Of a stretch of DNA of 64,000 nt, positions 1 to 64,000 are shown one piece after another (positions within the stretch are counted from its first letter, which is position 1; every line of letters begins with the position of its first letter). This stretch comes from Mobula hypostoma. Lineage: Eukaryota. Where the stretch lies: the NCBI RefSeq assembly GCF_963921235.1, contig NC_086097.1, positions 54,438,001 to 54,502,000 of the forward strand, written 5' to 3'. The notes beneath the pieces were generated by a model, which searched no databases, was not told the DNA's origin, and worked only from the letters and a program-made list of their open reading frames with translations. The translations under genes were made by a program, and so were the position numbers.

Positions 1-150
1 ATTTGGTTAATAGGCTTGATTTAAATAAAAAGGTCATGATAGTTTAAAATGAGAAATTATTGTGCGTTAGATTGGCCTTGGAGTAGGCTGCATGTTCGGC
101 ACAACTTTGTGGACTGAAGGGCCTGTATTGTGCTGTTATATTCTGTATTC
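1..150 (+). mobile_element. CR1-type LINE 3' tail
   Basis: ggcacaac...gtggactgaagggcctgtattgtgctgt matches the tail at 27070-27165 and resembles the ends of other CR1 copies in the window. Confidence 0.6.
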
Positions 151-904
151 TAATTATTTAAATCAGAAAAACCAATCTCTGCAATTTGTCAGAATTTAAG
201 AAACAAAAGAATTTCAAATTATTAGGAATAATTTCATCTATGCTTGTATAAATATTTACTGTACAAAATATCACAATTACGACTTGAAAATTTTGCACAT
301 GAAAATTTCTCAGTTTTCTTTTATAAATTAATTGAACTCAGCGTTCTGTTGAAGTTGGATTTTTGAATCATTTTCTCTTAAATAACTTACCAGCAATACA
401 TGCAACCCACTCAGTGCAACTAGAGCGTGAGATAATTATCAAGACTGCAAAACTTGATCTCAATATTTTAGAACCCATACACTTGTAATTTGATCCCAAC
501 TACTCTAATGTCTAGTGAAACTGCAAGAACTACTGCTTCTCTTGCAGCTAATAAGTTTTTCAATCACATTGGTTTATTTGGCAATACCCATTTATCTTCT
601 GGGGTGATGGCTGTAAATACAATTGCAGCACTTTGCATCTTCCACATTATCACTTAGTTATGATTCTGATATGTTATATTGTTGGATGTGTGGTCTCTGG
701 AATGTTGTGGTATTGATACCGCATGTACCAGTTTGTGAGAGAAAGGGGGTGGGAAGAGATTCATGGGTTGGGGGGGGTGGGGATGGAAGGAATTGCAAGT
801 CCTAATAGCATCAGTTATATTCCTTCCTTAACCAACACCATGTGCACAAATTAAGTTATCATTGTTCAGCTGGCAATTTTGCAGAATGTTTATGTGCATT
901 CATT

Positions 905-1640
905 TATGATTGTCATAATGTGATACAGTGAAACACTTCTTTGCATGTCATTCATGCAGATCTCATTTCATTAAAACAGTGCATTGAGATAGCATAGAGG
1001 GGCCGACTGGTGCTGCAATGACATTGGCGCCAAACCCGGGAGAGGAGGTTCCCGGGTTCGAAACCAGTCGGGTCCGCTCCCAAGTACACTTTCCATCCGT
1101 GCTGTGTTGAGTATTGAGATTGCAACTCGACCTCATAAAATAAAAAGAGAAAAATACTGTGAAAATGTCTGTGTGAGGAGTGACGTGCCACACAGACTCC
1201 CTCTCGCTCAGCGCCTTGTAAAGGCCATGAAAAAGACATCATCACGGACGCACACGCACAGACGCACGCGCGCGCAGGCATGTGCAGATGCACACGCACG
1301 GATTCGCACACAAGCAGGCACATGCCAAAAAGAAAAGGAGATAGCATAGGGAAAAATAATAACAGAATTCAGAATGGTGTTACAGAGAAAATGCAGGTCG
1401 ACAATAAGGTGCAAGGCAATAATGAGGTAGATTGTGAGGTCAAGTCTTATCTTGTTCTAGGGGACTGTTCAATAGTCTTGTAACATTGGGATTGAAGCTG
1501 TCCTTGAGCCTAGTAGTACGTGTTTTTAGGCTTTTGACTGTTTTACCCAAGTGAAAGGGTGGAGGGAGAAGGTGGGGTAGATGGGACCTTTGTTTATGTT
1601 GGCTGCTTTACTGGAGCAGCAAGAAGTATAGACAGTCCGT
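905..1640 (-). mobile_element. LINE 3' end/UTR fragment, interrupted by a SINE
   Basis: Homologous to 61480-61790 (gatacagtgaaa...ttgcat...cagaat..ggtgttacag...aaggtgcaagg); continues on both sides of the SINE TSD. Confidence 0.6.
998..1337 (+). mobile_element. tRNA-derived SINE with 12-bp TSD
   Basis: B box GGTTCGAAACC (1055-1065); closing stem CCGACTGG/CCAGTCGG; A-rich end; TSD GAGATAGCATAG at 986-997 and 1338-1349; related shorter copy at 50796. Confidence 0.85.
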
Positions 1641-1849
1641 ATTAGCTAGTAAATTCTTTATCCACACCATCCTATATCATGAGCATTATTTTCCACATGC
1701 CCTCTGGTAATGAAAGTACTGTGTATCCACTGGCTCTACTTTATCCACAGCCTATGTTCTTCATAGAGCTCTACTGCATTAGTCAAAAACAATTTCCTTT
1801 CACAAAGCCATGTTGACTCCAGTAAATTAATCTGAATCCCTCAATGCTA

Positions 1850-2190
1850 TAGGGGTCAGAAGATGAGCTAGTTGCTGCAGGAGACCCAGCTTCTACCCTG
1901 CTTTCTTGTCATCATGGTGTTTCTGTACAGTAAGTTTCTGGTGACTTGCCCTTGAGAAGGTGGTGGTTGGCTGCTACTTTTAACTGCTGTCCTCCTCCAA
2001 GTAAAGGTTCTGATGGGTAGGGAATTCTGGGCTTCAAACCTAATTGACAAAGGACCAACGATGTGTTACCAAGTCTTGAACAGAAATATGCAGGTGGTGC
2101 TATTCCCTTGTCTCTGCTGATCTTTTGTTGGAGGTAGAGGTTGTGGGTTTGTAAGTAGCCTTGGTGAATATCTGCAATGCATTTTGCACT
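1850..2190 (-). mobile_element. Old 3' fragment of the CR1/L2-group LINE family seen at 29860-31195
   Basis: Shares gcccttgagaaggtggtg and downstream motifs with 29920-30200. Confidence 0.55.
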
Positions 2191-2744
2191 TCATTTTAAT
2201 ATGTTGTAGCTCCTTTTTGACTGTTTTGTGAAGCTAAGGTGTTTAATATTTTAGATTAGTTGGAAAATGTGAATAACTTGAAAAGTATTTCCCAGTAACC
2301 TGGAGCTAAATGAATTTTATTACATTTTTTTCCATTCTAAGCACGCTGCAAATAAAACTTAGAAGCTGAAACAAATAATAAAATCTACTAGAAAAAAGGA
2401 CTTGATACTCTTGCCGAGCTCCTAATAGCAGAACAAGTAAAATAATAAATTATTAATCTTTCCTATTTCTAATATTAATGATAGATCATTTATTTTATTG
2501 GATTGTCCCAGCATTATTGACAAGCTTTAATTACTAATTGAGTGGTCACCATTGACCATGTTGCCAGCTATTGAGTTGGAAAAGTACATTTCACTCTCAG
2601 CAATCAGATGTACAACTTTGTGGGTAGTAGTAGGGAGTGGTAGGTAGTGGCATACAAGCTGTTTTTCAGTTTTGTCCCAAAATAAATATAGTCACTAGAC
2701 TTGTTATTGCTCTGTTTCTCTGCCTTGGGATTGAATTATCACCA

Positions 2745-2975
2745 TATTTATTTATTGGGATACAGTATGGAATAGGTGCTACTGGTCCTCTGAGCCATGT
2801 TGCCTAGCAAACCCCAGTTTAATCCTAGTCTAGTCATGGGACAGTTTACAATAACTAATTAACTTACACACTGATACGTTTTTGTACTGTGGTAAGCAGC
2901 CAGAGCACTCAGATGAAACCCTGTCACAGGGAGAACATGCAAACTCCTCACAGACAGAGGCAGGAATATGCAGCC
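2745..2975 (-). mobile_element. V-SINE (HE1-like) copy
   Basis: V-domain-like gaaaccc...tcacagggagaacatgcaaactcctcacagacag; homologous copies at 15575 and 28320. Confidence 0.7.
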
Positions 2976-3764
2976 AATGGGTCAGGAGGAACTTACAATT
3001 AATGTCATTCATGTTTCAATGTCAAATAGCTCAATTTTTAAAATTACTATTATCATTACTCCTCTGTAATCATCCTTGCCTGCTTACTGTATCTTGGTGG
3101 GTGTTAGAATTCCAATTTCTTATAACAAGTAAAACCTATGTTGCCCAAGCAGCAAAACATTTATCCCTCACTCTTCAGTACGAAAATAGATTACTGGTCA
3201 TTATCTCATTGTTTTTAATGGAATTTCCATGCAATTAGCTGAATCATTGCTGTGCATTATAATGATGTGGTATAATGATGCAGATTGTCCAGAAAGTATC
3301 GCTAATTTTTAAGTGCCAAGAATTCCATGATTAATTTTCCCTTAAACTTTTGGGTTTTCAGCGATTTATAGAATTCCTAAAGGTACCCTAAAAATTCAGA
3401 TGACACAACCTCACCACCAATTGAATCTGGTTAAATTACTGGACTAGTAATCCAGAGGCCTGGGTTTAAAAACTAGATATCTAACTTCAAATTCTACCTT
3501 GGCACCTGGGTAATTTAGTCAAAAGTTGAGTTTATTATATAATTAATTACAATATTTGCACTATTTATGTCATTTATAGATTTCATGTCATATGTTAGTG
3601 ATAATGAATCTGCTTTCCATGTGCATAGATGTAATGAAAACCTGGCAGTAGCATCAGGGGCATATAGCATCATATAAACAGCATTCACAAGCAAAGAATA
3701 AGCATAAGTTTTTACTAGAAAGGGCAATTTTTTTTCAATAAAAACAGTGCAAAGTGGTCATAGG

Positions 3765-5715
3765 ATCGCTCAAATCGATCCACTGATGATGCAATAGCTT
3801 CTGCCCTCCACTTTGTCATGTTCCACCTGGAAAATTGGGTCTCGTGCCAGACTGCTTTTATAGACTTCAGTTCAGCGTTCAAAACCATCATACCCCAGAA
3901 ACTGGTGGGGAAACTGCCTTCACCTGTCCTCAACACCTCACTCTGCAATTGGATACTGGAGTTCTTAACTGTAAGGCCACAGACAGTCTATGTGGGTAGC
4001 AACGCCTGTAGTCCCATTACACTAAGCATTGGTGCTCCTCCCCCCCCCCCAGCTGTGTGCTCAGCATGCTGCCGTTCACACTGCTGACGTATAACTGTAT
4101 CGCAAGATCCAGCTCCACCGTGTCATCAGGTTTGTGGATGACACAATAGTGGTTGAACTTATCAAAAAAGATGACAAGATGGGTATAGAGAGGAAGTGGA
4201 GCGGCTGGTAGATTGGTGTGAGAAGAATAGTCTAAGCCTGAACTTGGAGAAGACAAATGAAATCATTGTAATCTTCAGGAAGGTTCAGACAACCCATCCC
4301 CCTCAGCGAATATGTGGCTCCTCCATAGTGAGAGTTAAGTGCACCAAGTTCCCAGGGAGTTACATCATGGATGACCTCACCTGGTCCCTCAATATCACCT
4401 CCCTGATCAAGAAGGCATAGCAGTACCTCCACCTCTTTCTCCCCCCCACCCCTTCCATCTTAACTGCATTTTACAGGAGCACCATTAAGAGCATCCTGAC
4501 AAGTTGCATCTCCATCTGGTATGGGAGCAGTGGAGTATTGGTCTAGAAGTCTTTACAAAGGACTGTGAGAACAGCTGAGAGGATCATAGAGGTCTCCCTA
4601 CCATCCATACGGGACATTTATCAGGAGTGCTGTGTACGCAGGGCTATTAGTATTATAAAAGATCCCACCCATTCATCCAGCATCCTCTTTGACTTCCTAC
4701 CATCAGGCAGGGAACTATGATGCATTAAACCAACAACTGTGTGATTCATCTGTAGATTTTATCCTTGCCTTCATAGGTTATCATGTGTTATGTGTACTAC
4801 TGTGCTTTACACCCTGGTTCGAAGAAACACCTTCTTTCTATATACATTATATTGTTACGTACCCCGTAACTGGGTTGCCAAACCAGCAAAAATGGAACAC
4901 TCGGAGTCTGGATTACTAGGAACTAATAAAGTTTTATTAAAGAAACAAATAATACAGTACTCTAATCGTAAGGATATAAATGTAACAGGTTAGCAATGAT
5001 AATGCACACCTATACACAGAACTAGGGTAATAGGAATCAACCCAGCTCTATCGCAGTCTAGGGGTAAAACGATCAGTCTTACAGTGATGCAGAGTTCATT
5101 TCAGCTTAGTGCAGTTCGCAGTAATCGCTGTTGTACCGTTGGGGGGGGGGGATGCAATTTGGTTTAGGCAGACCTTTGATATCTTCGCAGTTGGTTTCAG
5201 GCAGACCCTTTTTGATGTCTTCTATCCCGCTGTGGTCACCGACTGTGACCCCTCCATTCCGGATACGATCATTCTTCCCGATGAACCCGGCACCCAGGCA
5301 AGGGCGGACACACACACCAAGTTCCCACCGATCGTACCTTTACACCCTGTGAGCCTATGGTCGGTTCCCGCGAACCGGACCTCCAAACTCTCACCACTTG
5401 TGGGGACACACTGCTCTTTCCAGGGTCTCATGGTCTCGTGGTGTCCCGTGCCTTAGCGAACCTGCTCTTTTTTATCCCCCTGCTGGGGTATCACCTGTCC
5501 ATCAAACTTCAAACAGTTCAGGTTCAAAGCAGCCGGTCTGTCAATATTCTGAATTGTGTTTCTTTTCCGTTAATCCCTCTCTCCTCTCTTATTAGCATTT
5601 TGAATGTTTCTCCATTGTCTCTCTTATCTCTCTCATTAGCATCAATTGTCCGATAGCTTGGTTTGGCATCACAATATGATTATAGTTCAATGACAATAAA
5701 CTTGACTTCAATTGA
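3765..5715 (+). mobile_element. Rex1/Babar-type LINE, 3' half (RT), with a solo LTR in its tail
   Basis: [12 protein letters not shown]...[51 protein letters not shown]; tail aataaacttgactt resumes after the LTR. Confidence 0.85.
4853..5673 (-). mobile_element. Solo LTR (821 bp), probably Gypsy-type
   Basis: Ends TGTTAC...ATCACA (TG...CA) with a 4-bp TSD ATAT (4849-4852 and 5674-5677). Removing it rejoins a Rex-type LINE 3' tail. A TATA-like GATAAAAAAG (~5470) and AATAAA (~4935) on the minus strand give the orientation. Confidence 0.85.
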
Positions 5716-5739
5716 TACTGAAGTAGTGATTAAGATTAT

Positions 5740-6330
5740 ACAGGTTTATTCAAGAACCCAATGGTTGAAGAGAGGCGGCTGTAATCGAACCAGGTGATAT
5801 GTACCTTCTGCGTGATAATAGCTTTGAGAAGGTGGCATGGCCCTGAATAGTGGGAATCTTTGATTATAGATGCTGCCTTCTTGAGGCAGTGCCTCATGGA
5901 GAAACTACAATTGGTGGGGAAGGATGTCCTTGATGTATTGGGCTGAGTCCACTACTGTGCAGCTTCTGTATATTCTACTTCTGTACCACATGTGATGCAA
6001 CTAATCAAGATGCTTTCAACAGTATATTAGTAGAAGTTTTATAGGGTGTTCAGTGATATGCTGAGCCTTAGCCTTTGAAGGAAGCAATGACACTAGTCCA
6101 TCTTTCTTATGATTACATCTGTGGGCTGAGCCCAAGACATGCCATCCAGTAAATAAGTGTCAATGAATTCAAAGCTGCTGACCTCTTCCACTGCAAATTC
6201 CCCTATGTAAACGGGCAAATAATTACCCTCATTTCCCTTCCTGAAGTTAACAATCTGTTCTTTTGTTTTTACTGATGTTGAGTCAGAGGATGTTGTGTGA
6301 TTCCACCAACATGTATCCTATCTTGCTTCT
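5740..6330 (-). mobile_element. Degenerate Rex1/Babar-type LINE 3' fragment
   Basis: Reverse-complement similarity to other Rex 3' regions (gatgctgccttcttgaggcag...). Confidence 0.6.
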
Positions 6331-8114
6331 GTATTGGAACAGTGTGGAAGTTAGAAAAAAAAATGGCAGCTGATCTTCGTAATCAGGGCCACAAGAATTA
6401 CCTATTGGAGTAATGTCCTGCAGAGTAGGAAATATGTAATCTTTACCTATACTCACCTTTATGTGACATGGGCCCCAGGCCAAATTCAAACACATCAGAA
6501 CCGATCCCAGCATAATCACCTTTACAAAACCTTTCTCAAGAATTTGGGGCCTAGTGTTAAAATTGGGAGAGCTATCCCACAGACTTGTCATATCATGCTG
6601 TTGCTTGGCAAGTCCTATGTTGCAGGATAGAATCGCAAAAGGTGGAAGCGAATAGCCCTTGAAGTCTTCAGCATTGACTGCAAACCCTGTGAAGTATCAG
6701 GTGAAATGTAGGCAAGGTAACTACTTCTGCTCCTACCTCATCTGATCAATCAGTCATTTTGCAAAGCTGATTGCAAGGGCACAAAATGTATTTTGGGTGG
6801 AGAACTTCAGTTTTCATTATCATGAATGGTTTGATTGCATCCCTACTGACCACATTTGGCAGATTCCTAATGGATATTTGCTAAAATAGTAGGTGAACCA
6901 ACAAGAAGGATGGAAGTATTTGATATTTTCATCATTCCACCTGATTCTGTTCATGATAGAATTTGTTTAAGTGATGACTACATTGTCATTTTGGTTCTTC
7001 ACTTGAAGAACACCCTCAATTGTGTGTGGCATGACGCTTGGTTATTGGTGGGTTAACCTTTTTGGTATTTATCACTGGGTAGTATAGATGCACAGCAATA
7101 ATTGCTATTGGTATATGGTTTCAGTTATTCAGATTATGACCGAAACCCCAATTTTGTAGAGAATTTGCATATTCTTCCCACTTCCTGCAGTGGGCTCCAA
7201 CAATTGATTATTTATCTCCACATGTTCTTTGCTGAGCTCAAAGGTTACAGATGGGTGATGTGCATTTCTACTGCTGTTTACCAACTTCTCTGATATACCC
7301 ATTTTTGCTTGTTCAATTGTCTTGCTTTTGTCATGAGGTCAGAAGTGAAGTTATTTGCTGCTTATTACACAATATTTAATTTTATTCGTAACTCTGGAAG
7401 TGAAGCAGTCTGCAAAAGACTGAGGCAACATTCATTGATCGGTAAGTAGAAGACAAGACTCTTGCCATGTGAATACCATCTCCAAAAAGAAAGGCTAACC
7501 ACCTTATCATTCAATGACACTCCTATTGTTAAGTCTTCCTCCATTAACATTCAGAGTTTCCATTGAAAAGAGACTCATCTAGTCCAGCTAGTTAAATGCC
7601 TTGGTTTACAAGAGCAAGTGAGATCTGGGTACCTTGTAGCGAATGACTTGACTCCAATTACCAAAAACCCTTTTCACCATCTGTGTTACCCAAACAAGGA
7701 GTGGAATGAAATGTTTTGCATTTGCTTGTGCACAGCTGCAGAAACTTCAAGAACATACAGATGCAATTCAGGAAAAAGTATTCTACCTGATTCATACCAC
7801 ATCAACCACTCTGAACATTCATTCCTTCCTCCTCAGATGCCCATTGAATGCGAAGTGTACCATTTGCAAAATGCACTGCAGTGACTTATCCTTGCTACTC
7901 AGACAGCACCTCCTGTGTGGGTGCCATGGTACCGTAGCAGTTACTGCAAAGCTGTTACAGCTCTGGGAGTCCTGGAGTTCAATTCTGACACTATTCTGTA
8001 AGGAGTTTCTGTACGTCTGGGGTTGCTGTGAGAGTATGGCACAAAGGACCGGAAGGGCCTACTCTGTGCTGTATCATTAAGTAAGTTAAAAATACTGCAA
8101 ATGGAAGTAGTTAA

Positions 8115-8425
8115 CCAGAGGGAATAACTGCTCAACTTCACTTGCCCTATCATTGAAATGCTCCCACAATTCACTTTCACAGACTCTTCATCTCATGTTC
8201 TTGATATTTATTGCTTATTTATGTATTATTATTATTTCTTTTTGTATTTGCACAGTTTTTTGGCTTTTGCACACTGGATGGAAGCCTAAGATGCTGCGAT
8301 CTTTCATTGATCCTACTATGGTTATTATATTATGGATTTCTTGAGTATGCCAGTAAGAAAATGAATCTCGGAGTTGTATATGGTAACATATATGTATTTT
8401 GATAATGAATTTACTTTGAACTTTA
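8115..8425 (+). mobile_element. Rex-type LINE 3' UTR/tail
   Basis: aaaatgaatctc...gttgtatatggt...gataatgaatttactttgaacttt; same tail at 21460, 25405, 34850-35135, 46710 and 47510. Confidence 0.75.
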
Positions 8426-8589
8426 AGTTTGCATTCTCAACTGCCAAGAATGGCAAGGTCTCCACTCTAGCTGCACGTGGGAGAATACAAAGATTCATTG
8501 GGATGTCATCTGGATTGTAGGACTTTCATCATGAGGAAAGTTTGAATCAGCTAGGCGTATTTTCCCTGGAGTGAAGAAGACTGAGGGGT

Positions 8590-11500
8590 GATGGGTTGCA
8601 TCTGAACCCGAGGGCACCAATATTCTCGAGGGCAGGTTTGTTAGAGCTTTGGGAGGGTTTAAACTAATTTGGCAGGGGGTTGGGAATTGGAGTGAAAGGA
8701 CTCAGGATTGGACAGGTAGCAAAAAAGTAAAGATAGTGTCAGTCAGACTGTCAGGAAAGGCAGGCAGGTGATGGGACTTAGTTGTAGCCAACAGGCTGAG
8801 TATCAAAACATTAGGGATGCAGAATCAGAAAGGATAGCAAATATGGTACTCAAGGTGTTGTATCTAAATGCACGTGGTATAAAAGATAGGGTTGGATGAT
8901 CTTGTTGCCCTATTGCAGATTGCCAGGTATGATATTGTGGCCATCACTAAATCGTGAATGAAGGATAGCTGTAGTTGGGAGCTGAATATCCAAGATCACA
9001 CGTTATATCGGAGGGATAGGAACGTAGGCAGAGGGGGTGGTGTGGCCCTACTGGTAAAGAATGGCATCAAATCAGTAGAAAGATGTGACATAGGATCGGA
9101 AGATGTTGAACCTTTGTAGGTTGAGTGAAAAAATTGCAAGGGTAAAAGGACGTTGATGGCAGTTACATACAGTCCTACCAACAGTGGCTGGAAGGTGGAC
9201 CTCAGATTACAACAGGAAATAGAAAAGACGAGTCAAAAGGACAATGTTATGATAGTCATGGGAGTTTTTAACATGCAAGTCGATTGGGGAAAATCAGGTT
9301 GGTAATCAAGAGAGTTAGTTTGTTGAATGCAGATGGCTTTTTAGAGCAGTTGTGTCGTTGAGCCTACTAGGGGATCAGAAATACTGGTTTGGATGTTGGG
9401 TAATGAACCAGAGGCGATAAGGGAGCTAAAGGTAAAAGAACCCTTAGGAACCAGTGATCACAATATGATTGAGTTCAATTTGAAATTTGATAGGGAGAAA
9501 GTAAAATTTGATGTAGCAGTATTTCAGTGGAGTAAGGGAAATTACAGTGGTATGAGAGAGGAGTTGGCCAAAGTAAATTGGAAGGAGCTGCTGGCAGGGA
9601 TGGCAGCAGAGCAGCAAAGGTGTGCGTTTCTGGGAAAAATGAGGAAGGTGCAGGACATGTGTATTCCAAAGATTAAGAAATACTCAAATGGTAAAATAGT
9701 ACAACATGACTGACAAGGGAAGTCAAAGTTATTGTAAAAGCAAAAGAAAAGGCATACAACAAAGCAAAAATTAGTGGGTAGATAGAGGATTGGGAAGTTT
9801 TTAAGTACCTACAGAGAGCAACTAAAAAAAATTAGAAGGGAAAAATGAAATATGAAAGCAAGCCAGCAAATAATATCAAAATGGATAGTAAAAGTTTTTT
9901 CAAGTATGTTAAAATTAAAGAGAAATGAGAATGGATATAGGACGCTAGAAAATGAGACAGCAGAAATAATAACAGAGACAAGGAGATGGCATTAGAAATT
10001 ATCTTTCAAAAATCATTGGACTCTGGGATGGCGCCAGAGGATTGGAAAATTGCAAATGTCACTCCACTCTTTAAGAAAGAGGCATGCCCCTTTCTCGCTG
10101 TTACCATCAGGTAGGAGATGCAGAAGCCTGAAAGCACACACTCAGTGATTCAGGAACAGCTTCTTCCCCTCTGCCATCCGGTTCCTAAATGGATATTGAA
10201 GCTTTGGACACTACCTCACATTTTGAAAATATACAGTATTTCTGTTTTTGCACATTTTTAAAATCTATTCAATACATGTAATTTATCTATTATTATGTTT
10301 TATTATTATTTTCTCTCTGCTAGATTATGTGTTGCATTGAACTGCTGCTGCTAAGTTAACAAATTTCACGTCACGTGTCAATGATAATAAACCTGATTCT
10401 GATTCTGAAAAAAAAGAAAGGAGAAAAGCAGAAGAAAGGAAGTTATAGAACAGTTAGCCTGACCTCAGTGGCTGGGAAGATGTTAGTCAATTGTTAAGGA
10501 TGAGGTGATGGAGTACTTGGTGACACAGGACAGGGTAGTACAAAGTCAGCATGGTTTCCTTCAGGGAGAATCCTGCCTGACAAACCTGTTGGAATTCTCT
10601 GAGGAGGTTACCAGTAGGATAGATAAAGGGAATGCAGTGGATGTTGTATATTTTGACAAGGTGCCACACATGAGTCCGCTTACCAAGTTAAGAGCCCATG
10701 GTATTACAGGAAAGTTACTAACACGGTTAGAGCATTGGCTGATTGGTAGGAGGCAGCAAGTGGAACGATCTTTTTCTTAATGGCTGTCAGTGACTAGTGG
10801 TGTTCTGCAGGGCTTGGTGTTGGGACCACTTCTTTTTATGCTGTATATAAATAATTTTTAGATGGAATAGGTGGTTTTGTTGCCAAGTTTGCAGATGATA
10901 CGAAGATTGGTGGAGGGGCACGTAGTGTTGAGGAAACGGATAAGATGTAGAAGGACTTAGACAGATTAGAAGAATGGGTAAGAAAGTGGCAAATGAAATA
11001 CAATGTTGGAAAATGCATGGTCATACAATTTGGTAGTAGAAATACATATGCAGACTATTTTCTAAACGGGAAGAAAATCCAGGAATCTGAGATGCAGAGG
11101 GACTTGGGAGTCCTTGTGCAGAACACCCTAAAGGTTAATTTGCAGGCTGAGTCAGTGGTGAGGAGAGCAAATGCCAGATTAGCTTTCATTTCAAGAGGTC
11201 TAGAATACAGGAGCAAGGGTATGATGCTGAGGCTTTATAAGGCACTCGTGAGGCCTCACCATTATTGTAAACAGTTTTGGGCCCCTCATCTTAGAAAAGA
11301 TGTGCTGGCATTGGAGGGTCCAGAGGAGGTTCGCAAGGATGATTCCAGGAATGAAAGTGTTATCATGAGAAACATTTGATGGCTCTGAGTCTGTACTTGC
11401 TGGAATTCAGAAGGATGAGGGAGGATTTCATTGAAATCTTTGAATATTGAAAGGCCTAGACAGAATAGATGTGGAAAGGATGTTTGGCATGGTGGGAGAG

Positions 11501-11805
11501 TCTAGGATGAGGGCATTGCCTCAGGATAGAGGGGCGCCCTTTCAAAACAGATGCAGAGATTTTTTTTTAGCCAATGCGTGGTGAATTTTGTGGAATTTGT
11601 TGCCACATGCAGCTGTGGAGGCCAGGTTGTTGGGTGTATTTAAGGCAGAGATTGATAGTTTCTTGATTGGACATGGCATCAAAGGTTACAGAGAGAAGGC
11701 TGGGATCTGGGTTTGAGGAGGAGAAAAAAAAGAGCAGCCATGACTGAATGGCGGAGCAGACTCTATGGGCCGAATGGCCTAGTTCTGCCCCTCTGTCTTA
11801 TGGTG
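8590..11805 (+). mobile_element. CR1 LINE (end of ORF1, then ORF2 APE-RT), degenerate with an internal deletion
   Basis: DGLHLNPRGTNIL (end of SGNH ORF1), EPLGTSDHNMIEF (APE), SQHGF..SCLTNLLEF, KFADDTKIGG, MLRLYKALVRPH; tail ctctgtcttatggt. Confidence 0.92.
10080..10413 (+). mobile_element. 5'-truncated Rex-type LINE nested in CR1
   Basis: Ends aataaacctgattctgattctga plus an A run; TSD AAGAAAG at 10073-10079 and 10414-10420; CR1 PLFKKG continues across it. Confidence 0.8.
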
Positions 11806-12164
11806 ACTTGATTGTGGTACATGAGGTGTACATTGTCAGAATTCCCCCCCCCCACCCCATGTTAGGTGTATCAAAAACAGGGCTTAAAGGAAAAGGAAGG
11901 GGAAATTGAGGGTAATTTTTAAAAAATATACAACGTGACTGATATCTCGAACCAGTGGACTGTCAGAATCAGATAAATTCACTACATTTAAGAGACATTC
12001 AGAGAGATAACAATAGGCAGGGTATATAGAACGATGCAGATCTAAACATAGGAAATCAGTTATGTGTCAGTGGACAAAAAGGTTGCTGTTAATATGGTGA
12101 TCAATGGCAGTAGGTGCATAGGAACATCCATTCTGCTACTGCACCCCCTCCCACCTGTTGTCTA

Positions 12165-12322
12165 AGTTGCAGATCATCCTAAACTGGAAATGTATCACCA
12201 TTGTTCCATTGTTGCTGGCTGTCATTTCTGGAATTTCCTCCCTAGCAATGGTTCAGGAATGCACCAAGGAATGGGCAATAAGTGCTGCATTTGTCTAGAT
12301 CCAAATAGTAAATAAGAAAAAA
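12165..12322 (+). mobile_element. LINE 3' tail relic (family of 29860-31195)
   Basis: catcctaaactggaaatgtatc...atgggcaataagtgctg plus an A-rich end mirrors the reverse complement of 29860-30075. Confidence 0.5.
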
Positions 12323-12825
12323 CAATATTTGAAATATTGTTTCATTTCCTGCAAAGTACTTTGAGATATCTTCAGGTCATAAGTTTATATGAATACATCG
12401 AATTAACTGAATTCAACAGTTAAACTAGTCTTCCTTTCTGATTTGTGTGAGAGCTGGTTGATTCTGATGTAAAAGCATGGCACACTGGGGATGCTCAGCA
12501 GGTTTTTGGGATTGGAACATCATTAGCATTTCATAATTGGTGTATTCATAGATCTGAAGGGACACACTCCCCACACGCCACACAGTTGGTTAATTGGGAC
12601 ACCTCGACCAGTTTATTTTGGCCCAGTTAAGCACCTATCCCAATTAGCTGCTGCTTCATGGGAATAGTTAAAAAGCTGAAAAAAAGATAAACTGCCTTTT
12701 AATTGTAACAATTTATGTATTTAAATTAAATGCAGAACAAATTAGAACACTGCTAATACTACTACATTACTATAAAAATGTTAGTTCCTAATAATTATCA
12801 ACGGGAAAATTCATTCAGTGTACGC

Positions 12826-13805
12826 GAATACGAGGAAATCTGCAGATGCTGGAATTTCAAGCAACACACATAAAAATTGCTGGTGAACACAGCAGGCCAG
12901 GCAGCATCTCTAGGAAGAGGTACAGTCGACGTTTCGGACCCCTTTGTCCATTCGTCCCCCCCCATCCCTCCCCACTGATCTCCCTCCTGGCACTTATCCT
13001 TGTAAGTGGAACAAGTGCTACACATGCCCTTACACTTCCTCCCTCACTACCATTCAGGGCCCCAGACAGTCCTTCCAGGTGAGGTGACACTTCACCTGTG
13101 AGTCGGCTGGGGTGATATACTGTGTCCGGTGCTCCCGATGTGGCCTTCTATATATTGGCGAGACCCGACGCAGACTGGGAGATCGTTTCGCTGAACACCT
13201 ACGCTCTGTCCGCCAGAGAAAGCAGGATCTTCCAGTGGCCACACATTTTAATTCCACGTCCCATTCCCATTCTGATATGCCTATCCACGGCCTCCTCCAC
13301 TGTAAAGATGAAGCCACACTCAGGTTGGAGGAACAACACCTTATATTCCATCTGGGTAGCCTCCAACCTGATGGCATGAACATTGACTTCTCTAACTTCC
13401 GCTAATGCCCCACCTCCCCCTCATACCCCATCCGTTATTTATTTATATACACACATTCTTTTTCTCTCTCTCTCTCCTTTTTCTCCCTCTCTCCCCCTCA
13501 CTATACCCCTTGCCCATCCTCTGGGCTTCCCCCCCACCCCCTTTTCTTTCTCCCTGGGCCTCCTGTCCTATGAGCCTCTCATATCCCTTTTGCCAATCAA
13601 CTGTCCAGCTCTTGGCTCCATCCCTCCCCATCCTGTCTTCTCCTATCATTTTGGATCTCCCCCTCTCCCTCCCACTTCCAAATCTCTTACTAGCTCTTCT
13701 TTCAGTTAGTCCTGACGAAGGGTCTCGGCTCGAAACGCCGACTGTACCTCTTCCTAGAGATGCTGCCTGGCCTGCTGCGTTCACCAGCAACTTTTATGTG
13801 TGTTC
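12826..13805 (+). mobile_element. Penelope-like element (GIY-YIG endonuclease end plus pLTR) with an inverted 5' pLTR segment
   Basis: VIYCVRCSRCGLLYIGETRRRLGDRFAEH...LRLEEQHLIFHLGSLQPDGMNIDF (13112-13405); 12863-12936 is the reverse complement of 13731-13804; 10-bp TSD CAGTGTACGC at 12816-12825 and 13806-13815. Confidence 0.92.
13708..13743 (+). ncRNA. Minimal type I hammerhead ribozyme motif of a Penelope pLTR (cleavage triplet mutated)
   Basis: AGTC-CTGACGA-A-GGGT-CTCG-GCTC-GAAA-CGCC-GACT: stem I AGTC/GACT, core CUGANGA and GAAA, short stem II. The inverted copy (12921-12936) keeps the canonical GAAACGTC. Confidence 0.75.
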
Positions 13806-14503
13806 CAGTGTACGCTGTTGTGTTCCTTTGTTTGTAAATGAACAAAGTCAGCGCAGACACAGAGCACAGAAAATGGACTGCCTTCATACAATGCTTTTGA
13901 CTATTGTATCCTCCAAATCTTCACTTTCATTGTAACATTCAAGATGATTGTCGATCGTTGTTTGTATTTCATTACTTGTTGAAGTAGTGAGATCGTTTTG
14001 TTTTCACTCCTGGCTGTTTCTGGCATTTCCAAGCTTAAATGCTTGAAACTCCAGTGAGCAAAGCAGTTCCAGATTGTCTTGCTGCTTATTTCTCGCAAAC
14101 TAACAGTTTAAAAAATCATTGCTTTTTGAGCACAAACATGGGCAACTGGTGCCATTTAAAAACTGTTCTCTCTAAGCACAGTGTAGTGTTTAATAGCCAC
14201 ACAAATGCATGTGACTGACACTAGTTGGAAACTGGCAACTGCCTCCATTCCCAATTCTGTGGCACAGTGTCCCAAATAATTTATTTTTTAAATTTATTCA
14301 TCTTTCTTCTCTTCTAATATTATACATTTGTGAACTTGTCATGCTACTGTGACACTAATTTCCTTTGAGATCAATAAAGTATCTATCAATCTATAAATGA
14401 AGGAAACCTGGCTGTTTTCTTGATTAGTTTTTGTTCCTTAAGAGTTGTCCCAAATTAACAGCTGCTCCGATTAACCGATGGCTCAATTAACCGAAATTGA
14501 CTC

Positions 14504-14525
14504 TGTGTGTGTGTGTGTGTGTGTG
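14504..14525. repeat. (TG)11 microsatellite
   Basis: Read directly from the sequence. Confidence 0.95.
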
Positions 14526-14554
14526 AGATGTTTGTTTGTATATAACACATAATA

Positions 14555-15068
14555 TACTCAGTGGCCACTTTTTTAGGTAGACCTGTATACCTTCTTGTGA
14601 GTGCAAATATCTATTTATCCAATCAGGTAACAGCAACTCAATTGTTGTTCAAACCAAACTTTAGAAAGGAGAAGAAATGCAGAAATGTGATTTAAGTGAC
14701 TTTGACCATGGAATGATTGGTGCCAAACAGGGTGGTTTGAGTATGTCAGAAACTGCTGATCTCATGGGATTTTCATGCACACCCGTCTCTATAGTTTGGT
14801 GCAGAAACCAAATATCATCCAGTGAGCAGTAGCTCTGTGGGCAAAAATATCTTATTAATTAGAAAGGTCAGAGGAGAATAGCCAGGCTGGTTCAAGCTGG
14901 CAACAATTCAGATAACCATGCATTACAATAGGATGCAGAAAAGCATCTCTAAATGTACAACACGTCAGACCTTGAAGTGGATGAGCTACTGCAGCAGAAG
15001 ACCACAACGTGCACTCAGTGGCCTCCTTATGAGGTACAGGAGACTCCTGGTAAAGTGATCACTGAGTG
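14555..15068 (+). mobile_element. Tc1-derived non-autonomous DNA transposon
   Basis: TIRs (T)ACTCAGTGGCCACTTT and AAAGTGATCACTGAGTG, flanked by TA (14553-14554, 15069-15070); internal KCDLSDFDHGMI.GAKQGGLSMSETADLMGFS is a Tc1 transposase HTH relic. Confidence 0.88.
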
Positions 15069-15574
15069 TATATCCACCTCTTTTCCTCTCTTTCTCCCCC
15101 CCCCCCCCACTGTTCAGCAAGCTACATATTTTCAATGTTTTTTTATCTTTTTCAGCAATTCTGCAGATTTCCAGCATCATCAGTTTTTGTTTTGATTTTT
15201 CAATACTTGGTCTACTTGGATGTCACATAGTTTTTTTTTCTCTACAGATGCTCTCTGACTTTCAAACATACTACTTTACTGAAGCTTTCCAATAATTATG
15301 CTCATGGAATTTCACAGTTTCAGCCTTTGTATTTTTTCTCGCTTCTATCCTCATCCATTTCCTCCAGACAAGCTAGATGCCATTAATAAATCTTTGCACC
15401 TTGTCCAAGTTAAAACCAATATGTGATCTACCTTCTCTTGGTGCCCAACACATCACAGATGTTCTTTTTGTTCTACTTCTCCCCTTTCTCTACAATTTTA
15501 TTTATTCCTTTTGCTAAGTCCTTCTTCACAAGGAGGATCATGGACTCAAAATGTTAATTATCTTTCATTCTCTA

Positions 15575-15775
15575 TTTATTGATTGAGATGCAGTGTGGAA
15601 TAGGCCTTTTGAGCCACACTGCCCAGCAATGCCTTGATTTAACCCTAGCCTAATCACGGGACAATTTACAATGACCAATTAACCTACTAACAGGTACATT
15701 TCTGGACTCTTGAGAAGAAGTCCACATGGTTACAGGGAGAACATACGAACTCCTTACAGACATTGGCAGGATTAT
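15575..15775 (-). mobile_element. V-SINE (HE1-like) copy
   Basis: tttaaccctagcctaatcacgggacaatttacaatgaccaattaacc...acagggagaacatacgaactccttacagac; homologous to the copy at 2745. Confidence 0.7.
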
Positions 15776-16349
15776 GTCAATACTATATGATGTGCCAAGC
15801 ATTTCCAGGCCTTTTCTGTTGGTTTTCAATTTCAGACTCTGGCATCTGCTTGCTGTTTAATTTGTGCGAACAGAATGATGAGGAAACATTCTTAGTCGTG
15901 AAAGGTAACTTCTTAATGTCTTTCCATAATTAATGCCTGGCATGGATATTTGCGTCTTCCTAGATATACGTTCGTACATTATTTCACTTTATTTTTTCTG
16001 GTTATTGTTTTTTCCACCAGTAAATGCTACTTGGTGGAAACATGTCATTATGTTTCAGAGAGAGTTGATAAGGTTGTTGGCAGTTGGAGAAGATGGCTGT
16101 CCTTCACTATCAGCTTGTTTGTCTATTTCTCTTGATTAAATTACTAAGCAATATTGAAAATATTAATGATTGCACTTAGCTATTCTTTTCATGCACTGAT
16201 AATCAAGATTTTGGACACAAGCTGATACTATTTTGTCCTTGCTTCAATACAACTGCATTCAAGTTTGATTAAATATGCCTTCATGGTATGACAGAGCTGA
16301 TAACTGTTACTTTTGAAAAGATGAATTAGTTGCATAGAAAGAAAAAAAA

Positions 16350-16650
16350 AGATTCAGCAGATGCTGAAATCTGGAGCAACAATCTACAGGAGGAACTCAA
16401 TGGTTTGAACAGCATCAGTGGAAGGAAAGGAATTATTGACGTTTCGGGTCAATGTCCTGCAGAAGCAGGAAATGTGGGGTTCGGGAACTATCAGATTAGA
16501 GACTATGGAGGTGTGATCTCCTAATGCAGTGAGAATTGTGACAGTGAGGGTGGTGATGTGATGCCCCGTTTCAACCCAAAATATGGACAGTTTCTTTCCT
16601 CCTACAGGTACTTTTCGACCTGCTGAGTTCCTCCAGGATATAGTTGATTT
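16350..16650. mobile_element. Inverted pair of old Penelope pLTR fragments
   Basis: cagatgctg...ggaggaactc...gacgtttcgggtc (minus sense) faces cccaaaatatggacag...cctgctgagttcctccag (plus sense). Confidence 0.6.
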
Positions 16651-17564
16651 TTTGACCATTGTATATTTTTTTCCCATTCTTATGCTAATATTTTTTGAAA
16701 AATGGTTCTGTTATAATCTGAAAATGCTGGGAAAGTATGAAAAAAGCATGAATATCCAGTGAGGTCATATCCAACCATTTGGTTAAATATAGAAGTACAG
16801 CAGTAAAAAATGCAGGGTGGCAACAAATCTAAGCTGAATAGTTAATATTGAAGTCCATCCAATATATTTACTTAATTTCCAAAACATAAGATATACATCT
16901 GTAAGGTTGAGTCATGTCTGTGATTTTATTGTTGAGTAATTCAGTTCAGAAGCCCAAAAACATTCACAATTTTATTTTTTCTGTTATGATCAGGAGAATT
17001 GGGGCTTTATTCATTGTGAATTAAAACTGGCTGGGTTTAGTACTTAAGTAACCTCTGCATTGAAGTGAATGATTGGGAAAGATCCAGTCTGGTAGCCAAA
17101 AAAGTGAATTGCAGATTTAAAAGCAAATGTACATTTGTAGCAGTATTGTATTTATCCGCTGGATGTAGCTGCTGCTGGCTTTTATTGTCCATCCTGAGCT
17201 ACATTTTCTAGTTTGATACACTTGTGTAGCTTACTGCATCATTAGGTTCAATCCACATTATCTGTGCCCTTCGTGAGTAAATATACCTCTATAAGATTTA
17301 TCCCTGGCTCCTCTGCTCCAGAGAAGGAGGGTCTCAGCCTCTCCTTATTTACTTTCTGTAACCTTCTGCTTTCCGACAAATCTTCATGTATTCTTGCCTC
17401 TGCCTCTCTCAGTAGTCCTGCTTTTTGCTTGAAAGTTATATCTCTTTTCTCCAGTTCAGATGAGTTGTCTGTTCAGAATGTTGAGCAAGTTCAAGCTAGC
17501 AGTGATTATCAGTTCTGAAGGAAATCTCTGACCTTCAATTGTAAGTACATCTTGAACTTGTGCA

Positions 17565-18365
17565 GTACTGCCTTAAGATGGTTTAAGATGGTGCTCCTGA
17601 AGGTGGGTGACAGCTGACTGGTGGGTTTTAAAACAAGAAATTTGACTAAACACTCTATTAATAACACTTTTTATATTGAAAATTGAAATGATCACCACAA
17701 ACAATGAAGAGGCGAGCCATGTGGGTCAGAGTCGGAGCAAGGTCGAGGCAAGTACCAGGAGAAGTTGGAACTTCAGAGATGAAGGCGGAGTGGAGAAAAG
17801 TTGACGCAAAATTGTTTCAGATCCCATCCACCTAAACCGGGAGAGAAGTTTGATCCATCAAAGTTCTGCACCGATTTGGAAAGGTTGAGTATGGACTAGA
17901 AGCGGCCCAGAGCATATCGCTGTGGCAGGGCCCAGGTCCAAGTGTGGGGCACGACTTAGTGCTTGGACAATTTAAACACCAGGCCAGATGGACTGAAAAG
18001 TGGACCAGAGGCAACGGTCAAACTGGTTCTGCTCTACCAAGTTTTACTTTGCTCTCCTCAACACTGAGGCTGTAAGACTGCTCTGGTTACTACACACTTC
18101 TTGCCTGCGAGCTTTGTAGCGATTTGCCTAGCTATATGATGAACTGAGACCTAGGCTGTTGGCCTATTCTGGCTGCTCTGGGATTCGGGTCTATGGACTC
18201 AATTTCGTTCAGAATGCTGTTGCTTGCTTTGATTGTTTGCATGATCTGTGTCTTTTTTTCAGCCCTCCCCCCCCAACTTTCTTTGCATATTGACTGTTGG
18301 TCTTTTATTTGTGGATACCTGTAAGCAGACAAATCTCAAGGTTGTATAATTTATACATATATTAA
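17565..18365 (+). mobile_element. Putative non-autonomous Rex-related retroelement (AAGATGG 5' end, Rex-type tail, no RT)
   Basis: Starts aagatggtgc like the Rex LINE at 31262; ends aaatctcaaggttgtataatttatacat like Rex tails. Confidence 0.5.
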
Positions 18366-21300
18366 TCCACAAGAATAGATTTTATTTCAGTTTGTGACAT
18401 CTCTGAGTTTTCCTTTTGTGTTTGAAATGAAATTATTAGTACTTAAGTTTTCTGTTTGGTTTAGCAACCTCCATGGCACTTTGCATTTAAACGTACATTT
18501 TTGAATATTTAGCTTGAACATCTCCAGAGAGGCCTTTGCATCTGATTAATTCAGTTGGAAAATCAAGTTTGTGAAAATTATCTAGTTTGTATTTTTCTGG
18601 AAGATAACCTTACAGAATTAATATTCTTTGAAAAATATGATTTCAATTTTCTTAAAATATTAGATATATACAAAATAGTTTGGTTGGATGGTACTTGTGC
18701 ACTTAAAATTTTCTTCATCCTGGGTTGTCGGGATGATATAGCTTGTGCAGTATCACACACCAACATGAGCGATTATTGGTCTCGTATTTTCTCACAGAAT
18801 TGAGTTCATTAGCCAACAGGAAAAGCATATGGCAAATTTAAGTAGGAAAGGCATCTCTTTTGCCTAGTCCCATTCTTGCTCAGTTTCATAATCCAACAGA
18901 AGTAGTTCCATTCCCTGATGTGTAGACTCTTAACATCTGTCCAAGTTATCAAGGCCATTTTTTATTTTTCCTGATAGACCTATCTGTAATTGTTAAAGGC
19001 ATATTTTGAATTTAATAGTTCTAATATTAGATGCTCAGTAGTGGCACTCTGTTATAGCTCAATCTGTTTGATACTGAACTATTTGGGAAACTTATTCAGT
19101 TACTGCTTAACTGGAAAATGGTCTTTTGTAATTTTTAAATAGTAGTGACCCCAATTAGAATGCATGCCATCCTTTCAGAAGGTAGTTTTATTGAATTATT
19201 TCTATTATTAGAAAGGAATAGTCACAGATATCTTGGCATTAAAGTGGAGTGAACTGGAGTGTTCCAGGGGAAAATAATTTTGATTTGAGTTTTTAACAGT
19301 TTTTAGGGTTAGAAATGAAGACTATTCCACTAAATTCAATTGATTTGCACAGATGCATAAACTTTGGCAAGATCTGAGCAAGTGACTGGTGGTCATGGAT
19401 ACGTGTTATTTTCCAAGCGGAACTGGAACAGATTGCAGAAACTCCTCAAGGGGCTGAGTGTCCCATCTTCTGACTGGTGACTCACTGGAGGAGAGGGCCC
19501 TTTGCCAGAGCACTGGGAGTTGATCTCCTGCCGTGTGCTTTGGCTACTTGGGTTCCACGGAGATTTTTTTGAGTATGAGGATCCCATAATGGCAAGAGAT
19601 CCAAGGAAGAGGAAAGATACCTGTCCCACTCTGACATGAGTGGGGGTTGTGGATTTCCAAATTGAGAGTTTAGAAATACCAGAATCTGGGAAGGTAGTTA
19701 GGAGTCAGCCAAATACTCTAATGCTGAGATTTGGACTTGTGGAGAGGAGAATATTGATGCATTTTTAAAGGATAAAGTAGGTTCCTTTTTCATGAAAAGA
19801 TACCACAGGGAAATGTCTGAGGGTTTCCCTGTCGGTCATCTGGAAAGATTAAGCTTCGCATGTCATGAATGCTCATGTGGCCTCGCCATGCACTGAGAAT
19901 CAATGAGTGATGTGGATTTTGCTAGAGGGTCTGCCTCCTGACTTAGTTTGGAATTCAGCAGGTCCTTTAGTAAATAGTGAACAGCACATGTTTTGCCACA
20001 AACTTGGGTAACTCGCGGGCATGTGCTCGCTTAGACACACTGACCTATCAGAGGGTGTTCTAATGGTAAATTTAAAATTGGCTGCTCTATGCACAACAGA
20101 TGTTGCTATTAATAGTTAATCTGCATTTAGAAGGATGGGAATGTTGGGTGTCCAGTCTTTATCTTTTGCTCTGAAAGTGTTTATACAGCATATGGTTTTT
20201 GAATGAACTAAACTGAAAAGAATGTGGCTAACCAGTGTCATTTGGGATCTTCAGAAATACTACGGAAACTCCACATTCTTTAGGCAAACTTCAGGCATGC
20301 CAGTACATTCCAGAGTCATGAGGTGTAATGAATTTTGGTACTGGTTACACTGATCAGTGCCTCATGAGGTTTAGGAAATGTATTCATTACATTCAACTAC
20401 ACAACAGTTCATTGTGGTAATGTTTTCCACTTATAGATGAAACACTTAAGCCAAGTATTATATAAAAAAAAACACAATTCCAGTTTCATTGACTTTCAAA
20501 AATAGTTAAAAGTGAATCAGTTTATCTAGAAAAGTTTGAAACAACAGGGTACAATTTTCACAGTTTGTGAATTTAAATTCCAAAATTTGTATTTGAATAC
20601 TTTTTAATACAATGGTGACTTTAGTTTATTAAGTAGGTTTTTGAAAAAATGTTACCAGTATACCTTTTTTCTGTGAAGACTTTATGGACATATAATTTTC
20701 ACGTCTTAAGTAATGTGGAAAGTGGTAACTACTTGGCAAATTCATTTTGGTTTGTTAAGCCACTTAGGATTCCTGAGCAGTATTCTGAAAATAGCAGCAA
20801 AGTTAACATATCCAGATATAGCCTCAGTGTTACATACAGTATATATATGGTATGAAATCCACTTTAATACATAGTAATCTGTATGTCTTCAGAATTCAAT
20901 GTGGCACAGGTAGGAAGTTGAACAATGCCTTTATTCACAAGTTATTTTCACATGTCAGTGTATAAACTATTCCATCCTGGTTTCTGCCTTCTCTGTGATG
21001 AGATGATTACATCCAAGTCAGAAGTATGTGAATTCAAGCTCCAGTCCAACATTTGAGCATGTAATTTAGTTTAATACTGTATATTTTAGTTTGAAACACT
21101 ATTTTAGTTCCTGTCATATACGCTACCTTCAAGTAATATCATGAACTTCATCTACCTTCTCAGCAAACAATACAGATAGAAAAGGACCAGGTTTATCAAG
21201 CCTACTTCAGTGGATTAACTAAAGCATTCTGATCAGACTGTTCTTATCCTGAGTAATCATTCCAGTATTTGAATGAGTCGGAACATTATCGGTAGAGGAA

Positions 21301-21459
21301 AAACACCATCTTGTAGGTATTTTCAGTTGAAAAATCATTGACTCTGCACAAAACAATAATCAGTTTAGTCAGTGCTTAATAGGTATCTTGATTTTTAGAG
21401 TTGATAAGCACCATTATATTCAAACTAGACAATGTAAGTCAATTTGGAGATTACTCTCT

Positions 21460-22260
21460 CGAAGTTCAAAGTAAATTTATTATCAAAGTACATATGTCAC
21501 ATACACAACCCTGAAATTCATTTTCTTGCAGGCATACTCGATAAATCCAAGAAACATAATAGAATCAATGAAAGAGCACATATAACAGGACAACAAACTA
21601 ATGCCAAAGACAACTGCAAATACAAAAGAAAAAAGAATAATAATTGATGATGGTTGCTGCTTTGCTGCGACAGTGCGCCGTGTAGATGTACACAGTGGTG
21701 GAGAGGATGTTACCTGTGATGGACCAAGCTGTATCCACTGCTCTTTACAGGATTTTCTGCTCAAGGACATTGGTGTTTCCATATCAATCCGTGATGCAAC
21801 CAGTCAATATAGTCTCCACCATATATCTATATAGAAGTTTGTCAAAGCTTTAGATGTCATGCCAAATCTTCACAAACTTCTAAGAAAATTGAGGTGTTGC
21901 AGTACTTTCTTCATAATTGCACTTGCGTGCTCGGCCCTGGACAGATCTTCTGAACTGCTAACACAAAGGAATTTAAAGTTATGCCCCACCTCTGATATGC
22001 TTGATGACGACAGACCTTCAGTTTCTTCCTCCTGTAGTTGATAATCCTTGGTCTTACTGACATTGAGTGAGAAGTTGTTGTTGTGGCACCGCTCTGGCAG
22101 ATTTTCAATCTCCCTCCTGTATGCTGATTGTCACCACCTTTGATTTGGCCAACAACAGTTAACTCACTTAAATACGGCATTGGAGCTATGCTTAGCCTCA
22201 CAGTCATAAGTATAAAAGTGGGTAGAGCAGGGAGCTAATTACACAGTCTTGTGGTGCCCT
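21460..22260 (-). mobile_element. Rex1/Babar-type LINE 3' fragment with internal deletions
   Basis: Tail aagttcaaagtaaatttattatc; TVVGQIKGGDN RT remnant on the minus strand. Confidence 0.75.
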
Positions 22261-22439
22261 TTTAGACTGGCTTGTAGATTGAAATTTGGGAGGTAAGCTA
22301 CATGAGGTTCATTGTTACAGAAAATGAGAGGCAGTGGGTGGTTGTTCAAAAGTAATCTGGTTCTATTCTATACATTTGTATCTCAAATTAGTATTTTTAC
22401 TTTTATTGAAGCATTGTGGCTGACATTTTAGTCTTCCAT

Positions 22440-23028
22440 GAGTGAGGGATCAGCAGTGGAACATCTTAGAGGATTTATCCTGAGCCCAACATATAGATGC
22501 AATCACAAAGAAGGCACACCAGCAACTTTACTTCATTAGGAGTTTGAGAAGATTTGATACGTCACCAAAGGCTCTTGCTAATTTCTACAGATGTACTATG
22601 AAGAGCATTCTGACTGGTTGCATCATCATCTGTTATGGAGACTCCAATGCACTACAGAGGGTTACAGAGTCAGCTAGCTTCATCATGGACGCAACCCTTC
22701 TTACCACCGAGGACCTTTTGAAGCAGTGATGCCTCAAGATGACGGCATTCATCATAAATAACCCTCACCACTAGCACCATGCACTCTTCTCATTACCATC
22801 AGGGAGCAAAAACAGGAGCCTGAAGATGCCTATTCATTGTTTTAGGAACAACTTCTTCCCCTCTGCCATCAGATTTCTGAGCAGTCCACATACACTACCT
22901 CACTATTCCTCTTTTGCATGATTATTTTATTTTTGTTGTAGCAGTAATTTTTTATGCATTGTATTGTAGCCACAAAACAACAAATTTCGCAACATATACC
23001 TGTTGATAATAAACCTGATTCTGATTAC
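22440..23028 (+). mobile_element. Rex1/Babar-type LINE 3' fragment
   Basis: LANFYRCTMKSILTGCIIICYG; tail aataaacctgattctgatt. Confidence 0.8.
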
Positions 23029-23733
23029 TGGGGTGAAAAATTAGGCTAGATGCGAACATAAAATTTTTCCACCTCCAAAGGTAGAAATGAAGCAAAACTA
23101 CATATAACTACACCCACAGAAACAATAACACAAAACAATGAAGAGGCCAAATGAGTGCCACAGCAACCTACATCAGTCATACTACCACATCAAATTGTTT
23201 CCTCATAAACTGTGTAAGGAAGATTCCAATGCATTTTTAAAAAAATTTTTAATGTTGTCCTGCTGACAACATAAAATCTTTGAAATGTAAGCAAGCTTTG
23301 GATGTTGAGAGAGATTCTATGCAATGACGATGAAGGTCTTTATACTTGTCCATTCTGAGGTACTCTGTACAGGGATTGGAGGCCTCTCTGTGTGTTTGTG
23401 GGGGGGGGGGTGATAAAAGGGTTTGTTTTGCTGTTGCTGCCTGTTGTATATTGCTTGTATGTTCTGCTGAATGTTGTGGGTATGCTATGATGGTGCCAAA
23501 ATAAGTGGCAACGGTTGCCAGTTGACCTCAACACATCAGATTGTGTTAGTTGTTACACAAATGACACATTTCACTGTATGTTTTGATGTACATGTGATTA
23601 ATAAATAAATCCTGATCAACATCCAAAAATCTAAAACAATCGAGTTTGTAATGAGTCCAGAATGGCAAGAAAATTCTAGTGCAACTTCTCCTAATCTCAT
23701 ATCCAAATTTAGAAAGTAATTGGAAACACTATC

Positions 23734-25400
23734 TATTATAGTTTGAAACTTCAAAATATTAAACTAATTCAAAGGAAGACGCAAGAGTCTGAAACTTGTG
23801 TCTAACTTTGTGTTTACATTGAGTGAGGTGTGCACATATCGTATGGTAGCCTCATAACGTATGCAATTCACTTATTTTTACATTTAGCTCGTAATTATTT
23901 AATCAAAGAATGCTTAATCAACAACATAGTTACAAGATTACTCAATATTACTGTAATGTTAAATGCACAACGCTCCTCCCTGCTTCACTATAGAGAATGC
24001 ATCTCAACTATATAGACAATATATTGTACAGTACAACTGCTATACAGACATAGTAAATTTGAGTTTGAAATTGTCCCATTCAGACTGAAAGATTTAATCA
24101 CTGTAGAGGCTTCTTTATTTTCCTGACAAGGGGAATCACTCTACAGGTGAGGCCTGTGGTTGTGAAAACCATCTCAGATCCTGGGGCCTTCTCTGTGGTA
24201 GTTCTAAGAGTTGATTCCTAGACTACAAGAAGAGCTTATGACACCTTTCTTCTCCTTCCTTTATCTTCTAGTTTGTGCATCTTGATTTTGGGTAGGTGCA
24301 TTTTGTTGACTGGAGTATTCCTTTATTCATCTTTGTATTGCTGCCTTTACAATCTGATCTCTCCTCTTTGTTTTTAGAGCCACAACATCATCTGATGAAT
24401 TCTCTTTTTTTTTGTATCTCAATTGACTTGTTTCTCTTAGGCCTTCCATTCATCCAGCTGGGCTTTGATCTCTGCATCTACTTTTACAAGCAACTTTTTA
24501 TCTCTGACTTGAGGTTCATGCAATAACCTCAATGCATGCAGAGTAGATTCTGGTTCTTTATACTTATAAAAGCCAAATGCTTGCAACTTTCCTGAAGCTC
24601 TTTGAACTCTCTTCTGGCTTAAAACCAAGTCACATTTTGCAAGTAACTCTGATTAACTTATCAGAAGCTGTCTCAGATATGTTGCCTACAAAAACTCTTG
24701 TAGTTGTACCGTTCCTTTTGTCACTTTCACAATTGCCCTGAGCAACATGGTCCTTCCTTCTCCAATATGCTTTTGAATCAAAGGCAAAGATTGGCACCAG
24801 CACCTGTTTGCCCTCTGGGCAATGGTTCATGGTGTACAGCATTGGGACAGTTGTGGCATCATTCAGTATCTATCTTGGTTTACTTTCAGTTGAAGAGGAT
24901 GTGGCATGCAAATAGTGGATTTGATCTGCAATCAAGTTGTAGTTGTCTCAGCCAATCACACCACCACAATGCTGGTTCTTGCTGTTTTTACCACCCACAG
25001 GCTCAAGGTGGCTTGTTGGATGTTTTATTTCACTGCCACAAATGTCATTCCCACAGGAGTTAACATTTTTCCAGTATAGGTTCTTAGTTGGATATCTGCA
25101 GGCTTCAGTTTAGGATCTTTGAAATGCCATTCAAATTAATTTTGATGAAATCAGCTAAACCAGTGTCCAATGCCATTTTAATTAATTTGTTGTTCACTTC
25201 TGGTGCAAGCCATGTTGTTGTCTAATGCAGACGTGCTGTTTTTGAAACAGCAACTTTATGACTTCATCTTTCCTGTGCAATCCATTTATTTTTGTCTGTT
25301 ATGTCCTACTTTATTGCATTTTCTACAAGATTCACCTTTAAATCTGCATTGGTCTGGTGTATGTGAGCCCCTATCAGATAGTAAGAATTTTTGCTGAATT
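23734..25400 (-). mobile_element. Decayed Ty3/Gypsy LTR retrotransposon (gag zinc knuckle, protease, start of RT, [RBM25 insert], end of pol, PPT, 3' LTR)
   Basis: On the minus strand: GSHTPDQCRFKGESCRKCNKVGH (CCHC knuckle, ~25300-25372); PEVNNKLIKMALDTG (aspartic protease, ~25160-25204); LKPADIQLRTYTG (~25070-25110); EPLPR (start of RT, ~24812-24830); KIKKPLQ*LNL (end of pol, ~24090-24122); purine tract AAGCAGGGAGGAG (23973-23985) followed by an AT-rich LTR-like segment ~23734-23972. Confidence 0.8.
24245..24803 (-). pseudogene. RBM25: Intronless RBM25 retro-fragment (RRM and flanks), frameshifted and containing stops
   Basis: Minus-strand frames give VLVP...RKDH...TTTRVFVGNISETASDKLIR / LVLSQKRVQRASGKLQAFGFYKYKEPESTLHALRLLHEPQVRDKKLLVKVDAEIKAQLDEWKA* / TKRRDQIVKAAI...KEYSSQQNAPTQ...RKEKK. 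This is colinear with vertebrate RBM25 (TTTVFVGNISEKASDMLIRQLLAKCGLVLSWKRVQGASGKLQAFGFCEYKEPESTLRALRLLHDLQIGEKKLLVKVDAKTKAQLDEWKA). No introns and no poly(A). Confidence 0.92.
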
Positions 25401-25404
25401 TCGA

Positions 25405-25910
25405 GCTCAAAGTTCAAAGAAAATTTATTGTCGAAGTATATCCATGTCATCATATACAGCCCTGAGATTCATTTTCTTGTTGGAATACTCAATAAATCTA
25501 TAGAATAATAACCATAACAGAAACAACAAAAGGTTGCACCAACTTGGGTGTTCAAACAGTGTGCAAAAGACAACAAACTGTGCAAATACAAAAATAAATA
25601 ATAATGAGTAAACAATAATTATCAATAATTATCAGGAACATGAGATGAAGACTCCTTGACCAATGAAATGAGTTCATTGGTTGTGGGAACGTTTCAATGA
25701 TGGGGCAAATGAAGTTGAGTGAAGTTATCCCCTTTGGTTCAAGAGGGTAGTAACTGTTCCTGAACCTGGTGGTGAGAGTCCTGAGGCTGCTGTACCTTCT
25801 TCCTGATGGCAGCAGCAAAAAGGGAGCATGTCCAGGGTGGTGGGGTTCCATAATGATGGATACTGCTTTCCTGTGACAGCATTTCATGTAGATGTTCAAG
25901 GATTTGAGCC
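25405..25910 (-). mobile_element. Rex-type LINE 3' end
   Basis: KAVSIIMEPHHPGHAPFLLLPSGRRYSSLRTLTTRFRNSYYP plus the standard tail. Confidence 0.85.
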
Positions 25911-25919
25911 ATTGATTAC

Positions 25920-26320
25920 ATTTCACACAAAATGCTGGAGGAACTCAGCAGGTCAGGCAATATCCATGGAAATGAACAAATAATCAGTATTGTGGACCAA
26001 GACCCCTCCTTTCTTCAGGACTAGGAAGTAAGTGGGAAAACGACAAAATAAAAAGGGGAAGGAGGATAGCTAGAAGGTGATGGGTGAAGCCAGTAGGATA
26101 GGAAAAGTAAAGGGCTAGAGAGGAAGGAATCTGATGGGAGAGGAGAATGGACCATAGGAGAAAGGAGAGGAGGAGACGACCCAGGGGAATGTGATAGGCG
26201 GATGAGAAGAGGTAGGATGCAAGACTGGGGGAAAGAAGAAGGGAGGGAAGAGGGAATTTTTTTTTGCCAAAAGAAATCTATGTTCATACCATCAGGTTGG
26301 CGGCTACCCAGACGGAGCAT
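25920..26320 (-). mobile_element. Penelope-like element 3' fragment
   Basis: LRLGSRQPDGMNIDF, a pyrimidine-rich UTR, and the pLTR motif cctgacctgctgagttcctccagcattttgtgtg on the minus strand. Confidence 0.8.
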
Positions 26321-27069
26321 TTATTATGTATTTTAGAGTTCACAAATAACATTGGACAAGCTTGCCATTAAGTATTGCAGCAGTGTTTATACAGGAAGTG
26401 GGATTTGTGCTTTATTTTGCAGGTTAATGCTTGATGACAGGTATCTAACTTTGAAGATGCATGTGGTGTATCTGTTCTGCTAATTTCTCATTTTTTCCAC
26501 AATAAAATTTCAGAGAAATTCTTAGTTTAGAAATGTTAGCTTTAGTTGTCAGTTGCTGTGAATTTTAATACGTTATTGTAACTGCCTTCAAATTATTTTT
26601 AGAATTAAATGTATTATTTTGTTCTGATAAAAGCTCAAGCTAGTGGCATGTTTTCACAAACAATATTGCATCATCATTTCAGGATGATCAACCAACCATG
26701 TATTGGAATAATTAAACCATGCAGTAAAAATGGGATGTAATAGTTTCAGCAATATGAATGGAGATGGGTGAGGTGTTCAGAATTAACCCAAGAGTAGACT
26801 TTAAGCTTTAGTGCAGCACCAGGTTATTTTATCAGTTTAACTTTGGATCCATTCTTTATTATTTAAGCACTGCCCCATCTGGATATCAGCAAATTAATTG
26901 CTAAATAATTAGATAAATACAGATGTAATAGTTTGAAAGTGAAATGAATGATTAGGTGTCATAGAGTAATTTTCCTGTAGCATGGAAGTAAGCCCTAAAG
27001 ATCATTGAATGCATGCCAACATAATGTACCCATTTACACTAATCCTGCACTAATCCGAGTCTTTCAACT

Positions 27070-27165
27070 AATTGGGGGTTTATATGGGAGGCACGGTTTG
27101 AGGGTTGGCACAACATTGTGGGCTGAAGGGGCTGTACTGTGCTGTACTATTTTATATGTTCTATG
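27070..27165 (+). mobile_element. CR1-type 3' tail
   Basis: ggcacaacattgtgggctgaaggggctgtactgtgctgtac...tatgttctatgtt. Confidence 0.65.
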
Positions 27166-27264
27166 TTTAATTCTTCTGACATTTCCATTTACTCACTTAA
27201 CTCCAAAGGTAAACTGCAGTCTACCTCACAAAGTTTATTATGTGTTTTGAAATCCACAAGTAAT

Positions 27265-27925
27265 AGATTAGATTAGATTATGAGGACACAGTCGTCTTTT
27301 ATTGTCATTAGTAATGCATGCATTAAGAAATGATACAATGTTCCTCCAGTGTGATACCACAGAAACACAAGACAGACCAAGACTGAAAAACTGACAAAAA
27401 CCACATAATTATAACATATAGTTACAACAGTGCAAGCAATACCGTAATTTGACAGAAGAATAGACCATGGGCGCAGTAAGAAAAAAGATTCAAAGTCTCT
27501 CGAAAGTCCCAACATCTCACGCAGACGGTAGAAGGAAGAAAACTCTCCCTGCCGTGAGCTTCCAGCGCTGCAAACTTGCCGATGCAGCATCCTGGAAGCA
27601 CCCGACCACAGTCCGACTCTCAGTCCGTCCGAAAACTTCGAGCCTCCAACCAGCCTTCCGACACCAAGCACCATCTCTGCCGAGCACCCAGCCCCAGCTG
27701 CCAGCAACAGGCAAAGCCGAGGATTTGGGGCCTTCCCCTCTGGAGATTCTCGATCGCACAGTAGCAGCGGCAGTGAACTGGGCATTTCAGAAATTTCTTC
27801 GGATGTTCCTCTGTGCTTCTCACGTCCATCTCCATCAAATCAGGATTGTGCACGGCCCCTATTTAACTAAATCATTTTACAGGAGAAGCCGCGTGCTGCG
27901 TTGCGCCACCATCTTCTCCTCCCAC
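27265..27925 (-). mobile_element. Young non-coding retroelement (~660 bp) with AAGATGGTGGCG head and (TCTAA)n tail
   Basis: CpG-rich; on the minus strand it starts gtgggaggagaagatggtggcg and ends aataaaagacgactgtgtcctcataatctaatctaatcta; no RT motifs. Confidence 0.65.
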
Positions 27926-28319
27926 TTTATTCAAGGTATATTTTCTTCCTTTTAAATTATCAAACCATTATCTTTGGTTCCTACAACAAACTATTCCCCA
28001 TCACTGATTCCTTCCCAACTCTGGCTGCTGTCTCAGGCTAAACAATTTCAGAATTGGAATCAGGTTTATTATTACTGATCTATATCATGAAATTTGTTTT
28101 GAGGCAACAATACAGTGCAATACATAGAAATACCACAAGTTATAATAAGAAATATTTAAAGAAGTAGAAGAAGAGAAAATTTGAATCTCTTGGAAGCAGG
28201 GACAATATACTTTTCTGTCTTTGCCACAGTTTTGGTCTGTCTGCTACTACCACCCTCATCTGCATTTGCATTGTTCCCTTGGTCTTCGATCTTCCCTAAA
28301 CGAGATCTCGCATTTTTTT

Positions 28320-28540
28320 GTTTAATTAGAGATACAGCATGCTAAACAGGCTGCTCAATAACACCCATGTAACCAATTAATCTATTTAGTGGGATGTAGG
28401 AGGAAATTGGAGCATCCGAAGGAAATCCGTGAGGTCACGGAAAGAACATACAAACTCCTGACAGACGACAATGGGGAATAAACCTGGGTCTCTGGTGCTG
28501 TGACAGTATTACGCTAACTGCTACACTACTGTGCTGTCTC
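28320..28540 (-). mobile_element. V-SINE (HE1-like) copy including the tRNA-like head
   Basis: gaggaaattggagcatccgaaggaaatcc...acaaactcctgacagac...tacgctaactgctacact. Confidence 0.7.
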
Positions 28541-28559
28541 TGCTTGTCTGTGCACTCAC

Positions 28560-28960
28560 CAGCTACTGTCCATCCATTGTGTTTATATTCACAGATTTAC
28601 ATTTCCTCATTTCAGTTTTAAGTTTTTTAATGCCTGTCTCTCCCTATCACTGACCAGCTTGAAACTTCCAAAAAGAATACATCCTCCGGCACTTAAATGT
28701 AATTCTTTCCCCTTTTCCTTTAACCCATTCATCCGATCGTTGCTAAAATATCTTAGGATTTCTCTGCCCAAGGTCTGGAATTCCATCTCAGTACAATTTT
28801 GTTTCACTATCTCTTGATCACCAGGTTAAGGTTAAGACTTGCCTCTTTGACAAAGCTTTCAGTATCTAGTATTTTGGTGTAGATTTTATTTTTATGTTAT
28901 TACACCTGTATAAGCAACCTTGATATTTTCCTGCATTAAACGCTATAAAACAATGTAATT
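28560..28960 (+). mobile_element. Old L2-like LINE 3' fragment
   Basis: PKVWNS-like coding remnant, ttaagacttgcctctttgacaaagcttt, and an attaaacgctataaaa tail. Confidence 0.5.
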
Positions 28961-29859
28961 ACTACAGATAAATTTGAAGTTGCCTATAATGGATTGAAAC
29001 CCCTTAGCTTTTGATTTTCAGCAGTGATATTTTGCTTTTAATATTAACAATAGGCTAATAAAGAATTAACTTGGCATTGTATGACTAATAACTACAGATG
29101 TGCCAGATGCTTTCTTGGACGATCATGCAGATCATGGCCTTTTAAGAAAAAAAGCTGGATGTCTGTCTTGGAAATGTACATGTTTTACCTTTTCTCTTGC
29201 TGAAATAGAATGGATAGAGATTGCCTTAGTCTTTTAGTGATAGAACTGGAATGGCCACATGGGGGTGGTCTTTTGCTTTGTTTAGCATTACACATTACGA
29301 TAGTTTTTCAAGATTTTGCTGTCAAATTTGGTAGTCTTATAAACTAATCATATTACATAATGTTGCGGTTGGACCCATTATTGGCTGATACCATGTCAAA
29401 TTGGCCACATTCTGGAGGAGGTGCCTGTATTGGGTGAAGGTTCAGTGAAAGGCAATTCAAAATAACATATTTAAAAGTAAATATAATGATATGAAGCTAT
29501 TAACAGAGTGAAGTACTAAATAAGCAGAATTTCAGTGTTGATTTTTCTTGTAATCTGTGCCTCCCTCTCCATGATCCTAAAGACATATTTTAGCTATACA
29601 TATTTAATCCTTCCAAGTTAAATTCTGGATATACAGAATTTTGCTTTTGCATGCAAAATTTAATTTTACTTTGAATTTGTTATGACTCAGCTTTCAGTTT
29701 TTTTTTGAACGACTGACTTCAAACATAAGCATAGCAATTTTACCAAGAAACAATTGAAAAATACCCAAGATTTTTTACTGATCTAGGCACCTTTGATTCT
29801 TGTAAGAACATGAAGAGCAGGTTACGCCATACCCATACGATTCCTTGACATTTCTTTTA

Positions 29860-31195
29860 TTTATTAATTTACTGGTTGTGGTTGTTGCCAGCTAAGCCAG
29901 CATTTATTGCCCATCCCTAGTTGCCCTTGAGAAGGTGGTGATGAGGTACCTTCTTGAACCATTGCAGTCCCTGAGGTGTAGGTACACCCACAATGCTGTT
30001 AGGAAGGGAATTCCATGATTTTTGACCCAGTGACAATGATGGAACGGTATTACGTTTCCAAGTCAGGATGGTGAGCAACTTGGAGGGGGATTTCCAAGTG
30101 ATGGTGTTCCCAGGTACCTGCTGTTCTCGTCCTTCTAGATGGTAGTGGTCGTAGGTCTGGAAGGTGCTGTCTTAGGAACTTTGTGTTATTGCAGTGCAAC
30201 TTGTAGATAGTACACACTGCTGCAACTGTTCGTCGATGGTGAAGGGATTGGATGTTTGTGGAAGGGGTACCAGTCAAGTGGGCTGCCTTGTACTAGATGG
30301 TGTCAAGCTTCTTGAGTGTTGATGGAGCTGCACTAATCCAGGCGAGTGGCAAGTAATCTATCACACTCCTGACCTGAGCCTTGTAGATGTTGGACAGGCT
30401 TTGGAGAGTGAGAAGGTGAGTTACACGCTGCAGGATACCTAGCCTTTGATCTGCTCTGGTAGCTACAGTGTTTATATGGCTAGTCCAGTTCAGTTTCCTG
30501 TCAATAGTAACCTCCAAGATGTTGATAGTAGGGGATTCAATAGTGGTGATGCCATTGAATCTTAAGGGACAATGGTTAGAGCCTCTCTTGTTGGAGATGG
30601 TCATTGCCTGGCATTTGCGTGGCTTGAATGTTACTTGTCAGCCGAAGCCTGGATATTGTCCAGGTCCTACTGCATTTGGGTATTTACTGCTTCACTATCT
30701 GAGGAGTCACGAATGATGTAGAACATTGTGCAGTCATTTGTGAATATCCCCAGTTCTGACCTTATGACAGAAGGAAGGTAATTTTTGAAGCAGCTGAAGG
30801 TGGTTGGTCCAAGGACACTTCCCTGAGGAACTCCAGTGATTCACTGAGGATGAGATAATTGACCCTCAACCACCACAACCAACTTCCTTTGTGTTAGGTA
30901 TGATTCCAACCAGAGGAGGATTTTTCCCTAATTCCTATTGACTCCATTTTACCTATAGCACCTTAATGCTGGGTTGATGCCAAGGGCTATCACTCTCACT
31001 TCACCTCTGGTATTTAGCTGCTTGGTCCATGTTTGGATGAAGGAGGAGATGAGGTCAGGAGCTGAGTGTCCTTGACAGAACCCAAACTAGGAACCCATAA
31101 GCAAGTTATTGCAGAGTAGGTGCTGCACAATAGCACTGTTGATGACCCCTTCCATTACTTTGATTGAGAGTAGGCTGAGGGGGTGGTAGTTGTTC
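29860..31195 (-). mobile_element. CR1/L2-group LINE, 3' RT region and tail
   Basis: INILEVTIDRKLNWTSHINTVATRADQRLGILQRV...IYKAQVRSVIDY; NIQSLHHRRTVAAVCTIYKLH; tail gggatgggcaataaatgctgg. Confidence 0.85.
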
Positions 31196-32836
31196 TGCCA
31201 TTCAAAGGGATTATGATTTTGTTGCCCAAATGTCACCTTCTCAGATCTCCTTTAGACCTGTAAGATGGTGCCAGTGTGCCATGGTGACGTTCTGCGGGCT
31301 GCATACAATACCTCTCAATACACCTCTTTTGACTTAATCTCAATGCAATCTGCAACATGTAACTCCCCTTTAAGCAATGTACTTTTAAATCAACTTAATG
31401 ATCTACAGATTTCATTATCTTCTGAAGGACTCAGCTGTACAGCACCTTTAAGTGGGAAAAGGTCCTTTGGTATGACTGGAAGCAAAGTAGTGAGGCAGGG
31501 GGAAGAACGCCAAGCCAGGCTGAAATGCAGAAGGATAAGGCCCCCTCTATCCAGCATCTTTTTAGCAAATGTGGAGTTGCTGGAGAACAAAATAGAGAAC
31601 CTGAGGGCAAGATTGCAGTGTTTTGTTGACAAATGAGAGAGATGACTTTCTCCCGGCATACCATATACAGTGAGCAGACCAGAAGGCTTCTCGATTTACA
31701 GAATGGACTGAACTGCTAGTTTGGAAAAGGCAAAAGGTGGAGGTGTGTGCTTCGTAAACTCTTGGTGGGTATCCGATATGGCAGTTTTGTTGAGCTCATG
31801 TTCCCCCAGTCTTGAACACCTAATGCTATCTGTTCCATTTACCTAGAGAATTCTCCTCCATAATTCTGACTGCAGTTTAAATACCGCCGACTATAATCAA
31901 GTGCTTGTGATATTGCATGATGCCATCTACGAACAAGAAACAGTCCATCCTGATGCGTTTCAAATCAATTGAAGAAAACCTTGCCCAATTACCATCAGCA
32001 TATAATCTGTGGTACCAGAGGTCATAACACACTAGACTACTGTTACACTAAGGTGAGGAATGCCTAACTTTCCATGCCCAGACAATTTTTGGTAAATTAG
32101 ATCACCTGCATACAGGCAGAGCCTAAAGACCAAAGCTCCGGGGAGCAGGACAACCATGAGGGTGGTCATCAAGGAGGTAGAGGACCAGCTACAGAATTGC
32201 TTCAAGTTGGTGGACTGGGCCGCATTCAAGGACTTACCTGTGGATCTGAATAAATACACCATGGTTGTCAAGGACTTTATAAAAACAGTTGTAGATGAGT
32301 GCGTCCCCACAAAATCATTCACTCCTCCCCAACCAGAAGCCCTGGATGAACCATGAGATCCACAATTTGCTGAGGGCCAGATCAGAGGCATTCAAGTCTT
32401 GTGAGCAAGAAAATTGGGAGACGTCCTGGTATGATCTCTGGAAAGCTATCTCTTGGACAAGGTGGCATTTCCAGATGAAACTTGAATCAACGAAGGATGC
32501 CCGACAGTTATAGCAAGGCTTGAATACTATTACCTCTTAGAAAGTTAAATCAAGTGGCATAGGCGATAACAGGGATTTGCTTTCAGATGAGCTCAATCCC
32601 TTCTATGCTCGCTTTCACTCTCAAAACATAGGGGAACCATCATAAACACCCACAGCCCCTGATGATCCTGTGATTTCGGTCTCTCAAGCCAATGTGTCAG
32701 CGGCCTTCAGGAGGGTGAACCCACAAAAAGCATCTAGCCCAGAAACGGGTACCTGGCTCAGTACCTGTGCTGAACAACTGGCTGGAGTGTTCACTGAGAT
32801 CTTTAACCTCTTGCTTTGGCAGTCTGAGGTACCCAC

Positions 32837-32977
32837 AAACGCAAAAAAATCTGCAGATACTAGAAATCCAAAGTAACACACACAAAAGGCTGGAGGAACT
32901 CAGCAGGCTAGGCAGCATCTGTAGAAAGGAGTAAACAGTCAACATTTTGGACCGAGACCCTTCATCAGGACTGAAGA
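32837..32977 (-). mobile_element. 141-bp Penelope pLTR fragment (hammerhead relic plus tail) with a 16-bp TSD
   Basis: TSD AGTCTGAGGTAC(C/T)CAC at 32821-32836 and 32978-32993; the minus strand reads cagtcCTGATGAagggtctcggtccAAAAtgttgactg. Confidence 0.85.
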
Positions 32978-33368
32978 AGTCTGAGGTACTCACCTGCTTC
33001 AACCAGGCTTCAATTATACCGATACATAAGAAGAACATGGTAACCTGTCTCCAGTAGCATTTCCATCCACAGTGATGTGTTTTGAGAGGTTGGTGATGAA
33101 ACATCAACTCCTGCCTGAGAAGCGATTATGGATCTGTTCCAGTTTGCCTACCTGAACAATAGGTCCATAGCAGATGCCATCTCATTGGCTTTTCACTCAA
33201 TCCTGGAACATCTGGACAGCAAAGGTGCATACATCATGATGCCCTTTATCGACTACAGCTCTGCATTAAATACCATCATCCCCTCAAAACTAACCAATGA
33301 GCTTCAAGACCTTACCTCCTTGTGCAATTACATCTTCTATTTCTTCACTTGAAGACCCCAGACATTCT

Positions 33369-34162
33369 TTTTTTTTTATTTCAAAATATACTTTATTCAA
33401 AAATAAATATATACAATAAACCATTCAATAACTTTTCATCCTTTACATACGTTTGCATTATATACAGTACATATCCGCATTTATACCACATCATTTCATT
33501 GTTGAGGGGTATACTCCCCGCCCTCCGACCCCTCCCACTCCCACGGGTGGAGAAACCTATACTGTGGTCCTTCCCCACCGGGCCCTTGCGGTGGCTGCAC
33601 CAAGTTCCAGTGCGTCCCTCAGCACGTACTCCTGCAGTCGAGAATGTGCCAGTCGGCAGCATTCTCCCACGGACATCTCCATGTGCTGGTAGATCATCAA
33701 GTTACGGGCCGACCAAATAGCATCTTTCACCGAGTTGATGATCTGCCAGCAGCACCGGACGTTGGTCTCCGTGTGTGTCCCCGGGAACAGCCCGTAGATC
33801 AGAGAGTCCTCTGTTACGCAGCTGCTGGGGATAAACCGTGACACTAGCCCATCCATCCTCCTCCACACCCTCTTTGCGAACTGGCAGTGTGCAAAGAGGT
33901 GGGTCACAGACTCCTCCTCACTGCAGTCCTCCCGTGGGCAGTGGGGTGCGGAGACGACGTTCCGGGCGTACAGGAGGGCTCTGACTGGGAGGGCCCCTCT
34001 CACCGCCAGCCAGGCGAGGTCTTGGTGCCTGTTGGTTAGATCTGGCGATGAGGCATTTTGCCAGATGAACTGGACAGTCTGCTCCGGGAACCACCCCACT
34101 GTGTCCATCACGTCCTTCTCCTGCAGTGCCTGCAGGACACTACGTGCCGACCACTGCCTGAT
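33369..34162 (-). mobile_element. Young 5'-truncated Tx1/L1-clade LINE (C-terminal zf-RVT region of ORF2)
   Basis: Open frame ...LAWLAVRGALPVR...CPREDCSEEESVTHLFAHC...; poly(A) seen as a T run at the left end; perfect 15-bp TSD GACCCCAGACATTCT at 33354-33368 and 34163-34177; CpG-rich. Confidence 0.92.
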
Positions 34163-35299
34163 GACCCCAGACATTCTGATTGGCAACAGCATCTCCTCAC
34201 AATCTTCATCAGCACAGGTGCACCACAAAGCTATGTGCTTAGTCCCCTGTTCTACTCACTTTACACTTGTGAGTATGTAGTTAAGCATAACACCAATGCT
34301 GTATTCAAATTTGCATGTAACACCACTGTCATAGGCCAAATCAAAGTTAGCGATGGATCAGCATGTAGGAGGAAGATTGAAAATCTGCTAAGTGGTGTCA
34401 TGACAACAACCTCTTAATGTCTGCAGGACCAAGAAATTAATTATTAACTTTGGAAGAAAGAAACTGGAGGTCCTTGTGCCAGTCCTCATCAGAAGATCAA
34501 AGGTGGAGAGGGTCAGTAATTTTAAATTCCTTGGTGTTGTTATTTCGGAGGACATGTCCTGTGCCCAGCACTTAAGTGTAATTACAAAGAAAGCACGGCA
34601 GCGTTTCTACTTTCTTCAGAGTTGGTGAAGGTTCAACCAGACATCACAGGTAAAGCCCTTCCCACCATTTTGAACATCTATACTAAACATTGTCACAGGA
34701 AAGCAGCATCCATCATCAGGAACCCCACCATCCAGGACATGCTCTCTTCTTGCTACAAACATCAGGTAGAAGGTACAGGAGCCTCAGGACCCACTCTGCC
34801 ACGTTCAGGAACAGTTATTACCTCTCAACTATCAGGCTCTTGAATCAAAGGGGATACCTTCACTCAACTTCGCTTGCCCATCATTGAAAAGTTCCCACAA
34901 CCAATAGACTCACTTTCAAGGGCTCTTCATCTGATGTTCTCGATATTTATTGCCTATTTATTTATTATGGTTACTTTCTTTTTGTATTTGCACAATTTGT
35001 TGACTTTTGGACACTGGTTGAAGGTCCAAGTTGGTGTAGCCTTTCATTGATTCTATTATGGACTTATTGGGTATGCCCACAATAAAATGAATCTCAGGGT
35101 TGTATATGATGACATGTATGTACTTCGATAATAAGGTAATAATTGAGGATTTGCTTGCGAACAGAAAACAGTTGTGTCATATATGGATTGTGTCAAAATA
35201 AATGTGTCATGTACGGATTGGGAGGCATTGATTCATGGGATGCCATGCGTTGGTGCTGGAGCCCGAGGTATCTATATCCAGTATCAGTGATTTAGACCA

Positions 35300-36570
35300 A
35301 GAGATAATGTAATAAATACAGACCCGCTTAATGTACCTGTGTAGAAAATGGAGACAGTAACTAAACAGGTAGCTGATGGAATGTATTATTGAAAAATGGG
35401 AGGTCATCTACCTGAGCAGAAAAGAATATTTTTCAATATATTTTTAGTGGGAAGTTAAGAAACGATGGTAGTCAGAAGCATGCTCGTCCTTACATATAAA
35501 ATGCTGAAAGTTGATGTGTAAGTATAATAAGCACAGAGGAAGAAAATTGATAAATAAGCCTTTATTTGAAGAGGGTTAGAGTGTGAGCACTTTGTAACTT
35601 CCTACTTGCTGTACTTGCATGTTAATTTGCAGCAAGAATAGGAATGTCTTTCTGAAAGCTCTTCTGAACTGCATATGAAATATTGTGGAGAGATCCATCT
35701 CCCTGTCTAATGTAAACAATGGATTGCAGACTTTTTATATCAGGGAAATTTAAGCACATTGGTCTTATAGCCGTTTTGAGTTTTGAAGATTAAGAAATAT
35801 CTCATTGAAATGTGGAAAATACTCATTGAGCTTTATCGAATAGGTGAGATTATTTCTCCTGGCTGAGGTCTCTGAAATCGAAGTTCACAATATAAGGAAA
35901 AAGAGAAAAGTTACTTCACTCAGTAGGTAGCAAATATTTGAAATACTCAACCTAAGGAGCTATTTATGAGGTGTACAGTTAAGAACATTCTGACTGGTTG
36001 CATCACAGCCTGGTATGGAGCCATTAGTGCACAGGGTCGATGGTAAGAGACTGCAGAGTGTTTAGATTCGGCCAGCTTTATCACAGGCACAACCATCCTC
36101 TCTATTGAGTACATCTTCAAAAGGCAATGCCTCAAGAAGATGGCATCCATCATTATAATCCTAGCCACTTGTACATGCTCTTTTCATATTACCGCCATCA
36201 GGGCTGAGCAGAGGTACAAGAGCCTGAAGACCCACATTTCTTTTTATTTTGAGAACAGCTTCCCCTCCGCCATCAGATTTCTGAATGGCCCATGAACCTC
36301 ATTATTCATCTTTTGCACTTTTCATTTATTTTGTTACTTACAGTAGTTATTACGTTTAGCATTAGGCTGCTGCTGCGAAGCAAGACACTTCATAAAATAT
36401 CTCAATGCTGATAAACCTGATTCTGTTTCTGAAATCAATGTAAGTTAGATATTAAAGGAATCAGGGTTGGTACAAAAAATTGACAATAAGGTAAGCCATG
36501 ATCTTGCTGACTCAGAAAGTAGGCGCAAGGTGCCAGATAGCCAGCTCCTACTTTAATTTCTTGGGTTAGT
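35300..36570 (+). mobile_element. Old CR1 3' relic interrupted by a Rex 3' fragment (~35950-36430)
   Basis: Remnants of WQMEYNxxKCEVIH and MLAFIxRGLE; the Rex part shows NILTGCITAWYG and an ataaacctgattctg tail. Confidence 0.6.
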
Positions 36571-37189
36571 ATTCCTCTTTGCAGAACAAACCATTCAGAT
36601 TAAGAATCTATGATCCACTGAGTCCAGTCCCAGCATACTCTCTTCAAGATAGAGGTCAAAATTGAATAGAATACTTCAACTGAGGTCTCATCAATGTGTC
36701 ATACCCATTATCCATATTTTTGCACTACAACTCTCTTGAATTAGGCCAATCAAACAGCTTTCTGAGTCTTATGAACAGCACACTAAAATTAATTTGTACA
36801 TCATTTGATAGTTTCTTTGTATTTGGAAAGTACAATTTTTTACCAATCTTTCCACTATTTTGCATAACTTCGTATTTTCCCACATTTTATACTTGGTATA
36901 CAGATCAGTGGCTACCAGCCTACAACAGAATCTGCACCAATAGATATAATTTGTAAATTGACGTGACCATAAGATATTCTCGTGTGTCAACCAAATGCAA
37001 GCTAATGGAACTGTATTAACTACCCTGCATCAAAACAGGCATCAGACATCTTCAGCTGTTAATTGGCATGATTCTGACAGCAGTCAAGGGAAGTTACAGA
37101 GTAGACATTTTAGCAGATTAAGCATGGTCATTGACATATTAACTCTGTCTGTCAATAATAGGGATATTTGTGTACTTAAATCATCAGTC

Positions 37190-40100
37190 CTCACAACAGG
37201 GGATTTATTAGTTAGGGGAACAGAAAGGAGGTTCTGTGGATAAGAACGAGATTCCTGGCTGGTATGTTGCCTCCTGGACGCCAGGTTCCACCACATCTTG
37301 GATTGAGTCCTCAGCATTTTTAAGTGGGAGGGTGAACAACCAGAGGTTGTGGTCTATGTAGGTGCCAATTACATAGGTAGGAAGAGTGTCAAGGTTCTGT
37401 ACAGTGAGTTCAGGGTGGTAGGTGCTAAATTAAAGGGCAGGACCTCCATGATTGTTACCCATGTCAAGTGCTAGTGAGGCCAGAAATAGGAAGATTATAC
37501 AGTCTAACATGTGGCTAAGGAATTAGTGTAGGAGAGAGGGCATCAGATCATTTGGCTCCCTTCCAGGGAAGGTGGGACCTATACGGAAGGGAAGGTTTGC
37601 ACTGGAAGGGGATGAATATCCTTTCGGGAAGGTTTGTTAGTGATGCACAGTGGGTGGGGGGATTAAATTAGAGCTACGGGGGGGGGGGGCGGGGTTGGGT
37701 TGGTGAGAACCGGAGTGCCAGAACAGTTAGTGGAGAAGTTGTGGAGACAGATACTGTTAAGACATCAAAGTCAGGAATGAAATGGTTGAGCACGGTGTGA
37801 CTAATGTCCTGATATGTTCATATTTCAATGCAAGAAGTATCGTAGAAAAGGCAGATGAGCTCAGGGCATGGATCGACACCTGGAGTTATGATATTGTACC
37901 TATTAGTGAGACTTGGTTGCAGGAGGGGTAGGACTGGCAGCTCAATATTTTGGGGTTTCGTTGTTTTAGACATAAGAAAGTGGGAGAGATTGAAGGATGA
38001 GGGGTGGCATTACTAGTCAGGGAAGATGTTCTGGCAGTGCTCAGTCAGGACAGACTGGAGAACTAATCTTGTGAGATGTTATGGATGGAACTGAGTAATA
38101 AGAAAGGTATCACCACATCAGTGAGGCTATATTACAGACCACCCAACAGTCTGAGGAATTTAGAGGAGCAAATTTGTAGAGAGATCAGACTGTTGCAAGA
38201 AACATAAGGTTGTTATAATTGGTGATTTTAACTTTATATTGACCAGGACTCCTTTACTGTAAAAAGACTAGATAGGATAGAGTCCATCAAATGTGTTCAG
38301 GAAAATTTCCTTAATCAATACATAGAAGTCCCAGTGAGAGAGTGTTCGATATTGGATCTGCTGTTAGGGAATCAGACAGCAGGTGACAGAAATTTATGGT
38401 GGGGGGAACACTGCATCTAGTGATTACAATGCCATTAGTTTCAAAGTATGTATGCCAAAAGATAGGTCTGGTTCACAGGTTGAAATTCTAAGTTGAAGAA
38501 AGGCCAATTTTGATGGTATCAGAAATGATCTGGCAAGTGTGGATTGGGACAGGCTTTTTTTCTGGCAAAGGTGTACTTGGTAAGTAGGAGGCCTTCAAAA
38601 GTGAAATTTTGAGAGTACAACGTTTGTATGTGCCTGTCAGAATCAAAGGTAAAGATACCAGATGTAGGGAACCTCGGTTTTCAAGAGATGTTGAGATTCT
38701 GGTTAAGAGGGGAAAAGAAGGAGATACATTGAAGATATAGGCAGGTTGGGAACAAGTGAGGTGCTAGTGGAGTGTAAGAAATGCAAGAGAACACTTACAA
38801 AAGAGATCGGGGGGCTAAAAGAAGGCATGAGGTTGCCTTAGCAGACAAGGTGAAGGAGAATCCCAAGGCATTCTACCGATATGTTAAGAGCAAAAGGATT
38901 GCAAGAGAGAAAACTAGTTTTCTGGAAGATCAAAATGATAATCCATGTGTGGAACTAAAAGAGATGGAGAGATCTTTAATGAATTTTTTGCATCTCTGTT
39001 TACTGAGGAGAAGGATACAGAATCTATTGAAGTGAGGCAAAACAGCATCAACTTCATAGACCCTGTATGGATTACAGAGGAGGTGGTGTTTGTTGTCTTG
39101 AGGTAAATTAGGGTGGATAAATGCCCAGCACTTGACAAGATGTTCCCTCAGACCCTGCGGGAGGCAAGTACAAAAATTGCTGGGGCTGTAGCAGAGATAA
39201 TTAAATCATCCTTGGAGACCGATGAGCTATCAAGAGGATAGGAGGATGTTGTTTCACTGTTTAAGAAAGGCTCTAAAAATAAACTGGGAAATTATAGGCC
39301 AGTGAGCCTGACATCAGTTGTGGGAAAGTTATTGGAAGGTATTCTAAGGGACATGATATGAGTACTTGGATGGTCACGGATTGATTATGGATAGTCAGCA
39401 TGGCTTCATGCATCATAGATTGTGTCTAACCAATATTATAGTGTTTTTTAGGAGTTTACTATGAAAGTTTATGAAGACAAGGCAGTGGGTGTTATCTACA
39501 TGGACTTCAGCAAGGCGATTGACAAGGTCCCTCATGGGAGGTTGGTCAAGAAGGTTCAGTCACTCGGCATTCAAAATAAGGTAGTAAATTGGATTAGACA
39601 TTGGTTTTGTGGGAGAAACTAGAGAGTAGTAGTAGATGGTTGACTCTCTGACTGGAGAGTTGTGAGTAGTGGAGTGCTGCTGGATATGTTGTTATTTGTA
39701 ATTTATATCAATGATCTGGATAATAATACAGATAACTGGATCAGCAAATTTGCAGATAACCCCAAGTTTGGGGGTGTAGTGGACAGCGAGGAAGGCTGAC
39801 TTGGCTTGCAGCTGGATCTGGACCAGCTGGAAAAGTGGGCTGAAAAATGGCAGGTGGAATTTTATGCGGACAAGTGTTAGCTCTTCAGTAGAACCGACCG
39901 GGGTAGGTCTTACACAGTGAACGGTAGGGCTGTGAGGCATGTGGTATAACAAAAGGATCTGGGAATGCAGCTCCATAATTCATTGAGAGTGGCATCACAG
40001 GTAGATAGGGTTGTAAAGAAATCTTTTGGCACATTGGCCTTCATAGATCAAAGAGATGGGATTTTATGTTGAAGTTGTATAAGATATTGGTGAGGCCTAA

Positions 40101-43100
40101 TTTGGAATATTGTATACAGTTTTGGTCACCTACCTACAGGAAAGATGCAAATAAGATTCAAAGGGTACAAAGAAAATTTAAAGTATGTTGCAGGGTCTCG
40201 TGTACCTGAGTTATATGGAAGAATTGAATAGGTTAGGTCTTTGTTTCTTGGAATGTAGAAGGTTGAGGGGAGATTTGATAGAGATATCGTGTCAAGTCAA
40301 GTGAAATTTATTGTCATTTAACTACATACATGTACGTAATAGACCATAAGACTATAAGACAAAGGAGCAGAAGCAGGCCATTCGGCCCATCGAGTTTGCT
40401 CCGCCACCTTATAATGAGCTGATCCATTTTCTCCTATTTTGTCCCACTCCCCTGCTTTCTCACCATAACCTTTGATGCCCTGGCTACTCAGATACCTATC
40501 AGTCTCTGCCTTAAATACACCCAATGACTTGGCCTCCACTGCTGCCCGTGGCAACAAATTCCATAGATTCACCACCCTCTGACTAAAAAAATTTCTTCGC
40601 ATTTCTGTTCTGAAAGGGCACCCTTCAATCCTTAAGTCATGCCCTCTCGTACTAGACTCCCCCATCATGGGAAACAACTTTGCCACATCCACGCTGTCCA
40701 TGCCTTTTAACATTCGAAATGTTTCTATGAGGTCTCCCCTCATTCTTCTAAACTCCAAGGAATACAGTCCAAGAGCAGACAAACGTTTCTCATATGTCAA
40801 CCCTCTCATTCCCTGAATCATTCTAGTGAATCTTCTCTGTACCCTCTCTAACGTCAGCACATCCTTTCTTAAATAAGGAGACCAAAACTGCCCACAGTAC
40901 TCCAAGTGAGGTCTCACCAGCGCCTTATAGAGCCTCAACATCACATCCCTGCTGCTATACTCTATTCCTCTAGAAATGAATGCCAACATTGCATTCACCT
41001 TCTTCACTACTGACTCAACCTGGAGGTTAACTTTAAGGGTATCCTGTACGAGGACTCCCAAGTCCCGTTGCATCTCAGAACTTTGAATTCTTTCTCCATT
41101 TAAATAATAGTCTGCCTGTTTATTTTTTCTGCCAAAGTGCATAACCATACACTTTCCAACATTGTACTTCATTTGCCACTTCTCTACCCATTCTTCCAAT
41201 CTATCCAAGTTTCTCTGCAGACTCTCTGTTTCCTCAGCACTACCGGCCCCTCCACCCATCTTCGTATCGTCGGCAAACTTAACCACAAAGCCATCTATTC
41301 CATAATCTAAATTGTTGATGTACAATGTAAAAAGAAGCAGCCCCAACACTGATCCCTGCGGAACACCACTGGTAACCGGCAGCCAACCAGAATAGGATCC
41401 CTTTATTCCCACTCTCTGTTTCCTGCCAATCAGCCAACGCTCTATCCACGTATGTAACTTTTCCGTAATTCCATGGGCTCTTATCTTGTTAAGTAGCCTC
41501 ATGTGTGGCACCTTGTCAAAGGCCTTCTGAAAATCCAAATATACAACATCCACTACATCTCCCTTGTCTAGCCTACTGGTAATTTCCTCAAAAAATTGTA
41601 ATAGGTTTGTCAGGCAGGATTTTCCTTTAAGGAATCCATTCTGAGTTCTGCCTATCTTGTCATATGCCTCCAGGTACTCTGTAACCTCATCCTTGACAAT
41701 CGACTCCAACAACTTCCCAACCACGGATGTCAAGCTAACAGGTCTATAATTTCCTTTTTGCTTCCTTGCCCCCTTCTTAAATAGCGGAGTGACATTTGCA
41801 ATCTTCCAGTCCTCCGGAACGATGCCAGAATCTATCGACTTTTGAAAGATCATCGCTAATGCCTCCCCAATCTCCACAGCTACTTCCTTCAGAACACGAG
41901 GGTGCATTCCATCTGGTCCAAGAGATTTATCTACCTTTAGCCTATTCAGCTTCCTGAGTACTTTCTCTGTCGTAATTGTGACTGTGCACACTTCTCTTCC
42001 CTGCCACCCTTTAGTGTCCGGTATACTGCTGTCTTCCTCAGTGAAGACTGATGCAAAGTACTTGTTCAGCTCCTCTGCCATCTCCTCATCTCCCATTACA
42101 ATTTCTCCAGTATCATTTTCTATCGGTCCTATATCTACTCTCATCTGTCTTTTACTCTTTATATACTTGAAAAAGCTTTTAGTACCTCTTCGATATTATT
42201 TGCTAGCTTCCTTTCATAGTTAATCTTTTCTCTCTTAATGACCTTCTTGGTTTCCTTTTGTAAGGTTTTAAAAACTTCCCAATCCTCTCTCTTCCTACTA
42301 ATTTTTGCTTCCTTTTATGCCCTCTCTTTTGCTTTAACTTTGGCTTTGACTTCTCTTGTCAACCACGGTTGCAGCCTTTTTCCACTCGAAAATTTCTTCT
42401 TTTTTGGAATATGCCTGTCTTGCACATTCCTCATTTCTCGCATAAACTCCAACCACTGCTGCTCTGCTGTCTTTCCTACCAGTGTCTCTTTCCAGTCAAC
42501 TTTAACCAGTTCCTCTCTCATGCCACTGTAATTTCCTTTACTCCACTGAAATACCGACACATCAGATTTCGGCTTCTCTTTTTCTAATTTCACAGTGAAC
42601 TCAATCATGTTATGATCACTGCCTCCTAAGGGTTCCTTCACCTCAATCTCTCCAATCACCTCCGGTTCATTACACAATACCCAATTCAGTTCAGCCGATC
42701 CCCTAGTGGGCTCAACAACAAGCTGTTCTAAAAAGCCATCTCGCAGACATTCTACAAATTCTCTCTCTTGAGATCCAGTGCTTTTCCCAATCTACCAATT
42801 TTCCCAATCAGTGATTTTCCCAATCTACTCGCATGGTAAAATCCCCCACAATTATCATAACACTGCCCTTCTGACAAGCCTTTTCTGTTTCCAGTTGTAA
42901 TTTGTAGTCCACATCCCTGCAGCTGTTTGGAGGCCTATAAATAACTGCCATCAGGGTCCTTTTACCCCTGCTATTTCTTAGCTCAACCCATAAAGATTCT
43001 GCACCTTCCGATCCTATATCACCTCTTTCTAATGATTTAATATCATTTCTTACCAATAAAGCCACGCCTCCCCCTCTGCCTACCTTCCTATCCTTCTGAT

Positions 43101-43630
43101 ACACTGTGTATGCTTCGATGTTCAGCTCCCAGAGACATGCATCCTTTAGCCAGGTCTCAGTGATGGCCACAATATCATACCTGCCAATCTGTAGCTGTAC
43201 AACAAGATCATCCACCTTATTCCATAATATATATAACCATATAATGTATATAGAAACAAAGCAATGTGGAGATAAAACATTGAGGGGTATAGATAGGGCA
43301 AATGCAAGCAGGCTTTTTCCACTGAGGTTGGGTAGGACTATAACTAGAGGTCATGGGCTAAGGATGAATGTTGAAAAGTTTTAACTGGAACACGTGGGGA
43401 GATTTCACTCAGAGGGTTGTGAGAGTGTGCAGCGAACTGCAAGCGTAAGTGGTGCGTGTGAGCTTGATTTTAATGTTTAAACAAAGTTGGGATAGGTACA
43501 TGGATGGTAGGGGTATCGAGGGCTATGGTCCCGGTGCAGGTCTATGGGAGTAGGCAATTTAAATTTGTATGGAAGGGTACTAAAGGGTCAAAGAGCTTGT
43601 TTCTGTGCTGTAGTTTTCTATGACTCAATA
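37190..43630 (+). mobile_element. CR1 LINE (SGNH ORF1 plus ORF2), split by nested insertions at ~40287-43268
   Basis: GDLLVRGTERRFCG...EGEQPEVVV (ORF1); FNARSIV, KENPKAFYRYVKSKR, NYRPVSLTSVVGK, SKFADNPK (ORF2); resumes at 43270 with LRGIDRANASRLFPLR and a CR1 tail. Confidence 0.88.
40340..43224 (-). mobile_element. Relatively young CR1 LINE ORF2 (APE-RT), 5'-truncated, with an uninterrupted RT frame (40318-42144)
   Basis: YDIVAITETWL and EPLGGSDHNMIEF (APE, frameshifted); 608-codon ORF with NYRPVSLTSVVGK, YLDFQKAFDKVPH, GVPQGSVLG, KFADDTK; octamer-repeat tail cttatagt/cttatggt. Confidence 0.95.
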
Positions 43631-44419
43631 ACTTGTGTATCTGAGTTCTCTGTCGTCAGAAGCTTTAAGATCATCCATGTGAATTACTTTGTCCCAGCAA
43701 AAGCATTTAAACATTCCAAGGTGTCCTATTGCAAGTATATAATTCAATGGAAATATTAGTCAGATTCAATATATCAAAGCAAATGATGCCTTTTGTAGCT
43801 AGCAAAAATTGTTTTGAATCATCTGCTCTTTTTGTTCTTTTGAGTTCAGGGCGATTCTACTTAGTTTCTCACCGGAGACAGTCTTCTACCAGGTGGTCTC
43901 CAGAGTGTTTGATGTTGTGTTGAATAAAGATATTTTATACCTAGCAGCTTTATTCTGTGTGTGACTCATTCACTGTCACAGCAGCATTAACTTTAATAAA
44001 AAAGCAATTTGTTGTCATTTCCCTAATTGCATAATAATTTTCCAAATGTTGTCTTGCCAATTCCCCAATGATTGATTTCTGTTGGTTTATCCATAGGTAA
44101 GCCCAAATGGTCCAGTTCCTTTTATTTCATTCTTTTTCTTTCTTTTTAGTTGATGTGAAATATTTACTCTTTTAAGCTACTGGTGTGTTGCAGAATTTCA
44201 AGCATTTTGGAAAATCACTAATGCATCAAATACCTTTACAGCCACCTCTTTTACAACACTTGGATTCAGGCTGCAATATTTAGGAAATTTGTTTGATTTT
44301 TAGTTTCCTTTAATTTTGTCAGAATTTTGTCATTTGTGATGCATTTAACTTTGTGTTTTACCAACATTAGACTCTTCAGCTTAGAAATTCGATTGGAAGA
44401 AAAACCTTTGCACTTGTTT

Positions 44420-45152
44420 TTGATGCACGTTGCAGATGGCGGCATACAGGAGTGAGATAGATCAGCAGGTTGAATGGTGTTGCAATAACTGTCTTGCACG
44501 CAGTATCATTAAGACCAAGGAATTGATTGTGCATTTTAGGAAGGGGAAGTTGGTTAAACACATCCCAGTCTTCATTGAAGGGTTAGCAGTGGAAATGATG
44601 AGCAACTTCAAGTTACAAACTTCAATGATTGTCTTAGGAGATCTATTCTGGACCCAACACATTGATTCAATCATGAAGAAGGCACGCTAGAAACGATTTG
44701 GTATGTCACTAAAGATTCTTGAAAATTGCTGTAAATATGCAATGGAGAGCATTTTGACTGGTTTCATTACAGCCTGAAATGGAGTCTTCAATGTCCAGAA
44801 TCACAAGAGACTACAGAGCATTGCAGACTTAGCTAGCTCCATCATGGGCACAATATTCTCCACTATTGAGGTCATCTGCAAGAGAGAAGATGGCATCCAT
44901 CTGTAAGAAGCATCACTCTCTTGGATGTGCTCTATTGGTTACCATCATTAGTGAGGAAGTACAGTAGCTTGGAGACCCACTTGACAATTCAGAAATAACT
45001 TCTTCCCTTCTACCATCAGATTTCTGAATGGTCAATGAATGCTCTCTCATAATTCCTTTTTTTTTGCACATTTTGTTTTGTCATTCATTTGTCTTGCACT
45101 GTCCCAGTGCCATAGAACAATACATTTTCATATCATGTCAGTGATATTCTGA
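44420..45152 (+). mobile_element. Rex1/Babar-type LINE 3' fragment
   Basis: AYRSEIDQQVEWCCNNCL...KTKELIVHFRK, DLFWTQHIDSIMKKA. Confidence 0.8.
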
Positions 45153-45557
45153 TAGGAGTTCAGCATGTTGGAAAATATTTAAGGCTATTTAAACAAAAGA
45201 ATTCCCACCTGTTGGGAAACTGGACCACATTGCTGATTGCATTACTTCTTAATATTTGCATGTGTAAAGTTACTAGCTACAGAAATTGGATCATTGGATT
45301 GTCATGTAGATCTTGTTTTTTTTGAATCACAGTAGAACAAAGTGTTAGGAATTGTATGTATCTGCACTTGTTCCTTTGTGACATTTTATTTTGATTGACT
45401 TCTCAATATTTCAGTGCTCCCCTTGAGAGACAGCACTGATACAGATGACAATATCTCTGCGCCAGTCATACACAGCTGCAAAAAAGCTATTTGCAGTAAA
45501 TGATGGCTCTGCCTATAGTCCCCAAGTTAATCTACCATCTGATGACTTCTGTGAATG

Positions 45558-45965
45558 TGTCCAGATGTAGGGTCTTGGCCCAAAACATGGACTGTTTATT
45601 TGCATCTGTAGTTGCTGCCTGAGTAGCTAAGTTCCTCCTGCATTTTGGGTGTTGCTCAAGATATCCAACGTCTGCAGAATGACTTGTGTTTTTACTGTCT
45701 ACTATCTTTGGGACCCCATATTGAGAAAAGAATTTTCTGGCATTGAAGAGGGTCCAGAGAAAAGGGGGACCCCACCTCCTTGCTCTGATTTCTCATCCTT
45801 TTTTTCCAGTCCTTATGAAGGGTCCCAGCCTGAAACAACGAATGTTTGCTGTTTTCCATGGACGCTGCCCGGCCCTTCGCCATTCCTCTCCATAGATGCT
45901 GCCTGACTGCAGCATTTTGTGTGTGTTCCTTTGGATCTCCAGCATCTGCATCATCTCTTGTGTTT
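45558..45965 (+). mobile_element. Tandem Penelope pLTR relics with two decayed hammerhead motifs
   Basis: gtccagatgtagggtcttggcccaaaacatggactg and ccagtccttatgaagggtcccagcctgaaac, each followed by (ga/gt)tgctgcctga...cattttg. Confidence 0.6.
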
Positions 45966-46429
45966 GATTTCTCTGAAGTTGGGCAATTCCTGTGCTGGCA
46001 GCATTGTTGATTAAAAAGAATTTATAGTGAAAGTTACTATGTGAATATCAGAGCTTTGAATAATCTTAAATATATGGAGATAGGGCAAGAATGATGATCA
46101 AAAGTGTGTCAAATTTGGAGGGGACTAAGGTATGGATGACATTCTCAACAGCAGAAGAGCAAAGGCAAGGTCAGCTATTGGTCACATTAAGAGAATTTAA
46201 CATTCGCTATTCGCATAGTTCAATAGCAAGTTGCGAGTTGTATAACCCACATTCTTGAAAACGTTACAGCTGAAATGGTCTTTGTGCACTCTAGGACCAA
46301 TTGATCTACTTCAACACTGCGGAGTTAATCATTATACAATTGTCTGAGCTCATATTTGTGTGTATAATATTGGGACTAACTCACACCTTTGTGTTTGTTT
46401 CTTGATATTAGATTATTTTATAGTTTATA

Positions 46430-47190
46430 CTCAGGATGTTGCCAGGACTTGAGGACCTGAGTTACAAGGAAAGACTGAATAAGTTAGAAATTTATTCCTT
46501 GAACCATAAGGGAATGAGGGGAGTTTTGATAGAAGTGTACAGAATTATGAAGGTGTTAGATAGGATAAATGCATTCAAGTTTGGTGAGACTAAAATAATT
46601 TCAGGGTGAAAGGTGAAATATTTAAAGGAGACGTGAGTGGAACTTCACTTAGGGTGGTGAATGTGCAGAAGCAGTGGATGCAAGTTAGATTTCAACATTT
46701 AAGAGAAATTTCAGGTTCAAAGTAATTTTATTATCAAGTTTGTATCTGTCACTGTAGACTACCCTGAGTTTAATATCTTGCAGACATTCACAGTAGAACA
46801 AAGAAATAAATAGAATCAGTATACAAAAGCTACATACAAAGACCAGTGTACTAAACAAGACAAACTGTGCAAATACAAAAAAATATTAGAATAATAAATA
46901 ATACTGAGAACTTGAGTTGTAGAGTCTTTGGAAGTGAGTCTATTTGCAGTAAATGATGGTTCTGCCTATAGTCCCCAAGTTAATCTACCATCTGATGACT
47001 TCTGTGAATGTGTCCAGATTAGGTCTTGGCTATAACTATGGTTTGTGTTCATTGTTGAGGTGAAGTTTGGATAAGTACATGGAGAGGAGAGGAATGGAGG
47101 ACTGTGGTTCAGGTGTGGGTTGATGAGTCCAGGCAGAATAACAAGCACAGTTTAGACAAGCCAATAAGCCTGCTTCTGTGCTGTGGTGCC
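46430..47190 (+). mobile_element. CR1 3' fragment with a nested minus-strand Rex tail (~46712-47065)
   Basis: RMLPGLEDLSYKERLNKL; Rex tail aggttcaaagtaattttattatc. Confidence 0.7.
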
Positions 47191-47901
47191 TTAAAACCCT
47201 GCTTGGTACAGGGTGACATGTTGTTCAGTTTGATTTCTCTGATCTGTCTATATTGTATTTGCACTGGTAAATCATTTTTTCTGTATTATTTAAATATCCT
47301 TATAACAATGGATTTAAAGGAAATTTACTGTTTGAATTACAAAATTCCCTATATATAGCAGATACATATTTAAATGTTTAGCTCTGCTTGACTTTGAGCA
47401 GCATTCACTCAGATTTTTAAATTGTGGAACCATTTTACATCAAGATTTAGTTATGCACTTATTACCTTTCCCCCTTTTGAATTATTTTTCTTAGCTATTG
47501 TGAAATGTCAAGTTCAAATTAAATGTATTAAAGTACGTACATGTCACCATATACTATCCTGAGGTTCATTTCTTGCAGACATTCACAGTGGAACAAAGAA
47601 ATATAATAGAAACAATTAAAATGCTCCACAATATCTGTTCGCTCTGTCTATCCTTCACTTACAAAGTTTGTTATCAAAGTGGAATAACTAATCTGGAGTG
47701 ATTAATAGGAATGGAACATTTAATCCTAATGTCTACCAAGTTTTAGTTATCCTCATGTTTGACTCATTATCAGATGTACTAATTAAATCTTGGCAGTTAA
47801 TGGTGGTCAATTTCAAGGTTTTAGCTTACTTAGAATGATTTTTTTAAAGCTCCAAATAAATTAAAATTGATGTTTTCATGCTTTTAACATTGTTTTTGCA
47901 G

Positions 47902-48417
47902 CATTCATTAATCAATGGCATCAAGAATCTAAGGACAAAGTAATGATGCTTTTGCTGACACATCTTCCATTACTGAAGCCAGGAAACATTGATGCAAAAA
48001 AAGAGTACATGAAGCTTTTGCCTAAAATTTTGGCTCATTCTATTGAGAACAATCAGCACATAGAAGAAAGTAGGCAGCTCTTATCTTATGCTTTGATCCA
48101 TCCTGCGACCTCATTGGAGGACCGAAATGCACTAGCAATGTGGCTCAACCATTTAGAGGATCGCACCTCTGGTTATGGAAGCCAGAGTAGGGGACGCCAT
48201 GATTCAGTGGATTTTGGGCAAACTCTTTATTATCACCAAAGACAGAACTCTGATGACAAGCTCAATGGTTGGCAGAGTTTACGTGATTCTGGAATTTGTG
48301 TGTCTACTTCTAACTGGCCAGACAAGAACCAGGCTTGTGAGAATGGGCATTTGCCTCTTTATTCTTCTACTTCTGTACCTGCAACTATCAACACTATTGG
48401 GACTAGCACAACCACAA
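47902..48417 (+). CDS. SAMD4A: SAMD4A (Smaug homolog 1) internal coding exon, N-terminal Smaug-similarity region (equivalent to human exon 3)
   Basis: Translates [87 protein letters not shown]...[11 protein letters not shown], near-identical to vertebrate SAMD4A as recalled. Acceptor tgtttttgcAG ends at 47901; donor GTaagt starts at 48418; 516 nt, phase 1-1. Confidence 0.96.
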
Positions 48418-48659
48418 GTAAGTACAATATACTTTGAAATGTAATGCTTTTTCACAGTTTAAAGAAACTGCAATACTGTCAGACAAGTCATAATTTTTGG
48501 GTTCATTTGTTTCTAACAGAAAAATGATACTAAGATCTGCAGAGTGATTATATCAAATGCTGACTTTCCTTTGTGACGAGAAAAGGGAATCACATTTTTG
48601 CAAGTGACAGGATGGGAAGAGGTATAGTCAAGATAGCTGTGAGAGTCAGATTTATAAAC

Positions 48660-50192
48660 GATCAGACATAGGAACAGAATTAGGCAATTTGTCCCATCGA
48701 GTCTGCTCTGCCATTCAATCATGGCTGATCCTTTTTTTTTCTCCTCCTCAACCCCATTTCCCAGTCTTCTCCCCATAACCTTTGATGCCGTGTCCAATCA
48801 AGAACCTATAAATCTCTGCCTTGAATACACCCAACCAACTGGCCTCCACAGCTACACGTGGCAACAATTTCACCACCCTGTAGCTAAAGAAATTTCTCTG
48901 CATCTCTGTTTTGAATGGACACCTCTCTATCCTGAGGCTGTGCCCTCTCTTCCTAGACTCTCCCACCATGGGAAACATCCTTTCCATATATACTCTGCCT
49001 AGGCCTTTCAACAATTGAAAGGTTTCAATGAGATCCTCCCGTCATCCCTCTAAATTCCAGCAAGTACAGTCCCAGAGCCATCAAACATTCCTTGTATGAT
49101 AACCATTTCATTCCTGGAATGATCCTTATGTGCCAGCACATCTCTTCTAAGACGAGCAGCTCAAAGCTGCACACAATACTGAGGGTGAGCCTCACCACTG
49201 CCTTATAAAGCCTCGGCATCACATCCCTGCACTTGTATTCTAGACCTCTTGAAATGAATTCTAACATTGCATTTGCCTTCCTCACCACCGACTCAACCTG
49301 CAAGTTGACCTTTAGTGTGTTCTGCACAAGGACTCTCAAGTCCCTTTTCATCTCAGATTTTTGGATTTTCTTTCCATTTAGAAAATAGTCCGTACATTTA
49401 TTAGTACTACCAAAGTGCATGATCATGCATTTTCCAACATTGTATTTTATTTGCTACTTTCTGGCCCATTCTCCTAATCTGTCAAAGTCCTTCTGCATCC
49501 TACCTGCTTCCTCAACACTATCTGCCCCTCCACCAATCTTCATATCATCTGCGAACTTGGCAACAAAGCCATCTACTTCATCATCAAAATCATTTATATA
49601 CAGCATAAAAAGAAGTGGTCCCAACATGGACCGCTGTAAAACACCACTAGTCACTGGTAGCCAACCAGACAAGGATCCTTTTATTCCCAGTTGCTGCCTG
49701 CTTCCAATCAGCCAATGCTCTAACCATGTTAGTAACCTTTCTGTAATACCATGGGCTCTTAACTTGGTAAGCAGCCTCAGGTGTGGCACCATGTCATAGG
49801 CCTTCTGAAAGTCCAAATATACAACATCCACTGCATCCCCTTTATCTATCCTACTTGTAATCTCCTCAAAGAATTCCAATCGGTTCGTCAGGCAGGATTT
49901 TCTCTGAAGGAAACCATGCTGACTTTGTACTATCTTGTCCTGTGTCACCAAGTACTTCATCACCTCATCCTTAAATATTGACTCCAACATCTTCCCAACC
50001 ACTGAGGTCAGATTAACTGGTCTATAATTTCCTTTCTGCTTCCTTTCTCCTTTCTTAAAGAATAGAGTGACATTTATAATTTTCCAGTCCTCTGGCACAA
50101 TGCCAGAATCCAATGATTTTTTTGAAAAATAATTTCTAATGCCGCCACAATCTCTAATGCTACCTCTTTCGGAACCCTAGGGTGCAATTCAT
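48660..50192 (-). mobile_element. CR1 LINE 3' half (RT), same subfamily as 8590-11805
   Basis: NYRPVNLTSVVGK, YLDFQKAYDMVPH, KFADDMKIGG; shares subfamily residues EVMxYLVTQD..VQSQHGF and VLVQNTLKVNLQ with the + strand copy. Confidence 0.92.
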
Positions 50193-50199
50193 CAGTAGA

Positions 50200-50760
50200 T
50201 AGTCTGTCTCCGGTGATGGTGGAAGAGAGAGGGAGAAAAGCAGCAAGTAAATTTAGTTCCGGGTGGAAGGTGAGGGCAAAGTTGATGAAATTGACGAACT
50301 CAGTATGGGTGCAAGAAGCAGCACCAATGCAGTTGTCAGTGTAGTGTAGGAAGAGTTGGGGGTGTTACCAGTATAGGCTTGGAATGCAGACTGTTCTACA
50401 TAGCCAACAAAAAGGTAGATGTAGCTGGGGCTCCTGCGGGTACCTATGGCTACACCTTTGATTTGGAGAAGGTGGAAGGAGTCAAAAGAGAAATGGTTGA
50501 GGTTGGGAACCAGTTCTGTCACAGAGAAGGGTGATAGTGGAAGGGAACTGATTCGGTTTGTCGTAGAGAAAGAAGCGGAGAGATTTAGGCCTTCCTGATG
50601 GGAGATAAAAGTATATAGGGATTGGACATTGACAGTGAAAATGAGGTGATTAGGAACAGTGAACTTAAAGTGATTAAAGTAATCAAGAGCATGTGAAGTG
50701 TCATGGATGTAGGTAAGAAGGGACTGAACCAAGAGGAACAACATGGAGTCATGTTGCTTG
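50200..50760 (-). mobile_element. Penelope-like element reverse-transcriptase fragment
   Basis: TYIHDTSHAL...IFTVNVQSLYT...NHFSF..LQIKGVAIGTRRSPSY..LFVGYVEQ are PLE RT motifs. Confidence 0.85.
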
Positions 50761-50795
50761 TTCTATCTGCATATTTACTATTTGTCATTCATTAA

Positions 50796-50935
50796 CCGGC
50801 TGGTGGTAGAGTGGCATCAGCGCTGGACTTTGGGGCGAGAGGTGCTGAGTTCAAATCCAGCCGGCTCTCTTGCATGCTCTCCATCCGTGCCTGAGTTGAG
50901 TGTCAAGCTAACAACTCGACCTCGTTTAAAAAAAA
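50796..50935 (+). mobile_element. tRNA-derived SINE, short copy of the 998-1337 family
   Basis: A box TGGTAGAGTGG, B box GAGTTCAAATCC, shared body ccatccgtgc..gttgagt...caactcgacctc, then an A tail. Confidence 0.8.
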
Positions 50936-51115
50936 CCTGGAGAGGGATTGGCAAACTTCGATGACTTGCATTTTTAATCAAAATTATCAATATAAGTTGT
51001 AAATAGTTAAGGGGCCACGAAGCGGTTCTGTGGCATTCCATGAATATCAACCTGAAAAGACCTGCATGTTCCTAATTTTCTAACTTCCAACAAATTCTTT
51101 ACCCATTTATTAAGG

Positions 51116-51186
51116 CCATATCTAAGTAGCATCCTTCTTGGAGAATACTAAGTGTCAAATGGCACAAGGATGCTACTTAGATATGG
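51116..51186. repeat. Perfect inverted repeat: 21-bp arms, 29-nt spacer
   Basis: CCATATCTAAGTAGCATCCTT (51116-51136) and AAGGATGCTACTTAGATATGG (51166-51186). Confidence 0.95.
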
Positions 51187-51274
51187 ATAAGGAAGATTGT
51201 CAGTGTGGATAAACATTTGGCTAAAATACAGAAACCATTAATAATGTACAGGCACTTATCAATATTTAAATTAT

Positions 51275-51940
51275 AAGAATTAGTCTATTTGTCCCTCATG
51301 AACTGATTTATTTTCCCTCTCAACCCCCATTCTCCTACCTCCTCCCTGAAACCTTTGACACCTATTCAAGAACCTATCAACCTCTGCTTTAAGTATACCC
51401 AAAGACTTTGCCTCCATGGTATCTGTTGCAATGTATTCCACAGATACGTCACACTCTGGCTAAAGAATTCCTCCTCATCTCTGTGATAAAGGGACATTCT
51501 TGTATTCTGTGGCTGTGCACACTGGTCCTCGATTCTCTCACTATTGGAAACATCCTCTTCACATCCACTCTATCTAGGCCTTTCAATATTTGATAGGTTT
51601 CAATGAGATCCTCCCTTTATCTTCTAAACTCCAGCAAGTAGTCCGAGAGTCATCAAACCCTTCTCATACGATAACCCTTTCATTTCCAGAATAATTCTTG
51701 TGGACCTCCTGTGGACACTCTCCAATGCTGGCACATACTTTCTTAGAAAAGAGGCCCAAAACTGCTCACAATATTCCAAGTGTGGTCTGACTCATGCCTT
51801 ATAAAGCCTCAGCATTACATCCTTGCTTTTATATTCCTGTCCTCTAGAAATAAATGCGAACATTGCATTTGCCTTCCTTACGACTAACTCCACCTGCAAG
51901 TTAACCTGCAGGGAATCCTGTACTAGGACTCCCAAGTCCC
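51275..51940 (-). mobile_element. CR1 LINE 3' fragment
   Basis: Closely parallels 48660-49345 (cctttcaatatttgataggtttcaatgagatcc, cttataaagcctcagcattacatcc). Confidence 0.85.
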
Positions 51941-54869
51941 ATGCCTCATGGGTCTATCCTGAAGCTTCATTGTTTATCCTTGGGCAATTCAGATAAAATA
52001 CATCCACGATCTCTTTTCTGTTGCAATAATTACAACCTCAAGACTAGTATATTTATCAAAGATTTTACATAACACACATTAAATGCTCACTCAGATGATT
52101 TTCAGAGCATCCTGTGAACATGTTAATGCATATCAAGATATTTCTATCAACTTAAGGGTTGATGTATGGTTTCCTGCTTTGTTTCCCCTCTTAATTTTTG
52201 ATTATGATTTACACTGGTCTCCAAACTAATGCAATTCCTATTTTGCCAATTTAAATTAACAGCTTCTAAAATAACATTTAAAATTATGTATATTTTATAA
52301 AAGTTAGATTGTGGAAAATCAAAATTGGTGCCAAGTTCTAACATCAATACTTTGAAGTAGTTGAAAATGGTAATGTCTTTGCTGCCACTGTAAAAATAGA
52401 ACAGATGAATAAATCTCTTTCTGAAGTGATTATTTAAAATACTATATGTAGTAGTTTGTTTGAAATAATGTCTGACACGTTTGGCGTTACTGAATCATGC
52501 AAGTGTGAAGTGAAAAAAAGTGTTCAAATAGAAATACCTGAAACAACACTTTATTTGACCAAAATTATTTTACCTTGGTAGATGGTTGCATCATTATGTT
52601 GACTTGTCAGAATTTCTCAGCAATTGCTCTAATATATTTTGGGTGAATTAATTTGGACATCTGGTAATTGTTGGAAGTTTTCACTTAAATGTTGCACTGT
52701 TTGGAAGAGATTTGTGCTCATAATATTAGTACTTAGAACATAACACGTACATTGGAAATTATCATACATGACATTAATACGCTAAGATGCTCTTGTAATG
52801 TCATGTAGAAGGACTTAAGATAATATTTGTGTTCCAAGAAGAGCATCGAAGAAATATAATGTATCTATCAAGGCAACTTCCCCCAGAACAAAGCAGACTG
52901 TGTGTTCAGGATGTTAAGGGTAATTATTAACAATATTTCTGGTAATAATAAAGCTGTTGTCTATCTAGTAACAAAATTGGGTAATCTCTAGGTATGTCAC
53001 TTTCAAAATTTTGTTGGGTTTATTTTTGATCACTTTGATTTTTATATCTTTGGCATGATAATCTTGGTATTGTACAATTTTAATTATATTTTTTTGCTCT
53101 TAATTTAAGAAATTCTATATTCATATATAGTGAGGGATCACTAAACTTGCCACCAAACTGCCTGCAAATTACAGACAATCCTATAAATGTAAAACAATGG
53201 GATACCAATTGTTGGAAACAATCTGGGAAATGAGCAATTGTTCCAGCTGTTTTTGGAAATCATCTGTCCTGATAGTTTGCTCTATGATTATTGAGAAAAT
53301 GGCTATTTGAAGAGGATTGCAACATAATGCTCAGAAATAATGTAGTATACACCAAAATATTTGGTTTGAATTAAGCTTATTTTATAAAATCATCTGCTGG
53401 CTTTTTCCATTTGACGTTTGAACTCTCTTCCTAATAAAGGCTCAGTCAGATCAAAGCTAACGGAACTTAGACCCTGAAAAACAGTCAGTAGGGAACGGTC
53501 ACCCAGTTATGGCTTGAATTGCTAAGATTTTAACCCCACAAGCATCAGGAATTGGATATCCTTCCTGACCTGAGGTCCTTAAAATGATGGTCAGACTTTG
53601 CCAGAGATCTCCCAATTGTCCATTGGCAGTGGATTTCATATAAAATCAACAGGAGAGCACAATGTGGCTGCAAATCCTCAACAGCCCTGCTATGAACAGG
53701 AAGCCTATTAATTTGAATTGAGACAAATGGATGTGAGGGGGAAAAGAGTATATGTATATTTTTCATTACTTTTCATAAATGTTTAATTTTTGTTTATATA
53801 TATATATATAGAGCTGCTTAAAACTTAAAGCTTTTAAATGTTTTTGAATACGATTCAAGTTGTCAACAGCTGGCAGAGGCAGTGGATATGACTCAGTGTG
53901 TCAATTTTTTTTCCAGTAGGTTTGTGAACAGCTCTTGTTCTGGTGTTGCCACTCAGCAACATTACATTAGGCTAAGCCCTGCAACTGTAAAGGGCCTTTC
54001 AATTTCGTGTCAGAATTATTCTGAGCAGCTAATTGGGTATTTGTAGATCTGGGAAAGGTGAGTCAGTAGTTAGTATGAATTAAGCAATGAACAGTAGCAG
54101 CTCTCCAGTTATGGCCCAGGTAGTTAATTGTAAATGTTAATTTGTTTTTTATCCTATTTTGAACCTGTTTAGCATGTATATTTTCCCAAACTCAAGTTAA
54201 TTATGATGGGGGAAAATTGACATTGTTATTTCTAGCATATTGTTACTCTCCAATATTTTCATCTGCTGCACTCATGTAGACCTTTTAAACATTGAAATCA
54301 AGTTGAAAAGATGTTTATGGCAGAAATCATTTCTAGTGAGCAGAGGGAGGTTTATTTTTTTGATAGCAACACATTGCCTCAATTCCAAATCGTGTATTTT
54401 GTTTTTTTGGAAGGTTATTGCTTAATTGTATCCTAAGAGTGATTTGACTCGATTCTTATTTCTGAGAAGAAAATTGTAAATCGAGTCTTGGATTTTTTTA
54501 AAGATAAGCAGCCATAATATTGTAACATAGTTATTTTGACAATGTTCCAGGTAATTAGTCTCACATGATTATTTTCTGGTGTACCAAATAACTTAAAAAC
54601 AAAAATGGAAATAAGAGTTTTTAGAAACAAGTATTCCAGAAGATTTCATTGCTATGTTGATTTCATGATTGCTATTTTTATTTCTGCTTGTTCTTTGTGT
54701 TAGAACCTGTACATTTGTGATGTGATATTTGGATAAAATATTTGTTAAATTAAAATGCAATCACATTTGTAATGGGCATCTCTTAAATTCAAAAGTTTAA
54801 TCTTAGCATTATATCTGAGAATGTGTGTTGTGTGAGGTTTTTTATTGTGGACCTGTCAGTGCTAGGTAG

Positions 54870-56110
54870 GCTGGTGAGCTGTTGACTGGAGGGGATCAGT
54901 ATCCTGGGCTGATAATTTGCTATTGCTACTTGGGAAGGTTTAAACTTGAAATTGTAGCACCTGGATACCTGAGCAGAGATGAAAAGTTGGGGGCAAATAC
55001 TGTAGTCAGTGAGATTGTATTCAGAACAGCCAAGAGTATGGCAAAGAGAGAGCAGAGACTAGTTAAATACTGCATTCATTTCAATGCAGGAGGTTTAGCA
55101 GGTAAGGTAAGTAAAATCTCAGTGTGGATTGGCTTAGAGTAGAGCAGGATTGGCAGCTTAATGTTCTTGTGTCTAGACATTACTGATATGATAAAGGAAC
55201 TGGTAAAGGGGATGGGGGGTGCTTGTGCATTTTTTTGATGAGAGGGCACAACAGCAGTGGTTGGAGTTATTCTTGGGGGATTGGCCAGTGAGGCTATTTG
55301 GATAAAAGTTAAAAACAAAGGAAGGGATAATCATGGAATTATTAAAAGTCCTCTGAAAACCAACGGGAATTAGAAGAGCAGATGTGTAGGGAGATTGTAG
55401 ATAGCTGTAAGAGTAATAAGGTAGTATTAATGAGAGATTTTTAACTTCCCTAAAGTTGACAGCCATTTGGACAGATGGAATTGATTAAATGTGTCCAAGA
55501 AACCTTTCCTAATCAATATATAGAAAGCTCAACAAGAGAGGGCACAGCACTGGACCTCCTGTTGTGGAATGAGTTGGGGCAAATGAATGAAGTGTCAGTC
55601 AGCAAGAACTTTGGGTCCAGTGACCATAATTCTGTTCATTCTAAAAATAGCCATGGAGAAAGGTGGGACATAAGGTCTTAAATTAAGGTATTGCCAGCTT
55701 TGCAGATTTTTGGTAGGAACTTGCTGAGGTCAGTTGGGTGAGACTATTTGAAAGTCAAGGAACATCTGAAAAGTAGGAGGATTTTAAAGTGAGATATCAA
55801 GAGTTCAGGGACAGCAGGCTTCGTTTCAGGTGAAGAACAAGGCTGGCATATTTAGGGAATCTTGGCTGATGAGAGGCATTGAGTCTCTAAGAAGGAAGCA
55901 TACCTTAGGTTTAGGAAGTGTTGATCATGCGATGAGTGAGTATAAGCAGCTTCAGAGTACATTTATAAGAGAAAATGGGGGGAGAGGAGGGTAAAAAGAA
56001 GGCATGAATTGGATTGTCTGGAAAAGTTAAGGAAAATCTCAATAAGTGTGTAGATTAAGAATAAAGTGGGTGGAGGGGTTGGTTCTAGGGAAAGATTGAG
56101 TCTCCTTAAA
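54870..56110 (+). mobile_element. Old CR1 fragment (ORF1/APE region)
   Basis: CIHFNAG, ELIKCVQETFPNQYIESSTREGTALDLLL..NFGSSDHNSV. Confidence 0.7.
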
Positions 56111-57906
56111 TCAGGAGCAAAGTAAAGCATAAGAAATTGTAACTAAGAAACATGAAGCACTAAGTCAAGATAGTAAGCATTCTCTGCAGTTACTTAGTGG
56201 TTAAAAGTTGTAACCAATCAGTAGACTGTCACTGTAAAACAAAATAATCAAATCTTGAAGTTTCTAGTGGCCCTAGATGTAGCATTGTCAGAGCAAGGTG
56301 TCAGATTATAAAGATATAATTGTTAAATGAGCAAAACCTTGGTATTTGGATTTCAGTATGGTGAAATGTTTGACATTGGAAAACAAGGAAAAACTGGACC
56401 AGAAAAGGTCAAGCTATTTTGTGAATGGTGAAAGTCGAAAACAATAGTACTTGTAACAATTCATGGACGTGGATCACTTGATTGCTCTGAGCATTTGTGG
56501 AAATATATTTTTAAACATCTCCAGGCCATACCTTGAGAGCAGTTCCTGGCATTATCTCAAGGATATATTGACCTCAGAAGGTGTGAAGATTTTCGAGAAT
56601 GATTTCAGGATTTCGTGTCCCAAGTTACAAGAGAAGGTTTAAAAGAAAAGTATGGAATTACAAGGGGAAGTGCCAATGATGGGATTATTCTGCTGGTAGT
56701 CAACATTGACCAAATGGGTCAGTTGACCCTCTTTTGTGGTGATTAAATATTAAATGTATTGTAGCTATTGTAAAATCCAGTGTCATTGTTGTTATTAAAT
56801 GATTAAAAAAAGCCATTTAGTTCTTTATCAAGTTGTACTTTTGAAAGCAGGAGCTACTGCTGAAAAGCAAGTAAACAATGTCTTTGGCACCTTATCCTAC
56901 TTCTGTAACTTGCTTATTTTTTAATTATGTAAAACAAAACATTGTAAAATTGCTGTATTTTAAAATGATAAAGATAACTTGTATTTATTTCACAGCTGGC
57001 CGGCTTTATTATTTGAAGTTGTGATTTTTCTTAAGTTTCAGAAAATCCAGGGATTCCTTTCTTTAACCATGTGAAATTTCAGTTTTAACTCTCTTTGGGG
57101 TACAGTCATACATTACATTTCTGCCTTTTTCTTGCAAATGAAGATCTACAACACTATAACCCAAATTTTTCATGATCTTCGGAATTTTACAAAATATATG
57201 TCATGAGTCCTTGGAAGCATCATCATTGCTGGTAGATACCCTGCAGAGTCAAATTTCAAATCCACTGTTGCATGATTCTCTATTGTTTTATTGAATATAC
57301 TTTTTTAAAAAAGAGGGACAAAATAGAAGGAAAATTGTGGAATTAAATTAGCCAACAAAAATTGCTCATGTTTTTGAGGTAATAGTACGCAATCAAGAGC
57401 ACTTGCAAGGAAGACCTTACATCTTGTTTTCTTCCATAATTTTACTGATACTTATAACAGCTATCTTAACATAAAATTTTGGGCAACATCAAACTCAAAA
57501 TGTGCTCTCTTTACTAGCTGTTTGAGTGTAGAACAACTTTTTAAATATAGGTCATATTGATTTGCAAACATTTTGGAAATAAATAATTTTATAACGTTGG
57601 ACTTGTTACGAATTTCTAGTGTTATGGAAATTTTTTTTGCAGAAACTGGAATCAATCTATATTTAATTCTAACCAATATGTGTATTAGATAAATGGCAAG
57701 GCAATTAATACATGCTTCCCAACCTGAATGGGTTTTTTGCTGAGAAATTACATCACTATTTGTCATGAAAAGATAATTGTGCAAGTCTACATTGAGATTC
57801 TGCAAAGGAATATTTAATTCAATTGACTTTTGCTGTTTGACATGTTAAGGTAGTTAGGCCATGATGAAATCTCATGTTAATGTTACTGAAGTTATTTTGC
57901 CTGTGG

Positions 57907-57940
57907 AAGAGTGCAACATTGTCTTAGATGTTGCACTCTT
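57907..57940. repeat. Perfect inverted repeat: 13-bp arms, 8-nt loop
   Basis: AAGAGTGCAACAT-tgtcttag-ATGTTGCACTCTT. Confidence 0.9.
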
Positions 57941-59309
57941 ATGATAAGCCTAGTAATCTGTTAAATATGCAGTGTGTAATGTATGCACATTAGGAATATA
58001 GAAGAAAATTTGAATTCAGAATTTGGAAAGTTTGACTAAAATTCGTGGATGTAATTTCACTTTTACACAAATATTGTAACCTGATATCAGATCTTTTTGG
58101 AGATTATGGAGCTTTCTTTTCCAGAATGCTTTTCCAGGTTCTGTTACAACCATTAAAAATAGTTTGCCAAAACATCAAATAAAAATAAAATAAGATATCA
58201 AATAAAAAATCAAATGAAATCATTTTGATCTATTTCTCTACTCCCATCTCAGCATAAATTTCAGGCGTAATTATCCCCAGGAAATACGACAATTCAAAGC
58301 TTTGTCCTTAATTAGACTTATTCCTTTATTTATGGTTATGTTTAGTGCATGTGTATTAAGTTATCTTTGTAGCAGAATAGCCAAAATCAGACATTTTTAA
58401 AAGGCAGCAGAAAAGTATGGATTTCAGTTGTGAATAATCTTTTCTAGATTATCTTCTAGAAAAGTAATGAATGCTGTTTTGTTTAAACTGAAAGCTAATA
58501 TAACGTTCTTGCTCAGCAGCTAGAAATAAAAGCTCTTTATTTTACTTCATGTTTATTGATTGCCTTTTTGGTTACTTGAAAGAAGGTAATTGAATTGCAT
58601 ATAACTGCCCCAAGGCATACATTATTTTGACTATTGACTCAATTGTGAGATTCTCATGTTAAATAACAATTTTAATAGTTCTCTGTTCCTGCTTTTTAAA
58701 TTCTGGAAACTTGCATTAAATTACTAGTGTTTTAGGTTGGTATTAATTGTTACTTTATGTTAAATCTTTTCAAAGATTAAATGCTTGAAACAGAAGCACT
58801 AGGGTCTTTGCATTTTGCCTAGAATGTCAGATTTGTTGATCAATTTTGCCGTCTTCCACCTAGTAGCATTTCAAAATCTTTGAATATGCATGGACTGAAA
58901 TATCACAACGAGAGTCGGGCTTTTACTATTTCCGTGTAAGGAGTTTGCTTACTGTTTAGTTATAGAAATTATTTTGAATAAATGAAATTTGAGCTTTTAA
59001 TAAGATGGCATTAAACCTGCTTAGCCTCTAATGCATCTTTGAGTCCAGAGCCAGTATTAGCTTATTGAATTCTGTCACTCTGTCCATTAAGGTTATGATA
59101 TCATGTGTATAATCAAACATCAACTTGTGAATGAGACAATAAAATCGAGATCTAAATGTAAGATTGTTACAGCAGCGGAACTTAATAAATCTATGATATT
59201 GGCAAGAATACGTGTTTAATAGTGCCATATCTGGTAGGCTATGGATATTAGACTTTGACAGTTGATTAATTTGAATAAATAATATTATATGTTATAATAT
59301 GTTTTCTAG

Positions 59310-59573
59310 TTCTCTCAGGCCAGACACACCACAGTCCTCTGAAGCGTTCAGTATCTCTTACCCCACCAATCAATGTGCCAAATCAGCCTCTAGGTCATGG
59401 ATGGATGTCCCATGAAGACCTGCGAGCAAGAGGACCTCAGTGTATCCCGTCAGACCATGCTCCTCTCTCCCCACAGAGCAGTGTTGCTTCTTCTGGTAGC
59501 GGCGGGAGTGAACATCTTGAAGATCAAGCAGTAACACGAAACACATTCCAAGAGGAGGGCAGTGGCATGAAAG
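59310..59573 (+). CDS. SAMD4A: SAMD4A next coding exon, immediately before the SAM domain (equivalent to human exon 4)
   Basis: (I)[87 protein letters not shown]. Acceptor gttttctAG ends at 59309; donor GTaggt starts at 59574; 264 nt. Joins the previous exon in frame (A|TT = Ile). Confidence 0.96.
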
Positions 59574-60509
59574 GTAGGTAACTGCTTTTAGAGTGATTTT
59601 CCTGACAGCAGTAGACATTTTCAAATAGAATGCAAAATGAAAAGGGAATGATGTTGTTTTATTAATGTTGCTGATGTACTGTGTTCATTGAAGTAATAGT
59701 GAATTTTGTGGGCTGAGGTTTTTCCCTGTAACTTAATTTGGATATTTATTAAATATACATAATCTGTCACCACAGTTTATCTTTCTGTACATCTGTCCAT
59801 GGCTCAAATCCAGATAGTCAACGGGGTATTACTGGAAAACATGTGGACTTAGAGTTTTTTATGTAACTAGAATGATCAACTTTTGATTCTTGAGGGTGTC
59901 TCTTCACAAATGTTATTCTTTTATTCATTTCCACATAATGAGAAAAGGGCAGGAGATTATTATATTGGCAACAGGTTTTATGGATCTTAAAACCAGATGG
60001 AACACGGCAAGAAAAGAACATAAAAACCCATGAAATAAATAGAAGTTCTATTGTAATGGTATTTATGGAAGTCAGTGTTTATTTTTCTGAGGGTAAGCTC
60101 TCCTGTTTAAGGTAAAATCGGGAATAAATCTAAGTGTACTGAGGGGAAAAAAAACACTTTAAAGAAAATTATACAGGAAAGATTAAAAAAAACATCTGAA
60201 CGAAATAGCTGACAGCAACTAAGTATAACTGGCTTAATTGTATTCAATGTGCTATTCTATTAAAAACAGTTTACCTGAAGTCCAGATGGATGTCAAGTGA
60301 ATTTAAATGGATTTTCTAATTGTGTGCTACAGCCACCAAATTACTCAATTGACAGAATGGCTGAATTTTAAGTTACTATAGACCTCTTGTCTTTGTCAGA
60401 AATAATCATTTGATAACAAAACCGCCCAAGCAGTTTAAAACTTCAATCTCAGGTCAAACTGGAATATGATTTTGAGAGAGAAAAATCTGCACTGCAGAGT
60501 AAGTGAAGT

Positions 60510-61450
60510 TAATACATAAGAGGTGCAAGACCAAGCCATTGACTTTGCAAGCCTCCTTCACCTTGCTTACCATCTAACTCACCTGCATTTTGCTGCATTA
60601 TTCCTCTATTATCTAGTTTCTGTTTTGATTGAAATTATCTGCTCTGGAATCCTGTGGATGCTGAGTCACTGTTCAAAGAACTGATACCCTCTGAACAAAG
60701 GTAACCATAAATGGCCAACTTTTATCTTATTTTGATGTAGTGAACTTTCCTAGGCTTGTCTAGCAGGGCAAACATATTTTCCTTGCATTCACGCAGTCAA
60801 CACCTGTAAGTATTTTTTAAGCTTCAGAGAGGTGGTCCTTCATTCTATTAAACTTCAGTGATTAAAAGCCTAGATTATTCAGTCTTCACAATAAAGCTGT
60901 CGTCCAGTGATTCTTTGTTATACTTCTATGGCAAGTACAGTGTAAGAAGATGCAAACGCAACACATTACTGCAGGTATGGTCTTGTTCTATGTAATTGTC
61001 GTAAGGTATCTTTATTACTTTACTCAAATCTTCTCACTATAATGGCATTTGTCTTGTTTATTCCTTGGTGTCTCTGCATCTCAGTTCTCATCAGTCAGGT
61101 ACAAGGACGCCTGGGTCCTTTTAAACATACTGGTTTTCCAACTATTCACCTTCTTAAAAAAAAAGTTGTCCAATAAACTTGATTAAGTCTCAATTTTTTA
61201 CACTTATTTCTTCCGTCATCTTCTCAGCATCTCATGAAGCTTGTATTATATCCCATGAAGTCTCTCTATAGCCTGTGCCTTATTTGCAATGGCATCTTGT
61301 TTTACATCATCAGCAAATTAGAAATATAATATTTGGTCCTTGCAGTCAAATCATACAGATTATAAATAACTGGGGCCCAAGCACTGAATTAAGTGGTACC
61401 CCATTCATAACGACCTGGCTATCTGAGGAAAAACTGCTTTATTCTCACTC
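60510..61450 (-). mobile_element. Highly decayed CR1 3' relic
   Basis: Reverse complement keeps GVPLNSVLGP-like and FADD-like remnants and a CR1 tail layout. Confidence 0.5.
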
Positions 61451-61479
61451 TATCTTTGTCTTTTAAATGGTAATTATTT

Positions 61480-61790
61480 GTTTCACTATTGTCATCTGTA
61501 CCATGATACAGTGAAAATCTTTTGTTTGCATACCATCGAGACAGATCATTCCATGCTTAAGTACATCGAGGTGAAGAATATAAAAACCAGAATGCAGAAT
61601 ATGGTGTTACAGTTATAGAGGAAGTGTAGTGCGGGTTACAAGTAAAGCGCAAGGGTCGTGACAAAGTAGAATGAGAGATGAAGAGTTCATCTTAATCAGT
61701 TTTCTCATGCCCTCAAGCTTTGTATTTTCTGCCCCAGTGGAATGGGGGAGAATAGAGAATGACAGCTTGGAGTGGTACTTGCTTATGTTC
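61480..61790 (-). mobile_element. LINE 3' UTR fragment (family of 905-1640)
   Basis: gatacagtgaaaatc..ttgcat..cagaatatggtgttacag, similar to 920-1450. Confidence 0.55.
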
Positions 61791-63520
61791 AGAATCAGGA
61801 TCAGGCTTCTTATCACTGGCAGGTGTCATGAAATTTGTTAACTTAGCAGCAGTAGTTCAATGCAATACATGAAAATATAGAAAGAAAAAAAATAGGTAAA
61901 TCAGTTACATTAAGCATGTACATCTATGTATATTAAATCGTGAGATTAAAAATAGTGCAAGTCGGAAATAATATATTTTTTTAAAAGTGAGGTAGTGTTC
62001 ATGGGTTTAATGTCTATTTTGGAATCGGGTGACAGGGGGAAGAAGCTGATTCTGAACCACACTGTGTGTGCCTTCAGGCTTCTGTACCTCCTTCCTGATG
62101 GTAACAACGAGAAGAGGGCATGTCTTGAGTCATGGGGCCCTTATTAATGGATGCTGCCTTTCTGAGGCACCACTCCTTGAAGGTGTCTTGGATTATATGG
62201 AGCCTAGTACCCAAGATGGAGCTAACTAATTTTACAACTTTCTGTAATTTCTTTTGGTCTTGTGCAGTAGCCCCCTGCCCCCCAAATACCACACGGTGAT
62301 GCAGCATGTCAGAATGGTTCTATACATGTATAGAAGTTTTTGGGTGTTTTAGTTGACAAACCAAATCTCTTCAAATTCTTTATGAAATATAGCCACTGTC
62401 TTGTGTTCTTTATAGCTGCATTGATATGTTGAGACCAGATTAGATCCTCTGAGATCTTGACACCCAGGAACTTGAAATTACTCTCTCTCCTCAATTCTGA
62501 TCCTTCTGAGGACTGGTTCGTGTTCCCTCGTCTTACCCTCCCTGAAGTCCACAATCAGTTCCTTTGTCTTACTAACTTTGAGTGTAAGGTTGTTGCTGCA
62601 ACACCACTCAACCAGCTGGTATATCTCACTCCTGTACGCCTTCTCATCTTTATCTGTGATTCTACCAACAATGGTTGTATCATCAGCAAGTTGATGGATG
62701 GCATTTGAGCTATGCCTAGTGACATAGTCATGGGTGTAGAGGGAGTAAAGCAGTGGGCTAAGCACACACCCATGAGATGCACCAGTGTTAATTGTCAGTG
62801 AGGAGGAGATATTATCAGCAATCCATGCAGATTGTATTCTTCCAGTTAGGAAGTCAAAGGATCTAATTGCAGAGGAAGGTACAGAGGCCCAGGTTCTGTA
62901 GCTTATTGATCAGGACTGTGAGAATGCTGATGTTAAATACTGAGCTATTGTCATCGAACAGCATCCTGACGTAGGTGTTTGTATTATCGAGGTGATCTAA
63001 GGCCGTGTGAAGAGCCATTGAGATTGTGTCTGCCGTAGACCTATTGTGGTGACAGGCAAATTGCAGTGCGTCCCGGTCCTCGCTGAGGCAGGAGTTCATT
63101 CTAGCCATGACCCTCTCAAACCATTTAATCACCGTAGATGTGAGTGCATTGGACAGTAGTCGTTAAAGCATCTCACATTACTCTTCTTAGGCACTGGTAT
63201 AATCGGTGCTTTTGATTTGGGAATGTACAGCAAGTTTTCATAGGCACACATTCTTCCAAACAGGTTTTAATGAAGTTGGTAACAACTGCAGCATTCTCAT
63301 CCAGATTGGAAGATGAATCCCTGAATACAATCTAGTCCACCAATTCAAAGCAGTCCTGTAAACACTCTTGTGCTTCCTTTGTCCATACCTCCTTGGTCCT
63401 CACTACTGGTGCTGCAAGTCTCCAATTTCTGCCTGTACTCAGGGATAGAAGTACAGCCAGGTGATCAGACTTTCTGAAGTGTGGGTGTGGAATAGCAAGG
63501 TAGGCACTCTTGATCTTAGA
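61790..63520 (-). mobile_element. Rex1/Babar LINE with internal deletions
   Basis: PHFRKSDHLAVLL, QFACHHNRSTADTISMALHTALDHLD, LSPLLYSLYTHD..LADDTTIVG; tail tcagaatcaggatcagg. Confidence 0.9.
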
Positions 63521-64000
63521 GTAACAGTGATACAGTGTGGTGTTTCCTCTGGTACTACTAGGTATGTTGAGTACAACATACTCTGGTATGTTGGCTGCTT
63601 TCCTGAGAGAACAGAAAGCATAGACAGTGAGTAGAGGGTAGCTGGTTTTCATGATGGACTGGACTACATACACAACTCTCAGCAATTTATTGCAGTTGTG
63701 GATAGAACAGTTTCCATAGCAAGCTGTGATGCATCCGGGCATGATGCTTTCTGTGGTGTTTTTCTCAAAATGGGTGAGAGTCATTGGGGGCAGATTGAAT
63801 TGCTGAGGAAGTAGAAGCACAGGTGTGCTTTCTTGGGCCTAGTCTCCATGCTGCTGGACTAGGAAAAATTCTTGGTGATATTTATACCTAGAAACATGAA
63901 GCTTTCAACCATCTTCACCTGACTGATACAGATAAGGGCATGTACTCCACTATGCTTCATGAAAACAATGACCAGCTGTTTTGTTTTTGTGGCATTGAAG
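63521..64000 (-). mobile_element. Separate Rex-type LINE fragment running off the window
   Basis: TTESIMPGCITACYGNCS..KLLRVV..RKAANI. Confidence 0.7.

Follow-up and report, generated by a model that had tools for sequence, protein, structure and literature searches.

The minus strand of the window (the whole stretch of 64,000 nt analyzed here) contains a dead Gypsy-type LTR element whose reverse transcriptase (RT), RNase H, and integrase are replaced by a fragment of the RBM25 gene. The element runs from approximately position 25400 to position 23734. We consider it likely that the fragment was captured from RBM25 mRNA by template switching, and that the resulting hybrid then spread as a non-autonomous LTR family. 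The overall reading of the initial annotation, which had described an element-gene-element layout with an insert of spliced origin and a lost pol core, holds up.

Gypsy-derived parts and genomic position

Two remnants of a Gypsy-type gag-pol are recognizable in the 5' part of the element. The first is a gag zinc knuckle (25289..25369, minus strand), supported by a profile match (iE 4e-6) and by relatives that carry zf-CCHC at the same place. The second is an aspartic protease interrupted by stops and frameshifts (24925..25216, minus strand), which was delineated by protein search and by a frameshift-aware alignment to protein P0128. A search of region 25393-24959 against 1.84 billion representative proteins yielded 54 matches at E<=0.001 (best 4e-14), and none of the 54 Gypsy-type matches carries RBM25. 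The named Gypsy-type matches of the protease region come from fishes, mussels, and one moth. The long Gypsy-type relatives have the Gypsy domain order, from the zinc knuckle through the aspartic protease, RT, and RNase H to integrase; the element has the zinc knuckle followed by the protease in common with these protease-RT-RNase H-integrase proteins. The CCHC knuckle and protease of the initial annotation are therefore confirmed by both profile match and alignments between 25369 and 24925 of the minus strand. The last Gypsy-derived stretch 5' of the insert is the protease-to-RT linker (24858..24920, minus strand), which is similar to the corresponding linkers of P0128 and P0160 but not to RBM25. 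A word-based search with the protease piece passed none of 12 candidates, and a six-frame Pfam scan of the element gave nothing useful.

Searches of the 64 kb with 68 proteins and with a profile of 34 detected no further remnant of gag, RT, or integrase. Remnants of RT, RNase H, and integrase are absent from the 64-kb window, and the element is not autonomous. This copy has lost its 5' half; neither a 5' LTR nor any other second LTR, a primer-binding site, or a target-site duplication of the element was found within the window. Another repeat (25406-25944, minus strand) adjoins the broken gag end at 25406. It has at least six relatives in the window and no Pfam match, and it resembles the 3' end of a Rex1/Babar-type LINE. 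There may be a connection between this repeat and the missing 5' half. No Rfam match was obtained in the region 20000-30000, and no relevant tandem repeat was found.

The 3' part of the element comprises a tail, a purine tract, and an LTR-like repeat. The tail (24090..24245, minus strand) is probably the end of pol. Its alignments to the C-termini of three Gypsy relatives scored 27, 27, and 30, within the range of shuffled sequences (maxima 31, 31, and 34), and an end motif derived from three proteins gave a weak match, ranking 27th among 127,924 positions and best within the expected stretch. These values do not sustain the firmer assignment made in the initial annotation, which had taken the tail for the extreme C-terminus of pol. 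The polypurine tract (23973..23984, minus strand; 11 purines of 12) and the 239-nt 3' LTR-like repeat (23734..23972, minus strand), both delineated from the sequence and both anticipated by the same annotation, are present. The repeat ends in CG and TA, which differ from TG and CA by a single transition each, and has no second copy in the window. It is a high-copy sequence with high depth up to its edge near 23734 in four public DNA runs; the edge falls in bin 23692-23755, and the adjoining bin has zero depth in three of the four runs. Just outside the LTR, the piece 23555-23611 is the end of another very abundant repeat and the most repeated of the pieces compared, with a summed depth of 115,000 in run X1.

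The element likely lies antisense within a long intron of SAMD4A (Smaug homolog 1). An internal exon of this gene was located on the plus strand (47902..48417; E 3e-48 to PDB 8oik_A residues 92-179), with AG and GT borders, and it begins mid-protein after an acceptor. A further plus-strand exon (59310..59573), located by motif matching and presumed to be SAMD4A-like, also has AG and GT borders and has no Pfam match. Motifs of the upstream exon were not found within the window; the antisense intronic position proposed earlier is thus a likely one, deduced from the plus-strand exons. Nothing suggests a role of the element at SAMD4A. LINE-type copies were observed at 40321-42195, 48654-50193, 8893-11804, and 51298-51940, one of them with a stop-free frame of 625 codons (RVT_1, E 6e-31). 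The region 33560-34255 (minus strand) contains a 232-codon frame with a zf-RVT match (E 1e-10) and represents an L1/Tx1-like LINE end.

The RBM25 insert and its joints

The insert is an intron-free coding fragment of RBM25, 612 nt long (24246..24857, minus strand), with four stops and four frameshifts, and its alignment places the shark residue in 150 of 202 codons. For the frame 24652-24437, 272 of 307 candidates matched at E<=0.001, the best being a sevengill-shark protein (84%), and of the 120 matches listed, the named ones correspond to RBM25 or to unnamed RRM proteins. The sevengill-shark RBM25 isoform X2 (P0121) was aligned to 24842-24246 with 146 of 197 residues identical, again with four stops and four frameshifts, and the longer RBM25 isoform P0122 extended the match to 24857. 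The RRM domain (24479..24695, minus strand), mapped through this alignment from the Pfam RRM_1 match on residues 72-140 of P0122, contains one frameshift near 24647; the RRM piece alone falls below the Pfam cut-off. The insert is truncated on both sides and ends inside a coding exon, with no mRNA 3' end; poly(A) is absent, the longest A run being 9 nt and internal. The alignment and the A-run check bear out an intronless, co-oriented RBM25 segment that spans the whole RRM without poly(A), as first annotated, and the RBM25 match ends at 24246, next to the 3' switch previously placed at approximately 24245. The insert size had been underestimated (approximately 560 nt, compared with the 612 nt of 24857-24246). 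No RBM25 relative was found in viral contigs, and the scanned part of the metagenome contigs contains one RBM25 locus, an ordinary exon-intron gene. Shark RBM25 also has look-alikes in the ESM Atlas, and those listed form no cluster with protease or gag families.

The insert has a spliced form. Exon borders were taken from the genomic locus of RBM25 in another vertebrate (L001) and are presumably conserved in the host. In L001, the exon starting after NG is preceded by an acceptor site and by no less than 128 nt of intron, and a donor site lies two codons after KEKK. The window passes the NG/D boundary without an intron, and the insert ends two codons before the donor position. At the NG point, 6 of 103 RBM25 proteins depart from the usual sequence. 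Moreover, the insert contains an alternatively spliced RBM25 segment (24804..24848, minus strand), which alignments to the shark isoforms identify as the short splice form of isoform X2. Isoforms X1 and X2 belong to one shark locus and differ by four residues (12 nt); the window has the X2 joint, without the 12 nt of X1, and 8 of 8 residues agree. Among 127 RBM25 proteins examined, 72 could be placed at this site and 55 could not, and the segment is present in P0001, P0121, and P0122 and absent from the other 69 placeable proteins. It is located just before the RRM region and comprises 16 or 20 residues; two of its carriers are named from sevengill shark, and one is an unnamed member of the same cluster. 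No published mention of an alternative RBM25 segment was found among the papers listed in our literature search. The insert is in this sense a fossil of an old RBM25 splice form.

The 5' joint consists of four codons, ATTV (24846..24857, minus strand), that match RBM25 exactly and are shared in the same frame, with two to three of four residues, by the two closest Gypsy relatives. The window reads STESKPR*ILND/ATTV/PMLYT across the joint, RBM25 reads MGLMAP/ATTV/SMLYT, and the Gypsy relatives read ELKRVLQS/AADV/FQDG (P0128) and LEKVLDC/AATV/FQPG (P0160). Thus, the left side is Gypsy, the right side is RBM25, and the middle four codons suit both, with the frame continuous. At the protein level, the look-alike was observed in two of seven placeable Gypsy relatives, including the best-scoring one, and not in the other five. 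Since it stands in the same frame in the Gypsy relatives and in RBM25, the capture was in frame with Gag-protease. A weak search for predicted proteins that span this joint retained none of 63 candidates at E<=0.01. The joint corresponds to residue ~410 of 1324 in the full-length relative P0159, and with a tail of approximately 50 codons this position implies that ~2.5 kb of pol is missing, in agreement with the replacement of the pol core described in the initial annotation.

That annotation had set the 5' switch at ~24803, approximately 54 nt away from the true switch at 24857-24846, and because of this misplacement it missed both the alternative segment and the in-frame look-alike. The residues EPLPR near 24820, which it had read as the start of RT, belong to another frame of the RBM25 segment. 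This candidate was rejected on the basis of P0122, which has ordinary RBM25 sequence on both sides of the segment; no residue of the RT domain is left.

These features are consistent with two template switches, a likely route as judged from the sequence of the 5' joint, the one joint compared with Gypsy relatives and this at the protein level. During reverse transcription in a virus-like particle, the reverse transcriptase would have left the element RNA for a co-packaged RBM25 mRNA and then returned, dropping the pol core. The hybrid would have kept the purine tract and the LTR and, presumably, the signals for packaging and priming, and it could have been copied by RT and integrase supplied in trans by an intact parent family. 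Its spread as a non-autonomous family in the host, presumably a cartilaginous fish, would account for the high repetition of the RBM25 piece, with most repeated pieces residing within such elements and RBM25 being a passenger rather than a driver of the spread.

Alternatively, a LINE-made RBM25 retrocopy may have been inserted into a Gypsy element, with later deletions that removed the pol core and the ends of the retrocopy before the trimmed element spread. LINE-type elements are common in the window, as indicated by RVT_1 matches. Repair by short homology can also produce look-alike joints. At least two deletions are needed for this course of events, taking the poly(A), both mRNA ends, and ~2.5 kb of pol, and the hallmarks of LINE-made processed pseudogenes (mRNA 3' end, poly(A), and an own target-site duplication) are not seen in the insert. 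The 5' look-alike and the cuts on both sides fit template switching, as far as its features are described in the consulted parts of the study of LTR-mediated retrocopies (PMC5131818). Accordingly, we regard the LINE origin as quite unlikely.

The least probable explanation, and an extremely unlikely one, is an assembly chimera or a chance arrangement in which an RBM25 piece came to lie between two Gypsy remnants of unrelated origin. Such an arrangement would agree with the absence of the 5' half and with flanks whose relatedness is not directly evident. However, contigs of run X1 bridge the joints with 0 differences (24665-24952 and 23924-24284), although X1 may be the source sample; the 3' joint is bridged in two other organisms (X5, 5 differences in 295; X9, 1 in 183); and the reading frame continues across the 5' joint, with a look-alike common to both parents.

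Repetition and age of the family

The window or part of it is present in at least 20 public runs from 7 studies, and the contigs of 4 of the 24 listed runs were compared with the window at 80% likeness. Summed depth is not a copy number and was used for the order of magnitude only. In run X1, contigs identical to the window locus, with a depth of ~7, bridge both joints, X1 being possibly the source sample. At single RRM sites of the same run, at least 120-125 contigs differ from the window, with a ceiling of 128 on the count, and the summed depth reaches 9,000-16,000, compared with 33,000-40,000 for the protease and 1,700-22,000 for the LTR. The repetition pattern in X5, another organism, is like that in X1. 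As an order of magnitude from depth, the copies of the RBM25 piece number roughly from hundreds to low thousands. The amplification guessed in the initial annotation is therefore visible in public DNA runs as a high repetition of the RBM25 piece.

The repeated DNA is RBM25-derived, and the differences are attributable to the decay of the window copy itself, as follows from a codon comparison with shark RBM25. The contig records list 40 of 412 differing places, 28 of them in the insert; with two places in stop codons left out, 24 codons were compared. In most other contigs, the shark RBM25 residue is gained in 14 of these codons and lost in none, whereas 4 differences are silent and 6 are neither. 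Many contigs also have another length than the window at two breaks of the protease, near 24921 and 24981, which shows that these breaks are not family-wide.

There are hints that the parts of the element are joined in other copies as well. Single contigs from such copies connect the RBM25 end with the tail (24095-24250) and the protease region with the LTR (23780-25091). None of the divergent contigs listed spans the 5' joint with 31 or more letters to either side, record 6 extending past it by 19. The summed depth near the joints is lower, amounting to 168-719 at 24140-24267 and 1,230-1,458 at 24716-24843, and these dips may reflect many RBM25 pieces that have other joints or are too divergent there. 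The depth at both joints, 10- to 90-fold under the RRM peak, would also agree with a mixed origin of the repeated RBM25 DNA, in which a Gypsy-RBM25 family of modest size is accompanied by numerous pseudogene pieces of RBM25 spread by other routes (LINE retrocopies and tandem or segmental copies). Two observations make this alternative very unlikely. First, the alternative segment is covered by 110 differing contigs at 24845 (depth 4,236), only 12 nt inside the insert from the 5' joint. Second, the window copy has several indels near both joints, which lower the number of contigs that can be aligned there at 80% likeness.

Record 9 of run X13 (24265-24564), with a depth of 69 and 84% likeness to the RBM25 piece, continues for ~150 unlike letters past the 3' end of that piece. 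It may represent mRNA of the host RBM25 gene or else a family member whose tail is different; the run is tentatively taken for RNA.

The divergent pieces listed differ from the window by 15-20%, the limit of the comparison being 80% likeness, whereas contigs from two other organisms that span the 3' joint are nearly identical to it, with 5 of 295 differences in X5 and 1 of 183 in X9. The window copy of the element is probably common to two related species. The contrast between the divergence of the pieces and the near identity of the 3'-joint contigs indicates that the spread is much older than the species splits. Sharks mutate slowly, according to the available part of the source (PMC10587355), in which the rate is given per generation. 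Taken together with the divergence relative to the species splits, this slow mutation suggests that the spread is probably tens of millions of years old or more, an estimate of age rather than a derived date. On the sense strand of 23500-25410, G-to-A differences outnumber C-to-T differences in X1 (53 and 36), an excess that is not significant (p 0.09). The same direction was observed in all four runs, for which the same window copy served as the reference.

A more far-reaching and rather unlikely proposal concerns the role of the captured piece. The founding element may have encoded an in-frame Gag-protease-RBM25(RRM) fusion, whose RNA-binding domain or RNA helped an element without pol to rival its helper family and to reach about a thousand or more copies in the cartilaginous-fish lineage. 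An in-frame joint arises by itself with a one-in-three chance, so the frame does not show that a fusion protein mattered. If the fusion reading were true, a piece of a host gene would have been used by a retrotransposon for its own spread, and the mRNA of the essential gene RBM25 would be exposed to small RNAs aimed at the element.

Relation to known gene captures

With template-switch capture as the preferred reading, the mechanism is one already known, and it is the scale that looks unusual, being above that of the LTR cases compared. In the accessible parts of the sources compared, animal LTR captures reach at most about ten copies, whereas the fragment described here, from the gene of a conserved splicing factor, apparently occupies hundreds or thousands of sites in one vertebrate genome. 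Two questions could be addressed with this one family. One is whether captured host sequence favors the spread of an element, given the frame shared with Gag-protease across the 5' joint; the other is whether a donor gene is also affected when a large family carrying its sequence is silenced. In practical terms, the annotation of RBM25 and the mapping of reads in these genomes will be confounded by such copies. No published report of a Gypsy-RBM25 family was found in a literature search, the reach of which stopped short of many subscription papers and the repeat databases.

The closest parallel is provided by the LTR-mediated retrocopies of flies, mosquito, zebrafish, chicken, and mammals (Tan et al., 2016, Genome Res, PMC5131818), which have few secondary copies in the consulted parts of that study. 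As in those retrocopies, the insert comprises a partial spliced mRNA that is truncated at both ends, takes the place of part of the internal ORF, lacks poly(A), and lies on the same strand. In this respect, the element seems to work like an LTR-mediated retrocopy. The short similarity reported at the joints of the published cases may have its counterpart in the four-codon look-alike at the 5' joint, observed at the protein level in two of seven relatives (PMC5131818, consulted parts). Secondary spread as a non-autonomous element is likewise described there and may correspond to the high repetition found here, for which shared joints are hinted at by single contigs and by the depth at 24845. 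The scale differs, with one to few sites in the consulted cases and roughly hundreds to low thousands here, and paired LTRs, a feature of the retrocopies in PMC5131818 as far as consulted, are not seen in the present copy. The species set in those parts of the study includes no cartilaginous fish, and a term search of 9 of its 10 supplementary files found no RBM25.

Many LTR captures are known in plants, according to the parts of a review consulted (PMC13317346). Among them, maize Bs1 (PMC5131818, PMC13317346, consulted parts) likewise has spliced pieces of host genes in an LTR element, and its copies have common switch points. Unlike the element described here, which has one donor and is a broken copy, Bs1 combines three donor genes, exists in one to five copies, and is now an expressed chimeric gene in these accounts.

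In vertebrates, CrocERV29 (KIT-ligand) and CrocERV31 (nectin3) are old LTR elements that captured host mRNA and spread across related species (PMC4299795, consulted parts). They are retroviral rather than Gypsy elements, number 9 and 6 copies, respectively, and retain both pol and intact captured ORFs under purifying selection, whereas pol is lost and the captured piece is partial in the present element (PMC4299795, consulted parts). A housekeeping gene in hundreds of dead copies is also found in the fungus Pseudocercospora, where histone H3 is carried by a hAT element (PMC6710886, consulted parts); this carrier is a fungal DNA transposon, in contrast to the RNA-level LTR capture proposed for RBM25.
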